Position numbers and translations under genes: made by a program. From an uncultured Alphaproteobacteria bacterium (GTDB lineage Bacteria > Pseudomonadota > Alphaproteobacteria > MPNO01 > DASWLB01): a stretch of DNA of 64,000 bases. The stretch is taken from assembly GCA_963826605.1 (NCBI GenBank), contig CAWGXN010000001.1:1495835-1559834 (forward strand). The letters run 5' to 3'. Below, piece by piece: positions 1 through 64,000 of this stretch (within the stretch, counting starts at the first letter, position 1; each line of letters starts with the position of its first letter). The notes under the pieces were generated by a model. The model had not been told where the DNA came from and ran no database searches. It saw nothing but the letters and a program-made list of their open reading frames with translations.

Positions 1-79
1 CGTCGCGCAGTACCTCGATTCGCCGTCGGCGACGCCGCCGCGGCCGCACCCGAACCCACCGAGATGCTAGGAGAGCCTC

Positions 80-506
80 ATGGCCGACGATCCGCAGACC
101 CCCGCGACCGGCGCGCCCGGTGCCCAGGCCCCGCGTGGCGCCCCCGACGCCTCGCGCGGCAACGCCGACCTTCCGCTCGACCCGCTCGAGGCCGCGAGCC
201 GACGACGGCGAGGCGCTGCTCAAGCGGCCCGAGCAGCCGGACGACCTGCCCTCGGGCCACGAGCTCGACGCCGTGTACGACATCCCGGTCCAGGTCTCGG
301 CCGTGCTGGGCAGCACCACCATGCAGGTGAGCCAGCTCCTGAAGCTGGGCCGCGGCGCGGTCGTCGAGCTCGACCGCAAGGTCGGCGAGGCGATCGACAT
401 CTACGTCAACAACCGGCTGGTCGCGCGCGGCGAGGTGGTGGTGGTCGAGGAGCGGCTGGGCATGACCATGACGGAAATCATCAAAGGCGACCACCACGCC
501 TCCTAG
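80..506 (+). CDS. fliN: flagellar motor switch protein FliN (one frameshift near 200-215)
   Basis: C-terminal '[73 protein letters not shown]' is a typical FliN/SpoA domain. ATG at 80 is preceded by AGGAGA. The N-terminal part lies in frame 2 and the C-terminal part in frame 0. Confidence 0.75.
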
Positions 507-530
507 GCGCGGAACGGCGAGATCGGATTC

Positions 531-1382
531 ATGGCACGCACCCAGGCAGCACGGGCACGCACGCAGGCGCACAGGACGAACGGCGACGTCCGCCGCCGCA
601 CGGCCGGCGCTCGACGTCGCGACCGTTCTGGGCCTCGCCAGCGGGTTCGGGCTGGTCGCCATCGCAATGGTGCTGGGCGGCTCGCCCCGCATGTTCCTCG
701 ACGCGCCGTCGCTGCTGATCGTGGTTGGCGGCACGTTCGGCGTCACGCTGACCTGCTTCAGCCTGCGCGACATGGCGGACCGTCCACCGCACCATCGCCA
801 AGGCCGTCGTTCCATTCCGTGCCGCGCGCCGATGCAGAGGCGCGCCGCATGCTCGCCGCTGGCCGAGGAGTGCCCGCAAGCAGGGCATGCTGTCGTTCGA
901 GCAGTCGCTGCCGGCGCTGCGCGGCAACCCGTTCCTTACCAAGGCGATCTCGATGGTGGCCGACGGCTTCCCCGTCGAGGAGGTCGAGCGCGTCATGCGC
1001 CGCGAGATCGACGAGATGACCGGCCGCCACCGCAAGAGCGCGTCGGTGCTGCGCAAGGCCGCCGAGATCGCGCCGGCGATGGGCCTGATCGGCACGCTGA
1101 TCGGCCTGGTCCAGATGCTCGGCAACCTCGACGACCCGTCCACGATCGGCCCGGCGATGGCGGTCGCGCTGATGACCACCTTCTACGGCGCGGTTCTGGC
1201 CAACATGCTTTTCGCGCCGCTGGCCGCCAAGCTGGAGCGCAACTCCGCCGAGGAGGCGCTGGTCTACAACGTCTATCTGCTGGCCGCCGTCTCGATCGGG
1301 CGCAAGGAGAACCCGCGCCGGCTCGAGATGCTGCTCAACGCCCTGCTGCCGCCCGCCCATGCGCGTGCGCGTCTTCGACTGA
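531..1382 (+). pseudogene. motA: flagellar stator protein MotA/PomA family, multiply frameshifted
   Basis: Pieces in three frames: '[49 protein letters not shown]', then '[13 protein letters not shown]...[54 protein letters not shown]', ending 'NPRRLEMLL'. A TGA lies at 1380 in an alternative frame. Exact start and stop are uncertain. Confidence 0.6.
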
Positions 1383-1404
1383 TAGCCCGGAGAGTCACCG
1401 CGAC

Positions 1405-2804
<1,400 letters not shown>

Positions 2805-2851
2805 GCCGACCGGGCCTGCGGCAGTGCCGCGATGACGGCACCGCGTGACCC

Positions 2852-4988
2852 ATGGCTGACGCACAGGCGACGGCACCGGCGGCCGGCGCAGAGAACGCGG
2901 CCGGCTCGAACCCGCTCGAGGCGATCGGCGGGTTCCTGCGCAAGCACGGCGACATCGCGCTCGCGCTCGGGCTGGTCACGCATCCTGGTCGTGCTGATCC
3001 TGCCGATGCCCGAGCTGGCTGCTGGATTTCGCCCTCGCGATCTCGATCACCTTCTCGGTGCTGATCCTGATGACGGCGCTGTTCATCTCGCGGCCGCTCG
3101 ACTTCACGTCCTTCCCGACGGTGCTGCTGATCGCGACGATGCTGCGTCTGGCGCTCAACCTGGCCTCGACGCGGCTGATCCTGGCCAACGGCCACGCCGG
3201 CCCGGCGCCGCCGGCCACGTCATCGAGGCGTTCGGCAATTTCGTCATCGGCGGCAACTTCGTGATCGGCATGATCGTCTTCGCGATCCTGGTGATCGTGA
3301 ACTTCGTCGTCATCACCAAGGGCTCGGGCCGCATCGCCGAGGTCGCGGCGCGCTTCAGCCTGGACGCCATGCCCGGCAAGCAGATGGCGATCGACGCCGA
3401 TCTGTCGGCCGGCCTGATCGACGAGAACGAGGCGCGCACGCGCCGCAAGCAGCTGGAGGACGAGACCAGCTTCTTCGGCGCGATGGACGGCGCGGCCAAG
3501 TTCGTGCGCGGCGACGCGATCGCCGGCCTGCTGATCACCTTCATCAACGTCATCGGCGGCATCGTCATCGGCGTCGCCCAGCAGGGCCTGTCGATCGGCG
3601 ACGCGGCGCACACCTACACCGTGCTGACCATCGGCGACGGGCTGGTCACCCAGATCCCGGCGCTGATCGTCTCGACCGCGGCGGGCATGCTGGTGTCCAA
3701 GGCCGGCGTCACCGGCTCGGCCGACAAGGCGCTGTTCGGCCAGCTCGGCGGCTATCCCACCGCGCTCGGCCATGTGCGTCGTTCCTGACTGCCGCCCTGG
3801 CGCTGCTGCCCGGCATCCCGATGCTGCCCTTCCTCACCCTGTCGGCCCTGACCGGCACGGTCGCGTGGCACCTGCGCGCCCGCAGGGCGCAGGAGGCGCG
3901 AGCGCGAGCGCGCAGGCCGAGGCCGGCAGCCGCCGCCCCGCGCGGAGGAGCCGATCGCCACCGCGCTGCAACTCGACGACGTCCGGCTCGAGCTGGGCTA
4001 CGGCGCTGCTGTCGCTGGTCAACCCCGGCGACGGGCCGATGCTGACCGACCAGATCAAGGCGCTGCGCCGCCAGCTCGCCAACGAGATGGGCTTCGTCAT
4101 GCCCGCCGTGCGCATCCAGGACAACATGCAGCTCGGCGCCAACACCTACGTCATCCGCATCAAGGAGATCGAGGCCGGGCGCGGCGAGCTCCGCCCCAAC
4201 ATGCTGCTGGTCATGGACCCGCGCGGCGAGCCGATCGCGCCTGCCCGGCGAGGACACGACCGAGCCGACCTTCGGCCTGCCCGCCATGTGGGTCGCCGAC
4301 AGCCACCGCGAGGAGGCCGGCTTCCGCGGCTACACCGTGGTCGACCCGCCGACGGTCATCACCACGCATCTGACCGAGGTCATCAAGGACAACATGGCGG
4401 AGCTGCTGTCCTACGCCGAGACCCAGAAGCTGCTCGACGAACTGCGGCAAGGAGCACCAGAAGCTGGTCGCCGACCTGGTCCCGGCGCACATCTCGGTCG
4501 GCGGCGCTGCAGCGCGTGCTGCAGAACCTGCTGTCCGAGCGCATCTCGATCCGCGACCTGCCGACCATCCTCGAGGGCGTCTCCGAGGCCTGCGGCTTCA
4601 CCCAGCACACCACCGCCGATCACCGAGCACGTGCGCGCCCGCCTCGCCCGCCAGATCTCCGACACGGCGCACCGGGCCGGACGGCTACGTCCCGCTGGTC
4701 ACCTTGTCGCCCGAGTGGGAGCAGGCGTTCGCTGGAATCGATCACCGGCCAGGGCGACGACCGGACAGCTCGCCATGGCGCCGTCCAAGCTGCAGGAGTT
4801 CATCGCCAAGGTGCGCGAGACGTTCGACAGGCTGGCGCTCACCGGCGAGACGCGCGGCGCTGCTGACCAGCGGCGCGACGCGCCCCTACGTGCGCTCGAT
4901 CGTCGAGCGCTTCCGCCCGGCCACCATGGTGATGTCGCAGAACGAGATCCACCCCAAGGCCCGGATCAAGACGCTGGGGCAGATATAG
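2852..4988 (+). pseudogene. flhA: flagellar export apparatus protein FlhA, at least 10 frameshifts
   Basis: Recognisable FlhA blocks scattered across frames: '[32 protein letters not shown]', '[48 protein letters not shown]', 'MLTDQIKALRRQLANEMGFVMPAVRIQDN', 'VVDPPTVITTHLTEVIKDNMAELLSYAETQKLLDEL', 'LQRVLQNLLSERISIRDLPTILEGVSEA', C-terminal 'PYVRSIVERFRPATMVMSQNEIHPKARIKTLGQI*'. Confidence 0.75.
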
Positions 4989-5972
4989 ATGAGGCTCAAG
5001 AGCTTCACCGCGCCGAGCATTGGCGAGGCGATGAGCGCCGTCCGTGCCGAGCTGGGCGACGACGCGATCATCGTCGCCACGCGCAACACGCCCGACGGCG
5101 GCGTGCGCGTGACCGCCGCGCTGGAGCCGCGCGAGGCCGACGCCTCCGTGGCCGGGCCCTACGGCACGACCGCCACCGAGGAGGCGATCGACTTCCTGCG
5201 CCGCGCGCTCGACTATCACGGCGTGCCGGTGAAGACGAGCGTGCGCCTGCTCGACACGGTGCGCGCCCGCGACGTGGAGGACAAGGTACTGGGGCTGGGC
5301 GCCGCGCTGGACGACGCGTTCCACTTCGCCCCCCTGCCCGCCCTCGGGCACCCCAAGCCGCTGATGCTGGTCGGCCCGCCCGGCGCCGGAAAGACGGTCT
5401 CCACCGCCAAGCTCGCCGCCCGCGCGGCGCTCGCCGGGCACGACGTCGCCGTCGCCACCGCCGACACGACGCGTGCCGGGGGCGTGCAGCAGCTCTCCGC
5501 CCTCACCGGCGTTCTGGGCATCGAGGCCATGGTCGCCGACACGCCGGAGCGGCTGTTCATCGCCCTCAACGACCGCGCGCCCGCCGCGCTGACCTTGATC
5601 GACACGCCCGGCACCAACCCGTTCGACAAGGACGCGCTCGACCGGCTGGGCGAGCTGGTGGCGTGCGCCGGCGCCGAGCCGGTGCTGGTCCTGGCCGCCG
5701 GAATGGACGCGCGCGAGGCAGCCGAAACCGCGCGCGCCTTCGCCGCCGTCGAGCCCACGCGGCTGTTGTGCGCCCGGCTCGACGCGGCGCGGCGGCTTGG
5801 CGGGCTGATCGCCGCTGCCGAGGCCGGAGGGCTCGCCTTCTGCGACGCCGGCACCAGCCCATCCATCGCCCAGGGGCTCGCGCCCCTCAACCCGGTCGGA
5901 ATCGCCCGCCTGCTGCTGCGCGAGCCGCGCGGCGCCGACGCCGACCTCTTCCTTGCCGAGGCCGCCCAATGA
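4989..5972 (+). CDS. flhF: flagellar biosynthesis GTPase FlhF (short form, intact)
   Basis: 327-aa intact ORF. SRP-GTPase motifs 'LVGPPGAGKTVSTAKLA' and 'LIDTPG'. Starts immediately after the flhA stop. Confidence 0.8.
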   Translation: MRLKSFTAPSIGEAMSAVRAELGDDAIIVATRNTPDGGVRVTAALEPREADASVAGPYGTTATEEAIDFLRRALDYHGVPVKTSVRLLDTVRARDVEDKVLGLGAALDDAFHFAPLPALGHPKPLMLVGPPGAGKTVSTAKLAARAALAGHDVAVATADTTRAGGVQQLSALTGVLGIEAMVADTPERLFIALNDRAPAALTLIDTPGTNPFDKDALDRLGELVACAGAEPVLVLAAGMDAREAAETARAFAAVEPTRLLCARLDAARRLGGLIAAAEAGGLAFCDAGTSPSIAQGLAPLNPVGIARLLLREPRGADADLFLAEAAQ

Positions 5973-6766
5973 ACACCGCCATCTCGTCGATCCTGCCGCA
6001 CCCGGCGCGTCGCGTCGCGGGGCGCAACGTCATCACCGTGGCCTCGGGCAAGGGGGGCGTCGGCAAGACCTGGTTCTCGATCACGCTGGCGCATGCGATG
6101 GCGCGCGCCGGGCGGCGCGTCCTGCTGTTCGACGGCGATCTGGGCCTCGCCAACGTCGACATCCAGCTCGGGCTGACGCCGGAGCACGACCTCGACGCGG
6201 TGCTGGCCGAGCGGGTGGGGATCGACGAGGCGGTCACCCGCTATGCCGAGGGCGGGTTCGACATCCTCGCCGGCCGGTCGGGCTCCGGCACGCTTGCCGC
6301 CCTGCCGCCGGCACACCTGACGGGGCTGCGCGACCAGGTGCTGGAGCTCGCCGAAAGCTATGACGTCGCGATCATGGACCTGTCCGCCGGCATCGAGCAG
6401 CCGGTGCGCGTGCTGTCGGCTGCGGCGGCCGTGCGGCTGGTCGTCACCACCGACGAGCCGACCGCGCTGACCGACGCCTACGCCTTCATCAAGCTCAGCG
6501 TGGCGCGCGTGCCGACGGAATCGCTGCGGGTGGTGGTCAACATGGCGCCGTCGGACCGCGAGGGCCGCCACACCTACGCCACGCTCGCCAAGGCATGCCG
6601 GCACTTCCTGGGGATGACGCCGGCGCTGGCAGGGGTGGTACGCCGCGACAACCATGTGCGCGACGCGATCCGCAGCCAGGCGCCGCTGCTGATCCGCCAC
6701 CCGAACTGCCCGGCCGCCGCCGACGTGATCGCCCTGGCGCGGGGGCTGGAGCCGGCCGGTGGCTGA
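5969..6766 (+). CDS. flhG: MinD/ParA-family flagellar number regulator FlhG/FleN (MotR)
   Basis: ATGA overlap with the flhF stop. Deviant Walker A 'ASGKGGVGKTW'. Intact, about 265 aa. Confidence 0.8.
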   Translation: MNTAISSILPHPARRVAGRNVITVASGKGGVGKTWFSITLAHAMARAGRRVLLFDGDLGLANVDIQLGLTPEHDLDAVLAERVGIDEAVTRYAEGGFDILAGRSGSGTLAALPPAHLTGLRDQVLELAESYDVAIMDLSAGIEQPVRVLSAAAAVRLVVTTDEPTALTDAYAFIKLSVARVPTESLRVVVNMAPSDREGRHTYATLAKACRHFLGMTPALAGVVRRDNHVRDAIRSQAPLLIRHPNCPAAADVIALARGLEPAGG

Positions 6767-7151
6767 GCCTGTGGCGCTCGTGCGCGAGCGGATCGCGACG
6801 CGCGCCAACCCCGGCACGCGGCACGACTACCTGGTGCGGCTCGCCGGCGCGGTGATGCTCGGCGAGGGCACGGCGCACCTTACCCTGCACTACGTGCCGG
6901 ACCGGCTGATCGCCGAGGCCGCCGGGTTCGACTCCTATGTCGCGGCGCTCGGGTCGGTTCGCCACGATTCCCTCGAGGCGCTGGCGACCGCCGTGCTCGA
7001 CGACGTGAACAACGCTCTGGTGCCGCGCTGGGTGCGGGTCGCGCTCGCGGCCGACGCGCCCGCCGCCGCCCACCGCCATGCCGTGCTGATCGAGGACACC
7101 CAGCCCGGCTGGGAGAACGACGCGCTGCTCTCCGTCCTGCCGCCGTTCTGA
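6759..7151 (+). CDS. hypothetical protein (130 aa), translationally coupled to flhG
   Basis: GTG start overlaps the flhG stop (GTGGCTGA). No recognisable domain in 'MAEPVALVRERIATRANPGTRHDYLVRLAGAVMLGEGTAHLTLHYVPDRLIAEAAGF...'. Confidence 0.4.
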   Translation: MAEPVALVRERIATRANPGTRHDYLVRLAGAVMLGEGTAHLTLHYVPDRLIAEAAGFDSYVAALGSVRHDSLEALATAVLDDVNNALVPRWVRVALAADAPAAAHRHAVLIEDTQPGWENDALLSVLPPF

Positions 7152-7158
7152 ACAGCCG

Positions 7159-8796
7159 CTAGATTTCGTACACGACGCGGCCACCGACCATCGTCATCTC
7201 CGCGACGATGTGCGGCAGCGCGTCCTCGTCACAGGTCAGCGGATCGGTCGACAGCGCCACCAGGTCGGCCTGCTTGCCGGGCTCGATCGAGCCCAGATCG
7301 CCCTCGCGGAACATGAGCGACGCGCTGCCGAGCGTCGCTGCGCGCAGCGCCTGCTCGCGCGTCAGCTTCTCGCTCGCTGGCGTGACCTCGCGCCCCCGAT
7401 GATCGCGCCGCGCGACCACCTGATGGATCGCCGCCCATAGTGTAGGCGGGACGTTGTCGGTCTCGAGCCCGACGCGGATGCCTCTGCCCATCAACGTGCG
7501 CAGCGGCATGAAGGTCTCGTCAGCGGGGTTGCCGAACGGATTGCCCGGCGCGTTGCCCTCCTTGTCGATGAAGCGCTTGGCCAGCGGCGTGATGGCGATG
7601 TTGTGGCGCCTGAGGATCGCCATCTCGTCGGCGCTGGCCGCACCGAGATGCTGGCCGATCCAGCGCAATCCGTCGATCGGTGCCTCGGCCGCGACGCGAT
7701 CGAAAATTCGGACGAAGCGCATCGTCAGGCCCGACACCTGGATTTTGTGCCGCGCGGCCGCCACCAGCACGGGAAGAATCTCGTCCTCGGGCAGCCCGCA
7801 GTCGTAGTTGAACCCGGCCCAGCTCGTGTAGGGCGCGGCGGAGGCCCGCGCCTGGCTGTCCGGCCCGCCGCCGATTTCCACGAACATGCCGCCGACCCGC
7901 AGCCAGTCGTCGCCCCTATTGCCGGCGAAGTCCCCCACGCGCCGCACCCGCGCTTCGGGGTCGAGGCCTGACCAGGCCGGGCTGTGGACGAGCTGCGCGC
8001 GGACCGTGAGCCTCCCGTCGCGGTGTGCCGCCTGCCAGACCGTCATCACCTCGTCGGCGATGCCGTGCGGCTCGTGGACCGCAGTCGTGCCGGTCGAATT
8101 GTAGGTGCGCATCGCGCGCGCCAGACCGTCGCGGCGTTGCTCGGCGGTGAAGCGCGGCATGTCGTGGAAGAAGACGAGTTCGACCACCGACGCATGGGTC
8201 TTTTCCTCGAAAATGCCAGTGGGCTCGTCCGCCGCGTCGCGGCAGATGGTCACCGCAGGCGACGGAGCAGGCGTATTGCGGCCCACACCGGCGAGGGCAA
8301 GCGCCCGAGAGTTGGCCGCAGAGACCAGCGTCTCGGCCCGCGGCGCATCGCGCCAGTAGCCCCAGATCGGGCGGATATAAACCGGGTTGCCGGGCGCGGC
8401 GCGATCGAGCGCGTGGCGGTCGGGCGGCGGCGGCGCGTCGCGATATTGCGGCGGGCTGCCGAGCGGCATCGTGACGATCCATTCGCCTGGCCGCGCCTTC
8501 GCCGCCAGCGCGCGGATGCGCTCCAGCACCGCGTCCGTCGTCCGCGCCCCGGCGAGCGACGGGAAGAGGTCCTTCAGCCCCTCGCGGTCCAGATGGGCAT
8601 GCGCGTCGATCAGCCCGGGAATGACCGTGCGCCCGCCGAGGTCGCGCTCGGCAACCCCGGGCCCGGCGCGTTCGCGCATCTCGGCGATGCTGCCGACCGC
8701 CGCGATCCGTTCGCCCTCGACGAGAACGGCGTCGGCGACACGCGAGTCCGGCGAAAGCGTGACGATCCGGCCGCCGGCGAGGATCAGGCGCTCCAC
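7159..8796 (-). CDS. amidohydrolase 3 family metal-dependent hydrolase
   Basis: 545-aa intact ORF. N-terminal 'GLIDAHAHLD' metal-binding motif; the rest is typical of the YtcJ-like amidohydrolase fold. Confidence 0.8.
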   Translation of the reverse strand: MERLILAGGRIVTLSPDSRVADAVLVEGERIAAVGSIAEMRERAGPGVAERDLGGRTVIPGLIDAHAHLDREGLKDLFPSLAGARTTDAVLERIRALAAKARPGEWIVTMPLGSPPQYRDAPPPPDRHALDRAAPGNPVYIRPIWGYWRDAPRAETLVSAANSRALALAGVGRNTPAPSPAVTICRDAADEPTGIFEEKTHASVVELVFFHDMPRFTAEQRRDGLARAMRTYNSTGTTAVHEPHGIADEVMTVWQAAHRDGRLTVRAQLVHSPAWSGLDPEARVRRVGDFAGNRGDDWLRVGGMFVEIGGGPDSQARASAAPYTSWAGFNYDCGLPEDEILPVLVAAARHKIQVSGLTMRFVRIFDRVAAEAPIDGLRWIGQHLGAASADEMAILRRHNIAITPLAKRFIDKEGNAPGNPFGNPADETFMPLRTLMGRGIRVGLETDNVPPTLWAAIHQVVARRDHRGREVTPASEKLTREQALRAATLGSASLMFREGDLGSIEPGKQADLVALSTDPLTCDEDALPHIVAEMTMVGGRVVYEI

Positions 8797-8806
8797 GGAC
8801 GTGGCG

Positions 8807-9613
8807 CTACTTCCCCTGCCAGACGGGCTTGCGCTTCTCCATGAAGGCCGTGCGGCCTTCCTTGAAATCGGCCGAGTCGAAGCACTCCCGCATCACGCGG
8901 GTCATCTGCGCCGGGTCGCGGTCGTGCGCGTCCTTCATCAGCTCGTCGATGGTCATCTTCGAGGCGCGGATCGACAGCGGCGCGTTGTTGATCATCGTCG
9001 CGCAGTAGTCGGTGACGTGCGCCTCGAGCCCGTCCGCCGGCAGGACCCGGTTCACTAGCCCGATGGCGAGCGCCTCGGACGCCGGTAGCCGGCGCGCCGA
9101 GAACAATATGTCCTTGGCGCGCGACGGCCCGACGAGCTGAACCAGCCAGCTCACGAAATCCGTCCGATAGGCGATCGAAAGCCGCGCCGCCGGAATGGCG
9201 AACACCGAATCCTCGGAGGCGATCCGCAGGTCACAGGCCATGGCGATGGCGAGCCCGCCGCCCATGCAGTAGCCGCGGATCATGGCCAGCGTCGGCTTCT
9301 CCATCTCCTTGATGCGCGTGAACAGCCCGCCCGACGTCTCGGCGTACTTCTCCGCCTGGGCCGACGAGGAGCGGTTCTTCTCGAACTCGGAGATGTCGGC
9401 GCCGGAGACGAAGGCGCGCTCGCCCGCCCCCTTCAGCACCACGACGCGGACCGCCGGATCGGCGGCGAACGCGTCGAGCGCCTGGCTCGCCCCGATCGAC
9501 ATCTCGAGCGAGATCGCGTTGTGCTTGGCCGGGTTGTTGAACACCACCCAGCCGATCCCGTTCTCGCTGTGCGCCAGGATCTTGTCGGTCTCCAGCGTAA
9601 TCGCGCCGTCCAT
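8807..9613 (-). CDS. enoyl-CoA hydratase/isomerase (crotonase) family protein
   Basis: 'VVLKGAGERAFVSGADISEF' and 'GYCMGGGLAIAMACDLRIASEDSVFAIPAARLSIAY' crotonase signatures. Start MDGAITLE at 9613. Confidence 0.85.
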   Translation of the reverse strand: MDGAITLETDKILAHSENGIGWVVFNNPAKHNAISLEMSIGASQALDAFAADPAVRVVVLKGAGERAFVSGADISEFEKNRSSSAQAEKYAETSGGLFTRIKEMEKPTLAMIRGYCMGGGLAIAMACDLRIASEDSVFAIPAARLSIAYRTDFVSWLVQLVGPSRAKDILFSARRLPASEALAIGLVNRVLPADGLEAHVTDYCATMINNAPLSIRASKMTIDELMKDAHDRDPAQMTRVMRECFDSADFKEGRTAFMEKRKPVWQGK

Positions 9614-9747
9614 CGTCCCGTCCTTCCGTTGCCTCTCATTGTCACCCCGGACGGCGCGCGAAGCGGGTCGAGCCGGGGTCCATGTCGATATGGGTCCCGG
9701 CTCTCGCCGCCACGGGCGGCTCGGCCGGGATTGACGAGCAGTTTGCC

Positions 9748-10932
9748 CTACACCACCTGGTTCTCGTGCAAGGCGGCGATCTCGGCAGCGGAGTAGCCGA
9801 TCTCGCCCAGCACCTCGTCGGTGTGCTCGCCGCGCTCGGGCGGCGCCTTGGCCAGCGCCGAGGGCGTGCGCGACAGCGTCACCGGCTGGCCGACCAGGTC
9901 GAGCTTGCCGAGCTTCTTCGATTGCACGCTCTGCACCATGTCGAGGTGGCGCACCTGCGCATCGGCGAAGGTCTGGTCGACCGAGTAGATCGGCCCGCAC
10001 GGCACGCCCGCCTCGTTCATCAGGTCGACCCAGTGCTTGCTCGGCTTCGTCCTCACCACCTCGCCCACCCGCGCGTTCACCGAAGCGCGGTTCTTGAGGC
10101 GGATCTGCGGCGTCGCCATCTCCGGGTCGTCCTTGAATTCCGGCTTGCCCAGCGCGTCGCAGAACCGCTCCCACATCCATGGCGTCGGCGCCAGGTTGAT
10201 CGGCGTGTCGGCGGTCTCGAACACGCCGGTCGGCACGCCGGTCGGGTGGTTGTTGCCCTCCTGCTTGGGCAGGTCCTGGCTCATGGTCCAGCGCGCCGCC
10301 TGGAAATCGAGGATGAAGATATTGGCCTGCAGCAGCGAGGACTGCACCCACTGCCCCTCGCCCGACACCTCGCGCTCCAGCAGCGCCGTCAGCGTGCCGA
10401 TCGCCGCCATCAGCCCGCCCGAGACGTCGGCGATGGCGATGCCGGCGCGCATCGGCCCGCGCCCCGGCTCGCCGGTGATCGACATCAGGCCGGACATGCC
10501 CTGCGCCACCTGGTCGACGCCCGGCCGCTTGGCGTAGGGCCCGTCCTGGCCGAAGCCCGAGATCGAGGTGTAGACGAGGCGCGGGTTCACCTTCTTCAGC
10601 GACTCGTAGTCGATGCCGAGGCGGAATTTCACGTCCGGCCGGTAATTCTCGACCAGCACGTCGGCCTTCTCGACCAGCCGCTTCAGCACCGCGACGCCCT
10701 CGGGCTTCTTCAGATCCAGCGTGATCGAGCGCTTGTTGCGGTGCAGGTTCTGGAAGTCCGACCCGTCGCGCCGCCCCATGCCGCCCGAATCCGCGCCCAG
10801 GCTTTCCGGCATCTCGACCATGATGACATTGGCGCCCCAGTCGGCGAACTGGCGCACGCAGGTCGGCCCCGCGCGGACGCGGGTGAGGTCGAGCACCGTG
10901 AAGCGCGACAGCGCCTTCGAAGGTTCGGTCAT
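9748..10932 (-). CDS. CoA transferase family III (CaiB/BaiF)
   Basis: 394-aa intact ORF. 'FTVLDLTRVRAGPTCVRQFADWGANVIMVE' N-terminus and the conserved Asp region 'GIAIADVSGGL'. Confidence 0.85.
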   Translation of the reverse strand: MTEPSKALSRFTVLDLTRVRAGPTCVRQFADWGANVIMVEMPESLGADSGGMGRRDGSDFQNLHRNKRSITLDLKKPEGVAVLKRLVEKADVLVENYRPDVKFRLGIDYESLKKVNPRLVYTSISGFGQDGPYAKRPGVDQVAQGMSGLMSITGEPGRGPMRAGIAIADVSGGLMAAIGTLTALLEREVSGEGQWVQSSLLQANIFILDFQAARWTMSQDLPKQEGNNHPTGVPTGVFETADTPINLAPTPWMWERFCDALGKPEFKDDPEMATPQIRLKNRASVNARVGEVVRTKPSKHWVDLMNEAGVPCGPIYSVDQTFADAQVRHLDMVQSVQSKKLGKLDLVGQPVTLSRTPSALAKAPPERGEHTDEVLGEIGYSAAEIAALHENQVV

Positions 10933-11178
10933 GGCAACTCCTTAACCGGCCGGGACGGGTTTTGCCGATCCTAACCCGGCCGCACAATAATCCCAATTGT
11001 CACCCCGCAAGGCGAGCATCGCGAGCCGATCCGGGGCCCATTCCGCCGAGACCGAGACATCCCGGCATGGCTCCCGGCTCGCACCGCCCTGGGGCTTGGC
11101 CGGGATGACAAGACTAATGAAGCCGGACCTTCCGACAACCCGTCGCGCAGCGGCCTCTTGGTCCCGTGTCGCGCGCTG

Positions 11179-11967
11179 TCACTGGCCGCCGCCGCGCGCG
11201 GTGAGCCCGCCGTCGATCGTCAGCATCGCGCCCGAGATGTAGGACGCGCGCTCCGAGGCGAGGAAGGCGACGACGCCGGAGACCTCGTCCGGCCGCGCCG
11301 GACGGCCATAGGCGTACTTTTCGGCCTGGGTGCTGCGCCACGCCTCGCGCTCGGCGGGCGGGATCTTCTCCTCGGCGATGTTGCGCAGGAAGATCAGCCG
11401 CTCGGTCTCGACCGGGCCGGGGTTAACGCCGCACACGCGCACGCCGTGGCGGATCAACTCGCCGCCCAGCGAATAGGTGAAATGGATCAGCGCGGCGTTG
11501 TTCGGCCCGCCGCAGATGTACCGGGCGCTGGTCGTGATGCCGCCCGAGCCCACGATATTGATGATGACGCCCCGGCCGCGCTCGCACATAGCCTTGTAGA
11601 CGATGCGCGAGATTCCGACATAGCCGAACAGCTTCAGGTCCCACGCCGCGCGCCAGCGGTCCTCGTCCACCTGGTCGAGATCGCCACCGGGCACGGCGCC
11701 CGCGTTGTTGACCAATATGTCGACGCCGGCGCATTCGCGGGCCAGCGCGTCGCGCCGGTCGCGCTGCGACAGGTCCACCGCATGGGTCGTGACCTCGACC
11801 CCGAAGCCCCGGGTGAGGTGCGCTTTCGCCTCGGCCAACTCGTCGGAGTTGCGCGCCGCAAGGTGCAGATTCACCCCCTCGCGCGCGAACTCCTCGGCCA
11901 CCGCGTAGCCGATACCCTTCGACCCGCCGGTGATCAGCGCCGTCTTTCCCTTGAGCCCCAGTTCCAT
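11179..11967 (-). CDS. SDR family oxidoreductase (paralog 1)
   Basis: 'MELGLKGKTALITGGSKGIGYAVAEEF' Rossmann TGxxxGxG motif and 'YKAMCERGRGVIINIVG'. Confidence 0.85.
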   Translation of the reverse strand: MELGLKGKTALITGGSKGIGYAVAEEFAREGVNLHLAARNSDELAEAKAHLTRGFGVEVTTHAVDLSQRDRRDALARECAGVDILVNNAGAVPGGDLDQVDEDRWRAAWDLKLFGYVGISRIVYKAMCERGRGVIINIVGSGGITTSARYICGGPNNAALIHFTYSLGGELIRHGVRVCGVNPGPVETERLIFLRNIAEEKIPPAEREAWRSTQAEKYAYGRPARPDEVSGVVAFLASERASYISGAMLTIDGGLTARGGGQ

Positions 11968-11992
11968 GTGCCGGTCGTCCTCCCCGCTTGAC

Positions 11993-12778
11993 TTACAACG
12001 ATCCGCCGCGCGCGACCACCCCGCCATCCACGGTCATCATCGCGCCCGAGACGTAGGAGGCCCGGTCCGAGGCGAGGAATGCCACCAGCCCAGACACCTC
12101 ATCGGGCCGCGCCGGGCGGCCATAGGGATATTTCTCCGCCTGCCCGGCGAGCCACGCCTCGGCCCCTTCCGGCGCCTCGGCCGCGCGCACCGCGTGCAGC
12201 TTCTGCAAGCGCTCAGTCGCGACCGCGCCGGGATTGACGCCGCAGACGCGCACCCCGTGGCGGACGCTCTCCCCGCCGAGCGACACGGTGAACTGGATGA
12301 GCGCCCGGTTGTTCAGCCCGCCGCAGATATAGCCCGCGCTGGTCGAGATGCCGCCGGCGCCCACGATGTTGACGATCACGCCCCGGCCGCGTTCGCACAT
12401 CGCCTTGTAGACGATGCGGGTGAGCCCGACATAGGCGAACAGCTTGCCGTCCCAGGCGGCGCGCCACGTATCCTCGTCGACCGCGTCGATGCCGCCGCCG
12501 GGGATTGCGCCCGCATTGTTCACCAGTATGTCGACGCCAGCGCAATCCCGCGCCAGCGCGTCGCGCGCCGCCCGGTCCGCAAGGTCGACCGCGTGCGGCT
12601 TGACCTCGATGCCGTAGGCGTCGCCGAGGCGCCGCGCCGCCGCCGCCACCTCGTCGGGGGTGCGGGCGGCGAGGTGCAGATTCACGCCTTCCTTCGCCAG
12701 CTCCTCGGCGACGGCGTAGCCGATCCCCTTGGAGCCGCCGGTGACCAGCGCCGTCCGTCCGGCGAGCCCCAGCTCCAT
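11993..12778 (-). CDS. SDR family oxidoreductase (paralog 2, tandem duplicate)
   Basis: 'MELGLAGRTALVTGGSKGIGYAVAEEL'. About 75% identical to the adjacent SDR. Confidence 0.85.
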   Translation of the reverse strand: MELGLAGRTALVTGGSKGIGYAVAEELAKEGVNLHLAARTPDEVAAAARRLGDAYGIEVKPHAVDLADRAARDALARDCAGVDILVNNAGAIPGGGIDAVDEDTWRAAWDGKLFAYVGLTRIVYKAMCERGRGVIVNIVGAGGISTSAGYICGGLNNRALIQFTVSLGGESVRHGVRVCGVNPGAVATERLQKLHAVRAAEAPEGAEAWLAGQAEKYPYGRPARPDEVSGLVAFLASDRASYVSGAMMTVDGGVVARGGSL

Positions 12779-12780
12779 CT

Positions 12781-14190
12781 CTAGCGCTTCTTCCGCCCGC
12801 CGGCGGCGCGCGCGGCAAGCTCCTTCGCCGCCGCCTCCTCGACCACGGTGCCCTTGAAGAAGTCGGGGTTCGCGCCGGCATGCAGCGCGATGGCGTTGCC
12901 GAAGGTGAAGCCGCGGAAATCGTCCGGGCTCAGCAGCTCCTCCTCGACCAGCCCGTACGCCTCGGGCAGCACGTCGCGGATGTCGATCACGTCCCAATGG
13001 CCGATGTCCGAGCCCAGCATGGCGTTCAGCCGGATGCGGTAGGTGTTGAGCCGCGTGTCGAACGCGACCGCGTTCATCCGGTCGTCCGCCTCGCAGCCGA
13101 AGAAGAACCGGTCGCGGAACATGTCGCGGATGTCGCCCGGCCGGCGGATGCCCAATTCCTCCCATTCGTCGACCGCCCGGTTGTCCGGGCCGGGGATCGC
13201 CGAGGTGGGGTGGTGCGGGTTGGCGCGGATGCGCTCGGCGGTCAGGTAGTCGTTGCCGTACTTGCCGAACATGTCGCTCAGGAGATCGACGTCGACCTTC
13301 TCCGGGTCGAGATTCTCCATCAGCGTCTTGATGTTGCGCTTCTCCCAGTACTCGAACAGCGAGTTGTAGAGCGCGGCGCTCCAATGCACCCCGCCCTCGA
13401 GGAAGGCCCAGCGCAGCGCCGGGAAGCGGGTCGCGACGCCGCCGAAGATCAGCGCGCGGCAGAAGAAGTCGCCGCCCTGCGAGAACCCGCCGAGATGGTT
13501 GAAGATGTAGTTCGAGGGCGAGGCGCGCGAGGTGCCGACGCCCTGGTTCCGGTTGTGGCAGGCGACCGAGACCTTCAGGTCGACGCATTTCTGCCAGACC
13601 TTGTCGTAGGCGCGCCCGTCATCCATCGCGGGCGAGAGCATGCGGCCCTCGCGCCTTATCTCGGTGTTCACCGTCACCGTCTTGAGGCCCAGCGTGTTCA
13701 CCGCGTGGTCGAGCTCGTCCAGCGCCTCCTCGGGCGTGTGCATCGGGATCACCGCCGACGGCGTCAGCCGGTCCTTCACCGGGCCGAACATGTCGGCATA
13801 AAGGGCGTTGAGCGCGCGGTGGGCGGCGCGGCGCATCTCGGCGTCGGGAATGTGCATCGCGCCGAGCCCGTGGGTCGTGTAGACGACCGCGAAGTCGATG
13901 CCGGCATCGTCCAGCCGCTCGCGGTAGAGCCGGGGGAGCATGACGGTGGCGCGGTCGATCGTGTGCGGGCCGGAGGGCGAGTTCCACCACACCTGCTTGT
14001 AGGGCGGCTTGCGGCGCGAGCCCTTGACGAAGGCCTCGTACTTGGCCGCCATCTCCGGCCCGGCGACCTGGCGCACGAAGTCGAAGATCGCGAAATCGCA
14101 CTCCAGCACGTGCGCGTCGACGTCGACCACCGGGTGGTCGAGCCGCGCCCGCAATTCCGCCGCCGTCAAATTCTTCACGTCCGTCGCCAT
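12781..14190 (-). CDS. amidohydrolase-2 family (ACMSD-like metal-dependent hydrolase/decarboxylase)
   Basis: 469 aa from MATDVKNL (RBS GGGAG upstream). 'VVDVDAHV' His-x-His-like motif and TIM-barrel amidohydrolase_2 signature. Its stop abuts the SDR2 start. Confidence 0.75.
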   Translation of the reverse strand: MATDVKNLTAAELRARLDHPVVDVDAHVLECDFAIFDFVRQVAGPEMAAKYEAFVKGSRRKPPYKQVWWNSPSGPHTIDRATVMLPRLYRERLDDAGIDFAVVYTTHGLGAMHIPDAEMRRAAHRALNALYADMFGPVKDRLTPSAVIPMHTPEEALDELDHAVNTLGLKTVTVNTEIRREGRMLSPAMDDGRAYDKVWQKCVDLKVSVACHNRNQGVGTSRASPSNYIFNHLGGFSQGGDFFCRALIFGGVATRFPALRWAFLEGGVHWSAALYNSLFEYWEKRNIKTLMENLDPEKVDVDLLSDMFGKYGNDYLTAERIRANPHHPTSAIPGPDNRAVDEWEELGIRRPGDIRDMFRDRFFFGCEADDRMNAVAFDTRLNTYRIRLNAMLGSDIGHWDVIDIRDVLPEAYGLVEEELLSPDDFRGFTFGNAIALHAGANPDFFKGTVVEEAAAKELAARAAGGRKKR

Positions 14191-15098
14191 CTGCTCCCTC
14201 GCTTTCGTCGGCGGCATTTAACCGGGTTTCGCCGGACGGCGCGAGGGGTTTGCCTCAGCCCGGAAACCCAGCCAGCGCCCGAACCTCGGCGGGGGAGCGG
14301 CCTGCCGCACGCAAATCGGCGAGTGTCGCGGCCCGGTCGCGCTTGGCGAAGCGCCGCCCGGCCTCGTCGCGCAGCAGGTGGTGATGGTGATACTCGGGCA
14401 CCGGCAGGCCCAGCAGTGCCTGCAGCAGCCGGTGGATGTCGGTCGCCGGCACCAGATCCTCGCCGCGCGTGACCAGGGTCACGCCCTGCAACGCGTCGTC
14501 GACGGTCACCGCCAGGTGGTAGCTCGCCGGCGTGTCCTTGCGCGCCAGCACCACGTCGCCGAATGCCTCCGGATGCGCCGTCATCGTTCCTCGCGCCCGG
14601 TCGTGCCATTGGAGCGGGCCGGCCCGGGCGGTCCCCCGCGCCATGTCGAGCCGCAGAGCGAAGGGCGCGCCGGCAGCGATCCGCGCGGAACGCTCCGGCT
14701 CGGTCAGGTGGCGGCAGGTGCCCGGGTAGACCGGCCCGTCCGGCCCGTGCGGCGCGCCGCTGGCCCGCGCGATCTCGGCCTGGATGTCCGCCCGCGTGCA
14801 GAAGCACGGATAGACCAGCCCCATCGCCGCCAGACGATCGAGCGCGGCGCGGTAGTCGTCCATGTGCTCGCGACTGGCGGCGCACCGGCCGCTCCCAGTC
14901 GAGCCCGAGCCAGGCGAGGTCTTCCTCGATCGCCGCGACGAATCCGGGCCGCGACCGGCCCGCGTCGATGTCCTCGATGCGCAGCAGGAACCGCCCGCGC
15001 GCCGCCTGTGCGGCCCGCCAGGCGAACAAGGCCGAGTGGGCGTGGCCCAGATGCAACAGCCCCGTCGGGCTCGGCGCGAAGCGGGTGACGGTGACCAT
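14175..15098 (-). CDS. gluQ: glutamyl-Q tRNA(Asp) synthetase GluQRS (one frameshift near 14870)
   Basis: N-terminal 'TRFAPSPTGLLHLGHAHSALFAW' HIGH motif in one frame. C-terminal 'LVYPCFCTRADI...YHLAVTVDDALQGVTLVTRGEDL' in another. Confidence 0.8.
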   Translation of the reverse strand: MVTVTRFAPSPTGLLHLGHAHSALFAWRAAQAARGRFLLRIEDIDAGRSRPGFVAAIEEDLAWLGLDWERPVRRQSRAHGRLPRRARSSGGDGAGLSVLLHAGGHPGRDRAGQRRAARAGRAGLPGHLPPPDRAGAFRADRCRRALRSAARHGAGDRPGRPAPMARPGARNDDGASGGIRRRGAGAQGHAGELPPGGDRRRRVAGRDPGHARRGSGAGDRHPPAAAGTAGPAGARVSPSPPAARRGRAALRQARPGRDTRRFACGRPLPRRGSGAGWVSGLRQTPRAVRRNPVKCRRRKRGSRWRRT

Positions 15099-15115
15099 AG
15101 GGCAGTCTTATCACC

Positions 15116-15214
15116 GTCATCGCGAGGAGCGGAGCGACGAAGCGATCCTGGTCGGCCTCTGGATTGCTTCGCTTCGCCCGCAATGACGGGAATTGCCGAT
15201 GGGTCGTCATCGCG
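15116..15214. repeat. small palindromic intergenic element of the 'LRFARNDG' type, flanked by 9-bp direct repeat GTCATCGCG
   Basis: 'ggattgcttcgcttcgcccgcaatgacgg' with imperfect inverted partner 'gagcgacgaagcgatcc'. Its translation gives the spurious LRFARNDG peptide seen in ORF 15164..15910. Confidence 0.7.
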
Positions 15215-15245
15215 CTATCACCGGCCCTGGAACCGAAGGAGGCGC

Positions 15246-15910
15246 CGATGGCCACGCCCGACCCGCTCGCCGGACCCACCCTGCCGCCCGCGGCGGGGGG
15301 CGCGCCCCGCCAGCTCGTGGTGCTGCTGCACGGGTTCGGCGCCGATGGCAACGATCTCATCGGGCTCGCACCGTACTTCGCCCGCGCCGTGCCCGAGGCG
15401 GAGTTCCTGTCGCCGCACGCGCCCTACCCGTGCCGCGCGGCGGGGTTCGGCCGCCAATGGTTCGACGTCACCGACACCGACCCGGCCAACCGCCTGCCCG
15501 CGATCCGCCACGCGGCCGGGCTGATCGACGCCTTCCTCGACGCCGCGCTGGCCGAGCGCGGCCTGACCGACCGGAACTTGGCGCTGGTCGGGTTCAGCCA
15601 GGGCACGATGATGTCTCTGTTCGTGGCGCCGCGGCGGCTCCGCCCCTGCGCCGGGGTCGTCGGCTACTCGGGCCGGCTGGAATCGCCCGAGCTGCTGACC
15701 GACGAGCTCCGCGTGCGCCCGCCGATGCTGCTGATCCACGGCGACCAGGACGAGCTTCTGCCCGTGGGCCTGCTCGACGCGGCCGCCCAGGCGCTCACGG
15801 GAAACGGCATTCCGGTGGAGCACCATGTGCGGCCCGGCCTCGGCCATTCCATCGACGAGGAAGGGATCGCCCTGGCGGGCGCGTTCCTTCGCCGCACCCT
15901 GCTCGGCTAG
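15246..15910 (+). CDS. phospholipase/carboxylesterase family alpha/beta hydrolase
   Basis: 'LVVLLHGFGADGNDL', 'GFSQGTMMS' nucleophile elbow, 'LLIHGDQDELLP'. The N-terminal part of the predicted ORF is repeat-derived, so the start is set at MATPDPLAG. Confidence 0.8.
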
Positions 15911-15979
15911 GGCAGCGACGGGATTTTCGCCTCCCGCCGTGTAGGATTTGCGGCCTGGCGGCCAGCCACGGAGACATCC

Positions 15980-16588
15980 ATGAGCACCATCGCGCGCGAC
16001 GAGCCCGGCACGGGCCGGGTCTATGTCTGGGACCGGTTCGTCAGGCTGTTCCACTGGACGCTGGTCTGCGGCTTTTTCATCGCGTACTTCACCGAGGAAG
16101 ACCTGATGTCCCTGCATGCCTGGGCCGGCTACGTGGTAGGCGCCCTGGTGCTGGCGCGCGTCGTGTGGGGCTTCGTCGGGCCAGAGCGGGCGCGGTTCCG
16201 CAACTTCGTCACCGGCCCGGCCACGGCGGCGCGCTACGTCTTCGACCTGCTGCTGCTGCGATCCAGGCGCCATCTCGGCCATTCGCCGGGCGGCGGCGCG
16301 ATGGTCGTGCTGCTGCTGGTCTGCATCTTGACGATCGTCGGGCTCGGCATCGTGCTCTACGGCGCGCAGTGGCATGCGGGGCCGCTCGCCGGCTTCTTCC
16401 CGCCTGCGGCGCCTGGCGTGCGCGAGACCCACAACGCCTTCACCCGCTCGATCCGCCAGTGGCACGAGCTCGTCGCCAACTTGACCTTCATCCTGGTGTG
16501 CCTCCACGTCGCCGCGGTGGCATTCGCGAGCTTCGCCCACCACGAGAACCTGGTGCGGTCCATGATCACCGGGTTCAAGCGGAAATAG
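15980..16588 (+). CDS. cytochrome b561 family (Ni/Fe-hydrogenase b-type cytochrome-like, PF01292)
   Basis: 202 aa with four predicted TM helices. 'FVRLFHWTLVCGFF' and 'HNAFTRSIRQWHELVANLTFILVCLHVAAV' His ligand pattern. Confidence 0.75.
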   Translation: MSTIARDEPGTGRVYVWDRFVRLFHWTLVCGFFIAYFTEEDLMSLHAWAGYVVGALVLARVVWGFVGPERARFRNFVTGPATAARYVFDLLLLRSRRHLGHSPGGGAMVVLLLVCILTIVGLGIVLYGAQWHAGPLAGFFPPAAPGVRETHNAFTRSIRQWHELVANLTFILVCLHVAAVAFASFAHHENLVRSMITGFKRK

Positions 16589-16610
16589 CGCCTGACAGCG
16601 ATCTGTCCCG

Positions 16611-16714
16611 CTCGCCCTGAGGAGCCCGCGCAGCGGGCGTCTCGAAGGGCGAGCACAGCACGGTCTCGAAGTTTCGCCCTTCGAGACGCACCCTTCGGGC
16701 GCTCCTCAGGGCGA
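16611..16714. repeat. REP-like element pair (inverted copies of 'gccctgaggag-N13-gtctcgaagggcgag') between convergent genes
   Basis: Two inverted about 40-bp units at 16611-16650 and 16673-16712. A third single unit lies at 53945-53984. Confidence 0.75.
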
Positions 16715-16739
16715 ACGGAGAGGTGGAATTTGCTCCGTC

Positions 16740-17771
16740 TTATTTCTTCGCGAGCGCCGGCATCACGTCGGACGCGAACAGGTCGAGCGACCGCATCTCC
16801 TGCGCGTGGGTGAGGCAGCCGAAGGCGATCTGGCAGACCAGGTAGTTGAAGGGAATCTGCTCGGCCTGGGCCAGAAGTTCGGCCTTCACCGTCTTGGCCG
16901 AGCCCGCCACGATCACGCCGAGCCGGCGCGCCTCGTCGTAGCCCGGGATCATCATGCCGGTGATCGGCTGCGCGCCATGCGCCCGCCACAGCGCCGTGAC
17001 GCTGGCGAACCAGTAGTCGTAGGCCGGCCGGGCGAGCTTCTCCGCCGCCGCGTCGGACTCGGCGACCAGCACATGCCTCCCGACGCCCGCCAGCGGCTCC
17101 GACACGCGCGACCATTTGCGCTCCGGCGCGCCCTTCAGCTCGTCCCACGCCGCGAGATACGCCTTCAGCACGGTGGCAACGCGCTCGTTCGGGCCCAGCG
17201 TCACGAAATGCATGCCGTAGCGCGCGGCGAGGGTCGCGCCCCGCTCGTCCCCGCCGCCATACCACAGCGGCGGCACCGGCTTCTGCACCGGGTGCAGCTC
17301 CAGCGGCATGTCGGACACGCGGTACCATTTGCCCTCGTGCGAAAGCCGGTCCTGGCTCAGCCCCTTGAGCAGCACCTCCAGCCCTTCCTCGAACATCGGT
17401 CGCGTGTCGGCGGTCTGGATGCCGTACGAACCGACCTCGTAGGGCGAGATGCCGCGCCCCACCCCCATGTCGAGCCGGCCGTTCGACAAATTGTCGATCA
17501 TGCACACCTCCTCGATCAGCCGCACCGGGTGGTAGAGCGGCAGGAGGTAGACCATCGGGCCGAAGCGCAGCGTCTTGGTCTCGCGCGCCATGGCGGCGAG
17601 GAACAGGTTGGGCGACGGCGCCATGCCGAGCGGCGTCGCGTGGTGCTCGGCGATGTGGTAGCTGTAGAAGCCCGCCTTCTCCACCGCCGCGGCGAGCGCC
17701 AGCCGGTCGTCGTAGAACTTGGCGAGCGGCTCGTCCCGCCGGTCGAGATGGTCGAAAATGCCGAACTTCAC
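16740..17771 (-). CDS. LLM-class (luciferase-like) flavin-dependent oxidoreductase
   Basis: 343-aa intact ORF. 'MKFGIFDHL...YHIAEHH' typical LLM N-terminus. Confidence 0.8.
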   Translation of the reverse strand: MKFGIFDHLDRRDEPLAKFYDDRLALAAAVEKAGFYSYHIAEHHATPLGMAPSPNLFLAAMARETKTLRFGPMVYLLPLYHPVRLIEEVCMIDNLSNGRLDMGVGRGISPYEVGSYGIQTADTRPMFEEGLEVLLKGLSQDRLSHEGKWYRVSDMPLELHPVQKPVPPLWYGGGDERGATLAARYGMHFVTLGPNERVATVLKAYLAAWDELKGAPERKWSRVSEPLAGVGRHVLVAESDAAAEKLARPAYDYWFASVTALWRAHGAQPITGMMIPGYDEARRLGVIVAGSAKTVKAELLAQAEQIPFNYLVCQIAFGCLTHAQEMRSLDLFASDVMPALAKK

Positions 17772-17900
17772 GTCGTCCTCCCCGAATCCCTTGGCCCGCC
17801 CATTTCACCCTGTCGCGGAGGCCCGCGCAATGGCAACCCGGGCGGATGTGCTAGCGTGGCCCCGCCCTTCGACGAGCCCAGGGTGAGGCCAAAAGACAAT

Positions 17901-17932
17901 TCCTCATCCTGAGCCTGTCGAAGGATGAGGAG
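17901..17932. repeat. short hairpin repeat 'cctcatcctgagcctgtcgaaggatgagg' ('ILSLSKDEE'-type)
   Basis: Perfect 8-bp stem cctcatcc/ggatgagg with a 12-nt loop, in the leader of the FAD-oxidase gene. Confidence 0.6.
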
Positions 17933-17992
17933 TCGGGCTTGCCCCCACGGTCGGCGGGGATTTAAATCGCGGCGCAGAAGGGGAACGCACCG

Positions 17993-19430
17993 ATGAACGC
18001 CACCGCCGCCGCGACCGTCTCGCAATCCGTCCTCGACCGCATCGCCCAGGTGGTCGGGCCGCGCGGGATGATCACCGACCCTGCCGAGATCGCGCCCTAC
18101 ATGCTGGACGAGCGGCGCGAGTTCCCGCCCGGGCGCGCCGCCGCGGTGGTGCGGCCGGCCTCGACCGACGAGGTCGCGCGCGTCGTCGCCATCTGCAACG
18201 AGACCCGCACGCCGATCGTGCCGCAGGGCGGCAATACCGGCCTTACCGGCGCGTCGGTGCCGCATCCCGAGGGCGGCGAGATCGTCCTCAGCGTGAAGCG
18301 CATGAACCGGGTGCGCGACATCGACCCGCTGAACTACACCATCACGGTGGACGCGGGCGTCGTGCTCGCCGACGTGCAGAAGGCGGCCGCCGAGGCGGAC
18401 CGGCTGTTCCCGCTGTCGCTCGGCGGCGAGGGCACGGCGGTGATCGGCGGCAACGTCTCGACCAACGCGGGCGGCACCGGCGTGCTGCGCTACGGCAACG
18501 CGCGCGAGCTGGTGCTGGGGCTCGAGGTGGTGCTGCCCGACGGGCGCGTGTGGGACGGGCTCGGCCGGCTCCGCAAGGACAACACGGGCTACGACCTGAA
18601 GCAGCTTTTCATCGGGGCCGAGGGCACGCTGGGCATCGTCACCGCCTGCGTCCTCAAGCTCTATCCCAAGCCGCGCGACATCCAGACCGCCTTCGTCGCG
18701 GTGGAAGGCCCCCATGCCGCGCTCGAGCTGCTGGCGCTGGCCCGCGCCGCCTCGGACGACCGCGTGACCGGTTTCGAATGGATCCCGCGCCTGCCGCTCG
18801 ACTACGTGCTGATGAACATCCCCGGCACGCGCGACCCGCTGCCCGACCGCCACGACCACTACGTGCTGATGGAGCTCACCTCGGCTTGGGACGACGGGCC
18901 AGCTTCGGGCTTGCCTCGAGAACGTGCTGGCCGAAGGGATGGAGCGCGGCCTCGTCCGCGACGCGGCCATCGCCGAGAGCCGCGGCCAGGCGGCCGATTT
19001 CTGGAAGATCCGCGAGACGGTGCCCGAATCCCAGAAGCCGGAGGGGATCAGCATCCGCCACGACGTGGCCGTGCCCGTGTCGCAGGTGCCGGTCTTCCTC
19101 GAGCGCGCCAACGCCGCCGTATCCTCCGCCGTACCGGGCATCCGCATCTGCTCGTTCGGCCATCTCGGCGACGGCAACGTCCACTACAACCTGACCCAGC
19201 CCAAGGGCGCCGACGGCGCCGGCTACGCCGCCCGAAAGGACGAGATCAACCGGCTGGTCTACGACCAGGTCCTGGCGCTGGGCGGCTCGATCTCGGCCGA
19301 GCACGGGATCGGCCGGCAGAAGCGCCATCTGCTGCCCGAGGTGAAGCCCGCGCCGGCGATGGACCTTATGCGCCAGATCAAGCGGACGCTCGACCCCAAC
19401 AGCATCATGAACCCCGGAAAGCTTCTCTGA
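17993..19430 (+). CDS. FAD-linked oxidase (GlcD/D-lactate dehydrogenase family), one frameshift near 18900
   Basis: FAD-binding PCMH domain 'PIVPQGGNTGLTGASVP' and 'GAEGTLGIVT'. C-terminal 'GSISAEHGIGRQKRHLL' in the second frame. Confidence 0.8.
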
Positions 19431-19506
19431 CGCGCCTTTCCCTTCGTGTACCGTTCGGGCCTTGAACGCCGGATGTACCGTCGCGCGCGCGGCAACGGCA
19501 TTGCCC

Positions 19507-19646
19507 CTCGCCCTGTCCCTCTCCCAAGGGAGAGGGAACGCGGGGTTCATCCTTCCTTTTTCGCCTCCGCGAGCCGACCTTCGACAAGCACCAAGGCTGG
19601 CGCTTCAGGATCCCCTCTCCCTTGGGAGAGGGACAGGGTGAGGGGC
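19507..19646. repeat. composite palindromic repeat family A, copy 1 (between convergent genes)
   Basis: Terminal cores 'ccctgtccctctcccaagggagaggg' and 'cccctctcccttgggagagggacagggtgagggg'. Copies also at 29528-29675 and 33912-34063. Confidence 0.8.
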
Positions 19647-19680
19647 CGGATCTTGAACGGCTGATTGGGGCCGGCGCGGG

Positions 19681-20724
19681 CTATCCCGCCCTTGCCGGGC
19701 GGCCGTGCGCCTTGGCCAGCACGCCGCCGAGCCGCTTCATGCGGCGCACCCAGCGGCGGTAGGGCTTCGCCGACAGGAAATGCCGGCGGTTGGTGTAGGT
19801 CGCGAAGAAGCGCGACATGCGGGCGTAGTTGTCGGGATAGAGCCGCGTCGCCGCCGGGTCCTCCGCCGCCAGGCGGAACACCAGCCCTGTCGAACGCTCG
19901 TCCTGCGGGCCGACCAGCTCGAGCCCGGCGCGCGCCGCCATCATCACCAGGCTGGCGTGGTTGAAGTTGTGCAGATGGGCGAAGTGGAACCGGCCATAGG
20001 GGGTGCGGTCGGGGTTCTCGATGTTGGGCACCGAGACCTCCAGCAGCCCGCCGGGCTTCAGCCAGCTCCGCATGCGCCGAAGCGCCGCCAGCGGGTGGCG
20101 GAAATGCTCCACCGCGTGGTGGGTGGTCACGAAATCGACGCTGCCCGGCGGTATCTCGACGTCCTGCCAGCCGCCCTCGCGCATCGGCACGCCGTACTGG
20201 GCCCGCGCATAGGCGGCGAAGGCGGCGTTCGGCTCGACCCCCGAGGCGTCGAACCCCTCGCGGCGCAGCACCCAGACGGCCTCGCCGCTGGACGCGCCGA
20301 CATCGACTACCTTGGCGCCGGCCGGAATGAACGGCCGGAGTGCCCGCACCCGCGCCTCGGCGCCGCGCCGGGCCTTGTAGATGGCCTTGGCCGTGGGCGC
20401 GAAATCGTTGTGGTAGTACTTGCGATAGTGCAGCCGGTAGAACGCGTCCACCTCGGCCTCGGTCGGCATCGGATTGGTAAAGACCAGCCCACAGCCCCGG
20501 CACAGTACCGTGCGCAGCCGGTTGCCGTAACGGTCGCGCCGCCCGACCACTTCGTGGTCGGTGCCGTCGCACAGCTCGCAGGCCCGCGTCTCGCCGGCGA
20601 ACCGATATGGCGCCATGCGGGAGAAGACCGACCGCACTTCGCCCGGCAGAGACCGGACGAGGGCAAGCAACCCGCCGCTCGCCCTTCGCGCCGCCTCTGC
20701 CTCCTGCCCCTCGTTCCGGGCCAT
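19681..20724 (-). CDS. class I SAM-dependent methyltransferase with N-terminal Zn-ribbon
   Basis: 'CELCDG...CRGCGLVF' zinc ribbon. 'VVDVGASSGEAV' SAM motif I. 'LKPGGLLEVSVP' motif. Confidence 0.75.
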   Translation of the reverse strand: MARNEGQEAEAARRASGGLLALVRSLPGEVRSVFSRMAPYRFAGETRACELCDGTDHEVVGRRDRYGNRLRTVLCRGCGLVFTNPMPTEAEVDAFYRLHYRKYYHNDFAPTAKAIYKARRGAEARVRALRPFIPAGAKVVDVGASSGEAVWVLRREGFDASGVEPNAAFAAYARAQYGVPMREGGWQDVEIPPGSVDFVTTHHAVEHFRHPLAALRRMRSWLKPGGLLEVSVPNIENPDRTPYGRFHFAHLHNFNHASLVMMAARAGLELVGPQDERSTGLVFRLAAEDPAATRLYPDNYARMSRFFATYTNRRHFLSAKPYRRWVRRMKRLGGVLAKAHGRPARAG

Positions 20725-20984
20725 CCGCACCTCGCTTCGCCCCGCCGCCGGGGGCCGGATCGTGTCTAACGCCAAACCGCCGAGGCGACAAGTTCGCGAC
20801 GATTGCCGGCCGGTCGCGACACGCCCGCCGCAGCCGCCCGGAGCGGTTCAAAAATTCGCCTTCAACCCCCGATTTTCACTTGAAAATCCGGCCCGAATGC
20901 GTCACAACGCGCGTCTTTCGCGCAACCCCCTTAGACAAGCATTGAGGTCTTGATCGAGGACTACCTGAGGAGAACCCAATCGAA

Positions 20985-21476
20985 ATGGTTGCTCACGCTT
21001 CCGTGCCGACGAAGGTTTCGGCGGAGCCGGGACGCCCGGCTGTTCGGGTCGCAAACCCGACGAACCTGTCAGCTCTCGGTGAGAGCGAGGCGCGTTCCCC
21101 CAAGTTGGACTACTTCGTCGAGCGGGACGGGCACCTGTTCGCAGGTACACACCTCCTGATCGACTTCTGGAACGCCTCACGTCTGGACGACGTGGCGTAC
21201 ATGGAACAGGCGATGCGCAACGCGGTGGCCGCGGCGGGAGCGACGCTCCTGCACATCCACCTGCATCACTTCACGCCCTTTGGCGGCGTGTCGGGCGTGG
21301 CCGTCCTGGCGGAATCGCACATCAGCGTCCACACATGGCCGGAGCGCGGCTTCGCCGCGTTCGACGTGTTCATGTGCGGCGCGTGCGATCCGCACAAGGC
21401 CCTGCCGGTGCTGCGCGCGGCGTTCGCGCCTGAGACGATGGACGTGCGCGAGGAGAAGCGAGGGGCGGTTTATTGA
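20985..21476 (+). CDS. speH: S-adenosylmethionine decarboxylase proenzyme, pyruvoyl type (SpeH)
   Basis: 'AVLAESHISVHTWPE' self-cleavage site motif and 'LLIDFW'. The 45-aa N-terminal extension is uncertain. Confidence 0.8.
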   Translation: MVAHASVPTKVSAEPGRPAVRVANPTNLSALGESEARSPKLDYFVERDGHLFAGTHLLIDFWNASRLDDVAYMEQAMRNAVAAAGATLLHIHLHHFTPFGGVSGVAVLAESHISVHTWPERGFAAFDVFMCGACDPHKALPVLRAAFAPETMDVREEKRGAVY

Positions 21477-22331
21477 CCACAGCGCCCTCCTGGTTCTCGG
21501 AGACGCTATACCCCGACTACCAGCAACGGCACCTGGTCGAGCGGGTGCTCTACGAGGAGAAGACCGAGTTCCAGGAACTGGTCATCTTCGAGAGCCCCCG
21601 CTTCGGCCGGGTGCTGGCGCTGGACGGGGTGGTGCAGACCACCGAGCGTGACGAGTTCGTCTATCACGAGATGCTGACGCACGTGCCGATCCTGGCGCAC
21701 GGCGCGGCGAAGCGCGTGTGCATCATCGGCGGCGGCGACGGCGGCGCCATGGAAGAGGCGCTGAAGCATCCCGGCATCGAGACGGTGACGCTGGTCGAGA
21801 TCGATCCCAAGGTCGTCGAGCTGACCAAGCAGTACATCCCGTCGATCCCCGGCAAGGCGTTCGACGACCCGCGCGCCGAGCTGGTCATCGCCGACGGGCG
21901 CGAGTTCGTGAAGAACCCGCCCGCGCCGTACGACGTGATCATCGTCGATTCCACCGACCCGATCGGGCCGGCGCAGGTGCTGTTCGAACAGGATTTCTAT
22001 GCCGACTGCCGCGACGCGCTGACCGACCGCGGCATCATGATCACCCAGTCCGGCGTCACCTTCATGCAGGCCGACGAGGCCGAGGGCACGTACAAGCGCC
22101 TCGAACGCGCTGTTCCCCGACGCGACGTTCTACGTCGCCCAGGTGCCGACCTACGCCGCCGGGTTCATGACGCTCGGCTGGGGCTGCAAGGACAAGAGCG
22201 TGCGCGCCACGCCGCGCGCGACGATCGAGACACGCTTCGCCGTGGCCGAGCTCGACACGCGCTACTACAACCCCGCCATCCACGAAGCCTGCTTCGCGCT
22301 GCCCACCTATATCGAGCGGCTGAAGAGCTGA
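21473..22331 (+). CDS. speE: spermidine synthase SpeE (one inserted G near 22110)
   Basis: ATGA-coupled to speH. 'VCIIGGGDGGAMEEALKH' and 'VIIVDSTDPIGPA' motifs. C-terminus 'QVPTYAAGFMTLGW' in the shifted frame. Confidence 0.8.
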
Positions 22332-22341
22332 CGGCGCCGCC

Positions 22342-23112
22342 TCAGTTCGTCCGGATCGGCACCGGCTTGGTGGCGAGGCCGGGCTCGCCCTGCGCCTCGG
22401 CGCGCTCCAGCACGCGGCAGTAATAATCCCATAGCGAGTCCGAGCCGTAGCGCGAGCGCTGGGTATAGCGCCGGTCGGTCTCCTCGGGCTTCGGCGCCTC
22501 CCACGGCAGGCCGGCCGTCGCGGCGGCCAGCATCTGCTTGCAGGTCGCCTCGATCTGGATGCCGTTGAACACCATCTGCTCGGTGTCGCGGCCGCAGAAC
22601 GCGACGCCGTGATTGCGCATGAACACGAAGTTGGCGTCGCCGAGCGCCTGGGCGAGCGCCGCGCCCATCTCCGCAGACTGCACCAACTCGGAGGTGAGCT
22701 CGAAGCGCGGCGGCGGGTTGCGGATCGCGCGGGTGAGCGAGACCAGCGGCCCCGGCATCGCCGAGTAGATGCAGCAATGGAACGGGTGCGTATGGCCGGT
22801 CGCGTTCACGTCGGGCCGCGCCTTGAAGATTTCGGCGTGGATCGGCCATTCCGAATGGCGCGCGCCGTCGCCGAAGATCTTCTTGCCGTCCCAGTCGACC
22901 AGCACCAAGTCGCGCCAGTCATAGACCTCGCCCAGCGAGATCTGGTGGCGCTTCATCCAGAAGCCGCGCCCGTCCGGGTCGCGCAGCGCGACGTGGCCGA
23001 ACACCCGGTCGGAATGGCCCTGCATGTCGAGGATGCGCGCGCCACGGGCTAGCTTGTCGAGTTCGCGCCGGAGGTCGTCGTTCACGACGTTGGAGATGGC
23101 GGTATCGGGCAT
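22342..23112 (-). CDS. class II aldolase/adducin family protein (paralog 1)
   Basis: 'HTHPFHCCIYSA' metal-binding His motif. 256 aa. Confidence 0.8.
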   Translation of the reverse strand: MPDTAISNVVNDDLRRELDKLARGARILDMQGHSDRVFGHVALRDPDGRGFWMKRHQISLGEVYDWRDLVLVDWDGKKIFGDGARHSEWPIHAEIFKARPDVNATGHTHPFHCCIYSAMPGPLVSLTRAIRNPPPRFELTSELVQSAEMGAALAQALGDANFVFMRNHGVAFCGRDTEQMVFNGIQIEATCKQMLAAATAGLPWEAPKPEETDRRYTQRSRYGSDSLWDYYCRVLERAEAQGEPGLATKPVPIRTN

Positions 23113-23128
23113 CGCTGGGCTCCCAGGC

Positions 23129-23902
23129 TCAGTGCGGGCGGATCGGAACGGGGCTGGTGGCGAGCGTCGGCATGCCCTGCGCCTCGGCGCGCTCGAGCAC
23201 GCGCGAATAATAGTCCCACAGCGTGTCCGAGGTGCCGTAGCCCTTCGACACGCGCACCGCGTTGCCGGCGATCTCGGCGGCGGGCGGCGGCTCCCACGGC
23301 ATGCCGGAGCCGGCGGCGGCCAGCATCTGCTGGCAGGTCTCCTCGATCTGGATGGCGTTCAGCACCATCGCCTCGATCGTCTTGCCGGCGAAAATGACGC
23401 CATGGTTGCGCATCAGGCAGTACGGGTGGTCGCCCAGCGACTTGGCCAGAGCGCGGCCCATCTCCGGCGTCTGGATCAGCTCCGACGTCGCCTCGAAGCG
23501 CGGCGGCGGGGCCGTGATCGAGCGGGTGAGCGATATCAGCGGGTCGGGGATGGCGGAGAAGATGCAGCAGTGGAACGGGTGGGTATGGCCGGTCGCGTTG
23601 ATGTCGGGCCGGGCCTTGAAGATCTCGGCGTGGATCGGCCATTCGGAATGGCGCGCGCCTTCGCCGAAGATCTTCTTCCCCTCCCAGTTCACCAGCACGA
23701 AGTCGCGCCAGTCATACACCTCGCCCAGCGAGATCTGGTGGCGCTTCAGCCAGAAGCCGCGCCCGTCCGGGTCGCGATAGGCCACGTGGCCGAACACGCG
23801 GTCGGAATGGCCCTGCATGTCGAGGATGCGGGCGGCCCTGGCCAGCTTGTCGAGGTCGGCCCGCAGGCTGTCATTCACCACGTTCGAGGCGGCGTCGGTC
23901 AT
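23129..23902 (-). CDS. class II aldolase/adducin family protein (paralog 2, tandem)
   Basis: 'MTDAASNVVND...HTHPFHCCIFSA'. About 75% identical to the downstream paralog. Confidence 0.8.
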   Translation of the reverse strand: MTDAASNVVNDSLRADLDKLARAARILDMQGHSDRVFGHVAYRDPDGRGFWLKRHQISLGEVYDWRDFVLVNWEGKKIFGEGARHSEWPIHAEIFKARPDINATGHTHPFHCCIFSAIPDPLISLTRSITAPPPRFEATSELIQTPEMGRALAKSLGDHPYCLMRNHGVIFAGKTIEAMVLNAIQIEETCQQMLAAAGSGMPWEPPPAAEIAGNAVRVSKGYGTSDTLWDYYSRVLERAEAQGMPTLATSPVPIRPH

Positions 23903-23916
23903 GTCTTTTCCCTTCC

Positions 23917-24909
23917 CTACTCGTCGAGCGTCGCCGGGGCGAACGCCTCCTCCAGCTTCATCAGGCGCGGCGTCAGCCCCTGCTCCACCGAATACTGCGC
24001 CGCGGTCTCCAGCACCTTGCGGTTCGCCACCACGCCATGGTGGATCAGCGGCGTCGCCAGGGCCTCGCGCGCCTCGCGCGGCAAAAGCCCGGTCGCGACG
24101 TGGTAGTCGGTATGGATCTGGCGCTCGCGCTCGGCGATCTCGTTCGCCTTGCGGAAGGCGGCGAGCAGGTTGGTGACCACCCACGGGTTCTTTTCGGCGA
24201 TCGTGCGGCGCACCACCATGCCGTGATTGATGGGGAAGAGGCCGGTCTTGCGGTAGTAGCGCACCCCCTCGCCCAGGCGATCGGGGAACAGCGGCTTGAA
24301 GTCCGGATGCCCGTCGAGCTTCGCGGTCGAGCGGTCGACCCGGTTCGCCACGCCGTAATAGAGGAGCGTGGCGTCAAGCTCCTTCTTCAGCAGCATCTCG
24401 CCGATGTTCTTTTCCTCGGGGATCTGGTGGATCGTCACCCCTTCGGGCGCGGTGAAGTTCACCGCCCCGGCGTGGCTGTGCGACGGGATGCGCTCCATGT
24501 GCCAAGTGACGTCCGACGGGCGCACGCCCCATTCGTGCTGCAGCGCGCCGCGGGACCACAAGGCCGCGGTCTGCTGGTATTCGGGAACGCCGACCCGCTT
24601 GCCCTTCAGGTCTTCCGGCCGCTCGATCCCCGCGTCGCGGCGCACCAGGACCCGCGTGTGGAAGAACTCGCGCGTGGTGAAGATCGGCAGCCCGACCCAG
24701 CGCTCGTCGCCGCGCGCCAGGGTCATCAGCAGCGAGGAGAACGACATCTCGGACACGTCGAACTCGGCGAAGCGGAGCTGGCGCCAGAACAGCTCCGACA
24801 CCGGGACCACGTTGCAGATCAGGTCGATCCCGTCCGGCTTCACCCGCCCGTCGAGCACCGGCCAGGTGCGCGGGTTGGAGGCCATGCCGATGGAAAGCTG
24901 AAGCGCCAT
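23917..24909 (-). CDS. 4,5-dihydroxyphthalate decarboxylase-like protein (NMT1/THI5 fold)
   Basis: 330-aa intact ORF. 'MALQLSIGMASNPRTWPVLDGRVKPDGIDL' resembles PhtD-family N-termini. Confidence 0.55.
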   Translation of the reverse strand: MALQLSIGMASNPRTWPVLDGRVKPDGIDLICNVVPVSELFWRQLRFAEFDVSEMSFSSLLMTLARGDERWVGLPIFTTREFFHTRVLVRRDAGIERPEDLKGKRVGVPEYQQTAALWSRGALQHEWGVRPSDVTWHMERIPSHSHAGAVNFTAPEGVTIHQIPEEKNIGEMLLKKELDATLLYYGVANRVDRSTAKLDGHPDFKPLFPDRLGEGVRYYRKTGLFPINHGMVVRRTIAEKNPWVVTNLLAAFRKANEIAERERQIHTDYHVATGLLPREAREALATPLIHHGVVANRKVLETAAQYSVEQGLTPRLMKLEEAFAPATLDE

Positions 24910-25186
24910 GTTCCCCCCTCAGGGCTTGTCTTTGTTGTGCGGACGCAAAGCCATATTGGTCCGAAGCGGAGCCCGGTGCAATCGTGCGCGCGGCCGCGCG
25001 CGACATGACGCAGCGGGGTCGCGCCCTGTCGCGCGATATCTCCTAAAGCCGCCTCAAGCCGCGTCGATCGCAGGCGCCAAGCTGTTGAACTGCAACGAAC
25101 CGTAACCGGATCTGGGCAAAAAATGCTCCGGCCGGCGCCGCAACGGCCCGGCGTCGGCGGGCACGGCGTATAAAGGAAAATGTCCA

Positions 25187-25582
25187 TCAACCGGCCTCGG
25201 CGAATTCGAGCGCAAGCGTGTCGCCATCGCGGAGACCGAGCGCAGCGCGCACTTCGATGGCCGCGATCACCTCCACCTTGTCGGCCGGATAGGACGGCAG
25301 CTCGGGCAGCACCACCGCGCCGGGGATGCGCCCGGCGATGGTCACGGGGTAGAGCTTCGCCGCGCACCAGCCGGGATCGGGCGGCACGATGCGCAGGCCG
25401 GGCCGCGCGCGCAGCCGCGCCCACATCGCCCGTGCGGCCTCATCGTCCAGCGCCAGATTTACCGTGCCGGGATACGGATCGATACCGACCTTGGCGACGA
25501 ACGCCGCCCGCGCCCAGTCGAGCCGGGTGAACGATTCGCCCTCCCCCAGCCCCGACGCCAGAATGCCGGTCAGCGTCGCCAT
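25187..25582 (-). CDS. DUF120/CTP-dependent riboflavin kinase-like domain protein
   Basis: 'ILASGLGEGESFTRLDWARAAF...GIDPYPGTVN' resembles archaeal-type RibK. Confidence 0.45.
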   Translation of the reverse strand: MATLTGILASGLGEGESFTRLDWARAAFVAKVGIDPYPGTVNLALDDEAARAMWARLRARPGLRIVPPDPGWCAAKLYPVTIAGRIPGAVVLPELPSYPADKVEVIAAIEVRAALGLRDGDTLALEFAEAG

Positions 25583-25635
25583 GCGTCCTCGAACATCTTG
25601 CCGGCCATCCGCGGCATGATACACTGCGCCCCGCC

Positions 25636-25710
25636 GCGGGCGTAGTTCAGTGGTAGAACGTCAGCTTCCCAAGCTGAATGTCGTGGGTTCGACTCCCATC
25701 GCCCGCTCCA
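25636..25710 (+). tRNA. tRNA-Gly (anticodon CCC)
   Basis: 'gcgggcgtagttcagtggtagaacgtcagcttcccaagctgaatgtcgtgggttcgactcccatcgcccgctcca'. Cloverleaf with anticodon loop ttCCCaa, T-loop GGTTCGA, 3' CCA. Confidence 0.9.
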
Positions 25711-25870
25711 TTTCCCCCGCGCCAGGCTCGGCCGCTCCAGGCTTCGAGCGCGCATTCCTATAGCTGTGACATCGGCTCGGAACCCTCCGCGCCGCCCCGC
25801 CGTTGACCTTGCAGAACGGCCCACCGCGCGCAGACGAGACGCGGATCAGATTTTGCCGCACGAGTAAGGC

Positions 25871-26932
25871 GTGCCGACGATGGCGAGAAAGACCAGCACA
25901 GGGAGCAATGGAGGCCGGGTCAACGGGGACCGGCCCGAACGGGGGATGCGGATGACCAACTCCTCGCACGGCGTTAATCAGTTCGCGGAACCGCAGGCAT
26001 GGCTCGCGGCGATCGTCGAATCGGCCGAGGACGCCATTGTCGGCAAGACGCTGGACGGCGAGGTCGTCAGCTGGAATCCCGCCGCCGAAGGGCTGTTCGG
26101 CTATCGCGCCGAAGAGATCGTCGGGCAGCCAATCGCGATTTTGGCCGACCCCGCCCATCCGAGCGAGATGGCGGACATCCTCAGCCGGCTGCGCGATGGC
26201 GAGCGCATCGGGCGCTACGAGACCACGCGCCGGCGCAAGGACGGGACGATCGTGCCCGTGTCCCTCACCATCTCGCCGGTGCGCAGCGACGCCGGCACGC
26301 TGATCGGCGCGTCCAAGATCGCCCGCGACATCACCGACCGGCGACGCAGCGAGGAGCAGATCCGGCTGCTGAACGCCGACCTGTCGCATCGCACCAAGAA
26401 CCTGCTCACCATGGTGTCCGCCCTGGTCGAGCGCACCCAGCGCGACACCGTGCCCGAGTTCCGCGAGGTGATCCGCGGCCGGATCATGGCGCTCGACCGG
26501 GCGAACTCACTGCTGAGCGCGGGCGGCTGGCAGCAGGCCGACCTCGACCTCGTCATCCGTCGCGTGCTCGAGACGTTCGGAACGCGCAGCCACGGCTTCC
26601 TGGTCGAGGGCCCGGCGGTGGCCGTCAGCGCCGAGGCGGCCCAGACGCTCGCCATCGCCATCCACGAGCTCGCCACCAATGCAGTGAAGTACGGTGCGCT
26701 GGCCCGCGAGGGCGGCGTGGTCGAGGTGAGCTGGGAAACGGGCGGCGGCGACATTGCGCTCCATTGGCGCGAGGTCGGCGGGCCGTCCGCGGCGCTCCCG
26801 ACGTGCGAGGGGCTCGGGCTCACGATCGTGCGGCTGGGCATCGAGCGCCAGCTCGACGGCGTGCTCGGCATGGATTGGCAGGAGACCGGCCTCGCCTGCC
26901 GCATCGCCCTGCCCGCCCGCCACCTGCGATAG
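25871..26932 (+). CDS. PAS-domain sensor histidine kinase, HWE family
   Basis: PAS 'VSWNPAAEGLFGYRAEEIVGQP'. 'ADLSHRTKNLLTMV' H-box. 'IAIHELATNAVKYGA' ATP-lid and HWE pattern. Start ambiguous: 25871, 25946 or 25952. Confidence 0.8.
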   Translation: MPTMARKTSTGSNGGRVNGDRPERGMRMTNSSHGVNQFAEPQAWLAAIVESAEDAIVGKTLDGEVVSWNPAAEGLFGYRAEEIVGQPIAILADPAHPSEMADILSRLRDGERIGRYETTRRRKDGTIVPVSLTISPVRSDAGTLIGASKIARDITDRRRSEEQIRLLNADLSHRTKNLLTMVSALVERTQRDTVPEFREVIRGRIMALDRANSLLSAGGWQQADLDLVIRRVLETFGTRSHGFLVEGPAVAVSAEAAQTLAIAIHELATNAVKYGALAREGGVVEVSWETGGGDIALHWREVGGPSAALPTCEGLGLTIVRLGIERQLDGVLGMDWQETGLACRIALPARHLR

Positions 26933-26953
26933 AGCCATTTTCCGCCCACCCCT

Positions 26954-28192
26954 CTACTCGCCTGCCGCCTCGGCGGCGTGGCGGCGCTCGACGGCGGAAT
27001 CGATGTCGCCCATGGTGAATCCCACCACGACGGCGGTGATCAGCAGAATGGCCGTGCCGGCGTGGAACACCACGTCCATCCCGCCGACGGCATAGATCAG
27101 CCCGAAGATCGGCGGCGCGATGGTCTGGCCGATGCGGAACATGGTCGAGTTGAGCGCCATCACCGCGGCCCGCGAATCGTGCGGCGCGAACTCCGCGACC
27201 AGCGTGTTGACCGAGGGGTTGAGCACCCCCTGCGCGAGGCCGCGGATGAAGGCCGGGATCAGCAGGTACCACAATGACGGCATGCCGACATTGAGCGAAA
27301 TCCCGGCGCCCGACAGGACCAGCCCGATGACGATCATCTGGCGGAAGGTGAGCAGCCGGCGGATGCGCACCGCCTGGGTCGACATGATGGTGGAGATCAC
27401 CGGGCTGAACCCGACGATGATGCCGATCTCCAGGGGCGATCCGCCGAACCGGCTGGAAATCAGGAAGGTCAGGTAGACGATCAGCACGCCGAACGAGACG
27501 GCCACCGTCATCAGGTTGCACAGGAACAAAGCTGCCATGCGCCGGTTGGCGATGCCGCGAAGCGCACTGCCCACATACTCGCCCATCGGCAGCGCGTGCT
27601 TGGGCTCGGGGTTGCGCAGCCGGAACGCCACCAGCCACGCTGCCGGCAGCCCGATCAGCGCCAGCAGGAACGGCCAGTGCCAGCCCGCCAGCGCCACCGC
27701 GCCGCCGAGGATCGGGTAGCCCAGCATCAGCGACGACATGACCGAGGCGTTGTAGCCCATCGCCTCCATGCGCCGTCGCCCGGTGAACAGCTCGCCGATG
27801 ACGGTGTTGTTGAGCGCGCCGAGCGGCGCCGCGGCGCAGCCCTGCAGGAAGCGGAGCACGATCAGCGTGGTGAAGCTCTGCGTCATCACGCAGGCCGACC
27901 CGGCAGCGGCGAACAGGATCAGGCTCGGCACCAGCACGCGCTTGCGGCCAATCCGGTCGGCGAGGATGCCGGCGACCGGCGACAGGAAGATGCCCGGCAG
28001 GGTGTTGAAGGTGATCAGCAGCCCCGCCTGCTGCGAGTTGATGTGGAACGCCTTCATGATCAGCGGGAAGGCCGGCGTGATGGTCGACGTGCCCAGCATC
28101 GCCGTCGCGGTCACGCAGAACAGGATCAACAGGTTGCGGTCGAGATAGAGCGGCCGCTCTCCGCCCCGCTTGCGGCGCGCCAGCGCGATCAT
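26954..28192 (-). CDS. MFS transporter (paralog 1)
   Basis: About 412 aa with 12 TM helices. 'GILADRIGRKRVLV' MFS motif A. ATGA-coupled to the upstream paralog. Confidence 0.8.
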   Translation of the reverse strand: MIALARRKRGGERPLYLDRNLLILFCVTATAMLGTSTITPAFPLIMKAFHINSQQAGLLITFNTLPGIFLSPVAGILADRIGRKRVLVPSLILFAAAGSACVMTQSFTTLIVLRFLQGCAAAPLGALNNTVIGELFTGRRRMEAMGYNASVMSSLMLGYPILGGAVALAGWHWPFLLALIGLPAAWLVAFRLRNPEPKHALPMGEYVGSALRGIANRRMAALFLCNLMTVAVSFGVLIVYLTFLISSRFGGSPLEIGIIVGFSPVISTIMSTQAVRIRRLLTFRQMIVIGLVLSGAGISLNVGMPSLWYLLIPAFIRGLAQGVLNPSVNTLVAEFAPHDSRAAVMALNSTMFRIGQTIAPPIFGLIYAVGGMDVVFHAGTAILLITAVVVGFTMGDIDSAVERRHAAEAAGE

Positions 28193-29404
28193 GCGGCCGC
28201 CCCGGTTCCGGTCGGGGTCGGGCCGAGCGCCCAGCCGACCGTAACCGCGCTCGCCGCCAGCATCACCGCCGCCGTGTAGAATACCGTGTCCATCCCCCCC
28301 AGCGCATAGCACAGCCCGAAGATCAGCGGGCCGAGCGTCTGGCCCGTCCGGCTGAGCATGCCGTTGAACGCCATCACCGCGGCGCGGCTCGTCACCGGGG
28401 CGTTTTCCAGCACCATCGTATAGAGCGACGGGTTGAGGATTCCCTGAGCGATGCCGCGCACGAAGGCCGGCACCAGCAGCAGCCACAGGGTTGGCATCAG
28501 CGTGTTGGTCGCCATGCCGATCGCCGACAGCAGCGTGCCCAGCACGATCATCTGGCGGTAGGTCATCAGCCGGGTGAGCCGTATCGCCTGGCTCGACATC
28601 AAGCGTGGACACGAACGAGGCCGAGGCGATCACCACGCCGATGGTGAACGGGTCGGCGTCGAACCGGTTCTTCATCAGGAGCGCGAGATAGACCATCAGC
28701 GCGCCGAACGCCACGATCACCCCCACCAGATTGGCGCTGCACAGCGTGATCATCCGCCGGTTGACGATGCTCTTGATCGCGCCGAGCAGGTACTCGCGGA
28801 AGCTCTGCGCGCCCTTGGGCTCGGGGTTGCGCAGCCCGAACGCGACGAAGCACGCGACCGGCACGGCGAACAGCGGCAGGAAGAACGGGTAGCGCCACCC
28901 CGCCAGCGCCACCAGCCCGCCCAGCATCGGGTTGTTGAGCGTCGCCATGTTCTGCACCGACGCGTTGTAGCCGATCGCCTCGGCGCGGGTGCGCCCGGAA
29001 TAGAGATCGCCGATCAGCGTGTTGTTGAGCGCGGTCAGCGCCGCGCCGCCGGTGCCCTGGACGAAGCGCAGGACGAGCAGCCAGTGGAAGCTGGGCACGA
29101 AGGCGCACGACGCGCCGGCGAAGGCGAACAGCAGCAGCGACGGGACCAGCACCCGCTTGCGCCCATAGCGGTCGGCGAGGAGCCCGACCACCGGCGCGAA
29201 CACGATGCCAGGCAGCGTGAAGAAGGTGATCAGCAGCCCCACCTGCTGCGACGAGATGTGGAAGGCGTGCATGATGGTGGGAAAGGCCGGGGTCAGCGAG
29301 CCGACGCCCATCATCGCCGTGATCGTGACCGAGAACACGATCATCAGGTTGCGCTCGAGATAGAGCGGCGGGCGGCGCTGGCCTTCGCGGGGAAACGCGG
29401 TCAT
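28189..29404 (-). CDS. MFS transporter (paralog 2; one frameshift near 28600)
   Basis: 'MTAFPREGQRRPPLYLERNLMIVFSVTITAMMG...GLLADRYGRKRVLV'. C-terminal part in a second frame. Confidence 0.75.
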
Positions 29405-29527
29405 CCGGACCTCGGTGTGGCCGGTCAAGCTAGCAGATGGCGGCCCCTGCTCCAACGCGCGGGGCTGCAAGCCAGCCCGCCGGCGCGGCCAGATCGAGAA
29501 GGGCGAACCCCGGTACCGGCGGTCACA

Positions 29528-29675
29528 CCTCACCCTGTCCCTCTCCCAAGGGAGAGGGGATGCTGCGCCAGCTTTCCTTACTTTGCTTACTTTGCCGGAA
29601 CAAGACGTACCCGACGAGGTTCAATGCTTGCACCGCGGGATCCCTCCCCCTTGAGAGAGGGACAGGGTGAGGGGG
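29528..29675. repeat. composite palindromic repeat family A, copy 2 (divergent promoter region)
   Basis: 'cctcaccctgtccctctcccaagggagagggg' ... 'ccctcccccttgagagagggacagggtgaggggg'. Confidence 0.8.
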
Positions 29676-29799
29676 CGGACGTCCAGAATTCGCGAGCTCT
29701 CGCGGACGAACGGAAGGTGCGGGCGGTCGCCCATTCTCGACCCCTGACCCCTTCCCTCGCCGGCGCGGGCGGGGCATTCTGGCCGCCAGGAGGGATTCG

Positions 29800-30834
29800 A
29801 TGGCCGCGACGAACGTTGCAGAACGCACCGCCTTCTACGACCGCATCCGTGCGCGCCACCTCGCGCCGCTGTGGGAGTACGTTAACCCGTCGGTGCCGAC
29901 CACGCCGGCCGTCCCGGCGCTGTGGCGCTGGGACGAGGTGCGCGCGGACGTGATCGAATTGGGCCGGATGATCTCCAAGGCGGAGGCGCACCGCCGCGTG
30001 CTGGTGCTGGAGAATCCCGCCCTGCCGGGCGGCCAGGCGGCGACCCGCACGCTCTATGCCGGGCTGCAGCTCATCTATCCCGGCGAGGTCGCGCCCAACC
30101 ACCGCCACACCCAGTCGGCGCTGCGTTTCCTCCTGGAAGGCGAAGGCGCCTACACCGCCATTTCGGGCGAGCGAGCCTGGATGAGCCCGGGCGACTTCGT
30201 GGTGACGCCGTCCTGGACGTGGCACGACCACGGCAACGAGGGGGACGGGCCCGTCATCTGGCTCGACGCGCTCGATTCGCCGCTGGTCGCCTTCCTCGGC
30301 GCCGAGTTCCGCGCGCACGCGCCCGAGCACGCCCAGCGCGAGGAGCGGCCGGCCGGGGATTCCGCGGCGCGCTACAATGCCGGGCTGCTGCCGATGGGGC
30401 TCGACCGGCCGAGCCAGGCCTCGCCGGTGCTCAACTACCCGTTTGCACGCAGCCGGGCCGCCCTCGCCGCCCTCGCACGCGCGGGCGAGCCCGACCCGTG
30501 CCACGGCCATCGCCTGCAATACGTCAACCCGGCGACGGGCGGGCCGGCCTTCCCGACCATGGGGACGTCGCTGCAGCTTCTGCCGGCGGGATTCGTCGGC
30601 ACGCCCTACCGCGCCACCGACTCGGCACTCTATGCCGTCGCGGAAGGGCACGGGCGCACCATCGTCGGCGACGCGACGTTCGAGTGGGGCCCGCGCGACG
30701 TGTTCGTGGTGCCGTCCTGGCACCGCCACCGCCACGAGGCCGCGACCGAGGCGGTGCTGTTTTGCGTGTCCGACCGTCCGGTGCACCAGAAGCTCGACCT
30801 CTGGCGCGAGGAACGCGGCAACGCGGCCGGCTGA
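29800..30834 (+). CDS. gentisate 1,2-dioxygenase-like bicupin
   Basis: 344 aa. Two cupin motifs ('GEVAPNHRHTQSALRFLLEGEG' and 'GHRLQYVNPATGG...'). N-terminal 'FYDRIRARHLAPLWE' typical of gentisate/1-hydroxy-2-naphthoate dioxygenases. Confidence 0.75.
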   Translation: MAATNVAERTAFYDRIRARHLAPLWEYVNPSVPTTPAVPALWRWDEVRADVIELGRMISKAEAHRRVLVLENPALPGGQAATRTLYAGLQLIYPGEVAPNHRHTQSALRFLLEGEGAYTAISGERAWMSPGDFVVTPSWTWHDHGNEGDGPVIWLDALDSPLVAFLGAEFRAHAPEHAQREERPAGDSAARYNAGLLPMGLDRPSQASPVLNYPFARSRAALAALARAGEPDPCHGHRLQYVNPATGGPAFPTMGTSLQLLPAGFVGTPYRATDSALYAVAEGHGRTIVGDATFEWGPRDVFVVPSWHRHRHEAATEAVLFCVSDRPVHQKLDLWREERGNAAG

Positions 30835-30835
30835 C

Positions 30836-33013
30836 GTGAAACGGGCCCTCGTCCTGATCCTGGCCGCACTGCTCGGGGCCGCCGCGCCGGCGCGGGCGGC
30901 GCCGTGGACCGATTATCGCGTCATCATGTGGCAGGACCAGACGCCGGAAGCCTACCGGGCGCTCGCCGCGATCGGCGTCGACGCCGCCGCCGTGTCATGG
31001 CGCAACGTGGGCACGGAAAAGCTCGACCGGGCGCTCGCCCCGCTGCGCGCGGCCGGGCTCGGCTGGTATTTCGAGAACGTCGCCACGGATTTCTACGCGT
31101 CCTATCACCGCTGGACGCCGGGCAAGCCGGTCAATTGGCGCTTCCTCGAGACGAAGCGGCGCTACAAGGCGAACCCGGACGACCCAACCGTGTTCTACCG
31201 CGAGCCGGGATTGAACGATCCGGCCTGGCTCGCCCGCATCCGCGCCCGCCTCACGCGGGCCGCGCGCGCCGCCGCCCCCTACCCGCCATTGTTCTACAAC
31301 CTGGCGGACGAGGCCGGCATCGCCGACAACGGCTCGTACTGGGATTTCGACCTCGCGCCGCGCTCCCTCGCCGGCATGCGCACCTGGCTGCGCGGACAGT
31401 ACGGCTCGCTCGCCGCGCTCAACCGGGAATGGGGCACGGACTTCGCGCGCTGGGACGAGGTCATGCCCGAGACCACGCCGCAGGCCTTCGCGCGCACGGA
31501 TTCCAACTTCGCCGCCTGGGCGGACTTCAAGGCGTGGATGGATGTCGCCTTCGCGCGCGCGGTGCGCACGGGCACGGAGGCTTTGCACGCGGCCGACCCG
31601 GAGGCGCGCTCGGCGCTGGAAGGCGGGCAGGTGCCCGGCTGGGGCGGATACGACTACACGCGTCTCGCCGGGGCGGTCGACGTGTTCGAGATCTACGACT
31701 TCGCCCAAAACATCGACATCGTGCGCTCGCTGTCGCCGGAGACGGTGCTGCTTTCGACCAGTGGCGGCATTGGGCCGCCCGCCGCGCACCAGGCCTGGAA
31801 CCTGCTGCTGCGCGGCGAGCGCGGCATCATCCTGTGGGACCCGAAGCACCGCCTGATGCAGCCGGACGGCGCGCCGGGCCCGGGCACGGATGCGGCCGCC
31901 GCTTTGTTCGCCCGGCTGCGCGGCGGGATCGGCGCGCTGATCGCCGGCGCGAGCCCTCATTACGACCCGGTCGCGATCCTCTATTCGCCGCCGAGCTTCC
32001 GCGCCCAATGGATGCTCGACGTGAAGCCCACCGGCGCGGCATGGAGCGCGCGAACGCCCGACTCGGAGTACGAGGACAATCCGGTGCGCGCGGCACGGCG
32101 CGGCTATTTCCAGGCGCTGCGCCGGCTCGGCATCGCGCCGCGCTTCATCTCCCCTGCCCAGCTCGCCGGCGGCATCCTGGACCGCCGCAAGGACAGGATG
32201 GTGGTTCTGCCGCACGCGATCGCTTTGTCCGAGGATGAGGCGCAGGCGGTGCGGCGCTTCGCCGAAGCGGGCGGGATCGTGGTCGCCGATACGATTCCCG
32301 GGGCGTTCGACGCCCACGTGAAGAAGCGGACAGCACCCGCGTTGGCCCGACTGTTTGGCTCCGGCCGCACCAACGTCAGGCTGGTTGCACCCGAGCCCGC
32401 GGCCCTGGCCGACGCGCTCCCGCCACTGCTGGCCTCGGCCGGGATCGCGCCCGCCGTGACGGTCCGGGGCGCCGACGGCGCGCGCCCGGCCGACGTCCAG
32501 AGCTACGCCTACCGCAATGGAGACGTGACCGTGATCGCCGTGCAGCGCGAAAGGCGGAAGGGCGCGCCGGCCGAGGAAATCGTGACGCTCGACGTGCCGA
32601 AGGGCGCCTACGTCACCGACCTGATGCAAGGCCGTCGGCTCGGCCAGACGGACCGCGTGACCGTCACGCTCGGGGCGGTCGCGCCGGCCATCTATGCGGT
32701 TTCGGCGCGGCCGCTGCCGCCATTGGAGATGTCGCTCGCCGACGGGGCGGATGCGACCCTGCATCTCGGCCGCGCCTCTCCGGTTGCGCGGCTGCGGCCG
32801 ATCCACGTCGCGGTGACCGGACCCGATGGCAGGGCCGTGCCGGCCCTCACCGGAAACGTGCTGCTGACCGGGATGGCCACCGACCGGCCGGTCGCGCCCG
32901 GGCAGGACGCGCCGCAGGGAACCTGGCGCGTGCGTGTAACCGACCTGCTGGCCGGCACGACGCGCAGTTTCGCGCTGGAGGTGCCCGCTACGCGGCGAGA
33001 GCCGCGCGATTGA
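30836..33013 (+). CDS. secreted hypothetical protein, 725 aa (possible GH42-like glycoside-hydrolase fold)
   Basis: GTG start. Signal peptide 'VKRALVLILAALLGAAAPARAAP'. No strongly diagnostic motif; W/Y-rich segments 'GWYFENVATDFYASYHRW'. Confidence 0.55.
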   Translation: MKRALVLILAALLGAAAPARAAPWTDYRVIMWQDQTPEAYRALAAIGVDAAAVSWRNVGTEKLDRALAPLRAAGLGWYFENVATDFYASYHRWTPGKPVNWRFLETKRRYKANPDDPTVFYREPGLNDPAWLARIRARLTRAARAAAPYPPLFYNLADEAGIADNGSYWDFDLAPRSLAGMRTWLRGQYGSLAALNREWGTDFARWDEVMPETTPQAFARTDSNFAAWADFKAWMDVAFARAVRTGTEALHAADPEARSALEGGQVPGWGGYDYTRLAGAVDVFEIYDFAQNIDIVRSLSPETVLLSTSGGIGPPAAHQAWNLLLRGERGIILWDPKHRLMQPDGAPGPGTDAAAALFARLRGGIGALIAGASPHYDPVAILYSPPSFRAQWMLDVKPTGAAWSARTPDSEYEDNPVRAARRGYFQALRRLGIAPRFISPAQLAGGILDRRKDRMVVLPHAIALSEDEAQAVRRFAEAGGIVVADTIPGAFDAHVKKRTAPALARLFGSGRTNVRLVAPEPAALADALPPLLASAGIAPAVTVRGADGARPADVQSYAYRNGDVTVIAVQRERRKGAPAEEIVTLDVPKGAYVTDLMQGRRLGQTDRVTVTLGAVAPAIYAVSARPLPPLEMSLADGADATLHLGRASPVARLRPIHVAVTGPDGRAVPALTGNVLLTGMATDRPVAPGQDAPQGTWRVRVTDLLAGTTRSFALEVPATRREPRD

Positions 33014-33464
33014 TCTCGGTCAAGGCCAGGTCGGTCAGCGCCAGGTCGGCCTCCTTCTCCTCGTCGAGCGAGCGATGCAGCGCCGCCGCATCGTCGTCGA
33101 GCCCCTGCTGCGCCGCGAGCGCGGCGACCGTTCCGTAGGCGGCCATCTGGTGGTGTTGCACCTTCTGCAGCGCGCCGACCAGACCGACATCGCCCAGCGC
33201 GTCGCTGTCCAACGGGGCGAGCATCTTCTCCATCTTTGAGACCATCGCCTCGACGATCTGGTCCATGTGGGGCAGCGGCTCGGCCTTGTGCGCCGCGAGG
33301 ATCGCCTCGAGCCGCTCCAGGCGCAGCGCCGCACCGTCGCGGTAGCTAAGGATGTGGGCCTTGAGCGTGGGCCGCGTGGCCAGCTCGGCAACCCGCGGCA
33401 GGTCGTTCGCCAGGATGCTCTCCGCGCCCAGCACTTCCTGCAGGGTTGCGACGTAGAAGCCCAA
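32988..33464 (-). CDS. DUF892 (YciE/YciF-like ferritin-fold) protein
   Basis: 'LVGALQKVQHHQMAAYGTVAALAAQQGLDDDAAALHRSLDEEKEADLALTDLA' matches the DUF892 C-terminal helix pair. Overlaps the convergent secreted-protein gene by 26 bp. Confidence 0.65.
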   Translation of the reverse strand: MGFYVATLQEVLGAESILANDLPRVAELATRPTLKAHILSYRDGAALRLERLEAILAAHKAEPLPHMDQIVEAMVSKMEKMLAPLDSDALGDVGLVGALQKVQHHQMAAYGTVAALAAQQGLDDDAAALHRSLDEEKEADLALTDLALTEINRAALAA

Positions 33465-33521
33465 AAGAAGTCTTGATCAGCATCGCTCGCACCTTTCGCC
33501 GCCGGAGGGGCGCCTGCCCGC

Positions 33522-34160
33522 TCAACGGCCGGGCGGGCCGCCGGTTCCCAGCTCGGCGGCGAGGCACGCGGCGAGCGCATCGACAGCCGCCGCAACGGCC
33601 GGGCTCACGCGGCTGCCGATGTCGAAGCGCATCCCCTCGACGGCACAGACGATGCAGGCCGGCGGCAGCGTGCCAAGCGTCCGCGCCAGCTCGATGGCCT
33701 CGTGAAGCCCGAACCCGTGGGTCGACATGCCGAACCGCGCGGCGGGCAGCGATCGCGCCGCCGCGTCGAAGCGGCGGATCGTCCCTGCCGGCGCGCCGGA
33801 CGCACAGGCATCGACCAGCCATACCGCCGCCGCGCGCTCCATCAGCGCAAGCAGCGCCGTCGCCTCGCCATCGGATTCGCAAATCAAGATGTCGTCGCTG
33901 GGCGCAGGCTGACCCCCCTCCCCAGCCCTCCCCCTCAAGGGGGGAGGGGGCGTTGCGTTGCTGCCCGTGTGCGCGATGGCAACATCGCGGCCGGGCTCGA
34001 TGCACCGTCGAAAGTCCCGGCGTTCCCTCCCACGTTGAGGGGGAGGGACAGGGTGGGGGGTAAGCAGAGCGGCCAGCCGCTGGGTGACGAGGCGACCGGC
34101 GGCGTCGTCGCCCCGATCGGGATTGCCGATGCCGATCACGACGCGGCGCGGGGCGTTCAC
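33522..34160 (-). CDS. hupD: [NiFe]-hydrogenase maturation endopeptidase (HupD/HybD-like) carrying an in-frame 54-aa repeat-derived insertion
   Basis: GTG start 4 bp after the hydA stop. 'VVIGIGNPDRGDDAAGRLV' (GxGN...DDGxG) and 'VWLVDA' motifs. Repeat family A copy 3 (33912-34063) is inserted between 'RLAALL' and 'DDILICESDG' without stops. Confidence 0.7.
   Translation of the reverse strand: MNAPRRVVIGIGNPDRGDDAAGRLVTQRLAALLTPHPVPPPQRGRERRDFRRCIEPGRDVAIAHTGSNATPPPPLRGRAGEGGQPAPSDDILICESDGEATALLALMERAAAVWLVDACASGAPAGTIRRFDAAARSLPAARFGMSTHGFGLHEAIELARTLGTLPPACIVCAVEGMRFDIGSRVSPAVAAAVDALAACLAAELGTGGPPGR
33912..34063. repeat. composite palindromic repeat family A, copy 3 (intragenic, in-frame)
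   Basis: 'cccccctccccagccctccccctcaaggggggaggggg' ... 'ccctcccacgttgagggggagggacagggtgggggg'. Confidence 0.8.
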
Positions 34161-34164
34161 CGCG

Positions 34165-35455
34165 TCAGCCCCGGTCGATGTCGAGCCGCAGGAAATGCGT
34201 CGAGCACGAGATGCAGGGGTCGTAGTTGCGCACCGTCTGCTCGCAGCGATGGCGCAGATCCTTGTCGGGCAGGTCGAGGAACCCGCCCACGAAACTCGCC
34301 AGATCGGCCTCGATGGAGGCCTGGTTCTGCGATGTCGGCGGCACGATCTTCGCCGTCGCGATGGTGCCGTCCGCGTTAAGCCCGTAGCGGTGATAGAGGA
34401 GCCCGCGCGGCGCCTCCGTCGCGCCGTACCCGGTGCCGGCGCGCGGCACGACCTCGACCGCCGGCCGGTCGGGCCGCTCGTACGCGTCGATGAGGCGCAG
34501 CGCTTCGTCGCAGGCAAACAGCACCTCGACGGCCCGCACGACGATGCTGCGATACGGGTTGGTGCAGACCGGCCCGAGCCCCGCCTCGCGCGCCGCCTCC
34601 CGCGCCAGCGGCGACAGGCGCTCGAGAGTTGAGGCATAGCGCGCGAGCGGCCCACAGAGATAGTCGCCGCCGTCGGTCATGCGCGAATGCAGCGCGGTCG
34701 AGCGCGCCACGTGGGACTCCTCGAAATGCGCCTCGTAGTCGCGCACCGCGATGTCGAGCCCGCGGTTCGACACGATGCGGCCGTCATTGAACGGGTACTC
34801 GTCGGGATGGCGCAGCGCGACAAAGGTGTAGTCGCGCGACCGCTCGGGGAAGTCGAACCCCGCCACCCAGCGCACGGTTTCAAGCGCGTCGTCGCGGGCG
34901 CGCTTCAGCGTTTCGGCGAGCGGCGCGAGCTCGCGCTTCGTCGGCACGCGGTAGAACCCGCCGACGCGCACGTTGATCGGGTGGATCTCGCGCCCGCCGA
35001 GAAGGGCGACGATCTCGTTCCCCGCCTTCTTCAGCGCGAGGCCGCGCGTCACCTCCGGGCCGTGGTCCCTGGCCATCTCGATCGCGCCGTCATAGCCGAG
35101 GAAGTCGGGCGCGTGCAGCATGACGACGTGCAGCGTGTGGCTTTCGATCCACTCCCCGCAATAGAGCAGCCGCCGCAGCGCGCGCAGCGGCCCGGTCACC
35201 GCCACGCCGAGCGCGTCCTCCATCGCGTGCACCGCGCTCATCTGATACGCGACCGGGCAGATGCCGCAGATGCGCGAGGTGATGTCCGGCGCCTCCGCAT
35301 GGTCGCGGCCGCGCAGGAACGCCTCGAAAAATCGCGGCGGCTCGAAGATCGAAAGCTCGGCACGCGCGCACCTTGCCGTCGCGCACCACGACCTTGAACG
35401 CGCCCTCGCCCTCGACCCGCGCCAGATAGTCGACCTTGATGGTCCTACGGGTCAT
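34165..35455 (-). CDS. hydA: [NiFe]-hydrogenase large (alpha) subunit, group 3-like (one frameshift near 35360)
   Basis: N-terminal '[12 protein letters not shown]'. L1-like '[11 protein letters not shown]'. C-terminal L2 '[11 protein letters not shown]'. About 430 aa. Confidence 0.8.
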
Positions 35456-35528
35456 GCCGCTCGCTCTCCTCGCGGAAGCCCGGCGCGTTGCCGTTGAAGT
35501 TGCGCCAGACGCTGGCTGAAGCGCGCGC

Positions 35529-36232
35529 TCATCCATGCCGAGCATCGTTCATCCAGGCGCTGAGCGAAGGTGCGTTCGGCGTCTCCTTCGGGCCGTAGCA
35601 GCCGTAGCAGCCGCGGTCGTAGCCGGGGCACAGCGCGCCGCACCCGGCATGGGTCGCGGGGCCCAGGCAGGGCGTGCCGTGCGCCACCATCACGCAGACA
35701 TTGCCCTTCAGCTTGCACTCGATGCAGACGCTGTGCGGCGGCGTCACCGGCCGGCGCCCGGCGAGGAAGGCCGAGATCACCTCGACGAGCTGGCGCTTGG
35801 AGATCGGGCAGCCGCGCAGCTCGAAATCGACCTTCACGTGGTCGGCGATCGGCGTCGATGTGTCTCGAGCGTCTGGATATAGTCGGGCCGCGCATAGACC
35901 ACCGACGCGTATTCCTTCACGTCGGCGAAGTTGCGCAGCGCCTGGATGCCGCCCGCCGTCGCGCACGCCCCGATGGTCACGAGCGTCCTGGAGCGCAGCC
36001 GGACGTCGCGGATGCGCGCCGCATCGTGCGGCGTGGTGATCGAGCCCTCGACCAGCGACAGGTCATAGGGCCCCTTCACCGTGCCGCGCGTCGCCTCGGG
36101 GAAATAGGCGATCTCGACCGCGCCGGCGACAGCCAGCAGCTCGTCCTCGCAATCGAGCAGGGTGAGCTGGCAGCCGTCGCAGGACGCGAACTTCCATACG
36201 GCGAGACGCGGCTTGCGCGGTTTCGCGGCCAC
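35529..36232 (-). CDS. hydD: [NiFe]-hydrogenase small (delta) subunit (one frameshift near 35880)
   Basis: '[21 protein letters not shown]' proximal-cluster cysteines. C-terminal '[11 protein letters not shown]...[30 protein letters not shown]'. GTG start with AAGGAG 8 nt upstream. Confidence 0.75.
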
Positions 36233-36233
36233 G

Positions 36234-37074
36234 TCAGATCTCCTTCGTCGCCAACAGCGTGCGGATGCGGTCATAGCGGAACACCGGCCCGTCGCGACAG
36301 ACGAACACGGTGCCGAACTGGCAGTGGCCGCACAGCCCGATCGCGCATTTCATGTTGCGCTCCATCGACAGGTGGATCGCATCGTCCGTCACGCCTGCGT
36401 CCCCCAGCGCGGCGACCGCGAAGCGCATCATCACTTCGGGCCCGCAGACCAGGGCGATGGCGTGCAGCGGGTCGAACGCCGCGCGCGGGATCAGCGCGGT
36501 CACCACGCCGACATGGCCGCGCCAGTCGCCCGTCGCGTGGTCGACCGTCACCTCGATGTCGATGTCCAGCCGGCGGCGCCACTGCTCCAGCTCGCGGCGG
36601 AACAGGATCTCGTCGGGGCTGCGCGTGCCGTAGAGCAGGCAGATCGTGCCGTAGCGCTCGCGCTCGGCCAACAGCCGGTAGAGCGCGGGACGCAGCGGCG
36701 CGAGTCCGAGCCCGCCGGCGACGACCACCACGTCGCGCCCGGCCGCCTCCGCGATCGGCCAGCTCGGTGCCGAACGGGCCGCGCAGCCCGACCGCATCGC
36801 CCGGCGCGAGGCCCGTCAAGGCGCGCGACACGGGCCCGACGGCGCGAATGGTATGGACCAGCGCCCCGCCGGCGGCGGGATCGCCGCTCACGCTGATCGG
36901 CACCTCGCCGACGCCGAATACGCCCAGCATGTTGAACTGGCCGGGCGCATAGCCCGCCTCGTCCGGCGCCTCGATGTCGAGCGTCCAGGTTTCCGCCACC
37001 TCGCGCCGGCGGCGGGCGACACGGGCGACGCGCGGCACCATCGGGTCGGGCTCAGCCACCGTCCGGCCGTCCAT
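36234..37074 (-). CDS. hydG: hydrogenase gamma subunit, FAD/NAD(P)-binding with [2Fe-2S] (one frameshift near 36790)
   Basis: '[17 protein letters not shown]' NAD-binding motif. C-terminal '[12 protein letters not shown]' 2Fe-2S site. Confidence 0.7.
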
Positions 37075-37528
37075 AGACGTCGAGAATCTGCAGCCGGGTC
37101 GCCTGCAGCCGCTGGGCGATGACCGGCAGGAAGCGCATCAGCACGTCATATCCGAGATCGTGGTCCGCCTCGCACTTCTCGCGCAGGCACCTCGCATCCA
37201 TCGCGATGGCGCGCACCAGCACCAGCGCCTTCGCGTCGTAGGTCCAGCGATAGGGCGGGATCAGCCAGGACACGCCGACGATCTCGCCGGCGACGATGGT
37301 CTGGAAGGTGACGGCACCGCGGCCCGGCGCCGTCACCTCGAGCGCCACGCGCCCGTGGCGCAGCAGGTAGAAGCTGTCTGCCGGCTCGCTTTCGCGGAAC
37401 AGGTACTGGCCCGCCTCGAACCGCACGTTCTTCGCGCAGCCGCAGATCAGGTCGCAGAACGCGTCGGGCAGCCCGGCGAAGAACGGATGCTCGCGTACGA
37501 TCCGGTCGATGCCCTCGATCTCCACCAT
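37052..37528 (-). CDS. cyclic-nucleotide-binding domain protein (no DNA-binding domain)
   Basis: 158 aa. '[29 protein letters not shown]' cNMP-binding beta-barrel. Embedded between hydB and hydG. Confidence 0.7.
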
Positions 37529-37537
37529 GGCCCCTCC

Positions 37538-38656
37538 TCAGCGCGACGGCGTCTCGCGGATCGCGCGTACCTCCTCGGTGATGTCGATACCGACCGGGCA
37601 CCAGGTGATGCAGCGCCCGCAACCCACGCAGCCGGACGTGCCGAACTGATCGTACCAGGTCGACAGCTTGTGGGTCATCCACTGGCGATAGCGCGAGCGG
37701 GTGGAGGCGCGCACCGAGCCGCCGTGAATATAGGAGAAATCCATCGTGAAGCAGGAGTCCCAGCGGCGCGACCGCGACGTCTCGGTTCCGGTCAGGTCGC
37801 TGGAGTCCTCGACCGAGGTGCAGAAGCAGGTGGGGCACACCATCGTGCAGTTGCCGCAGGACAGGCACCGCTGCGCCACCTCGTCCCAGCGCGGATGATC
37901 GAGATTGGCAAGAAGGAGCTGGTGCACATCCTCCTCGTGCATCTCGCGCCCCATCGTGGCGGCGGCGTGCGCGACGGCCGCCTCGGCCGCGGCCGTATCG
38001 GCCTCGGTCGCCGCCCGCTGCGGCAGGCCGGCCAGGATTTCGCCGCCCCTTTCGGAGCCGACCTCGACCACGAAAGACCGTTCGCCCTCGACCACGATCT
38101 CGGTCAAGGCGAGGTCGAACCCGCCAGTCGCCTTGGGGCCGGCCTTCATCGAGACGCAGAAGCAGGTACCGCCCGCCGTGCCGCAATTCACCGCGACCAC
38201 GAACGCGCGCTCGCGCCGCGCCTTGTAGTCGGGATCGACGTGGGCGCCCTCGAGGAACACGCGGTCCTGGATCGCGATGGCGCCGAGGTCGCACGACCGC
38301 ACCCCGATGAAGGCGAAGCGCTCCTCGCTGGGCGGCTCGGGCGTGACCTCCACCCCGTCTTCCGTGCGGCGGGCCTGCCACAGGCGCAGCACCGGCGGGT
38401 GCAGGAAGCGCTTCCAGCTATGCGGCCCGACCGCGTAACCGAACAGCGCGTCGTCCTCGCGCCGTGCGAGGCGATAGGTGCCGCCGTCCTGCGTGTCGGT
38501 CCAGCCGCGCGGCAGGTCGGCGACCCCGGCGACGTCGTCATAGACGATCGCCTGATCGCGCAGGGTGGGGCCGATCAGCCGATAGCCGCGGTCGCGCAAT
38601 GCGCCAAGAAGGGCGTCGAGCGCGTCGATGCCAATCACGACGGGATCGCCGGTCAT
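37538..38656 (-). CDS. hydB: hydrogenase beta subunit (4Fe-4S dicluster protein, sulfhydrogenase HydB-like)
   Basis: 372-aa intact ORF. '[16 protein letters not shown]' and '[12 protein letters not shown]' ferredoxin-type Cys motifs. Confidence 0.75.
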
Positions 38657-38764
38657 GCGCGCTGGGCCCGGGCGGTGCTCATGCGGCTGCTATGGTTTCA
38701 CAGCATGTCCGGCGAATAAAGGGAATCCGCGGTCGCACCCGCGTCGCGGGCGCCGGGAACGTCG

Positions 38765-39616
38765 CTACGCGCGGCGTTGAGTGGTCGCGTCACCCTCGAC
38801 GCGGACAAGCCGCCCCTGCAGCTGGTCGGCGAGCCTGACCAGCTTCGGCCCCCAGCGCGTCTCCAGGGTTTCGCGCGTGAAGTGGAAGACGGTACCGGTG
38901 CAGTTGAAGGCCAGCACCCGCGAATGGCCGACGGGCACGAACGGCACCCCGACCGCGCAGGTCTGGGGCGAGAACGCCTCCATGGCGAGGCAGAAGCCAC
39001 GCCGCTCGATCTCGGCGAACGCGGCGTCGAGCCGGGCGCCGAGCTTTTTCCACTGCTTCGGCATCGCCTCTGCAAGCCGCGCCATCGTGGCGGCCCGGTC
39101 CTGCGCGTTCAGCCCGGCGAGATAGGCCCAGCCCAGCGTCGACGTCGCGATCGGGATTCGCATGCCGACGAAGATGTTGCGCGTGAGCCCCGCCTCGCCG
39201 CGGGCGATCTCGACATAGGTCATGTCGAGCCCGTCCGCGATGCCCAGCCCGATCGTCCCGCCGCTCTCGTTGGCGAGCTCGGCCATCAGGCGCCGTGCGA
39301 GGACCGGCGCCTCAAGGGTGGAGAGCGCCGCGTAGCCGAGGGACAGCACGCCCGGTGCGAGCTCGTAGGTCCCGATCCGCTCGTCGTAGTCGAGGTAGCC
39401 GAGCTCGGCGAGGGTGAAGGTGAGGCGCGACACGGTCGCCTTCGGGATGCCCGTGCGGGCCGACAGCTCCGCATTGCCGAGGAACGCCTCGCCCGGGCGG
39501 AAAGCGGACAGGATCTTGAGGCCGCGGGCAAGCGCGGTGTTGAATCGCGGATCGCGCTTCGGCGCGCCCCGCCTGGCGCCGCGCGGCTTCCCAGGATCGG
39601 CCCCGGCGCGGGTCAT
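38765..39616 (-). CDS. IclR family transcriptional regulator
   Basis: 'ALARGLKILSAFRP...LSARTGIPKATVSRLTFTLAELGYL' HTH plus IclR effector domain. Confidence 0.8.
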   Translation of the reverse strand: MTRAGADPGKPRGARRGAPKRDPRFNTALARGLKILSAFRPGEAFLGNAELSARTGIPKATVSRLTFTLAELGYLDYDERIGTYELAPGVLSLGYAALSTLEAPVLARRLMAELANESGGTIGLGIADGLDMTYVEIARGEAGLTRNIFVGMRIPIATSTLGWAYLAGLNAQDRAATMARLAEAMPKQWKKLGARLDAAFAEIERRGFCLAMEAFSPQTCAVGVPFVPVGHSRVLAFNCTGTVFHFTRETLETRWGPKLVRLADQLQGRLVRVEGDATTQRRA

Positions 39617-39650
39617 CGCACCCCGCACGACGGGCGGCGGACCCGGCCGA

Positions 39651-40409
39651 TCACGTCTCGACGCTCGTGCCGCGCCAGCGCAGGAAGTACTGCTCGAGCC
39701 GCAGGAAGCCGAAATTGATGCAGTAGCCGAGCAGGCCCAGGGTGAGGATCCCGGCATACATCTCGGCGACGCGGAAGACCCGCTGCATGTCGAGGATGAA
39801 AAAGCCGATGCCACTGTTGCCGCTGATCATCTCGGCCACGATGCCGACGATCAGCGCGATTCCGAGGCTGATGCGCATCCCGATCAGGATGGAGGGCAGC
39901 GCCGCCGGCAGGACGATCTGGCGCAACGTCTTGAACGGCGCGATCCCGAACGTCCGTCCGGTATCGATCAGCACCGGGTCCACGCCGCGCACCCCGCCAT
40001 AGGTGTTCAGCAGGATCGGGAAGCTGCACGCCATGAACACCACGAAAACCTTCATCTCGTTGCCGATGCCGAGGATCAGGATCGCCACCGGAATGTAGGC
40101 GGAGGCCGGGATCGGACGCACGAACTCGGTAATCGGCTCCAGCAGGCGGTAGACCAGCGGAACCGTCCCCATCAGCAGCCCGACCGGAACGGCGACCGCG
40201 ACCGCGAGCGCGAAGCCGCCGAACACCCGCGCCAGCGTCGGCAGCACTTCGTGCATCAGCGCGCCGCCGTAGATGCTCTCGGCCCACAGCGTCAGGATGT
40301 CCGAAACCGGGGGAAAGGTGACCGTGTCGATCCATGCGTTGCGCGACGCGATTTCCCACATCACGAGGATCAGCGCAATCAAAATGAAGCCGGGCCAACG
40401 CCTTATCAT
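39651..40409 (-). CDS. ABC transporter permease (NitT/TauT family)
   Basis: 252 aa with six TM helices; BPD_transp_1 EAA-like loop. Confidence 0.8.
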   Translation of the reverse strand: MIRRWPGFILIALILVMWEIASRNAWIDTVTFPPVSDILTLWAESIYGGALMHEVLPTLARVFGGFALAVAVAVPVGLLMGTVPLVYRLLEPITEFVRPIPASAYIPVAILILGIGNEMKVFVVFMACSFPILLNTYGGVRGVDPVLIDTGRTFGIAPFKTLRQIVLPAALPSILIGMRISLGIALIVGIVAEMISGNSGIGFFILDMQRVFRVAEMYAGILTLGLLGYCINFGFLRLEQYFLRWRGTSVET

Positions 40410-40427
40410 GATCCTGCGACGGCCGGC

Positions 40428-41231
40428 TCAGCGGCTCGCCACCCCCTCCTTCTCCTGCTGGAAGATGCTCGAGAACAGACGCTGCCGGTAGGTCGTGAAC
40501 TCGGGCAGGGCGCGGGTCTCGATCTGATCGCGCGGCTGCGGCAGGGCGATGGCGCAATCGTCGCGCACTTCCGCCGGCGGGCGGCCGAGCGAGATGATCC
40601 GGTCCGACAGGAACACCGCCTCGTCGACATCATGGGTGACGAACAGGATGGTAATCCGGAGGGATTGCCAGATGCGCAGGATCAGCTCCTGCAGGATCGC
40701 CCGCGTCATCGCATCGACCGCGCTGAACGGCTCGTCCATCAGCAGGACCTCCGGATTGCAGATCAGCCCGCGGGCCATCACCACGCGCTGCTGCATGCCG
40801 CCCGAAAGCTGGTAGGGGAAGTAATGCTCGTACCCATCGAGCCCGACCAGCTTCACGTACTCCATGCAGCGCTCGCGCGACGCGCGCGACGAAAGGCGCT
40901 CCCGGCTGTCGAGCCCGAACTGGATGTTCTGCAGCACGGTGCGCCAGCCGAAGATCGATTTCGAATATTGCTGGAAGACGTAGATCATCCCCTTCGGCGG
41001 CTTGGCGACCGGTTTCCCGTGAAACAGGATTTCGCCGCCGGTCACCGGTTCCAGCCCGGCGATCATCTTGAGCAGGGTCGACTTCCCGCAGCCGGACGGG
41101 CCGATGATGGACAGGAAGCCGCCCTGCTCGACGGTCAGATCGATTCCCGAAAAGACATGCAGGCTGGACTTGCCGGCCGGAAAGGACTTTCGGACGCCGC
41201 GGACCGCGATGATCGGTTCGTTTCGGGACAA
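40428..41231 (-). CDS. ABC transporter ATP-binding protein (NitT/TauT family)
   Basis: Walker A 'GPSGCGKST', signature 'LSGGMQQRV', Walker B 'LLMDEPFSAVD'. Confidence 0.85.
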   Translation of the reverse strand: MSRNEPIIAVRGVRKSFPAGKSSLHVFSGIDLTVEQGGFLSIIGPSGCGKSTLLKMIAGLEPVTGGEILFHGKPVAKPPKGMIYVFQQYSKSIFGWRTVLQNIQFGLDSRERLSSRASRERCMEYVKLVGLDGYEHYFPYQLSGGMQQRVVMARGLICNPEVLLMDEPFSAVDAMTRAILQELILRIWQSLRITILFVTHDVDEAVFLSDRIISLGRPPAEVRDDCAIALPQPRDQIETRALPEFTTYRQRLFSSIFQQEKEGVASR

Positions 41232-41240
41232 CAGCCCGCC

Positions 41241-42212
41241 CTAAGACTTGGATTTCCTGAGCGACCAGATGAAGTCCTCGGGGCGCTGCGTCTTCTGGAT
41301 CTCGCCCTCGTCGACGAACATCTGGATCAACGCTTCCCAGTTCTTCACGACAACCTTGGTGCTCCACGGGATCGGCGGCATCTTGGCGACAAGCTCCGGC
41401 TTCAGGCCGGTATATGCCGCGACCGCGGCGCGCGCCTTCGCCGGATCGGCGAGATAGGCGTTCGCCTCCTCGATGGCGGCCGCGAAGCGCTCGATCGCCT
41501 TCGGGTGCGCCTCGGCCCAGCTCCGCTTGGCCCAGTACGACCCCGTCGGCTCGCCCGGGATCGCCGCGTAGTTCCACGCGATGATGCGGCCCTGCTTGCG
41601 CTCCTTCATGAAGGTGACGAACGGCTCGACCGAGATCACGGCCTGGACGTCGCCCCGCGCCAGGGCCGCGCCCATCGCCGGGAACGGAACCTCGTAGTAG
41701 CGGATGTCCTTGAGCGCGACGCCCATCTTGCGCATCGAATGCTGGACCGACACCTGCTCCTGGGCGTGGCGGGCGTTGATGCCGATCAGCTTGCCCGCCA
41801 GGTCCTTGAGCGAATGGATGTCCGACTTGGGCGAGACCAGCACGGCGCCTGTGTCCGGCGGGGTCGTGGCCGAGACCTGGTTCTGAAGCACCATGACGAG
41901 GTCGAGCCCGCGCGCGTTGGCCATGAGGCCGAAGCCGGGAATGGTGATGGCGATGTCGAGCGAGCCGCCCTGCATGGCCGACATGCCGTCCGACCCCGAG
42001 CGCACGTTCACGAGCTTGGCGTCGAGCCCGTGCTTCTTGAAGAAGCCTTCCTTCTCGGCGACGTAGGCGTTGGTCTGGCCGCCGATCTTCAGGATGCCGA
42101 CCCGGATCTGCATCGTATCCTGGGCGCGGGCCACGGGCGTCGCGAGGCCCGATGCGATGAGGCCCGAGGCTGCACACAGCCCGAGGACGGTCCGCCGCGT
42201 TATTCTAGACAT
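41241..42212 (-). CDS. ABC transporter substrate-binding protein (NMT1/TauA-like)
   Basis: Signal peptide 'MSRITRRTVLGLCAASGLIASGLA'. About 323 aa. Confidence 0.75.
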   Translation of the reverse strand: MSRITRRTVLGLCAASGLIASGLATPVARAQDTMQIRVGILKIGGQTNAYVAEKEGFFKKHGLDAKLVNVRSGSDGMSAMQGGSLDIAITIPGFGLMANARGLDLVMVLQNQVSATTPPDTGAVLVSPKSDIHSLKDLAGKLIGINARHAQEQVSVQHSMRKMGVALKDIRYYEVPFPAMGAALARGDVQAVISVEPFVTFMKERKQGRIIAWNYAAIPGEPTGSYWAKRSWAEAHPKAIERFAAAIEEANAYLADPAKARAAVAAYTGLKPELVAKMPPIPWSTKVVVKNWEALIQMFVDEGEIQKTQRPEDFIWSLRKSKS

Positions 42213-42265
42213 GTTTCCTCTCCTTTTCCGGTTGATGGCCAAGGCCGTTCCGACCGGTCGGCGCG

Positions 42266-43444
42266 TCAGGGCAGACGTGCGCTGGCTCCGGCGGCAGCCT
42301 TCTTGTTGGCGAAGCGCGAGATCAACAGCCGCAGCACCTCGCAGGTACCGTCTCCGATTTCGAACAGCTTGGCCTCCCGATAGAAGCGCTCCACCGGGTG
42401 GTCGCACGTGTAGCCGTGCCCGCCCATCAACTGGATCGCCTCGGACGTCGCCTCGGTGGCGACGTTGCTTGAGAAATTCTTCGCCATCGACGCGGCGACC
42501 TGGGCATCGGGCGAGTCGGCATCGACCAGCGCGCAGGCGTTGTAGGTCAGGCTGCGCGCCGCCTCGATCCTGGTCACGATGTCCGCCACCTTGAACCGGA
42601 TGCCCTGGAACGAGGCGATGGTCTCGCCGAACTGGCGCCGCTGGGTGGCGTGCTGCAGCGCATAGTCGACCGCCGCCTGCGCGACGCCGACGCAGCGCGC
42701 GCCATAGACCGCGCGCGTATGCGCGAAGCCTTCCTGAATGTGGCGGAATGCGTCGCCTTCCGGACCCAGCAGGGCGCTGGCCGGCACGCGGCAATCGTCG
42801 AACAGAAGCTCGACGATCGGGTTCGCCTGGTGGCCCAGCGTGCGGAAGTGCTGGCCGACGGAAAAGCCCGGCGTGCCCTTCTCGACGATGAACATCGAGA
42901 TGCCCTTGCCGCGGTCGGCGTCGGCGGTCCGCGCGAACAGGATCACGAAATCGGCGCGCCCGCCGTTGGTGATGAAGATCTTGCGGCCGTTGATCACATA
43001 GGAATCGCCGTCGCGCCGGGCCCGCGTCTTGATCGAGGACGCGTCCGACCCGGTGTCGGGCTCGGTCAGCCCGATGGCGGCGATCGTTTCTCCCCGGCAC
43101 ACCGGCGGAAGATATCGCTGCTTCTGCGCCTCGGTGCCGCTCAGCACGATGGGCCGGACCGCCATGTTGACCACGTAGGTGGCGGCCGAGAACCAGCCAT
43201 AGGCCATCTCCTCGACCAGGGCGGCCGAGGTGACCGTGTCGAGCCCCTGCCCGCCATAGGAAACAGGAACGTCGACGCAGGCGAGGCCGAGCGTCGCCAT
43301 CTGCCGCATGAGGTCGAGCGGCACCGGCTCCCCCGCCGCCTCGATCTTGAGCGACAGGGGCCGCACGACCTCGCGCGCGAAGCGGCGCACGGTCTCGCGC
43401 AGCGCCGCCCGATCCTCCGCCGTCGCCCACACCGTCTCGCTCAT
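42266..43444 (-). CDS. acyl-CoA dehydrogenase
   Basis: 392-aa intact ORF. 'AIGLTEPDTGSDASS' and 'GGHGYTCDHPVERFYREAK' ACAD motifs. Confidence 0.85.
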   Translation of the reverse strand: MSETVWATAEDRAALRETVRRFAREVVRPLSLKIEAAGEPVPLDLMRQMATLGLACVDVPVSYGGQGLDTVTSAALVEEMAYGWFSAATYVVNMAVRPIVLSGTEAQKQRYLPPVCRGETIAAIGLTEPDTGSDASSIKTRARRDGDSYVINGRKIFITNGGRADFVILFARTADADRGKGISMFIVEKGTPGFSVGQHFRTLGHQANPIVELLFDDCRVPASALLGPEGDAFRHIQEGFAHTRAVYGARCVGVAQAAVDYALQHATQRRQFGETIASFQGIRFKVADIVTRIEAARSLTYNACALVDADSPDAQVAASMAKNFSSNVATEATSEAIQLMGGHGYTCDHPVERFYREAKLFEIGDGTCEVLRLLISRFANKKAAAGASARLP

Positions 43445-45621
43445 CGCTGCGCTCTCCCGCGCAGCACGACCAGCGCGTCGAGAGGCACGACTCCCTCCCC
43501 GGCCGGGCGCACCAGCAGGGGGTTGATGTCGAGCGTTTCCACGAGGTCGCCGAGCTCCGCGGCGAGGCGGCCCAGATTCGTCAGCGCGGCGATCAGGGCC
43601 GGCTCGTCATGCCTCGCGCCCCCGCGATAGCCGCCAAGGAGCGTGTCGAGCTTCGTCCCGGCAAGGAGATGCTTCGCCTTGCCCTCGGTCACCGGCGGCA
43701 CGGCGAAGGCGACGTTGCGGGTGAGCTCGAGCAGGATGCCGCCGCTGCCGCACATGATCACGGGCCCGACCTCGGGATCGCGGTGCACGCCCAGCACGAC
43801 CTCGATTCCGCCTTGGACGAAGGGGGCGACCAGAACGCCCTCCAGCGGCTCATGGAAGCCCCTGGCGTCGAGATTGCGGTGGATCTCATCCCAGGCGCCA
43901 CGCACCGCCGCCGCATCGGCGAGGTTGAGCCGGACGGCCCCGTACTCGGTCTTGTGCGTCAGCGCGCTGGACACCGCCTTCAACACCACGGGATAGCCGA
44001 TCGAGTCTGCGGCGGCGACGGCGGCCTCGACCGAGGCGCAGAGGCGCTCCTCCGGTCCCGCAATGCCGAACGCGCGCAGCAGTGCCTTCGACTCCATCTC
44101 GTTCAGCACGACCCGCTCGCCGTCCGCGGCCGCGACCCGCGCCCGCAGGGCCCGCGCCTGTTCGCTGTCGGCGCGCGCCGCCGGTCCGGCTTGCGGCGCC
44201 GCAAGTGCGACCATCTCGCCCCGTCGGATGCACAGGTCGATGGCGCGCAGCGTGTTCGTCGCCTCCTGCAGGAAGGGGAGGTTCGGCAGCTCCTGGCGCA
44301 GCGTGCGGCTGTACTCGCTCTGGCCGTGCGACAGGATGGTCGTGTAGATCACCGGCTTCTTCGCGCGCGTGGCGACGTATTCGTCGATGCGGCGCAGATA
44401 GCGTTCGCCGCGCCGGTCCGCGCCGGGATCGCGGGGCAGCTCCTCCTGGATGACGAGCGCGTCGACGTTCGGGTCGCTTTCCAGCGCCTCGGCGCACGCG
44501 ACGTAGATGTCCTCGCTGGTCAGCACGCCGAACCCGCCGTCCAGCGGATTGCCGATGCCGGCGCCCACGACCAGGAGCGATTGCAGCTTCTCGATCGTCG
44601 CCGGGGCGAGCCGCGGAAAGGAAAGGTGATTGCGCGCCGCCGCGTCGTGCAGCATGCCGCGATAGGCGCCCGACAGCGACAGCCCGGCGAGGCGCCGCCC
44701 GGCCGGAACGGTGCCGTGGACCAGAAGCTCGGTGATCTCGATCGCGTCGTCGAAGGACTCGACGCGGATGACGCCGAGGTCGGCGGCGAGCGCGTCGAAC
44801 GCCTCCACCCTGCCGGCGAGGGAACCGGTATGGGCGAGCGCCGCCTCGCGCCCTTCCGCCGACTGGCCCTGTTTGAAAACGACGACCCACTTGCCGTTTT
44901 CGCGCGCCGAGATGCAGGCGGCGCGGAAGCCGGCGATGTCCTTCACCCCTTCGCAGTAGCAGACAATGACCTTGGCTTCGGGCTCGGTCGCGAGGTAGGC
45001 GATGTAGTCGGCGAGCGTCAGCCCCGTCTCGTTTCCGGTCGAGATGATCCAGCCCACCTCGATGCCGCGATCCTGCAGCTCGCGATTGACGAAGATCGAG
45101 ACGCCGCCGCTCTGCCCGATCACGGCGACCGGGCCCGGGCGCATGGTGAGCGCCACATCCTGGCTCAGCGTGGCGAGGCGGCTTTTCGTGCAGACATTGC
45201 CGAGGCAGTTGGGACCGGAGACGGCCATGCCGGTCTCGGCGATCGCCCGGCGCAGCTCGGCCGCAAGCCGGAGTCCCGCCTCGGTCCCCGCCTCCTCGAA
45301 TCCGGACGAGACGATGGTCGCGCTGCGCGCCCCCGCCTTGTGGCCCTCGCGCAGCGCCGCCACGGCGTGCGGCGCCGGGACCACCAGCACCAGGTGGTCG
45401 GGCGGCTCCGGCAGAGAGGCGACATCGGGATAGCATTTGACGCCGTAGACCTCGTCGCGGCGCGGGTTGACCGGGAACAGCTTCCCTTCGAACCCGTTGG
45501 CGACGAGGCTTTCCCAGATGCGTGCCGACCAGCTTCCCGGCCGGTCGTTGGCGCCGACGACCGCGACGTTGCGCGGGTTGAGCAGCGCCTCGACCTTGCG
45601 GACGGCGTCGCTCATGCCCAT
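43441..45621 (-). CDS. ADP-forming acyl-CoA synthetase (CoA-binding + succinyl-CoA-synthetase-like + ATP-grasp, fused)
   Basis: 'VAVVGANDRPGSWSARIWESL' CoA-binding domain. C-terminal ATP-grasp. 726 aa with ATGA overlap to the ACAD gene. Confidence 0.8.
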   Translation of the reverse strand: MGMSDAVRKVEALLNPRNVAVVGANDRPGSWSARIWESLVANGFEGKLFPVNPRRDEVYGVKCYPDVASLPEPPDHLVLVVPAPHAVAALREGHKAGARSATIVSSGFEEAGTEAGLRLAAELRRAIAETGMAVSGPNCLGNVCTKSRLATLSQDVALTMRPGPVAVIGQSGGVSIFVNRELQDRGIEVGWIISTGNETGLTLADYIAYLATEPEAKVIVCYCEGVKDIAGFRAACISARENGKWVVVFKQGQSAEGREAALAHTGSLAGRVEAFDALAADLGVIRVESFDDAIEITELLVHGTVPAGRRLAGLSLSGAYRGMLHDAAARNHLSFPRLAPATIEKLQSLLVVGAGIGNPLDGGFGVLTSEDIYVACAEALESDPNVDALVIQEELPRDPGADRRGERYLRRIDEYVATRAKKPVIYTTILSHGQSEYSRTLRQELPNLPFLQEATNTLRAIDLCIRRGEMVALAAPQAGPAARADSEQARALRARVAAADGERVVLNEMESKALLRAFGIAGPEERLCASVEAAVAAADSIGYPVVLKAVSSALTHKTEYGAVRLNLADAAAVRGAWDEIHRNLDARGFHEPLEGVLVAPFVQGGIEVVLGVHRDPEVGPVIMCGSGGILLELTRNVAFAVPPVTEGKAKHLLAGTKLDTLLGGYRGGARHDEPALIAALTNLGRLAAELGDLVETLDINPLLVRPAGEGVVPLDALVVLRGRAQR

Positions 45622-45644
45622 CGCCTGGCCTCCGGCGGGCGGGC

Positions 45645-46499
45645 TCACGGGTCGCGCCGGTAGTGGCCGAGTCCCGGCCGGAACGACTTTTCGTCCAGGA
45701 ACTGGGACATGCCCTTGTCGCGGCCCTTCTCCGGATCCTGCAGGCGATGCTGGTCGAGCTTCGCGTAGGTGTAGTCCTCGGCGTTCTCCCAGGTCATCTC
45801 GCGGACACGGTGATAGGTGTGCTTGGTCGCGCGCATCGCCGACAGGTTCTTGGTCATCAGCATGCGCGCGACCTCGGCCGTGCGCTCGCGAAGGCGCGCG
45901 AGCGGCACCGCCTCGTTGACGAGCCGCAGCTCGGCCGCCTTGCGCCCGTCGAACGATTCGCCGGTCATGCAGTAGTAGAGCCCGTCGCGCGGCGACATGA
46001 TCCAGGACATCAGCTTGACCACATTGCCCGCGGGGATGATGCCCCAGTTCACCTCGGACACGCCGAACGTCGCCTCCTCGGCGGCGATTGCGATGTCGCA
46101 GGCGCAGACCGGCGCGAGCCCGCCGCCGAAGCACCAGCCATTCACCATCGCGATGGTCGGCTTGGCGTAGTAGAGGAGGCGGCGCCATTGCCAGTCGGCA
46201 TTGATCTCCGACAGGCGGCGGCGCGCCTCGACCTGCATGTCGTCGGTGGCGCGGAAATATTCGCGCAAATCCATGCCGGCGTGGAACGCCGACCCGGTGC
46301 CGGTAATGACCACCACGCGGCAGCGGTCGTCCGTCTCCAGCGCGTCGAGCGTCATCGACATCTTCGCGGCGAGGGCCGGGCTGATCGCGTTGCGCTTTTC
46401 GGGCCGGTTGATCCTGACCCAGGCGATGCCGTCGTCGAACTCGACGACCACCTGGCCTTCCGCGCCCTTCGCCATCTGCTCGACGATCATCTCGACCAT
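45645..46499 (-). CDS. enoyl-CoA hydratase/isomerase family protein
   Basis: 'VVITGTGSAFHAGMDL', 'GWCFGGGLAPVCACDIAIAAEEATFG'. Confidence 0.85.
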   Translation of the reverse strand: MVEMIVEQMAKGAEGQVVVEFDDGIAWVRINRPEKRNAISPALAAKMSMTLDALETDDRCRVVVITGTGSAFHAGMDLREYFRATDDMQVEARRRLSEINADWQWRRLLYYAKPTIAMVNGWCFGGGLAPVCACDIAIAAEEATFGVSEVNWGIIPAGNVVKLMSWIMSPRDGLYYCMTGESFDGRKAAELRLVNEAVPLARLRERTAEVARMLMTKNLSAMRATKHTYHRVREMTWENAEDYTYAKLDQHRLQDPEKGRDKGMSQFLDEKSFRPGLGHYRRDP

Positions 46500-46542
46500 C
46501 GCACCTCTCCCTCCGTTGCTCGGACCATGACCCGTTCGCCGC

Positions 46543-47652
46543 CTAGCGTGCCGCCTCGCTCAGGATCGGGCGGCTCAGCGCCGCCTCGGCCTCGGCGGCG
46601 AGCTCGGCGACGATCGCGCCCGCCGACTGGATCCGCTTGACCAGCATGGCGCCCTGGCCGGTCGGCCAGTTGGCGACGGCGACGTCGCCCGCCTTCTTGG
46701 CGGGCTCGACCAGCGGCCGCACCATGTCCCACTGCGCCGGCATGGTCAGGATTTCGGCCTCGTGGCCGCGCCAGGCGTCGGTGAATCGGTTGCGCAGCAC
46801 GCGCGACGGCTTGCCGGTGAAGCAGCGCGACACCAGCGTGTCGTCGTTCTTCATCTCGACGATCTTGCGCTTGTGCCCGTCGGCCGTGCGCGCCTCGGGC
46901 GTGGCGAGGAACCGCGTGCCGAGAAGCACGCCCTCGGCCCCCAGCATGAAGGCGGCGGCGATCCCGCGCCCGTCGACGATCCCGCCGGCGGCGATCACCG
47001 GCACCCCGACCGCGTCGGCGATGGCGGGCACCAGCACCATGGTCGAGGTGCGGCCGGTATGGCCGCCCGCCTCGTGCCCCTGCGCGACGATGGCGTCCAC
47101 GCCGCTCGCCTCGGCCTCCAGTGCGGTCCGCAGATTGCCGGCGAAGGCGATCACGAACATGCCGGCCGCCTTAGCCCGCTTGACGACGTGATCGGGCGCG
47201 CCGAGGCCGCAGGCGAGCACCGGAACCTTCGCCTCGATGGCGATGTCGAGCCGCTGCTCGGCGATTTCGATCGCCTCGCGCCGGCTGCTCACCTCGGTCG
47301 GCAGAGGGCCGCTGGCAAGCGGCAGCAAGAAGTCGGGAAGAGGCCGGCGCGGCACGGCGGTGCCGGGCGCCGAGGATGGCGCGTCGGTGACCGTGGGGAA
47401 CAGCAGCCCGACGCCGAACGGCTTGTCGGTGTGCGACTGCACGAACCGGATGTGCTCGCGGACATTCTCGAGGGTGGTGACGCCGTGGCCCAGCATGCCG
47501 AGACCGCCCGCCTGCGACACGGCGAGAGCGAGCTCTGGCCCGGCCTCCTCGCTCATCGGGGCGTTCAGGATCGGAACGGCAATGCCGAGCCGGTCACTGA
47601 GGCCGGAGGCCAATCTCCCCATCGACGCGCCCTCCTCGAATTTTGACCACAT
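46543..47652 (-). CDS. nitronate monooxygenase (NMO / 2-nitropropane dioxygenase family)
   Basis: 'PILNAPMSEEAGPELALAVSQAGGLGMLG' and 'GVPVIAAGGIVDGRGIAAAFMLGAEGVLLGTRF' FMN TIM-barrel motifs. Alternative start at 47622. Confidence 0.8.
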   Translation of the reverse strand: MWSKFEEGASMGRLASGLSDRLGIAVPILNAPMSEEAGPELALAVSQAGGLGMLGHGVTTLENVREHIRFVQSHTDKPFGVGLLFPTVTDAPSSAPGTAVPRRPLPDFLLPLASGPLPTEVSSRREAIEIAEQRLDIAIEAKVPVLACGLGAPDHVVKRAKAAGMFVIAFAGNLRTALEAEASGVDAIVAQGHEAGGHTGRTSTMVLVPAIADAVGVPVIAAGGIVDGRGIAAAFMLGAEGVLLGTRFLATPEARTADGHKRKIVEMKNDDTLVSRCFTGKPSRVLRNRFTDAWRGHEAEILTMPAQWDMVRPLVEPAKKAGDVAVANWPTGQGAMLVKRIQSAGAIVAELAAEAEAALSRPILSEAAR

Positions 47653-47820
47653 CTTGCGGCGTGGATCGCGGCGAGTCAAGAAAATGGAACATTGTTCCAT
47701 TTTTGAAAACCGGCACGCGAGCGCCCGTCCGCGCATGCGCGCGGCGACCGTGCGGGTTCCGGCTGGAAAGAGGTCGCGCGACTGCTTCCCGCGGTTCGGG
47801 GTGCGTCGCAAAAACAGTTA

Positions 47821-47842
47821 GGGCCGCTCTCGCGAGCGGCCC
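47821..47842 (-). terminator. perfect hairpin gggccgctcgcgagcggccc immediately 3' of tRNA-Pro
   Basis: 10-bp GC-rich stem with a 2-nt loop, 18 nt downstream of the tRNA 3' CCA on the minus strand. Confidence 0.6.
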
Positions 47843-47859
47843 TTAAACGATTGGAATAA

Positions 47860-47936
<77 letters not shown>

Positions 47937-47954
47937 TCGGTGAGGGGGCGGAGA

Positions 47955-48518
47955 CTAAGCGGCAACGTCGCGCGAGGCAACGGGTTTCCCGTCGCTGCGG
48001 CGCCGGTGCCGGCGGGCGGCTACCCGTCGGCGAGAAGTGCGCGGAGGGTTTCCGAGTTCGCCCAGCAGCGCCTCGAGCTCCGCACGCTGCACCGCCTCCG
48101 GCGCGGCCGCGGCCGATAGCGGCTGGGGTGCAGGCTGGGGCTGCGCGTAAGGCGCCGCGCCGGGCGGACGCGCCGCGGCCGGTGCCGGATCGGGCAAGGC
48201 GTCCGCCGGCCGGTCGACGGGGCGCACGGCGGCGGGACGCTGGCCGCCTTCGCGCAGCAGCTTCTGCACGCCCTTGATGGTGTAGCCGTCGGCATAGAGG
48301 AGCTGGCGGATGCGGCGCAGCAGCTCGACATCCTCCGGCCGGTAGTAGCGCCGCCCGCCGCCGCGCTTCAGCGGCCGGACCTGGGCGAACTTGGTTTCCC
48401 AGAAGCGCAGCACGTGCTGCGGCACGTCGAGATCGCCCGCCACTTCGCTGATGGTCCGGAAGGCCGACGGCGACTTCGCCGGCCGGCGGGAAGGCGCGGG
48501 GTCCGCTGTGGCGTTCAT
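47955..48518 (-). CDS. MerR family transcriptional regulator
   Basis: '[55 protein letters not shown]' MerR HTH. Pro/Ala-rich C-terminal tail. Confidence 0.75.
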
Positions 48519-48845
48519 GGCGCGGCGGCAGGCGATTCGGCCTCGCCGCCCTGGCCGGCGTTGATGCGGCTCTTCAGCACGTTCGAGGCGCGGAATACCA
48601 GCACGCGGCGCGGCTGGATCGGCACCTCCTCGCCCGTCTTGGGGTTGCGTCCGACGCGCTGGCCCTTCTGGCGCACCGAGAAGCTGCCGAACGACGAGAT
48701 CTTCACGCTCTCGCCCCGGGCCAGGGTCTCGGCCAGTTCGCCGAGCACCGATTCGACGAGATCGGACGATTCGTTCCGCGAGAGGCCCGACCTCCTGATA
48801 GACCGCCTCGCTCAGATGCGCGCGCGTAATCGTCTGTTCCGCCAT
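48515..48845 (-). CDS. ihfA: integration host factor alpha subunit (one inserted G near 48775)
   Basis: '[48 protein letters not shown]' in one frame; N-terminal '[20 protein letters not shown]' in another. Confidence 0.8.
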
Positions 48846-48958
48846 TGCCGCCCCCTCATTAAAGCGCGACTTTAACGGTCGCCACAAAGCCCGTCAATAT
48901 CAGGAGGATATGAGAAAATCTTCATGTGCCGATTCGCGCGGCACGGGCGCAACGGCGG

Positions 48959-49935
48959 CTACCAGCGGATCAGGCTGGACGCCCAGGTGAAGCCGCCGCC
49001 CATCGCCTCGAGCAGCAGAAGCTGGCCAGGCCGGATGCGCCCGTCGCCCACCGCCTCGGCGAGGGCGAGCGGGATCGACGCGGCCGAGGTGTTGGCGTGG
49101 CGGTCGATGGTCACGACCACCTTCTCGGCCGGGAGGCCCAGCTTGCGCGCCGTGCCGTCGAGGATGCGCCGGTTGGCCTGGTGCGGCACCAGCCAGTCGA
49201 CGTCGGAGGCGGCGATCCCGTTGGCCGCCAGCGCCTCGTCCACCACGGCGGCCAGGTTGGTGACGGCGTGGCGGAATACCTCCTTGCCCTGCATGCGCAC
49301 ATGGCCGGCCTTGCCGGTGGAGGACGGCCCGCCATCGACGTAGAGCATGTCGTGCTGGCGTCCGTCGGAATGGAGGTGGCAGTGAGAGGACGCCGCGGTC
49401 GGTCTTGGCGCCCGTCCCCTCGACGGCCTGCAGCACCACGGCGCCGGCGCCGTCGCCGAACAGCACGCAGGTCGCACGGTCCGACCAGTCGAGGATGCGC
49501 GAGAAGGTCTCGGCGCCGATCACCAGGGCCGTCTTCGCCTGGCCCAGCCGGATGAAATTGTCGGCGATGTTCAGTGCGTAGATGAAGCCCGAGCACACCG
49601 CCTGCACGTCGAAGGCGGCGCCGTGGGTGACGCCCAGCATCGCCTGCACGCGGGTCGCGGTGGCGGGAAAGGTCTCGTCCGGCGTGGCGGTGGCCAGGAC
49701 GATCAGGTCGAGCGCGTCCGCCTCCATGCCGGCGGCGGCGAGCGCGCGGCGGGCAGCGGCGCAGGCGAGGTCGCGAGGTCATCTCGCCCTCGGCGGCGAT
49801 GTGGCGCTCGCGGATGCCGGTGCGCTGGACGATCCACTCGTCCGACGTGTCGACCATGCGGGCCAAGTCGTGGTTGGTCAGGATGCGTTCGGGGAGATAG
49901 GCCCCGCTTCCGACGACGGCGGACCGGAGCACCAT
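48959..49935 (-). CDS. fabH: 3-oxoacyl-ACP synthase III FabH (two frameshifts, about 49786 and 49395)
   Basis: '[47 protein letters not shown]', '[16 protein letters not shown]', '[10 protein letters not shown]', '[13 protein letters not shown]' split over three frames. Confidence 0.85.
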
Positions 49936-50985
49936 CAGGATGCGGCGAGGCTCTGCTGGACCGGCAGCTTGTCCGCGCCGAACACCTCCAGCTCCTTGGT
50001 GATCACACCGTTGAAGCCGTTCACCGCCATGTCCACCGCCACGCCGATGGCGTTGGCGAAGCCGATCGTGTCGGTGCCGCCGTGGCTCTTGACCACGATG
50101 CCGTTGAGCCCGACCAGCATGGCGCCGTTGTAGCGCCGGGGATCGAGCCGAGCGCGCAGCTTTTTCAGCGCGCGCCGGGCCAGGAGATAGCCCAGCCGCG
50201 ACGACAGCGAGCTGCGGAAGGTGCGGGCCAGGAACTCGGAATAGAGCTTGGCCGTGCCCTCGGCGGTCTTGAGCGCGACGTTGCCGGAGAACCCGTCGGC
50301 CACCACCACGTCCGACGTGCCGCGGGTGATGTCGTCGCCCTCGACGAAGCCGTGGAAGCGGATCAGGTCGGAGGCGCGCAGCATGGCGGCGGCGCGGCGC
50401 ACCTCGTCATGGCCCTTCGATTCCTCCGCGCCGACATTCAGAAGCCCCACCGTCGGCTCGGGTATGCCCAGCACGATGCGGGCGAACACGTCGCCCATCA
50501 GCGCGAACTGGACCAGATTCTCGGCGGAGCAGTCGAGATTGGCGCCGAGGTCGAGCATCACCGTCTCGCCCCGCTGGGTCGGGAAGTAGCCGGCGATCGC
50601 CGGACGATCGATGCCCGGCAGGGTGCGCAGCGACCAGCTTCGCCATCGCCATCAGCGCGCCGGTATTGCCGGCCGAGACGACGCCAGCCGCGCGCCCGTC
50701 GCGCACCGCGTCGATGGCGAGCCGCATGCTGGAATTCTTGCCCTGGCGCAGCGCCACCCCGACGCGGGCATCGTTCGACACCGCGTCTTCCGTGTGGTGG
50801 ACCGTGACGCGGTTCTTCAGCCGGCGCAGGCGCTTGAGGGCCCGGCCCATGCGCCGCTCGTCGCCGTAAAGCTGGAAATCCACGTCGGGAAAGCGCCGGC
50901 AGGCCATGGCGGCGCCCTTCAGCACCATGCCCGGCGCGTTGTCGCCACCCATGGCATCGAGCGCGATGGTCAGCCTGCCGCTCAC
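49935..50985 (-). CDS. plsX: phosphate acyltransferase PlsX (one frameshift near 50620)
   Basis: '[21 protein letters not shown]' N-terminus in one frame. '[22 protein letters not shown]...[14 protein letters not shown]' in another. Confidence 0.85.
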
Positions 50986-51014
50986 CCGGGGACCCTCCCG
51001 CACCGCACGCGCCG

Positions 51015-51194
51015 CTAGGCCGCGGCCGGCTGAACCTCGCGCCCGTCATAATGGCCGCAGGCGCCGCAGACGTGGTGCGGCCGCTTCAGCTCGCCGCAGT
51101 TGGGGCATTCGTTGCGCGCCTGCGACGCCACGGCATGGTGGGAGCGCCGCATGTTGCGGCGCGACTTGGAAGTCTTCTTCTTCGGTACAGCCAT
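51015..51194 (-). CDS. rpmF: 50S ribosomal protein L32
   Basis: Reverse-strand translation '[59 protein letters not shown]'. Not in the supplied ORF table. Confidence 0.9.
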
Positions 51195-51274
51195 CGGATC
51201 CGTCCGTCAAAAATAGTCAGGGGGTCGGGCGGCCGGCCCCGCCGCGTTCCGGGGCCGCGCAAAGATACGGCATA

Positions 51275-51790
51275 TTAGTGGCTTCGCTTGAGCCGCGCCA
51301 GCGTTTCGAACGGCCGGTTGGCGCCGTCGCCACCCGATTCGGCCCCTTCCATCTCGACGCCCGGGGCGCGCGGATAGGGATCGAGCGACAAGGACAGCTC
51401 CTCGGCCACCGCCTCGCCGATATCGACCATATCACCCTCCAGCGGCTCGATGTCCACCTCACCGGCGTCCACCACCACCTCGCGCCCCTCGGCCCCGGCG
51501 CCGGGATCGTAAAGGATCTCGAACGTGCTCCGCACCGAGGCGGGCACCGGGTCCAGGCTGACGACGCAGGTCTGCACCACCTCGGCCTCCAGCGTGGCGG
51601 CGAGGCGGACAAAGCGCCCGGCGTGGGTGCGGCCCAGCCGGACGGTGGCGGCGAGCCTGCCGATTGCCTGCAGATCGAATCGGCGGGCGAGCGCCGCACG
51701 CTCGGCCTCGTTCGCCTCGATCTCGTACACGCGCTCGGCCGCGCCCAGATCGTCGACCCGCACCGGGCGGGAAAATTCGCCAGCGGTCAT
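51275..51790 (-). CDS. yceD: YceD/DUF177 family protein (23S rRNA accumulation protein)
   Basis: 171 aa, acidic. Conserved position upstream of rpmF-plsX-fabH. Confidence 0.75.
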   Translation of the reverse strand: MTAGEFSRPVRVDDLGAAERVYEIEANEAERAALARRFDLQAIGRLAATVRLGRTHAGRFVRLAATLEAEVVQTCVVSLDPVPASVRSTFEILYDPGAGAEGREVVVDAGEVDIEPLEGDMVDIGEAVAEELSLSLDPYPRAPGVEMEGAESGGDGANRPFETLARLKRSH

Positions 51791-52356
51791 GGCCTCCCTC
51801 CATCGTCCTCGCCGGGAGCGGGCGGCGTGCCGAACGCGACCCTGCCTGCGGCGATTTCGGCCGAATCCGCGGCGGCCAGCGCCGCCGCCTCGCGCCGCAG
51901 GTAGCCGGCCATCGCCTCCACCACCGCGGGCGGCGCCGTGGCGGTGCCGTAGAGGTTGCGCGCGAGCGCCGCGACCAGCCCGCCGCCCCCGGTGGCGAGC
52001 CCCGCCTCGTAGGCGGCGATGCGGCCATAGAGGGCGCGCGCCATCGCCTTGACCCGGCGGCCGACGCCCAGATCGCCCGCCCCCATCTCGCGCAGCGACC
52101 GGTCGAGATCGTCGAACAACCGGTCGGCCAGCGCCTGCGACACGTCGCGCGCCTCCGGCTCACCCTTCAGGCGGCGCAGGACCAGGAACAGGTGCAGGGC
52201 GATCAGCTCGAATCGCCCGTCCAGCGTATCGGGCACGGCAAGGGTGCGGTAGAATTCGGGCCGGCGGGCCTGTGCGACGATGGCGGCATAGGCCGCCTCG
52301 GCCGCCGGCCGGGCGTCGGATCCGCGTCGCAGCAATCGTGTCACGGGGTGGGCCAA
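51787..52356 (-). CDS. ubiquinol-cytochrome c chaperone (Cbp3) domain protein
   Basis: 'RFELIALHLFLVLRRL' and 'AGDLGVGRRVKAMARALYGRIAAY' match the Ubiq_cyt_C_chap family. Confidence 0.65.
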   Translation of the reverse strand: MAHPVTRLLRRGSDARPAAEAAYAAIVAQARRPEFYRTLAVPDTLDGRFELIALHLFLVLRRLKGEPEARDVSQALADRLFDDLDRSLREMGAGDLGVGRRVKAMARALYGRIAAYEAGLATGGGGLVAALARNLYGTATAPPAVVEAMAGYLRREAAALAAADSAEIAAGRVAFGTPPAPGEDDGGRP

Positions 52357-52458
52357 TTGACTCGTCCACAGGGCTTCGGCAAGTTCCGACTAGATGGCAA
52401 GGGGCGCCGCCGCCGTCAATCGGCGTGTGCCCCGCGGGGCGTAGCGCTGGAGGTGCGT

Positions 52459-52929
52459 ATGGTGGCGACGAAGCGGGATGGCGGGATGAGGATGCGCAAG
52501 GCGTTGTTCGCGGTGGCGCTGGCGGGGCTTGTGGCCGGCTGCGCAAGCGAGCCGGACACGCACGGCGTCCTGCCCGACAAGGGGCTGATCTCCGAGATCA
52601 AGCCGGGCGTCACCACTCGGGCGGACGTGCAGCGCCTGCTGGGCACCCCCTCCACCGTCGCCGCCTTCGACAAGGAGACTTGGTACTATGTCGGCGAGCG
52701 GACCGAGCAGGTGGCATTCTTCAAGCCCGACGTGCTGGAGCACAAGGTGCTGGTGGTCCGGTTCGACAAGGAAGGCAAGGTCGAGAACGTGCACGACGTC
52801 GACGCCACCAAGGCGCCCGACGTCGAGTTCGTCGACCGGGTGACGCCGACCCGCGGGCGCGAGCTGACCATCCTGCAGCAGCTCATCGGCAATGTGGGCC
52901 GCTTCAACAACAAGGGCAGCGGCAGCTAG
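52459..52929 (+). CDS. bamE: outer membrane protein assembly factor BamE (SmpA/OmlA lipoprotein)
   Basis: Lipobox 'LVAGCAS'. 'GLISEIKPGVTTRADVQRLLGTPS' BamE fold. Alternative start at 52489. Confidence 0.8.
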   Translation: MVATKRDGGMRMRKALFAVALAGLVAGCASEPDTHGVLPDKGLISEIKPGVTTRADVQRLLGTPSTVAAFDKETWYYVGERTEQVAFFKPDVLEHKVLVVRFDKEGKVENVHDVDATKAPDVEFVDRVTPTRGRELTILQQLIGNVGRFNNKGSGS

Positions 52930-52956
52930 CGTCGCCGCCCGCCCGGGGGAGAGGGA

Positions 52957-53934
52957 ATGAAGCTCGCGACGCTGCGCTCCGCACGGCCCGACGGCGAACT
53001 CGTCGTCGTGTCGCGCGACCTCGCGCGGATGACGCGGGCCGCCGACATCGCCCCCACCCTGCAGGCCGCTCTCGATGACTGGTCCGCGATCCGGCCACGC
53101 CTCGCCGAACGCTACGAGGCGCTGATGGCAGGCCAGGCGCCGGCCGAGCCGTTCGACCCGGCGCTTGCCCACTCGCCCCTGCCCCGCGCCTACCAGTGGT
53201 GCGACGGCAGCGTCTATATCGCGCACACCGAGCGCATGTCGAAATGGATCAAGAAGGAGGTCGATCCGCGCTACACCACCGAGCCCTGGATGTACCAGGG
53301 CGCCTCGGACGGGTTCCTGGCGCCGCGCGACGACATTCCGGCGGTCGACGAGGCATGGGGCATCGACTACGAGGGCGAGATCGCGGTCATCACCGACGCC
53401 GTGCCCTACGGCGTGCCGGTCGCCCAGGCGGGCGCGCATGTCGCGCTGGTGATGCTCGCCAACGACGTGTCGCTGCGCAATTTGATGGCCGCCGAGCTGT
53501 CGAAAGGATTCGGCTTCGTCCAGACCAAGCCCGCCAGCGCGTTCTCGCCGGTCTGCGCGACGCCCGACGAATTGGGCGCGGCATGGCGCGACAGCCGGCT
53601 GCATTTGCCGCTGAGAAGCTGGGTCAATGGCAAGCGGTTCGGCGATCCGGACGCGGGCGAAATGGTGCACGGCTTCGACCGGCTGATCGCCCACACCGCC
53701 AAGACCCGCGCGCTGTCGGCCGGCTCGATCATCGGCTCGGGCACGGTGGCGAGCCGCGACCCCAAGCGCGGCGTGAGCTGCCTGCAGGAGCAGCGCGTGA
53801 TCGAGGCGCTGGAGTTCGGCGAGGCGAAGACACCCTTCCTGCACTTCGGCGACCGGGTGCGGATCGAGATGCTCGACGAGGCCGGCCAGTCCGTCTTCGG
53901 CGCCATCGAACAGACGGTCGTCAAGGCCGGCTGA
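52957..53934 (+). CDS. fumarylacetoacetate hydrolase (FAH) family protein
   Basis: 325-aa intact ORF. 'WGIDYEGEIAVI' and 'SIIGSGTVAS' FAH-fold motifs. Confidence 0.8.
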   Translation: MKLATLRSARPDGELVVVSRDLARMTRAADIAPTLQAALDDWSAIRPRLAERYEALMAGQAPAEPFDPALAHSPLPRAYQWCDGSVYIAHTERMSKWIKKEVDPRYTTEPWMYQGASDGFLAPRDDIPAVDEAWGIDYEGEIAVITDAVPYGVPVAQAGAHVALVMLANDVSLRNLMAAELSKGFGFVQTKPASAFSPVCATPDELGAAWRDSRLHLPLRSWVNGKRFGDPDAGEMVHGFDRLIAHTAKTRALSAGSIIGSGTVASRDPKRGVSCLQEQRVIEALEFGEAKTPFLHFGDRVRIEMLDEAGQSVFGAIEQTVVKAG

Positions 53935-53944
53935 GCGACCGTCC

Positions 53945-53984
53945 GCCCTGAGGAGGCGCCAACGGCGTCGTCTCGAAGGGCGAG
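53945..53984. repeat. REP-like unit 'gccctgaggag-N13-gtctcgaagggcgag' between convergent genes
   Basis: Matches the units at 16611-16712. Confidence 0.7.
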
Positions 53985-53995
53985 CGCGCCGGGTC

Positions 53996-54505
53996 CTACT
54001 CCCCCGGAAGCTGCCACGTATCGTAATACAGCTGGTCGATGTCGACCGCGGTGCCATGGCCGCGCGGCGGGCCCTTGGGCATGTCCTTCGCGCCGGGATA
54101 GCCCTCGAGGCAGAACAGCTCGATCACGTTGCCCGACGGGTCGCGGAAGAACATCAGCGACTCGACGCCCATGCGCGTCCACAGGTTGGAAGTCGGCACG
54201 CCACAGCGCGCGAGCCACTCGCGCATCTGGGCCATTTCGTCCGCATTCACGTAGAACGCGAAGTGCGGGTACTCGGTCGAGCGGGTGATGAAGGTGCAGC
54301 CCTCGGTGCCGATGCCGACGTCGACGCCGGCGATCTTGAACGAGGCGAAGGTCGGGGTGTCGACGTGGATCTCGCCGCCCAGCACCTTCGTGTAGAACTT
54401 CTTGCCTTCCTCCAGGTCGCGGCAGGGCACGCTCAGATGGGCGAACTCGCGCAGCCTGGGGGGACCTGCGACGCGCGACCGGGTCTGGGTTTCCGCCTGT
54501 GCCAT
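53996..54505 (-). CDS. VOC (glyoxalase/bleomycin-resistance/dioxygenase) family protein
   Basis: 'HLSVPCRDLEEGKKFYTKVLGGEI' and 'DPSGNVIELF' beta-alpha-beta-beta-beta module. Confidence 0.7.
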   Translation of the reverse strand: MAQAETQTRSRVAGPPRLREFAHLSVPCRDLEEGKKFYTKVLGGEIHVDTPTFASFKIAGVDVGIGTEGCTFITRSTEYPHFAFYVNADEMAQMREWLARCGVPTSNLWTRMGVESLMFFRDPSGNVIELFCLEGYPGAKDMPKGPPRGHGTAVDIDQLYYDTWQLPGE

Positions 54506-54587
54506 GAGGGCTGCCTCCCGTCTCAAGGACCGAGGCGGGAATGCTACTCCGAACGCGGCGGTACGGGAAAGGGGCTCGGCGGCGCGC

Positions 54588-55148
54588 TCAGCGGCACTGG
54601 TAGCCGTAGCGCGTACCCGTGTGGCCCGGCAGGGTCACCTCGATATGGTGCAGGTTCATGTCGTAGCTGACCAGGTGGATCGGGATGGTGGTCCCGTTGG
54701 CCGCGCGCGCCTCGACCGTGTCGCCCGAGATGCGGTAGGTCACCTGGCGCTGGCTGGGCGAGGCGCCCAGCGTCTTGAGCCAGCCATCCTCGATGACCAG
54801 CGCGTCGATGCAGCTTGTCGGGATGTACTCGTCGTTCACCCGGCGCGGCTTCGTGTCGAGGGTCCAGCGGCCCAGCAGGAAGGGCGGCACGTCCTTGTGC
54901 CACGAGCCGTAGCCGTAGGCCTCGCTATACGCCGCCATGTAGGCGGCGAAGCCCTTGGTGGTGCGGAGCTGTTCCAGGTAGCGCGCGAAATCGGTGCGCG
55001 CCAGGGTGGCGTCGCGCCGGGCGAGCTGGTGGTCCTCGACGTTGAGGAAGAACACGTAGGCCCCCATCGCGAGGATCAGCAGCACCGCCCCGACGAGGTT
55101 GTAGCGGACCTTGCGCGAGCCGAGGCCGTATTTGATCGCACCCATGGC
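54588..55148 (-). CDS. hypothetical membrane-anchored protein (186 aa)
   Basis: Single N-terminal TM 'LVGAVLLILAMGAYVFFL'. No recognisable domain. Confidence 0.5.
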   Translation of the reverse strand, partial: AMGAIKYGLGSRKVRYNLVGAVLLILAMGAYVFFLNVEDHQLARRDATLARTDFARYLEQLRTTKGFAAYMAAYSEAYGYGSWHKDVPPFLLGRWTLDTKPRRVNDEYIPTSCIDALVIEDGWLKTLGASPSQRQVTYRISGDTVEARAANGTTIPIHLVSYDMNLHHIEVTLPGHTGTRYGYQCR

Positions 55149-55454
55149 GGCGATCGCTCCTTTCGAGAATGCTGCGCCGGCCGGCCGCCCCTCCCGCACC
55201 GGCCGCCGTCGCTGGGAGACAGGTACAAACACAGCCCGGCCGTGGCAAGGCAGGCGCGGCGCTTCGCCGCACGAAGCGGCCGGAACCGTGGGCGTGAGCC
55301 GGTTGGCACAGGCTTCCGGCGGGTGTATTGCAGGGGCCCTCGCACGGTTTTCCAGCCAGTCGGAGCCACGCGCGCCGCGCGCACAGCGGGTGCGCAAGCT
55401 GCGTCGGCCCCGGCTGGCGAGACGATGCCTCCTCGGCACCCGCGGTGAAAAAGA

Positions 55455-57198
55455 ATGGCACGCTCTCCCAACGCCGACCGCCGCACGGTCGGCCTCGTCA
55501 CGCTTTGCATCATGTCCATCGTCGTGGGGGCGGTGACGGGGCTGGGCGCGATCGCGCTCCGCGCCTTGATCGGGCTGATCCACAACTTCGCCTTCCTCGG
55601 CACGTATTCCTGGTACTACGACGCGAACGAGCACACGCCGCCCTCGGTGTGGGGACCGTGGATCATCCTGGCGCCCGTCATCGGCGGGCTGATCGTGGTG
55701 TTCCTGGTGCGCCAGTTCGCACCCGAGGCGCGCGGCCACGGCGTGCCCGAGGTGATGGACGCGATCTTCTACAAGGGCGGGCGCATCCGCGCCGTCGTGG
55801 TGGTGATCAAGTCGCTGGCCTCGGCCCTGTCGATCGGCAGCGGCGCCTCGGTCGGGCGCGAGGGCCCGATCATCCAGATCGGCAGCGGCATCGGCTCGAC
55901 GCTGGGCCAGCTCGGACGGCTGCCCACCTGGCAGACCGTGACGCTGGTCGCGGCCGGCGCGGGCGCGGGCATCGCCGCCACGTTCAACACGCCGCTCGGG
56001 GGCGTGATGTTCGCCATCGAGCTGATGCTGCCCGAGCTTTCGGCGCGCACCTTCCTGCCCGTCGTGCTGGCGACGGGCACCGCCACCTATCTCGGCCGCA
56101 TCTTCTTCGGGGTCGAGCCGGCCTTCCTCGCGCCCAGCCACGTGCTGTCCAACATGCTGGTGCCGACCTCGGCCGAGTTCCTGCCGATCTACGTGGTGCT
56201 CGGGCTGATCTGCGGCCTCGCCTCGGCGCTGTTCGTCTGGTTCCTCCATTTCATGGAGGACCTGTTCGAAGTCGATGCCGGGCAACGACTACACGCGCAA
56301 CATCATCGGCATGACCTCGCTGGGCGCGCTGTTCTACGGCATGTTCGTGCTGTTCGGGCACTACCACGTCGAGGGCGTCGGCTACGCGACGATCCAGCAG
56401 GTCCTGTCGGGCGAGATGAATACGGCGTGGCTGCTGCTGCTTCTCTGCGTCGCCAAGCTGCTCGCCACCTGCCTCAGCCTGGGGTCGGGCTCGTCCGGCG
56501 GCATCTTCTCGCCGTCGCTGTTCATCGGCGCGACTTTGGGCGGCTGGTTCGGCGTGCTGTCGGGCGAGATGTGGCCCAATCTCGGCCTCGGCCCGGTGCC
56601 GTTCGCCATCATCGGCATGGCCGGCATGGTCGGCGGGGGCACCGGCGCGGCGATGACCGCGATCCTGATGATCTTCGAGATGACGCGCGACTACGCCATC
56701 ACCGTGCCCGCGATCATCGCCGTCGCCTCGGCGATCGGGCTGCGGCGCGTCATCATGCGCGAGAACATCTACACGATGAAGCTCGCCCGGCGCGGCCACT
56801 GGATCCCGCGCGAGCGCCATTCGCACATGTTCCTGATCCGCCATACCAAGGACGTGATGGTCCCGGTGACCGGGGTGGTCGCGGTCGAGGACCTGGCCGA
56901 GCACCGGCCGGAGACCGGCGTCGCCGGCGGGCCGGCCGGGTTCCGCGTGGTCGCCATGGGGCGGCGCATCGCCGGCATCGTCCCGGAAGGCGACCAGTGG
57001 AAGGGCGCGCTGTTCACCCACTACATCGTGGTGCGCGACGACGACTTCCTGCAGGCGGTGATGCAGCGCATGGGCAAGCGCACCCGCAAGGTGGCGCTGG
57101 TCGTGCACGGGCGCGGCGTGCCTCGGCCCGAACGCGTGATCGGCGTCATCACAAGGCGCGAGATCGGCGAGGCGATCATGTCCGACTTCATGCGCTGA
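55455..57198 (+). CDS. ClC family voltage-gated chloride channel with C-terminal CBS pair (one frameshift near 56270)
   Basis: 'GSGASVGREGP' and 'GIFSPSLFIGA' selectivity-filter motifs. The N-terminal half is in frame 0 and the C-terminal half in frame 1. Confidence 0.8.
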
Positions 57199-57213
57199 GC
57201 GCGCGTGCCGCGC

Positions 57214-57591
57214 TCAGCCCAGCGCGACATAGGCCACCAGCAGGGCGAGCCCGCAGATCGCGACGGTCGCATGCGCCGCGGCGACCAACCCGCCGAGCCG
57301 GCGCTTGCGGGCGATCCGCCACGCGGCGAGAGCACCCACCGGCGCTGCGAGGAAGAACAGGGCGAGCGCGATCGCGCCGAACGATTCGCTGCCCGTCGCG
57401 ATCCCGCGAACCGGCCCCGTCGCCAGCGCGCCGGCCAGCAGCGCCGCAGCCCCGATTCCGGCCGCCCCGTGGGCGCGCACCCAGCGTGCGGCGGGCCTGC
57501 GCGCTCCCTCGCTGTCGAGCAGCACAAACCCCATCGCGGCGCCGGCGACGGCGGCCGCGAGCGCGATGCCCATCGCGATGTAGAGCAGCAT
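57214..57591 (-). CDS. hypothetical small membrane protein (125 aa)
   Basis: Four Ala/Gly-rich hydrophobic segments. No similarity recognised. Confidence 0.4.
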   Translation of the reverse strand: MLLYIAMGIALAAAVAGAAMGFVLLDSEGARRPAARWVRAHGAAGIGAAALLAGALATGPVRGIATGSESFGAIALALFFLAAPVGALAAWRIARKRRLGGLVAAAHATVAICGLALLVAYVALG

Positions 57592-57643
57592 CGTGCCGAT
57601 CCTGAACCTCGCCCCCGGCGCGCAACCGGCGGATAATGGCCCG

Positions 57644-58930
57644 ATGAGCCAGGCAAAGGAAACGTCCGTCGCGGGGGTGCGCGCGACCGTCGCGGCGCTG
57701 CCCCGCGCGGTGCGGCTGCTGCTCGCGGCACGCCTCGCCCGCAGCCTGGGCCAGGGCGCGCTGGTGGTGGATTTCTCGCTCTATCTTCACGCGCTCGGCT
57801 GGTCGAGCGCGGGAATCGGCTCTGTGCTGACCGCAGGGCTGGTGGTGGGCGCGACGCTCACCCTCCTGGTCGGGCCGTTCAGCGACCGCATCGGGCGCAA
57901 GCGCTTCCTGCTGTTCTACGAGGCGGCGCAGATCGTCGCCGCGATGGCGGCCTGGGCCACCGCGCAGCCCGTCGTGCTGGTCGCCGCCGCCATCGTCGGG
58001 GCGTACGGTCGCGGCGGCAACGGCTCGGCGGGCCCTTTCGGGCCGGTCGAGCAGGCCTGGATGACCACCTGGGTGCGCCGCCGCGACCGCGGCAACATCT
58101 TCAGCGTCAACAACGCCGTCGGGTTCTTCGGCATGACGCTGGGCGCGCTGGTCGCCATGCTGCCCGGCGTGATGGCGGGCACGCATCTTGCGGCGGCGGA
58201 TTTCCGGCCGCTGTTCCTGGTGGTCGCGGCGGGATCGGTCGTCTGCCTCGTCTGCATCGGGCGCATCGCCGAGGACCCGGCGATCCGCGCACGCGCCGCA
58301 GAGGCCGCCGAAGTGCCGGCCGTCGAAGCCGAGGCCGCGGCAGCGGCCGACGCGGCGCTGACGCGCGACGAGAACCGCGACCTTCTGCGCCTGGTGCTGG
58401 TCAACGGTCTCAGCGGCGTCGGGATGGGCCTGACCGGCCCGCTGATCGCCTACTGGTTCGCGCTGCGCTACGGCAAGGGGCCGGAGCTGATCGGTCCCAT
58501 GATGGCGCTGTCCTTCGCGCTCGCCTCCGCGGCGGCGCTCTACGCCGGCCGGCTTTCGATGCGACTGGGCATGGTGCGCGCCGTGGTGCTGATGCGCCTG
58601 GTCGGGCTGGTGCTGATGGTCGCGATGCCGCTGATGCCGAGCTTCGGGCTGGCCGCAGCGATCTACGTGGCGCGCGCCGTCTTCCAGCGCGGCTCGATCG
58701 GCGCCCGCCAGGCGGTGGGGGTGAGCCTGGTGCGCGCCCCCCGACGCGGCCTCGCCGCCAGCCTCAACAACGCCTCCCAGCAATTCCCCCGCGCCGTCGG
58801 GCCGCTGTTCGGCGGGCTGATGTTCGACGCGGGGATGCTGATCGCGCCGTTCCTGATCGGCGCGGCGATCCAGGCCGCACATCTTTATCTCTATGACCGG
58901 ATGTTCCGGCGGGTGGACCACCTCCCCTAG
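57644..58930 (+). CDS. MFS transporter
   Basis: 'GPFSDRIGRKRFL' MFS motif A. About 428 aa. Confidence 0.75.
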   Translation: MSQAKETSVAGVRATVAALPRAVRLLLAARLARSLGQGALVVDFSLYLHALGWSSAGIGSVLTAGLVVGATLTLLVGPFSDRIGRKRFLLFYEAAQIVAAMAAWATAQPVVLVAAAIVGAYGRGGNGSAGPFGPVEQAWMTTWVRRRDRGNIFSVNNAVGFFGMTLGALVAMLPGVMAGTHLAAADFRPLFLVVAAGSVVCLVCIGRIAEDPAIRARAAEAAEVPAVEAEAAAAADAALTRDENRDLLRLVLVNGLSGVGMGLTGPLIAYWFALRYGKGPELIGPMMALSFALASAAALYAGRLSMRLGMVRAVVLMRLVGLVLMVAMPLMPSFGLAAAIYVARAVFQRGSIGARQAVGVSLVRAPRRGLAASLNNASQQFPRAVGPLFGGLMFDAGMLIAPFLIGAAIQAAHLYLYDRMFRRVDHLP

Positions 58931-58969
58931 CCGCCGCTATGCTCGGGCGCCAGTGCAAGGGAGGAAACG

Positions 58970-60157
58970 ATGGCGCTCGACGACCGCATCTACGCCACGC
59001 ATGTCGGCAGCCTGGTGCGTCCCAAGGAGCTGATCCCGTTTCTCGAGGCGGGCCAGGACCGCAACGCGACCGACCCGGCGGCGTTCGACGCGGCGCTGCG
59101 CGCGGCGGTGATCGACGTGGTTCGCCGCCAGGCCGACGCCGGCATCGACATCGTCTCCGACGGCGAGTACGGCAAAGCCGTGAACTGGGCGTTCTACGTG
59201 CATTCGCGCCTGGGCGGACTGACCCGCCGGCCGATGACCGAGGCGGAAAAGGCCGACCCGCTGGTCCAGGCGATGGGCGGGCGCGACCGCGACTCCTTCC
59301 CCGAGTTCTATTCCGAGTATGACGCGCGCGTCCTGAAGAACGCCTCGGCGCCGGTGCGCCCGGTGGTGTCGGGGCCGCTCACCTATACCGGCCTCTCCCA
59401 GCTCCAGCGCGACATCGACAACCTGAAGGCGGGGCTCGGCCAAGTGAAGGTCACCGGTGCGTTCCTGCCCGTGGTCGCGCCCGCCTCCGCCCTGCCGAAC
59501 GCCAAGAACGAGCACTACAAGGACGAGGAGAGCTTCCTGTTCGCCCTCGCCGACGCGCTGGCCGTGGAATACAAGGCGATCGTCGACGCCGGCCTCTACC
59601 TCCAGGTCGACGACGCGTTCTTCCCCTACATGTACGAGAAGATGGTCCCGCCGATGACCATGGCCCAGTACCGCGCCTGGGCCGAGCTGCGCATCGCCGC
59701 ACTCAACCGCGCGCTCGAGGGGCTGCCGGCGGAGCGCACGCGCTATCACATCTGCTGGGGAAGCTGGAACGGCCCGCACATCCACGACGTCGAGCTGAAG
59801 GACATCGTCGACATCGTGACCAAGGTGAAGGTCGGCACCTATTCGTTCGAGGCGGCCAACCCGCGCCACGAGCACGAGTGGAAGGTGTGGAAGAACGTCA
59901 AGCTTGCGCCCGGCCAGAAGCTGATGCCCGGCGTCATCAGCCACGCCACCAACGTGGTCGAGCACCCCGAGCTGGTGGCCGAGCGGCTGGAGCGCTTCGC
60001 CGGCATCGTCGGGCGCGAGAACGTGATGGCCGGCACCGATTGCGGATTCTCGCAGAGCCCGCTGGCGGGCCGCGTGCACTACACCATCATGTGGGCCAAG
60101 CTGCGCGCGCTCGCCGAGGGTGCGCGCCTCGCCACCAAGGCGCTGTGGGGAAAGTAG
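58970..60157 (+). CDS. cobalamin-independent methionine synthase (MetE) C-terminal-domain-like / UROD-fold protein
   Basis: 395-aa intact ORF. 'ICWGSWNGPH' and 'GTDCGFS' zinc-ligand region typical of MetE-C-like single-domain proteins. Confidence 0.65.
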   Translation: MALDDRIYATHVGSLVRPKELIPFLEAGQDRNATDPAAFDAALRAAVIDVVRRQADAGIDIVSDGEYGKAVNWAFYVHSRLGGLTRRPMTEAEKADPLVQAMGGRDRDSFPEFYSEYDARVLKNASAPVRPVVSGPLTYTGLSQLQRDIDNLKAGLGQVKVTGAFLPVVAPASALPNAKNEHYKDEESFLFALADALAVEYKAIVDAGLYLQVDDAFFPYMYEKMVPPMTMAQYRAWAELRIAALNRALEGLPAERTRYHICWGSWNGPHIHDVELKDIVDIVTKVKVGTYSFEAANPRHEHEWKVWKNVKLAPGQKLMPGVISHATNVVEHPELVAERLERFAGIVGRENVMAGTDCGFSQSPLAGRVHYTIMWAKLRALAEGARLATKALWGK

Positions 60158-60202
60158 CGGCGGGGCGCGGCGGCCCCGGCATCGCGCCGGGGCCTCCGTC
60201 CG

Positions 60203-61486
60203 CTACGCGCCCGGCGAACGCTCGCCGACGAAGTCGACCAGCTCCTTCCGCGTCGTCTCCTTGGCGAAGAACATGAAGAGCGGCGCGATCAGGAGGAACG
60301 ACAGGGCGAGCACCGGAAGACCGGCCGCGATCGACGCCCTGGTGGCGATGATGCCCATGATCATCGGCGCCGTGGACGCCGTGGCAAGCCCGATGAAGAA
60401 CGCGGCGCCCACCGCCGTGCCGCGGATCTGCGTCGGGAACAGCTCGGTCGTGTAGCCGAGCCCGGTGCCGAACGAGCCGGTGATCAGGAAGTTGGTCGCG
60501 AGCCCCACCCACAAGAGGCTCGACGGGCTCGAAATGTGGCCCATCACGACCAGCAGGATCGCCGCCGGGGTGACGAACAGCGGGATCACCCAGCGCCGAC
60601 CGAAATGGTCGCACAGCCAGCCGCAGATCCAGTAGGCGAGGATCGCCGCCGCCATCCAGATCGACAGGTAGCTCGCCATCGTCTTGAAGCCGAGATGCTT
60701 CTCGACCGCGAGATATTGCGGCATCCAGGCCGACCAGCCGACCCAGGTGAACAGGTAGAAGAAGTAGACCAGCGTGCCCACCACCATCTCGCGCGGGTAG
60801 CGGCGGATGGGGGTGAGGATGTTGAGCTGCTTCTTGATGCCTTCCCTCACCATCGCGGCGGTGACATGCTCGAAGCGCGGGCTTTCCTTGATGCCCCACG
60901 CCACCCAGAACACCATGAGCGCGGGCAGGATGCCGAGCCAGTAGAGCGGCCGCCAGCCCCACAGCGGCACCACCACCAGGGCGGCGAGCGAGCAGAGGAA
61001 GTAGCCGAACGGATAGCCGCCGACGAGCCCGCCGAGGGCGGTCGCCCGCCACTTGGTGGGCGCGGTCTCGGCCACCATCACCATGCCCACCGGCGTCTCG
61101 CCCGAAAGTGCGATGCGGGTGATCGAGGAGAAGATCAGCAGCGTGATCACCCCGCCCGAGAATCCGGTCAGGCCGGAGAACAGCGAGAAGCCCAGGATCG
61201 ACCAGATAAGCACCGGCTTGCGGCCGTAGATGTCGGCGAGCGCCGGGAAGACGAACGTGCCGATGATTCCGATCCAGCGCGAGATGGTGGTGATCGTCCC
61301 CATCGTCGCCAAGGTCATGTGGAATTCCTTGACGAGCAGCGGCGTGACGATCTGCATCACCGTCATCTCGTAGACGTCGAACGCCCACGCGCAGATGCAG
61401 ATGGCGAGGACGGTGATGTTGTAGCGGTTCCAGCGGTCGGCGCTCGCGGGCACCGGTGCGGCGACGGACGCGGCAGATGTGGCCAT
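60203..61486 (-). CDS. MFS transporter (aromatic acid/H+ symporter-like)
   Basis: 427-aa intact ORF with 12 TM helices. 'ALADIYGRKPVLI'. Confidence 0.8.
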   Translation of the reverse strand: MATSAASVAAPVPASADRWNRYNITVLAICICAWAFDVYEMTVMQIVTPLLVKEFHMTLATMGTITTISRWIGIIGTFVFPALADIYGRKPVLIWSILGFSLFSGLTGFSGGVITLLIFSSITRIALSGETPVGMVMVAETAPTKWRATALGGLVGGYPFGYFLCSLAALVVVPLWGWRPLYWLGILPALMVFWVAWGIKESPRFEHVTAAMVREGIKKQLNILTPIRRYPREMVVGTLVYFFYLFTWVGWSAWMPQYLAVEKHLGFKTMASYLSIWMAAAILAYWICGWLCDHFGRRWVIPLFVTPAAILLVVMGHISSPSSLLWVGLATNFLITGSFGTGLGYTTELFPTQIRGTAVGAAFFIGLATASTAPMIMGIIATRASIAAGLPVLALSFLLIAPLFMFFAKETTRKELVDFVGERSPGA

Positions 61487-61636
61487 CGGGTTCCTCCCCT
61501 GAAAGACCCAAATGCGTCGTGTATTCGTCTAATTTTCCGGCAAGCGTGCGCCCCGCCGGAAAGACTCGTCAAGCGATTATTTGGCGGGGACTTGGGGAGG
61601 AATTGAAGGACGGGCGGGTGGCTATTGGCTGGCCCG

Positions 61637-62470
61637 CTACCCCTTCTTGCGGCGGCGAGCCGGCCTGGCGCCGGCGCCGAGGAAGGCCGTGATCGCCTCG
61701 GCCACCTCGTCCGGCCGCTCGAGATGCGCCATGTGGCCCGCCTCCTCGATCAGCGCCACCCGCGAATCGGCGATGGCGCCGGCGAAATCGTCGGCATAGG
61801 CGGGCACGCAGATCCGGTCCTCGCGGCCCCAGACGATCAGGGTCGGCGCCGCGATGCGGTGCAGATGCTTCTTCATCCCGCGGTCGGGAATGGGCCAGAC
61901 GAACTTGCCGGTGCAGGCCTGCGACCAGACGAGGTCGGTCAGCGTCTGCTGGCGCGCCTCGGGATCGTTGGGCACGCGGAAGAACCGCCCGGCCGCCTCG
62001 CCATCGGGCGCGGCGAACAGCGCCGACTTGCGCTCCGCGTCCGGCAGGATCATCCAGTTGCGTACCGGCCGCGCGTCGTTCCACAGCCCGACCGGGTCGA
62101 CCAGCGCCAGCTTGCCGGCGCGGCTGGGGAAGGTCGCGGCGATCTCGGCGGCCATCATCCCGCCGTAGGAATGGCCGGCGAGGTCGGGCGCGGCGAGGCC
62201 GAGCGCGTCGAACAGCTCGGCGTGGTAGATCATCAGATCCCACCAGTTGTCGATCCGGTGGACGGCGTTGGGGTCGCCCTTGGTGGTTCCCGGGTGGTGC
62301 GGCGCGTAGACCGTTCGCGTGGCGGCGAGGCGCGCGACGAACTCGCGGTCGGGCGCCAGGCCCCAGGGGCCGTGCAGCCAGACGAGCGGCGGTCCATCGC
62401 CCTGGATCTCGATTTCGGTCTCGACCGTGCCCTGCCACAGCCGGAGCCTGCGCGACTGCGCCTCCGCCAT
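61637..62470 (-). CDS. alpha/beta hydrolase fold protein
   Basis: 'LAGHSYGGMMAAE' nucleophile elbow (GxSxG) and 'LIVWGREDRI'. Confidence 0.8.
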   Translation of the reverse strand: MAEAQSRRLRLWQGTVETEIEIQGDGPPLVWLHGPWGLAPDREFVARLAATRTVYAPHHPGTTKGDPNAVHRIDNWWDLMIYHAELFDALGLAAPDLAGHSYGGMMAAEIAATFPSRAGKLALVDPVGLWNDARPVRNWMILPDAERKSALFAAPDGEAAGRFFRVPNDPEARQQTLTDLVWSQACTGKFVWPIPDRGMKKHLHRIAAPTLIVWGREDRICVPAYADDFAGAIADSRVALIEEAGHMAHLERPDEVAEAITAFLGAGARPARRRKKG

Positions 62471-62507
62471 CGATTCCTCCGTTGTCTTGGTTATGCCGCC
62501 CGGACGG

Positions 62508-63734
62508 TCACTCGGCGGCCGCGGCGCGCGCGCCGTTGCGCAGCCGCTCCGGCCACCAGCGGTCCTCCCATTCGTCGTCCCACAGCCCTTCGAGATGCGG
62601 CAGGACCTCGCGGCAGAACAGGTCGATGTTCTTCTTGCACAGCTCGGTCGGCATCGAGCCGAAATGGAGCAGCGTCAGCAGATGGCCGATGCGCAGCCGC
62701 TTGACGCCTTCCAGAAGCTGCTCGGTGACGGTCTTGGGGCTGCCGGTGACGACGAAGCCGCGCTCGCGGAAATCCTTGAACGACATGGCGCGGAGATCGA
62801 CCGCCTCGCGGCCGGTATTGCCCATCGCGCGCACCAGCGAATCGTATTCCAGGCAGCCCGGGATCGCCTGGTAGTAGCTCGGCGTGTAGAGCAGCTTGTG
62901 GAAGAAATATTCCGCGTGCGCCGCATACTCCTCGGCCTCCGCATCGGTCTCGGACACGCCGACGAGCTGCAGGAAGCTGAACCGGTAGGGGTTGGCGTCG
63001 CGCCCCTTCTCCGCCGCCATCTCCCAGTAGCGGTCGCCCACCTGGGTGGCATTCTTCGCGCCGAAATAGCTGAGGTGGCAGAAGCAGTCGTCGCGCTCCA
63101 CCACATACTCGGCCGTCGACGAAATTCCCGAGCCGGGGATCCAGATCGGCGGGTGCGGCTGCTGGATCGGGCGCGGCCAGAGATTGACCATCGGAAGCTG
63201 GTAGTGCTTGCCGTTCCAGGCGAACACCTCCTTCGCGCTCCACGCCTTGACGACCAGGTTCAGCGCCTCGCGGAAGCGCTCGCGCTGGTCGATCGGCACG
63301 ACGCCGTTCGAGATCGTCGCGTCGGTCGGCAGGCCGGTCGGGAACCCCGCCACCAGCCGCCCGCCGGAAATGCAGTCGAGCATCGCGTACTCCTCCGCGA
63401 TGCGCGTCGGCGGGCTGGTCGACGGCAGGGTCGAGCCGATCTGGATGATGGCCGTGTCCATGCCGGCCGTCTGGCGCGCCAGCACCGCCCCCATCAGGCT
63501 GGGGTTCGCCATGAAGCCGTAGACGTTCTGGTGGTGCTGGTTGGTGCAGAGCCCGTGCATGCCGGCCCGGGCGGCATGGGTCATCTCGTCCAGCGTGGCG
63601 TTGTAGTAGCCGCCGACTTTGTCGGCGTCCGCCACGTCGAACCATACCGGATCGAGATAGGCCGAGTTGTAGCGGCTTTCGTAGTCCGCGGGCAGGTCGC
63701 GGTACGGCATCAGGTGGAACATGCAGACTTTCAT
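62508..63734 (-). CDS. LLM-class flavin-dependent oxidoreductase
   Basis: 'MKVCMFHLMPY' N-terminus and luciferase-like TIM-barrel features. Second LLM enzyme in the window. Confidence 0.75.
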   Translation of the reverse strand: MKVCMFHLMPYRDLPADYESRYNSAYLDPVWFDVADADKVGGYYNATLDEMTHAARAGMHGLCTNQHHQNVYGFMANPSLMGAVLARQTAGMDTAIIQIGSTLPSTSPPTRIAEEYAMLDCISGGRLVAGFPTGLPTDATISNGVVPIDQRERFREALNLVVKAWSAKEVFAWNGKHYQLPMVNLWPRPIQQPHPPIWIPGSGISSTAEYVVERDDCFCHLSYFGAKNATQVGDRYWEMAAEKGRDANPYRFSFLQLVGVSETDAEAEEYAAHAEYFFHKLLYTPSYYQAIPGCLEYDSLVRAMGNTGREAVDLRAMSFKDFRERGFVVTGSPKTVTEQLLEGVKRLRIGHLLTLLHFGSMPTELCKKNIDLFCREVLPHLEGLWDDEWEDRWWPERLRNGARAAAAE

Positions 63735-63887
63735 GGCGATCCCTCCCGTCACGCCGGCGCCGATGGCCGTAAGGAGCTTAGACCAGCGCTTCGGTCGTGG
63801 CCAGAGCGGCAGGCGGAACCCCCCTTTGGGATCGACGTTACCGGTGCAAGCGCTGGTCGCGCGTCAGGCGCGGAAAGGCTGGCTCCC

Positions 63888-64000
63888 ATGACGAATCCCG
63901 TGAAGATGGCGCTGTCCGCCGCGCTCGGGTGCGCACTGGCCATCGCGGCGCACGCCGCTCCGCCGCCCGACGTCAATCCCGCCTTTGCCCGTTGGTTCAA
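63888..64000 (+). CDS. 5' end of a secreted protein gene (truncated by the window edge)
   Basis: 'MTNPVKMALSAALGCALAIAAHAAPPPD' is signal-peptide-like. Confidence 0.4.
   Translation, partial: MTNPVKMALSAALGCALAIAAHAAPPPDVNPAFARWF

Follow-up and report, generated by a model that had tools for sequence, protein, structure and literature searches.

Does the hydrogenase-like locus of this uncultured alphaproteobacterium encode an intact [NiFe] hydrogenase, to which group would that enzyme belong, and what might an aerobic organism use it for? We addressed these questions within a window of 64 kb, the whole stretch of DNA analysed. Six genes on the minus strand, between 33522 and 38656, make up the locus: hydB, an ORF for a protein with a cyclic-nucleotide-binding (CNB) domain, hydG, hydD, hydA and hupD. 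This gene set and order, proposed in the initial annotation, were recovered, with hydB running from 38656 to 37538 and the hupD stop at 33522. The lengths given for HydG, HydD and HydA are those obtained after correction of the reading frames, as described below.

37538..38656, minus strand: hydB/hyhB, beta subunit, 372 aa, AsrA-like (Pfam Fer4_22, 2.4e-33)
37052..37528, minus strand: CNB-domain protein, 158 aa, single domain (Pfam cNMP_binding, 1.3e-13)
36234..37041, minus strand: hydG/hyhG, gamma subunit, 268 aa corrected (Pfam NAD_binding_1 and DHODB_Fe-S_bind)
35445..36232, minus strand: hydD/hyhS, delta/small subunit, 260 aa corrected (Pfam Oxidored_q6)
34165..35455, minus strand: hydA/hyhL, [NiFe] large subunit, 429 aa corrected (Pfam NiFeSe_Hases)
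33522..34160, minus strand: hupD, maturation endopeptidase, 212 aa, or about 158 aa without an insertion (Pfam HycI)

The operon had been described as complete, with a single frameshift and a large subunit of 430 aa. We identified five frame-breaking insertions, one in hydG, three in hydD and one in hydA, so the operon is complete only if these are assembly errors, which is very likely. The corrected large subunit has 429 aa.

~36766 (approximate to a few bases), minus strand: +1 insertion in hydG (single-base gap in the DNA alignment with the related loci L082 and L001)
35862-35863, minus strand: +2 insertion in hydD, context GAGACACATCG (frame switch and DNA alignment)
~35547 and 35513-35514, minus strand: +1 and +2 insertions in hydD (DNA alignment with L082 and L001)
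~35369, minus strand: +1 insertion in hydA, between residues ~30 and 31 (frame switch and DNA alignment)

The paired insertions in hydD put about 11 C-terminal codons out of frame and create a false stop at 35529. The break in hydA leaves a truncated ORF of 358 aa, which is the recorded product of the source contig (100% identical). Removal of 7 nt at the five sites yields proteins of 268, 260 and 429 aa with no internal stops (the hydG start at 37041 was picked by analogy with L082). The corrected HydG, HydD and HydA are colinear with their counterparts in the intact L082 operon and align with them without gaps, at 87-90% amino acid identity: 89.6% for HydG with one base removed (zero gaps), 90.4% over 260 aa for HydD with five bases removed, and 87.4% for HydA (zero gaps). 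HydB, with its reading frame intact, is colinear with the L082 orthologue at 83.6% identity.

The insertions are very likely errors left in the consensus by a low-accuracy, long-read metagenome assembly, and not gene decay, because similar frame breaks hit plsX, fabH, flhA and other genes across the window. One Pfam profile is split over adjacent frames in each of the genes for a sigma-54 activator, FlhA, a class I tRNA-synthetase-like protein, PlsX and a ClC channel. In the genes for a FAD oxidase and for FabH, neighbouring frames match consecutive domains of a single protein. In L001, a contig of metagenome assembly ERZ25039495 (the same assembly as L082), hydB is also broken. Alternatively, the indels could be real and the locus a decaying pseudogene cluster, its protease disrupted by a repeat insertion and its hydrogenase no longer made. 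We regard this as improbable, although the five indels affect three of four structural genes, at a density a little higher than the average of the window. The GC3-frame method detects three breaks in the 5.1 kb of the operon, somewhat above the background of at least 12 in some 59 kb (Poisson P ~0.08, hand calculation). It also counts against assembly error that the five indels comprise insertions only and lie outside homopolymers, a pattern unlike the classic error signature of nanopore sequencing. However, breaks of the same type occur in essential genes (plsX and fabH) and several other genes of the window, and flhA, with at least four breaks in 2.1 kb, is more densely broken than the operon. 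Indels aside, the genes lack in-frame stops, deletions or accelerated divergence, and the proteins are colinear with an intact relative at 84-92% identity.

An insertion in hupD could be taken as a further sign of decay. It corresponds to a palindromic element identified by an inverted-repeat search:

33908..34065, no strand assigned: palindromic element, 158 nt; two 41-nt arms in inverted orientation, 83% complementary, around a 76-nt spacer

The element sits inside hupD without shifting its frame. The 54 residues that it contributes fall between the GDD motif and the strand that follows, and could impair the protease. No further copies were identified in the window or in 82 related loci. In an alignment with ten relatives, the motifs GDD, VDA and STHG flank the insertion; the metal-ligand residues were assigned by reference to HybD. 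With the insertion removed, HupD scores 98.4 bits on NCBIfam TIGR00072 (cut-off 47.45). Aligned relatives lack the insertion except L082, whose hupD has one shorter hairpin at this position. Against a disrupting role, the insertion preserves the frame, and the variant at this site in L082 accompanies five other genes that are intact.

The absence of hyp maturation genes from the window, noted in the initial annotation, is also compatible with decay. HypC, HypD, HypE and HypF were found in the window neither by motif nor by tblastn with Hyp proteins from eight related loci. The two closest relatives have no hyp genes within 10 kb of the cassette, and hypD occurs within that distance in 22 of 82 loci.

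With the frames corrected, the class of the enzyme can be assigned. HydA contains the RVEGEG motif, L1 with RICGIC (~35274) and L2 as DPCISCSTH (~34221), which is followed by a C-terminal tail of nine residues (FLRLDIDRG). L1 and L2 are invariant across the 82 related loci. Two outcomes had been named earlier as contrary to a hydrogenase, namely L1/L2 cysteines missing after frame correction and a protein that classifies as a Nuo/Ech-like non-hydrogenase. Both Cys pairs are present, and the corrected HydA is a true [NiFe] hydrogenase. In the PDB it matches group 3b enzymes best, those of Thermococcus kodakarensis (3e-66) and Pyrococcus furiosus (SHI, 6e-63), and the top entries are 5yxy and 9nez, with 228 and 217 bits for group 3b versus 143 for 3c, 131 for 3d and at most 122 for 3a. 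NCBIfam profiles give 271 bits for ShyA, 236 for HydA and 133 for FrhA. Identity is 59% over the full length to a Rhodococcus 3b-type large subunit and 28% to group 3d HoxH. The placement in group 3b uses these PDB and NCBIfam scores and pairwise identities, with no tree built.

The partner subunits fit group 3b as well: an AsrA-like 4Fe-4S beta subunit, an AsrB-like FAD/NAD(P) gamma subunit with a 2Fe-2S site, and a small subunit. HydB has two 4Fe-4S dicluster motifs, and NCBIfam ranks sulfhydrogenase ShyB and HydB best, with AsrA after them. HydG, an oxidoreductase that binds FAD and NAD(P), has its 2Fe-2S site at the C-terminus; its NCBIfam matches are a hydrogenase gamma subunit, AsrB, ShyC and HydG. 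HydD (best matches ShyD and HydD) has the proximal-cluster cysteines and a Cys-rich C-terminal half for further clusters. All four structural proteins thus match archaeal sulfhydrogenase subunits best, in support of the group 3b-like reading proposed from the letters alone.

An F420-reducing group 3a enzyme, a group 3c or 3d enzyme and a Nuo/Ech-like non-hydrogenase are already effectively refuted, and we give them a negligible chance. JGI records do label close homologues 'coenzyme F420-reducing hydrogenase alpha subunit'. Yet group 3a, 3c and 3d large subunits score far below 3b in the PDB comparison, FrhA reaches less than half the bits of ShyA, identity to HoxH is low, and HydA has the Ni-Fe cysteine ligands. 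The operon also lacks FrhB, HoxF/HoxU, MvhD/Hdr and membrane subunits, and has AsrA-like and AsrB-like partners instead. Taken together, it is highly probable that the locus encodes a bacterial group 3b (Hyh/sulfhydrogenase-type) cytoplasmic [NiFe] hydrogenase, that the five insertions are assembly errors, and that the operon is intact in the organism.

A cytosolic location is suggested, by inspection only, by a leaderless HydD and the lack of a membrane anchor gene. No twin-arginine leader was seen on HydD, in which the N-terminus starts at the first Cys motif (inspection, no signal-peptide predictor), and no membrane subunit was identified by Pfam among the six genes. The homologous enzymes P. 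furiosus SHI and M. smegmatis Hyh suggest an electron path in which NAD(P)H would bind HydG and electrons would pass from the HydG 2Fe-2S site via the 4Fe-4S clusters of HydB and the clusters of HydD to the Ni-Fe site of HydA. There, protons would be reduced to H2 or, in reverse, H2 would be oxidised. HupD would cut the short C-terminal tail of HydA once the metal is inserted. The Hyp maturation proteins are presumably encoded elsewhere in the genome.

The neighbourhood agrees with the earlier description. A DUF892 gene (Pfam) lies at 32988-33464, and all genes from 47640 to 33522 share one direction. From 47640, this array encodes a nitronate monooxygenase, enoyl-CoA hydratase, ADP-forming acyl-CoA synthetase, acyl-CoA dehydrogenase, a three-gene ABC transporter and an IclR regulator, followed by the hydrogenase genes. 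Oxygen-dependent enzymes encoded in the 64-kb window include luciferase-like monooxygenases and the nitronate monooxygenase; a cytochrome bc1 chaperone is encoded too. One spacer separates the cassette from the regulator gene:

38657..38764, minus strand: 108-nt spacer from the iclR stop to the hydB start (from the sequence)

We presume that this spacer is the putative promoter region of the cassette. A sigma-70 consensus was searched for in it and was not found. Within the spacer, at 38743-38728, a GC hairpin leads into a T-rich tail and resembles a terminator; terminator-like counts showed no excess over shuffled sequence.

By analogy with M. smegmatis Hyh, the enzyme would most likely serve to release surplus reductant as H2 during hypoxia or reductive stress. 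Enzymes of group 3 work in both directions, and the main in vivo direction could instead be H2 uptake, which would provide NAD(P)H to biosynthesis or maintenance, rather than fermentative H2 evolution. Group 3 enzymes of alphaproteobacterial methanotrophs have been discussed as a route from H2 to NAD(P)H (PMC12319191), and the window holds no fermentative marker alongside its O2-dependent enzymes and cytochrome bc1 chaperone. We nevertheless consider uptake a possible but rather doubtful main direction. The M. smegmatis hydrogenase 3b is hypoxia-linked and makes H2 from NAD(P)H, according to PMC13332983 (citing Berney et al. 2014). In addition, uptake hydrogenase and CO2-fixation genes are absent from the window, and genes next to the cassette, both in this locus and on plasmids, are of the stress type (DUF892, universal stress protein, hemerythrin, wax-ester synthase). 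Reductant disposal remains our preferred role.

The initial annotation had singled out the occurrence of this enzyme in an aerobic-type alphaproteobacterial context. Its presence is unsurprising, as the cassette is very widespread and known in Methylosinus and R. equi. HydA has more than 8000 close homologues, and at least 589 stretches from species-representative genomes encode a relative. RefSeq annotates the six-gene cassette in Rhodococcus and Paraburkholderia, and it was described previously in aerobic Methylosinus (PMC12319191) and Rhodococcus equi (PMC13332983). The six-gene 3b cassette is standard, already known and very common in aerobic soil bacteria.

The CNB-domain ORF is part of this cassette. 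The domain named in the initial annotation is present, but the ORF is a conserved fifth cassette gene and not an incidental insert, as 75 of the 76 related loci have it between hydB and hydG. The 158-aa protein has no DNA-binding domain. Its homologues number more than 3600, mostly of 153-155 aa, and its best solved match is 3mdp. Canonical cAMP/cGMP CNB domains (CAP/PKA type) have a phosphate-binding cassette of the form Gly-Glu ... Arg-Ser/Thr-Ala. In the present protein, G81 is conserved and position 82 is Glu/Asp; the canonical Arg position is R/K in 58 of 75 sequences, and the next residue is Trp in 63 of 75 rather than Ser/Thr. The family signature is G[ED]xxGWSWLxPPY[RK]WxFDARA.

The protein is a conserved accessory component, and we infer that it may act as a nucleotide-sensing or nucleotide-binding partner that is functionally analogous to HoxI of Cupriavidus necator. 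HoxI of the NAD-reducing soluble hydrogenase (group 3d, HoxHYFUI2; PMC3189943) is likewise a small protein with a single CNB domain whose gene lies inside a soluble [NiFe] hydrogenase operon. It is only 24% identical to the present protein over 117 residues (pairwise E-value 2e-5), the family signature is not visible in the HoxI alignment, and its gene follows hoxW, whereas the CNB gene here lies between hydB and hydG. A tblastn search of a plasmid collection at E 1e-3 did not recover HoxI, though pHG1 was included. On these grounds we rejected orthology to HoxI. The CNB protein of the Methylosinus cluster has been named 'HoxI' (PMC12319191); because of the low identity and the missing signature, that name reflects the shared domain and not orthology.

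Among known bacterial systems, the cassettes of M. smegmatis (Hyh, Hyd3), R. equi 103S, a Rhodococcus sp. BH4 plasmid and Paraburkholderia phytofirmans pOLGA1 have six genes in identical order: 4Fe-4S protein, CNB protein, FAD/NAD(P)-binding protein, 'oxidoreductase' small subunit, Ni/Fe large subunit and protease (PMC13332983). HydA of Rhodococcus BH4 shares 59% identity and the L1 and L2 motifs with HydA here. The present locus differs from those cassettes in the five insertions of the deposited sequence and the 54-aa palindromic insertion in hupD. In pOLGA1, hypA adjoins the protease gene, whereas no hyp gene is adjacent here. The Hyd-3b cluster of 'Methylosinus acidophilus' 29 (PMC12319191) also comes from an aerobic alphaproteobacterium, a methanotroph, belongs to group 3b and encodes a CNB-domain protein. 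A Methylosinus sporium locus (L014) has the same cassette, with a HydA that is 72% identical.

Among archaeal systems, we rejected membership in the Thermococcales sulfhydrogenase I/II equivalogs (NF040828-NF040836), as all four scores are far under the cut-offs (bits/cut-off: alpha 271/700, beta 152/690, gamma 163/600, delta 159/460). The beta-gamma-delta-alpha order had been likened to that of archaeal sulfhydrogenase, which also provides the best solved and NCBIfam matches of each subunit. P. furiosus HydBGDA and ShyBCDA and the T. kodakarensis enzyme (9nez, 5yxy) share with the present locus the four subunit types, their order and the L2 motif DPCISCS-H. L1 ends in Tyr here (RICGICP[VI]AY), and in His in the archaeal enzymes (RICSFCSAAH). 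The archaeal operons have four genes and are not known to include a CNB gene. Judged from its sequence, the enzyme appears to represent a bacterial sister clade of archaeal sulfhydrogenase, and not the archaeal enzyme itself.

The cassette (window 33522-38656) has six genes, all running in the same direction on the minus strand; they are listed here with the gene that follows them.

Genes of the hydrogenase cassette and its downstream neighbour (window coordinates, Pfam assignments)
38656-37538, minus strand: hydB, 372 aa, Fer4_22
37528-37052, minus strand: ORF encoding a cyclic-nucleotide-binding (CNB) domain protein, 158 aa, cNMP_binding and no other domain
37041-36234, minus strand: hydG, NAD_binding_1 and the 2Fe-2S domain DHODB_Fe-S_bind
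36232-35445, minus strand: hydD, small subunit, Oxidored_q6
35455-34165, minus strand: hydA, large subunit, NiFeSe_Hases
34160-33522, minus strand: hupD, HycI-type protease
33464-32988, minus strand: DUF892 gene, downstream of hupD

On the same strand and 5' of the cassette are genes for an IclR regulator, a three-gene ABC transporter, acyl-CoA dehydrogenase, ADP-forming acyl-CoA synthetase, enoyl-CoA hydratase and nitronate monooxygenase. The gene calls and Pfam matches bear out the coordinates, gene order, cysteine motif and neighbourhood described in the initial annotation. Also present in the window, which has about 70% GC, are genes for an HWE histidine kinase and a Cbp3-type bc1 chaperone, and the gene order plsX-fabH-HU/IHF-type DNA-binding protein-merR. 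Together with the named relatives of HydA, these features point indirectly to an alphaproteobacterial origin. In one 824-aa open frame (window 26957-29428, minus strand) the full set of MFS transporter domains occurs twice (residues ~32-274 and ~448-800), which represents a tandem fusion or else a pair of genes joined by a lost stop codon.

Three of the four structural genes (hydG, hydD and hydA) have interrupted reading frames in the window, with frame switches identified by three-frame translation and local inspection. Frames were corrected against the operon of a close relative (L082; ENA assembly ERZ25039495, contig_9286), which is intact except for a variant hupD and has 83.5% nucleotide identity.

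Extra bases in the window located by DNA alignment to L082
36766: one extra base
35862-35863: two extra bases
35547: one extra base
35513-35514: two extra bases
35369: one extra base

Deletion of these 7 nt restores HydG (268 aa), HydD (260 aa) and HydA (429 aa), free of internal stops and alignment gaps and 89.6%, 90.4% and 87.4% identical, respectively, to their L082 counterparts. Gene junctions also agree with L082, including an 11-nt overlap of hydD and hydA. The truncated 358-aa HydA ORF is already on record as a predicted protein (NCBI/ENA contig), so the indels are present in the deposited assembly.

Frame breaks are not confined to the operon. When the window was mapped for reading frame by GC3, many other same-strand frame hand-offs appeared. 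The following cases were confirmed by Pfam matches in neighbouring frames, which belong to successive parts of a single profile or to successive domains of a single protein. The FHIPEP profile of FlhA is spread over different frame segments (positions 13-73, 74-260, 338-421, 415-491 and 562-656), with at least four breaks in 2.1 kb. The profiles of PlsX (positions 1-115 and 115-322) and a ClC channel (positions 1-192 and 199-343) are split, a sigma-54 activator has two Pfam-confirmed breaks, and confirmed splits also occur in a class I tRNA-synthetase-like gene, a FAD-linked oxidase and FabH. A break in spermidine synthase is suggested by the frame map alone, as Pfam gave no confirmation. The breaks outside the operon lie at approximately 2108, 2300-2550, 3200, 3790-4000, 4236, 4620-4680, 14870, 18890, 22103, 49385 (fabH), 50610 (plsX) and 56268.

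With the operon included, the frame-breaking indels of the 64 kb number at least 17. Three operon breaks are visible to the frame map against about one expected from the background (Poisson P ~0.08 by our own arithmetic), an excess that is marginal at most. A free-living organism with a 70% GC genome could not live with all of its broken essential lipid-synthesis genes inactive, which favours a consensus of low accuracy. Thus, the apparent frameshifts of the cassette are best explained as assembly errors. Three interrupted structural genes could instead be read as a cassette that is truly pseudogenised, but essential genes in the same window carry the same kind of break. This rules out pseudogenisation as the main reading, and we regard it as very improbable.

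The second-closest relative (L001), from the assembly that includes L082 (ERZ25039495), has a broken hydB (L001 6781-7915), for which the gene calls give a Fer4_22 fragment of 68 aa and a spurious antisense ORF of 308 aa, as would fit indel errors in that assembly. Many related MAGs bear names of the form 'contig_NNNN', a style that is typical for metagenomes assembled from long reads. Compared with two relatives, the operon has insertions at all five sites, outside homopolymer runs in every case, a pattern that differs from the homopolymer deletions usual for long reads. The insertions could be due to strain mixing in the consensus or to a polishing artefact. In the rest of the window, genes that look like pseudogenes, seeming frameshifts and unusual ORF lengths may likewise be assembly artefacts, and should not be taken as biology.

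The remaining irregularity of the cassette is in the protease gene. HupD contains an in-frame insertion of 54 aa derived from a palindromic element of 158 nt, whose inverted arms are 41 nt long (window 33908-34065). The expected ligand motifs flank the insertion on both sides, and without it the protein scores above the TIGR00072 cut-off. At the same hupD codon position, L082 carries a single perfect hairpin that is shorter (L082 ~13489-13539); the remaining relatives in the HupD alignment have no insertion. A mobile, multi-copy MITE/REP element was considered but is not supported, as no further copy of the palindrome was found in the window or in the 82 related loci, other than at the same site in L082.

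As stated in the initial annotation, hyp maturation genes are missing from the window: HypC, HypD, HypE and HypF were not identified in the 64-kb window, either by motif search or by tblastn with the Hyp proteins of eight related loci in which hypFCDE comes after the protease gene. The two closest relatives also have no gene with a Hyp-type Pfam domain within 10 kb. This is not unusual, because a HypD motif occurs within 10 kb in only 22 of the 82 loci.

By homology to P. furiosus sulfhydrogenase I (SHI) and the group 3b hydrogenase of M. smegmatis (Hyh), electrons from NAD(P)H would enter via the FAD and 2Fe-2S cluster of HydG, cross the 4Fe-4S clusters of HydB and those of HydD in turn, and reach the Ni-Fe site of HydA. 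The entire path would be reversible, and the CNB protein probably modulates the enzyme or senses nucleotide state. The most likely role, by analogy with that given for M. smegmatis in PMC13332983, is H2 evolution to discharge reductant in hypoxia. H2-driven reduction of NAD(P)+ is a less likely but serious alternative. No regulatory site that would decide between the two was identified upstream of hydB: the 108-nt spacer has no FNR/FixK-like box, and we found no sigma-70 consensus and only chance-level terminator-like matches.

The best FNR/FixK-like boxes of the region are by the DUF892 gene. Two boxes flank this gene: TTGATCTCGGTCAA (window 33010-33023, one mismatch) and TTGATCAGCATCGC (window 33473-33486, two mismatches, just upstream of the DUF892 start). 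Over the whole window, there are 20 such boxes with two or fewer mismatches versus 5.2 expected, an excess of about fourfold. The cassette of Paraburkholderia pOLGA1 (L085) has genes for a universal stress protein and hemerythrin as neighbours, and that of the Rhodococcus sp. BH4 plasmid (L084) has genes for wax-ester/triacylglycerol synthases and trehalose-phosphatase. Such stress- or dormancy-type neighbours recur, with the DUF892 gene as the example here (window 32988-33464), and would fit a role in hypoxia or persistence. The organism can probably interconvert NAD(P)H and H2, and thus dump reductant in hypoxia or draw on H2. Aerobic soil bacteria are already known to have this ability commonly, so the locus is one more instance, with no new biology.

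Of the 76 loci with both flanking genes, 75 have the CNB gene between hydB and hydG. Its product has more than 3600 homologues, nearly all of 153-155 aa, and is conserved to about the same degree as HydG. The gene is a near-universal, conserved component of bacterial group 3b cassettes. It was already noted for R. equi (PMC13332983), and was called 'HoxI' in Methylosinus (PMC12319191), the name of the CNB-domain protein of the C. necator soluble hydrogenase (group 3d). Orthology to C. necator HoxI is ruled out, as identity to authentic HoxI (pHG1) is 24% over 117 residues and tblastn with the CNB protein at 1e-3 did not recover HoxI from the plasmid collection. Judged by sequence, the group 3b protein is an analogue of HoxI and not an orthologue.

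The family has the signature G[ED]xxGWSWLxPPY[RK]WxFDARA, in which WSWLxPPY is near-invariant, and the nearest solved structure is a structural-genomics entry (3mdp). The ligand is uncertain because Trp occupies the phosphate-contacting Ser/Thr position of canonical cAMP/cGMP binders. The pocket appears remodelled (Trp and WSWLxPPY), so that its ligand may be NAD(P)(H) or a further nucleotide other than cAMP and cGMP. We tentatively propose that in essentially all bacterial group 3b hydrogenases the protein could act as an obligatory fifth subunit or as an allosteric sensor of nucleotides, recruited independently of HoxI. We found no functional test of the protein in a group 3b enzyme in the literature that notes the gene, and it is a reasonable target when a bacterial Hyh complex is purified.

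As a whole, the cassette is routine: it has been described before and is extremely widespread. There are at least 8000 candidate homologues of the large subunit; the best 120 share 78-87% identity with it, and almost all of these have a length of 429 aa. At least 589 matched stretches from a scan of one genome per species were confirmed as relatives of the cassette. The 80 loci retained cover Alphaproteobacteria, Gammaproteobacteria, Acidobacteriota, Actinomycetota, Chloroflexota, Planctomycetota, Bacteroidota, Ignavibacteriota and others, and plasmid or megaplasmid copies occur in Paraburkholderia, Burkholderia, Pandoraea, Rhodococcus and Streptomyces. Cassettes 66-77% identical, CNB gene included, were found in MAGs assigned to distant phyla (L007, Terriglobia; L063, the archaeal Bathyarchaeia; L016, L017 and others). 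The distant-phylum and plasmid-borne cassettes suggest frequent horizontal transfer, or some mis-binning. Given this wide distribution, and the group 3b hydrogenase described from aerobic Methylosinus (PMC12319191), such an enzyme in an aerobic alphaproteobacterium is expected and no surprise.

The assignment to group 3b made in the initial annotation is well supported by sequence comparison. The best solved matches of corrected HydA are group 3b enzymes (T. kodakarensis cytosolic NiFe hydrogenase, 3e-66; P. furiosus sulfhydrogenase I alpha, 6e-63), with solved enzymes of groups 3c, 3d and 3a well below. HydA has the Ni-Fe ligands, and the motifs RVEGEG, RICGICP[VI]AY and DPCISC[AS]TH are essentially invariant in the 82 related loci. 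HydD has no Tat leader, and no membrane subunit gene is present in the cassette. The equivalent R. equi cluster was placed in group 3b by Greening et al. 2016, according to PMC13332983. Many JGI records name close HydA homologues 'coenzyme F420-reducing hydrogenase alpha subunit', which clashes with the partner subunits and scores and looks like a propagated annotation error.

The top NCBIfam match of each structural subunit is the corresponding sulfhydrogenase subunit (ShyA/HydA, ShyB/HydB, ShyC/HydG and ShyD/HydD), and HydB and HydG also match AsrA and AsrB. The cassette of the Rhodococcus plasmid has the same six genes and a HydA that is 59% identical over its full length, whereas C. necator HoxH (group 3d) is only 28% identical. 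All subunits of the cassette score far under the NCBIfam cut-offs of the Thermococcales equivalogs, and the enzyme belongs to a bacterial sister clade distinct from the archaeal enzyme.

Follow-up and report, generated by a model that had tools for sequence, protein, structure and literature searches.

An in-frame inverted repeat of the BoxC/PIT/TM_ECO type in a loop of a hydrogenase maturation protease

We analysed a stretch of 64,000 nucleotides (the 64-kb window) and found that its hydrogenase maturation protease gene carries, in frame, an inverted pair of repeat units that by sequence and architecture belongs to the BoxC/PIT/TM_ECO family. Our preferred explanation, to which we give a probability of about 0.65, is that such a pair, whose arms enclose a 76-nt centre and whose blocks (CCCTCNCCC, GGGNGAGGG and GGGNGAGGG) would be able to form an intrastrand triplex, entered the protease gene where it encodes the three-residue loop that joins helix 1 to strand 2. 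The gain would most likely be a single one, dating to the shared ancestor of the window lineage (W) and its relative L001, after the lineage of a second relative, L126, had split off. Two properties would have allowed the insert to persist, a length divisible by three and a frame free of stops. Its translation product would be a disordered loop rich in Pro, Gly and Arg, and the protease, which appears to stay under purifying selection, would probably still trim the C-terminal extension of the hydrogenase large subunit. In L001, an internal deletion between the arms would have turned the pair into a single 51-bp palindrome. The fixation of small palindromic repeats in frame in genes is already known, and what is new is that the family concerned has been described as intergenic; no published report of BoxC/triplex units colonising genes in frame was found in the searchable literature. 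The finding joins a described but poorly understood family of triplex repeats to a known phenomenon, in which small palindromic repeats colonise genes in frame.

The protease gene and its insert

The hydrogenase maturation protease is encoded on the minus strand (34160-33522, 212 aa), with a GTG start 4 nt past the stop codon of the large subunit. The open reading frame and its translation, Pfam and an AlphaFold2 (AF2) model identify it as an insert-bearing endopeptidase of the HycI/HybD/HoxW type. The protein is identical to database protein P0001 and has ~1800 homologues in a large protein database, the best 120 of which are mostly 150-170 aa long. Pfam profile PF01750 (HycI) scored 33.1 bits against a cut-off of 23, with residues 101-199 corresponding to profile positions 27-126 of 130, and the N-terminal part is cut off from this matching region by the insert. 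The sequence reads ...GIGNPDRGDDAAGRLVTQRLAALL, 57 residues, ILICESDGEATALL....

The gene closes a six-gene [NiFe]-hydrogenase cluster on the minus strand, which encodes an Fe-S subunit (38662-37550), a cNMP-binding protein (37533-37073), an NAD/FAD subunit (37072-36237), a small subunit (36236-35574), a large subunit (34165-35464; identified from translations and Pfam NiFeSe_Hases) and the maturation endopeptidase. From this subunit set the enzyme looks like a group 3b hydrogenase (HyhBGSL-type). The large subunit, the substrate of the protease, retains in translation the C-terminal extension that such proteases remove. One apparent frame change each was seen in the genes for the large (near 35362), small (near 35863) and NAD/FAD (near 36756) subunits. 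No hyp maturation genes were found beside the operon within the 64-kb window.

We aligned 74 of these best 120 and measured the loop from the L33 column to the I91 column, which lies between helix 1 and strand 2. The results showed that this loop has 2-3 residues in 70 of the 74 homologues, against 57 in the window protease, 32 in P0004, 15 in P0036 and 7 in P0008. The window protease thus has 54 residues more than the standard loop. A preliminary description of this DNA had placed a copy of a repeat inside the protease frame between '...RLAALL' and 'DDILICESDG', adding 54 Pro/Gly/Arg-rich residues without stop codons, and both the translation of the open reading frame and the alignment bear this out. 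It had also described the repeat as a 162-bp palindrome at 33902-34063. The palindrome stands, and its extent is corrected to 150 bp at 33912-34061, made up of two ~37-nt units and a unique 76-nt centre. Across these exact boundaries the frame is kept, the element being codons 34-83 (TPHPVPPPQRGRERRDFRRCIEPGRDVAIAHTGSNATPPPPLRGRAGEGG).

Two BoxC/TM units in inverted orientation make up the element together with its centre, and its ends form a perfect inverted repeat (ACCCCCC...GGGGGGT). Its gene-proximal (5') arm (34025-34061, G-rich on the plus strand) reads CCCTCCC-ACGTTGA-GGGGGAGGG-ACA-GGGTGGGGGGT and encodes TPHPVPPPQRGR, and its gene-distal arm (33912-33948, G-rich on the minus strand) reads CCCTCCCCC-CTTGA-GGGGGAGGG-CTG-GGGAGGGGGGT and encodes PPPPLRGRAGEGG; both were found by the pattern search described below. 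The centre between them (33949-34024) is translated as ERRDFRRCIEPGRDVAIAHTGSNAT and is missing from the empty-site orthologue in L126. Adjoining the element are five extra codons, QPAPS (33897-33911, minus strand), which are non-palindromic and likewise missing from L126, where the sequence is 'RRLWALARDDFEILESDG'. The ends read ...GCAGGCTG / element / AAGCAGAG..., and no direct repeat indicative of a target-site duplication was seen at the ends of the protease copy. With no target-site duplication visible, the label MITE is not justified for this element.

Folding predictions gave one long hairpin for the 150-bp element, at -105.5 kcal/mol as RNA (z -6.1) and -55 kcal/mol as DNA (z -5.6). 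Its G+C content is 72%. Four of the six reading frames through it are open, so the stop-free state of the insert is in itself unremarkable, and the informative point is that its length is a multiple of three. The assembly probably has many indel errors, and homopolymer lengths inside the element are uncertain for that reason.

The repeat family in the window and in other genomes

The arm motif occurred five times in the 64-kb window within two mismatches, against 0.29 expected, and three inverted pairs were present (19503-19646, 29528-29672 and 33912-34061), so the 'repeat family A' of the preliminary description is real. The second pair (19503-19646, 144 bp) lies between convergent genes and the third (29528-29672, 145 bp) between divergent genes. 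The three pairs have only their arms in common, over ~31-41 nt (~37 nt in the protease copy), and between their centres (76, 83 and 76 nt) no similarity was detected (z below 2). The third pair is missing from the orthologous intergenic region of L001 at a break in synteny. The indel there is ~250 nt, larger than the element, hence this locus offers no clean empty site.

The published pattern of the BoxC/PIT/TM_ECO family is 5'-CCCTCNCCC N3-6 GGGNGAGGG N3 GGGNGAGGG, a G/C-rich class II intrastrand triplex motif with 3610 occurrences in 262 proteobacterial genomes (Holder et al. 2015, PMC4666352). We searched the window with the pattern CCCTCNCCC-loop-GGGNGAGGG-N3-GGGNGAGGG from that work, permitting 1-8 nt for loop 1. 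The results showed exact matches in three arms of the other two pairs, and both arms of the protease copy matched the C/G variant CCCTCCC-N-GGGAGGG-N3-GGGNGGGG. In shuffled sequence, 0 matches to the pattern or its variant were expected. The two G blocks of each protease-copy arm are mirror-symmetric on direct reading (GGGGGAGGG-CTG-GGGAGGGGG and GGGGGAGGG-ACA-GGGTGGGGG), a symmetry that would give triads of the G*G:C, A*A:T or T*A:T kind. The family is reportedly also to be credited to Bachellier et al. in the 1990s and to Hoyne and Maher in 2000.

A scan of one genome per species with a 16-nt arm core as query gave at least 135 matches in at least 120 loci, and the full unit (CCCCTCACCCTGT-CCCTCTCCC-loop-GGGAGAGGG-GAC) was present in 84 of the matches listed. 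Hosts among these listed matches were Alpha-, Gamma- and Deltaproteobacteria, Myxococcota, Rhodothermales, Verrucomicrobia, Planctomycetes and one Peribacteria genome. Escherichia coli genomes have ~5 recognisable units each. One inverted pair of E. coli HUE1 is situated between cpsG and wcaJ; it is missing in K-12, whose annotation has no repeat feature at this site. Locus L015 contains two pairs with common arms and a common centre, which indicates that pairs can be copied whole. We know of no enzyme that mobilises TM units.

Two positions vary together in the 84 full units, the fourth of the outer block and the sixth of the inner C block (T/T 64, C/C 11, T/C 3, C/T 0; Fisher 5e-11). These positions are not Watson-Crick partners and correspond to each other in the triplex scheme. 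The covariation fits the triplex idea and is to be read as supportive only, since two subfamilies related by descent would look alike.

An Rfam scan of the whole window detected two tRNAs and nothing else, and a literature search by exact arm sequence returned unrelated primers only. The repeat-encoded peptides gave six matches in a large protein database, all weak and short.

History of the insertion and state of the enzyme

Three relatives, L001, L124 and L126, all from ENA assembly ERZ25039495, were compared with the window. Their contigs are named (contig_NNNN) much like those of long-read metagenome assemblies, e.g. Microflora Danica MAGs. The gene order of the hydrogenase operon is intact in all three. 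L001, which encodes P0004, is syntenic with the window. L126 encodes P0038 (152 aa) in the same operon and has the standard short loop (RRLWALAR-DD-FEILESDG), which represents the empty site. L124, which encodes P0036, is more distant, and in it hypA, F, C, D and E follow the operon. Nucleotide identity over the operon was 86.3% between W and L001, 83.8% for both W-L126 and L001-L126, and ~74% to L124.

In L001 the loop contains a perfect 51-bp single palindrome, ACCCCCCACCCTGTCCCTCCC-TCTCAAGG-GGGAGGGACAGGGTGGGGGGT, of the same C-rich subtype as in the window. It occupies the same loop in the same orientation and frame (TPHPVPPSQGGRDRVGG) as the window element and is 92% identical to the gene-proximal arm of the window over 38 nt. 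A linker comparable to the insert was found among orthologues only in this sister, and because it is of the same repeat family it supports the reading as an insertion. Ten extra codons separate the end of the helix from the palindrome in L001 and five extra codons follow the element in the window, so the same nucleotide position cannot be demonstrated for the two. No repeat remnant was seen in the longer loop of L124 (15 residues), and no other TM units were found in 45 kb of L001, L124 and L126.

The most parsimonious history would be one gain in the ancestor of W and L001, followed by collapse in L001. A deletion between the inner CCCTCCC blocks of a pair would yield exactly such a single palindrome as is present in L001, and palindromic TM pairs of E. 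coli reportedly undergo deletions of this type. Separate acquisition by W and L001, with the loop-coding DNA acting as a hot spot that tolerates or attracts repeats, appears unlikely to us, yet it deserves serious weight. The flanks differ between LAALL/element/QPAPSDD in the window and LAAMIGALSSDTLPP/element/FFGNA in L001, the extra flank of L001 is not similar to the window centre, TM loci have been reported to be unusually variable, and the protease gives star-like distances for W, L001 and L126. Against two gains, however, the elements agree in loop, orientation, frame (TPHPVPP...) and C-rich subtype as well as in their arms, W and L001 are each other's closest relatives by the flanking operon, and the scarcity of TM units in the 45 kb of the three relatives makes a coincidence improbable. 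It is also conceivable, with quite a low probability, that the arms were inserted separately around a long native loop and that the 76-nt centre is original protease sequence. The three pair centres are unrelated, that of the protease copy is G+C-rich and read through in frame, and the loops of L124 and P0008 show that this region can lengthen. Yet in L126, the nearest empty-site relative, the loop is too short for a 25-residue centre, the near-equal spacing within the three pairs would be unexpected from independent insertions, and the L015 pairs point to the copying of whole pairs.

We consider it improbable that the hydrogenase operon is decaying and that the in-frame insert was luck in a gene that no longer matters. 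The genes for the large, small and NAD/FAD subunits each show an apparent frameshift outside long homopolymers, a codon-usage model of the window scored the protease region as non-coding, and four of the six frames of the element are open anyway. Frameshifts are assembly-wide, however. The codon-usage model gave about two dozen apparent frame switches across the window, and Pfam coordinates show FlhA (13-75 / 74-259 / 342-414 / 419-485), PlsX (1-113 / 116-322) and FabH as split; a sigma-54 activator, a ClC channel and other genes also appear split. Since these genes cannot all be broken in a living cell, the frameshifts are probably assembly errors, and those of the three hydrogenase genes are probably indel errors of the same kind. 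This serves as a practical warning, because it is these frameshifts that give the operon a broken look. Apart from the single shifts, the hydrogenase proteins are 85-96% identical to those of L001 with dN/dS of 0.11-0.23, and in the protease dN/dS is near 0.3, not 1, with every conserved position intact. The same error-prone assembly, together with the homopolymer-rich arms, could suggest that a long-read assembler misplaced a repeat into the gene, and we regard such an artefact as very improbable: the independently assembled L001 has a related element in the same loop, the frame runs into well-aligned protease sequence on both sides, and indel errors differ in kind from a 150-bp insertion.

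The protease is probably still functional, with the insert most likely forming a floppy surface loop. The preliminary description had raised the question of whether it works, and the evidence of conserved positions, structural model, dN/dS and L001 leans towards a working enzyme. The columns invariant in the 74 homologues include G12, N13, G17, D18, D19, D117, S146 and H148, and all of them, with the other invariant positions, are present in the window protease. We take the metal ligands of HybD to be Glu16, Asp62 and His93, to which D18/D19, D117 and H148 would be equivalent as judged from the alignment. In the AF2 model the core was confident, with 126 residues at pLDDT 90 or above, and the insert, for which the model is unreliable, had no structure (block means of pLDDT 37-55) and lay between helix 17-33 and strand 91-96. 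The modelling thus agrees with a disordered surface loop on a core with pLDDT above 90. A Foldseek search with the model returned the HycI/HybD structures 5zby, 2e85, 1cfz and 5ija (target TM-scores 0.69-0.77). From the geometry of the 17-residue helix, which has the conserved Asp pair at its opposite end, the insert would lie ~20 Å from the metal site. A 57-residue loop might nevertheless hinder docking on the large subunit.

We then compared substitution rates in the protease core. dN/dS was 0.30 for W-L001, 0.28 for W-L126 and 0.23 for L001-L126. The dN to L126 was 0.273 for W and 0.280 for L001, and that to L124 was 0.305 for W, 0.322 for L001 and 0.344 for L126. W is thus no more diverged from L126 and L124 than L001 is, and the window lineage shows no sign of faster evolution. 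Divergence in the protease is 3-4 times that of the neighbouring genes, in the empty-site lineage as well. The frame has been kept open in two lineages through elements of different length, and the operon of L001 is intact.

Known repeat systems and other in-frame copies

The element resembles BoxC/TM units in its arm pattern (or the C/G variant), the mirror symmetry of its G blocks, the inverted pairs, the proposed hairpin-keeping collapse, the wide spread over genomes and the variability of loci between close relatives. TM_ECO repeats have been tied to local sequence variability, their pairs undergoing hairpin-preserving deletions; they have shown no link to transposons, phages or plasmids and no promoter or terminator activity (PMC4666352). 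In E. coli MG1655 the 23 copies are 'always located intergenically', and five cases are inverted pairs (PMC4666352). In contrast to these (23 of 23 intergenic), the protease copy lies within an enzyme gene and is read in its frame; the intergenic location has been reported for the E. coli copies and stands outside the definition of the motif. Further differences are the centre of 76 nt, against ~38 nt in one E. coli pair that we read, loop 1 of the c1/c2 arms, which would be 2 nt if stems are taken as 9 nt, against the published 3-6, and the host range, since the published survey was proteobacterial and the units found here also occur in several other phyla.

The preliminary description had likened the insert to Rickettsia palindromic elements (RPEs). 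According to the account in PMC10969869, RPEs insert in frame into surface loops of proteins (Ogata et al. 2000), and nearly half of those of R. conorii are genic. The likeness holds for the ~150-bp palindromic format, the in-frame position in unrelated genes and the peptide added at a fold-compatible site, here a surface loop of a conserved enzyme. It does not extend to family membership, as the arms fit BoxC/PIT/TM_ECO. The element has 72% G+C in a free-living, G+C-rich genome of alphaproteobacterial type, and one of the three window copies is genic against nearly half in R. conorii. Homology to RPE families is unlikely, judging from the 72% G+C.

Like REPINs (PMC3116915, PMC3337134), the element consists of two short palindromes in inverted orientation that fold into one hairpin, with arms better conserved than the spacer. 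Its arms lack the GTAG or CGTC head that most REPs have (PMC3733652), and REPINs are moved by RAYT transposases, whereas TM units have no link to a mobile-element gene according to Holder et al. Intragenic ERIC and MITE sequences, as summarised from Delihas 2007 in PMC10969869, are also small non-coding repeats that sometimes lie in open reading frames and are read through. They differ in sequence family, and no target-site duplication was found at the protease copy.

To survey in-frame copies elsewhere, we looked for stop-free frames that run through a sampled unit and at least 100 further codons to either side, and submitted them to Pfam; this replaced a GC3-periodicity test of coding context, which was too noisy and missed known cases. 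Besides the protease copy, at least 4 of the 84 sampled units lie in frame in unrelated, Pfam-verified proteins of other genomes. These are a DEAH helicase (L014, between the DEAD and Helicase_C domains), a dihydrolipoamide acyltransferase (L087, in the linker from the lipoyl to the E3-binding domain), a histidine phosphatase (L035, its domain split by a whole pair) and a Ser/Thr kinase (L084, in the linker before a membrane segment). The protease case is therefore not unique, and units end up translated in loops and linkers.

On this basis we tentatively raise the possibility, which we hold with some doubt, that BoxC/TM units, thus far treated as intergenic in enterobacteria and cyanobacteria, repeatedly settle in frame in protein loops and linkers across phyla. 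If so, the peptides they leave behind would be recognisable (PHPVPLP..., SPLPxGEGQGEG) and would outlast speciation, the units would be a general route, comparable to RPEs, by which free-living bacteria acquire new surface loops, and they would provide a natural marker for the tolerance of triplex-prone DNA inside transcribed and translated genes. The sister genomes offer a natural series of empty loop, full pair and collapsed palindrome, which could be used to ask whether the protease tolerates a 50-residue disordered loop and whether triplex-prone DNA makes its host gene unstable.

In-frame copies, spread and covariation of the BoxC/TM unit

We scanned genomes for the core of the BoxC/TM arm, a G/C-rich intrastrand triplex motif (loci L002-L121, 84 full units sampled). 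The results showed that the unit occurs far beyond Proteobacteria, in Verrucomicrobia, Planctomycetes, Rhodothermales, Myxococcota and one Peribacteria genome. Units translated in frame were present in a DEAH helicase (L014, ~3497), an E2 acyltransferase linker (L087, ~960) and a Ser/Thr kinase linker (L084, ~5988), and a whole pair was translated in frame in a histidine phosphatase (L035, ~7582); the genomes carrying these copies belong to different phyla. Among the units of the scan, two BoxC/TM blocks that do not pair with each other in Watson-Crick fashion covaried (Fisher 5e-11). This covariation fits the triplex rule, but descent within subfamilies could also give rise to it.

Presence and absence of BoxC/TM pairs between relatives

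The third pair of the window is a presence/absence difference among close relatives: the orthologous intergenic region in the sister contig L001 (16166-16201) lacked both the pair and ~100 nt of DNA flanking it (window 29461-29747). The cpsG-wcaJ spacer of E. coli HUE1 measured 126 nt and contained an inverted BoxC/TM pair (L122, 1500-1610), and that of K-12 (L123) measured 54 nt, without a BoxC/TM pair.

The protease gene and its surroundings

The divergence of the hydrogenase maturation protease gene was compared over window 33522-34160, L001 10001-10597 and 6001-6459 of the next relative, L126. In all three close lineages the gene was 3-4 times more diverged than the adjoining hydrogenase genes, with a dN of ~0.27 and a dS of 0.9-1.2 for the protease and a dN of 0.07-0.11 for the large subunit. 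The raised divergence was also found in L126, whose protease loop is empty, and all three pairwise distances were almost equal.

Directly downstream of the protease, the DNA was rearranged (window 32988-33464 vs L001 10438-12911 and L126 6470-8835), with a DUF892 gene in the window and beta-CASP and LOG-family genes in both relatives. Such a rearrangement agrees with the variability that has been reported for triplex-motif loci, although it does not count as evidence of that variability. The hydrogenase operon includes a gene for a cyclic-nucleotide-binding-domain protein, flanked by Fe-S and NAD/FAD subunit genes, which was kept in 4/4 loci (window 37073-37533; L001 6642-7115; L126 2631-3107; the more distant relative L124, 2636-3097); the window and L001 versions shared 93% identity.

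Apparent frameshifts and other repeats in the window

About two dozen apparent frameshifts broke obvious genes in the window, in the regions 872-2748, 3019-4617, 14336-15107, 17966-19412, 21474-22325, 48968-50973 and 55470-57192 and at points 35362, 35863 and 36756. The split genes include those for a sigma-54 activator, FlhA, a GluQ-tRNA synthetase-like protein, an FAD oxidase, spermidine synthase, FabH, PlsX, a ClC channel and three hydrogenase subunits. These frameshifts probably reflect indel errors in the assembly. Pseudogene calls anywhere in the window are unsafe.

A second palindromic repeat family, unrelated to BoxC/TM, has 45-nt arms (CCGCTCGCCCTGAGGAGC...GTCTCGAAGGGCGA) and two copies (16608-16718 and 53939-53983); in one copy two inverted arms are separated by a 21-nt spacer, whereas the other consists of a single arm. 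Three sets of paralogous genes are tandem duplicates with 72-88% DNA identity (11189-12542, 22341-23728 and 27291-29369), the last consisting of two MFS transporters.

Follow-up and report, generated by a model that had tools for sequence, protein, structure and literature searches.

A cyclic-nucleotide-binding-fold protein encoded between hydB and hydG is a candidate fifth subunit of bacterial group 3b [NiFe]-hydrogenases

The window, that is the whole stretch of 64,000 nucleotides that was analysed, carries on its minus strand a [NiFe]-hydrogenase operon with an additional small gene between hydB and hydG. hydB (37538..38656, minus strand) encodes an intact 4Fe-4S beta subunit of 372 amino acids that resembles AsrA, HydB and ShyB (Pfam Fer4_22, 2.4e-33). 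It matches the NCBIfam models sulfhyd_ShyB (2.2e-44) and HydB (1e-43), its best solved structure is the beta subunit of sulfhydrogenase 1 (PDB 9nez_B, 4.6e-38), and it is 84.5% identical at the amino acid level to its ortholog in the most closely related locus, here called L001. Downstream of the small gene lie hydG (36234..37041, minus), encoding an AsrB-like gamma subunit with FAD/NAD(P)-binding and [2Fe-2S] domains, of which Pfam and NCBIfam recognise the two halves in different frames; hydD (35448..36232, minus), encoding the small (delta) subunit according to Pfam, NCBIfam and the comparison with L001; and hydA (34165..35455, minus), encoding the [NiFe] large (alpha) subunit, identified by NCBIfam and with two motifs present, one of them DPCISCSTH. 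The L001 ortholog of HydA matches PDB 5yxy_A at 3.6e-64 and 9nez_D at 4.4e-60. The last gene (33522..34160, minus) codes for a hydrogenase maturation endopeptidase of the HycI/HoxW type (Pfam HycI, 1.9e-07; TIGR00072, 5.1e-24) and carries an in-frame insert rich in proline and glycine. For all four subunits the best NCBIfam matches are sulfhydrogenase subunits, and the best solved structures are those of an archaeal cytosolic hydrogenase and of the alpha and beta subunits of sulfhydrogenase 1. Homologs of HydB, HydG, HydD and HydA in this order, followed by the endopeptidase, support at the level of sequence the assignment of the operon to group 3b.

The small gene (37052..37528, minus) is an intact open reading frame of 158 codons that starts with ATG. 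Its product has a single Pfam domain, cNMP_binding (PF00027; residues 35-121, E = 1.3e-13, above the gathering threshold), and is referred to here as the CNB protein, for its cyclic-nucleotide-binding fold; NCBIfam gave only weak, sub-threshold matches to CNB-containing families. The nearest ortholog (P0001, in locus L001) is 93% identical, 3638 homologs were found in a set of 5.8 billion proteins, and the dN/dS of 0.10 against L001 is the lowest among the genes of the operon. These three observations establish that the reading frame is genuinely coding and not a chance product of high GC content. The gene belongs, as an ordinary member, to a widespread and already annotated family and is no invention of this genome; many databases give family members the label 'CRP/FNR family transcriptional regulator'.

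The genes are packed tightly. The stop codon of hydB lies at 37538-37540 and the ATG of the CNB gene at 37528, which leaves the gap of 9 nt that the initial annotation had given. This spacer (37529..37537, minus) contains a GGAGG Shine-Dalgarno ribosome-binding site, and the junction reads TGA GGAGGGGCC ATG in the window. A heuristic measure of the distance from hydB to the CNB gene gave, across 79 loci, a median of -1 nt. At the other end, the overlap of the CNB stop with the hydG start that had been described could not be upheld: it presupposes an ATG at 37074, which L001 does not have, and the conserved start of hydG (MVPRVARV...) is at 37041, 10 nt past the CNB stop. Whichever hydG start is used, the genes remain closely spaced, and given this linkage the CNB gene is almost certainly co-transcribed with hydB and hydG, as had been proposed.

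The structure predicted by AlphaFold2 from an alignment of 53 sequences is of high confidence (pLDDT 90.9, pTM 0.84). The model consists of an N-terminal helical segment, the eight-stranded beta-barrel of CNB domains with the short helix of the phosphate-binding cassette, and two helices (112-121 and 123-152), and of nothing more. The second of these, assigned by DSSP on the model (37073..37162, minus), aligns with the C-helix through which CRP dimerises and ends in a conserved LLDxYG, in which D150 and Y152 are conserved in 92% and 95% of 132 family sequences. Foldseek against the PDB returned CNB domains: 3mdp came first, and next came the sensor halves of CRP from M. tuberculosis and of GlxR from C. 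glutamicum; the matches to CRP and GlxR take in their dimerisation C-helix. Compared with the Crp/Fnr factors (E. coli CRP, M. tuberculosis CRP, C. glutamicum GlxR), the CNB protein has the N-terminal barrel and the long C-helix in common (Foldseek E about 1e-11 to 1e-10, query-normalised TM-score about 0.7; phmmer E 5e-9 to 4e-7), but it has neither their winged helix-turn-helix (HTH) nor their canonical cAMP-contacting Glu and Arg. Pfam found no HTH in the protein, which ends at residue 158 directly past the C-helix. By its fold the CNB protein is thus a CRP minus its DNA-binding domain. Pfam, AlphaFold2 and Foldseek thus agree with the earlier description of a stand-alone CNB protein of 158 residues without HTH between hydB and hydG.

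The best solved match, 3mdp, is a stand-alone CNB protein from a structural-genomics project (Gmet_1532 of Geobacter metallireducens; phmmer 1.7e-13, Foldseek 5.6e-12, rmsd 1.7 A, 31% identity). Its cassette, GVSSLIKPYHYTSSARA, resembles that of the CNB protein and has part of the motif in common. We considered whether 3mdp might be a solved member of the hydrogenase-embedded family, but its gene neighbours encode ETF, thiolase and short-chain dehydrogenase and there is no hydrogenase operon; it also lacks the family cysteines described below. It is therefore regarded as a structural cousin.

Inspection of the phosphate-binding cassette (residues 85-99; 37232..37276, minus) revealed that the barrel and the cassette helix are retained while the ligand contacts are not. 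Alignment with GlxR and E. coli CRP, both pairwise and by profile, matches the cassette Gly to G85, the ribose-contacting Glu to V86, and the phosphate-contacting Arg to W95 in the GlxR register or T96 in the CRP register. The ligand-binding residues that the initial annotation had proposed to check are therefore not those of a canonical site, and the contacts of the Gly-Glu...Arg-Ser/Thr-Ala type were not found in the CNB protein in these alignments. The family instead has the consensus G-W-S-W-L-x-P-P-Y-x-W-x-F-D-A. Over the alignment columns of the 132 sequences, position 85 is G in 99%, 86 is W in 78% and V in 15%, 87 is S in 91%, 88 is W in 96%, 92 is P in 99%, 93 is Y in 86%, 94 is R in 54%, 95 is W in 88%, 98 is D in 89% and 99 is A in 94%. 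With the Glu/Arg pair gone and a family-specific aromatic motif under strong constraint, classical binding of cAMP or cGMP is unlikely; another ligand or a protein-protein surface at the rebuilt cassette appears more plausible. Three cysteines are also conserved in the same alignment, C31 in 95%, C114 in 92% and C119 in 84% of the sequences.

How widespread is this arrangement? One genome per GTDB species was scanned with the motif [VIL][VL]G[WV]SWL[IFV][PS]P, which was built from 14 closer sequences, and the motif was found in confirmed relatives in at least 598 species genomes. The best 80 of these loci were inspected by tblastn with the proteins of L001, and the order hydB-CNB-hydG-hydD-hydA on one strand was seen in 78, gene order being scored as far as each contig reached. 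These loci span more than 10 phyla, among them Alphaproteobacteria, Acidobacteriota, Bacteroidota, Ignavibacteria, Planctomycetota, Chloroflexota and Actinomycetota, and further Nitrospinota, Zixibacteria, KSB1, Armatimonadota, Verrucomicrobiota and Binatia. Both exceptions are Actinomycetota MAGs, and in one of them (L075) the homolog adjoins genes for a nitroreductase and an acyltransferase; Actinomycetota do have homologs of about 40% identity outside hydrogenase loci. The closest relative, L001 (86% nucleotide identity), has the order hydB-CNB-hydG-hydD-hydA-protease, and so does L002, a 79% identical locus labelled as a Gammaproteobacteria MAG. In a plasmid collection, 15 records had a 3b-like HydA, and 11 of them had the CNB gene in the embedded position, some 2 kb upstream. 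The other four are Streptomyces replicons in which the CNB gene is 9-18 kb away; in one Streptomyces operon hydB and hydG are only about 125 nt apart.

The operon copies are uniform in length, with 150-161 residues in 79 out of 79. An exhaustive search of cluster representatives gave 5294 matches at E <= 1e-3, of which 220 reached E <= 1e-30; most were proteins of 150-160 residues, and thousands of homologs have PF00027 alone. Two longer representative matches carry Fer4_22 together with cNMP_binding, that is, the CNB domain is fused to the C terminus of HydB. A search with one such protein (P0149) gave 12 clusters of HydB-CNB fusions of 539-546 residues with 49-76% identity to the query. This wide divergence at constant length shows that the fusion is maintained and is not a read-through artefact. 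In L084 and L085 a second CNB gene, which is free, comes after the fusion gene, with hydG, hydD, hydA, the protease gene and hypF behind it. The fusion, the second copy and the CRP-like C-helix together suggest that the functional unit is a pair of CNB domains at the C-terminal Fe-S end of HydB, and the CNB protein probably docks on HydB. A natural fusion modelled with AlphaFold2 has a pLDDT of 84.7 and a pTM of 0.68 with a linker of low confidence; these scores, which come without an inter-domain error, are compatible with a fixed interface between the domains and with none. Proteins with two to five CNB domains in tandem (P0121-P0125) stood at the top of the representative search and were considered as covalent dimers, but the lone informative context among them was RND efflux without a hydrogenase, the other contigs being too short for context. 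A protein of 720 residues (P0282) that looked like a larger fusion was discarded, as it lies on a contig with fragmented genes that is typical of an error-prone assembly.

By gene order and motif, most bacterial operons for group 3b hydrogenases carry a member of the family as a fifth gene. The statement that a CNB gene is not part of canonical group 3b operons holds for the archaeal Pyrococcus prototype and for M. smegmatis (PMC2799521) but not for bacteria at large, in which the search for the same gene in homologous operons that had been suggested recovered it in the species-representative and plasmid loci counted above. The characterised archaeal enzymes (P. furiosus SHI, HydBGDA; the cytosolic hydrogenase of T. 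kodakarensis) and Hyd3 (Hyh) of M. smegmatis have homologous beta, gamma, delta and alpha subunits in the same order and are four-subunit enzymes. The M. smegmatis genes for these subunits have consecutive locus tags (PMC2799521), and in the solved archaeal entries 9nez and 9nf0 (P. furiosus SHI), which matched HydB and HydA, no chain matched the CNB protein. P. furiosus SHI, M. smegmatis Hyd3 and four of the 15 plasmid operons do without it, which implies that the CNB protein is dispensable for core catalysis.

The one CNB subunit of a hydrogenase that is established by experiment is HoxI of Cupriavidus necator H16 (plasmid pHG1; WP_011154015; 167 residues, L003:24836-25339), which belongs to a soluble hydrogenase of group 3d. 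It is a stand-alone CNB protein and, as HoxI2, an established subunit of the NAD-reducing hydrogenase HoxHYFUI2; it sits as two copies on the diaphorase side of the enzyme and leaves it easily, at high ionic strength (PMC3189943). Characteristic of HoxI are its co-purification with the enzyme in dimeric form and the NADPH-dependent activation that it confers. Both proteins have about 160 residues, a CNB fold and no output domain, and both are encoded in the operon of a cytoplasmic, pyridine-nucleotide-linked [NiFe]-hydrogenase. They differ in the partner module, which is the Nuo-like HoxFU for HoxI and the AsrA/AsrB-like HydB/HydG for the CNB protein, and in gene position, which is after hoxW for HoxI and between the beta and gamma genes for the CNB gene. 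HoxI retains the cassette Gly-Glu and has neither cysteines nor WSWLxPPYxW, whereas the CNB family has G-W/V and WSWLxPPYxW. Identity between the two is 24% (pairwise E = 2e-5), and with the family profile hhalign gave a probability of 96.8 for HoxI (19% identity) and 94.8 for CRP. Orthology with HoxI is thus unsupported, and since the family stands about as near to CRP as to HoxI the analogy is a functional one only. The CNB gene of a Hyd-3b cluster has been named HoxI (PMC12319191), which is a name by analogy, and in Rhodococcus equi the CNB gene is merely listed (PMC13332983). A functional study of a Hyd-3b CNB protein was not found in the literature, where we met passing mentions only (PMC12319191, PMC13332983).

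Taken together, we favour, with a probability of roughly 55%, a reading by analogy in which the CNB protein is an accessory or regulatory dimer on the HydB/HydG module that acts in the manner of HoxI but with a non-canonical ligand site. It would be a fifth subunit of the bacterial NAD(P)-linked group 3b enzyme, with its synthesis matched through translational coupling to that of its neighbours, would dimerise via the long C-terminal helix, and would dock on the electron-transfer module formed by HydB (4Fe-4S) and HydG (FAD, NAD(P)H). The former cNMP pocket would have been rebuilt as the conserved motif rich in Trp, Tyr and Pro. Its ligand would most likely be neither cAMP nor cGMP, with a pyridine or flavin nucleotide as the first guess on the model of HoxI, or the site may be purely an interface; in this way the protein could modulate or stabilise the flow of electrons between the active site and NAD(P)(H). 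What the analysis establishes is the fold, the missing HTH, the conserved gene order, the purifying selection, the fusions to HydB and the loss of the canonical ligand residues; association with the mature enzyme, the dimeric state, the ligand and any regulatory effect are what we infer. It is tempting to go one step further and to suppose that the protein is a sensor for something other than a cyclic nucleotide, reading NAD(P)H/NAD(P)+, flavin or thiol redox state, and that its dimer on HydB gates electron flow in most bacterial group 3b enzymes, but we put this forward as a tentative extension that we consider less likely than not.

Several other roles were weighed against an accessory dimer on HydB/HydG. 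One of them, a cNMP-gated subunit, had been suggested before; the part that survives is the subunit or allosteric regulator, which synteny and the HydB-CNB fusions make the best supported role, while gating by a cyclic nucleotide does not sit well with the loss of the Glu and Arg. A genuine cAMP or cGMP receptor that switches the hydrogenase on and off allosterically with the level of the second messenger would account for the Pfam cNMP_binding match above threshold, for a fold that superposes on cAMP-bound CRP and GlxR, for the almost invariant G85 and for the frequent basic residue (R, K or H) at position 94. Against this, Val or Trp stands in place of the ribose-contacting Glu, an Arg-Ser/Thr for the phosphate is out of register, with R94 in little more than half of the sequences, and invariant aromatic residues fill the cassette. 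With the canonical Glu and Arg replaced, the usual mode of binding cAMP or cGMP has probably been lost, and we consider such a receptor unlikely. The conserved C31, C114 and C119, the resemblance of the family to the sensor half of Crp/Fnr regulators and the induction of group 3b enzymes in hypoxia in mycobacteria (PMC2799521) would fit a thiol- or Fe-S-based sensor of redox state or O2 that gates an O2-sensitive enzyme with an FNR-like logic. Both CNB copies of the fusion clade, however, are without C31 and C114. The four cluster-ligating cysteines of FNR, three N-terminal and one central, were not found in the family, which has three cysteines at other positions, and a sensor of this kind seems improbable to us.

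A transient factor for the assembly or maturation of HydB and HydG, for example in Fe-S or FAD insertion or in subunit docking, that is absent from the mature enzyme would explain why the gene is kept between those of two cofactor-rich subunits. It is in line with the existence of core enzymes that lack the CNB protein (PMC2799521), and a loose association is plausible, as HoxI dissociates easily (PMC3189943). The stable fusion to HydB in a diverged clade argues instead for a permanent 1:1 proximity and not for a catalytic chaperone. Moreover, CNB folds are not known to act as chaperones, which also counts against this role; we regard it as rather doubtful. By far the least probable in our opinion is a truncated or decaying Crp/Fnr factor, be it a pseudogene remnant or a frameshifted regulator, which the initial annotation had raised. 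The 'CRP/FNR' labels in the databases and the presence of other frameshifts in the window speak for it. Yet this reading is rejected, as all 79 operon copies are of nearly the same length, homologs with PF00027 alone number in the thousands, and the gene is under strong purifying selection. An HTH in an adjacent frame, which had been suggested as the telltale sign of a broken regulator, is absent from all frames around the CNB gene, and with hydG starting 10 nt downstream of the stop there is no room for one.

Group 3b hydrogenases are widely encoded cytoplasmic enzymes that are seen as valves for fermentation or redox balancing, mycobacterial hypoxia being one example (PMC2799521). Their working model was taken over from the archaeal enzyme with its four subunits. 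If a conserved fifth protein with a sensor fold is indeed present in most bacterial versions, these may depart from the four-subunit model in their regulation, in the cofactor they prefer or in their stability, and the CNB gene should then be part of any heterologous expression or purification of a bacterial Hyd-3b that is aimed at H2-driven recycling of NAD(P)H. Should the redox-sensor reading be true, abundant enzymes of soils and sediments would be five-subunit, allosterically controlled redox valves and not the four-subunit, Pyrococcus-type enzymes assumed in surveys. To a hydrogenase specialist who is aware of HoxI the finding of the CNB gene will be no surprise, but it draws attention to a candidate for a nearly universal bacterial subunit. 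For the window itself, the result is mainly a correct annotation of the gene.

A separate observation concerns the frames of the neighbouring genes. hydB and the CNB gene are unbroken, while hydG, hydD and hydA each contain indels relative to L001 that the initial annotation had missed. On the minus strand these are +1 nt at about 36768 in hydG, +2 nt at about 35863 in hydD, +1 nt at about 35547 and +2 nt at about 35514 in the hydD tail, which together create a stop at 35529, and +1 nt at about 35369 in hydA. The segments past the shifts are still 88-91% identical to the L001 proteins with a dN/dS of 0.16-0.21, so the shifts are either very recent or not real. Elsewhere in the window, the essential gene plsX is split across two frames, fabH is without an in-frame C-terminal half, and the flagellar genes motA, flbD (a sigma-54 activator) and flhA switch frame repeatedly; flhF and a minD-like gene are intact. 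As the essential plsX and several flagellar genes are broken too, the shifts in hydG, hydD and hydA are probably assembly or sequencing indels. A pseudogenised operon of which only hydB and the CNB gene survive was considered and rejected on the same grounds, that is, the conservation and selection past the shifts and the broken plsX, motA, flbD and flhA, and the hydrogenase is probably intact in the organism itself.

Several reading frames in the hydrogenase operon are broken. Comparison with L001, the closest orthologous locus (86% nucleotide identity), which carries an intact operon, revealed insertions of 1-2 nt in each of hydG, hydD and hydA (window 34165..37041, minus strand), at about 36768, 35863, 35547, 35514 and 35369, and because of these insertions the genes for the gamma, delta and alpha subunits are split across reading frames. 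Past each shift, protein identity to L001 is still 88-91%. hydB and the gene encoding the cyclic-nucleotide-binding (CNB) protein are intact.

Such breaks are also present elsewhere in the window. In the flagellar gene cluster (about 667..4950, plus strand) motA, the sigma-54 activator gene flbD and flhA contain many frame switches, at least seven of them within flhA; the adjoining flhF (4989..5972) and a minD/fleN-like gene (5953..6766) are intact. On the minus strand, plsX (49935..51003) is represented by two ORFs in different frames, whose products match positions 1-115 and 140-322 of the Pfam FA_synthesis profile, and only the N-terminal domain of fabH (48900..49727) is in frame. Since plsX and fabH are essential genes, their disruption suggests that the frameshifts across the window are assembly indel errors.

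The CNB protein (37052..37528, minus strand) has three cysteines, C31, C114 and C119, that are conserved at 84-95% among 132 family members, and these residues may have a redox or metal role. In a clade of 539-546-aa proteins the CNB domain is fused to HydB, and here the cysteines are missing at two of the three conserved positions. At the fusion locus L084/L085 (6001..8184; ENA ERZ27247687 k141_1200358; JGI 3300032118) the fusion gene is followed by a second, free CNB gene and then by hydG-hydD-hydA. The representative protein search also returned members of the subfamily with two, three or five tandem CNB domains and up to 840 aa (P0121-P0125, P0213). P0123, the only one of these with usable context, has an RND/CusB-type efflux system rather than a hydrogenase as its genomic neighbour.

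Family members of about 40-52% identity were also found outside hydrogenase operons, in Actinomycetota and Mycobacterium MAGs (L074, L075) and in Streptomyces, Embleya and other plasmid records. The L075 homolog has a nitroreductase gene and a DAGAT-type acyltransferase gene as neighbours. Four plasmid replicons of Streptomyces carry a CNB homolog at a distance of 9-18 kb from a match to 3b-like HydA; in L090, the one operon examined among the Streptomyces replicons, hydB and hydG have no CNB gene between them.

The flanks of the operon in the window are not like those of its L001 ortholog. Directly upstream of hydB lies a gene for a putative IclR-type regulator (38765..39814, minus strand; translation read by eye), followed farther upstream by ABC transporter and acyl-CoA dehydrogenase genes. 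The maturation protease gene (33522..34160, minus strand) carries at about 33800..34050 an in-frame, Pro/Gly/Arg-rich insert of about 55 aa (TPHPVPPPQRGRE...PLRGRAGEGG), which on the opposite strand reads as PLEGEGWGGG-like peptides and resembles an intergenic-type repeat of Alphaproteobacteria. A related, shorter stretch is present in the L001 ortholog of the protease.
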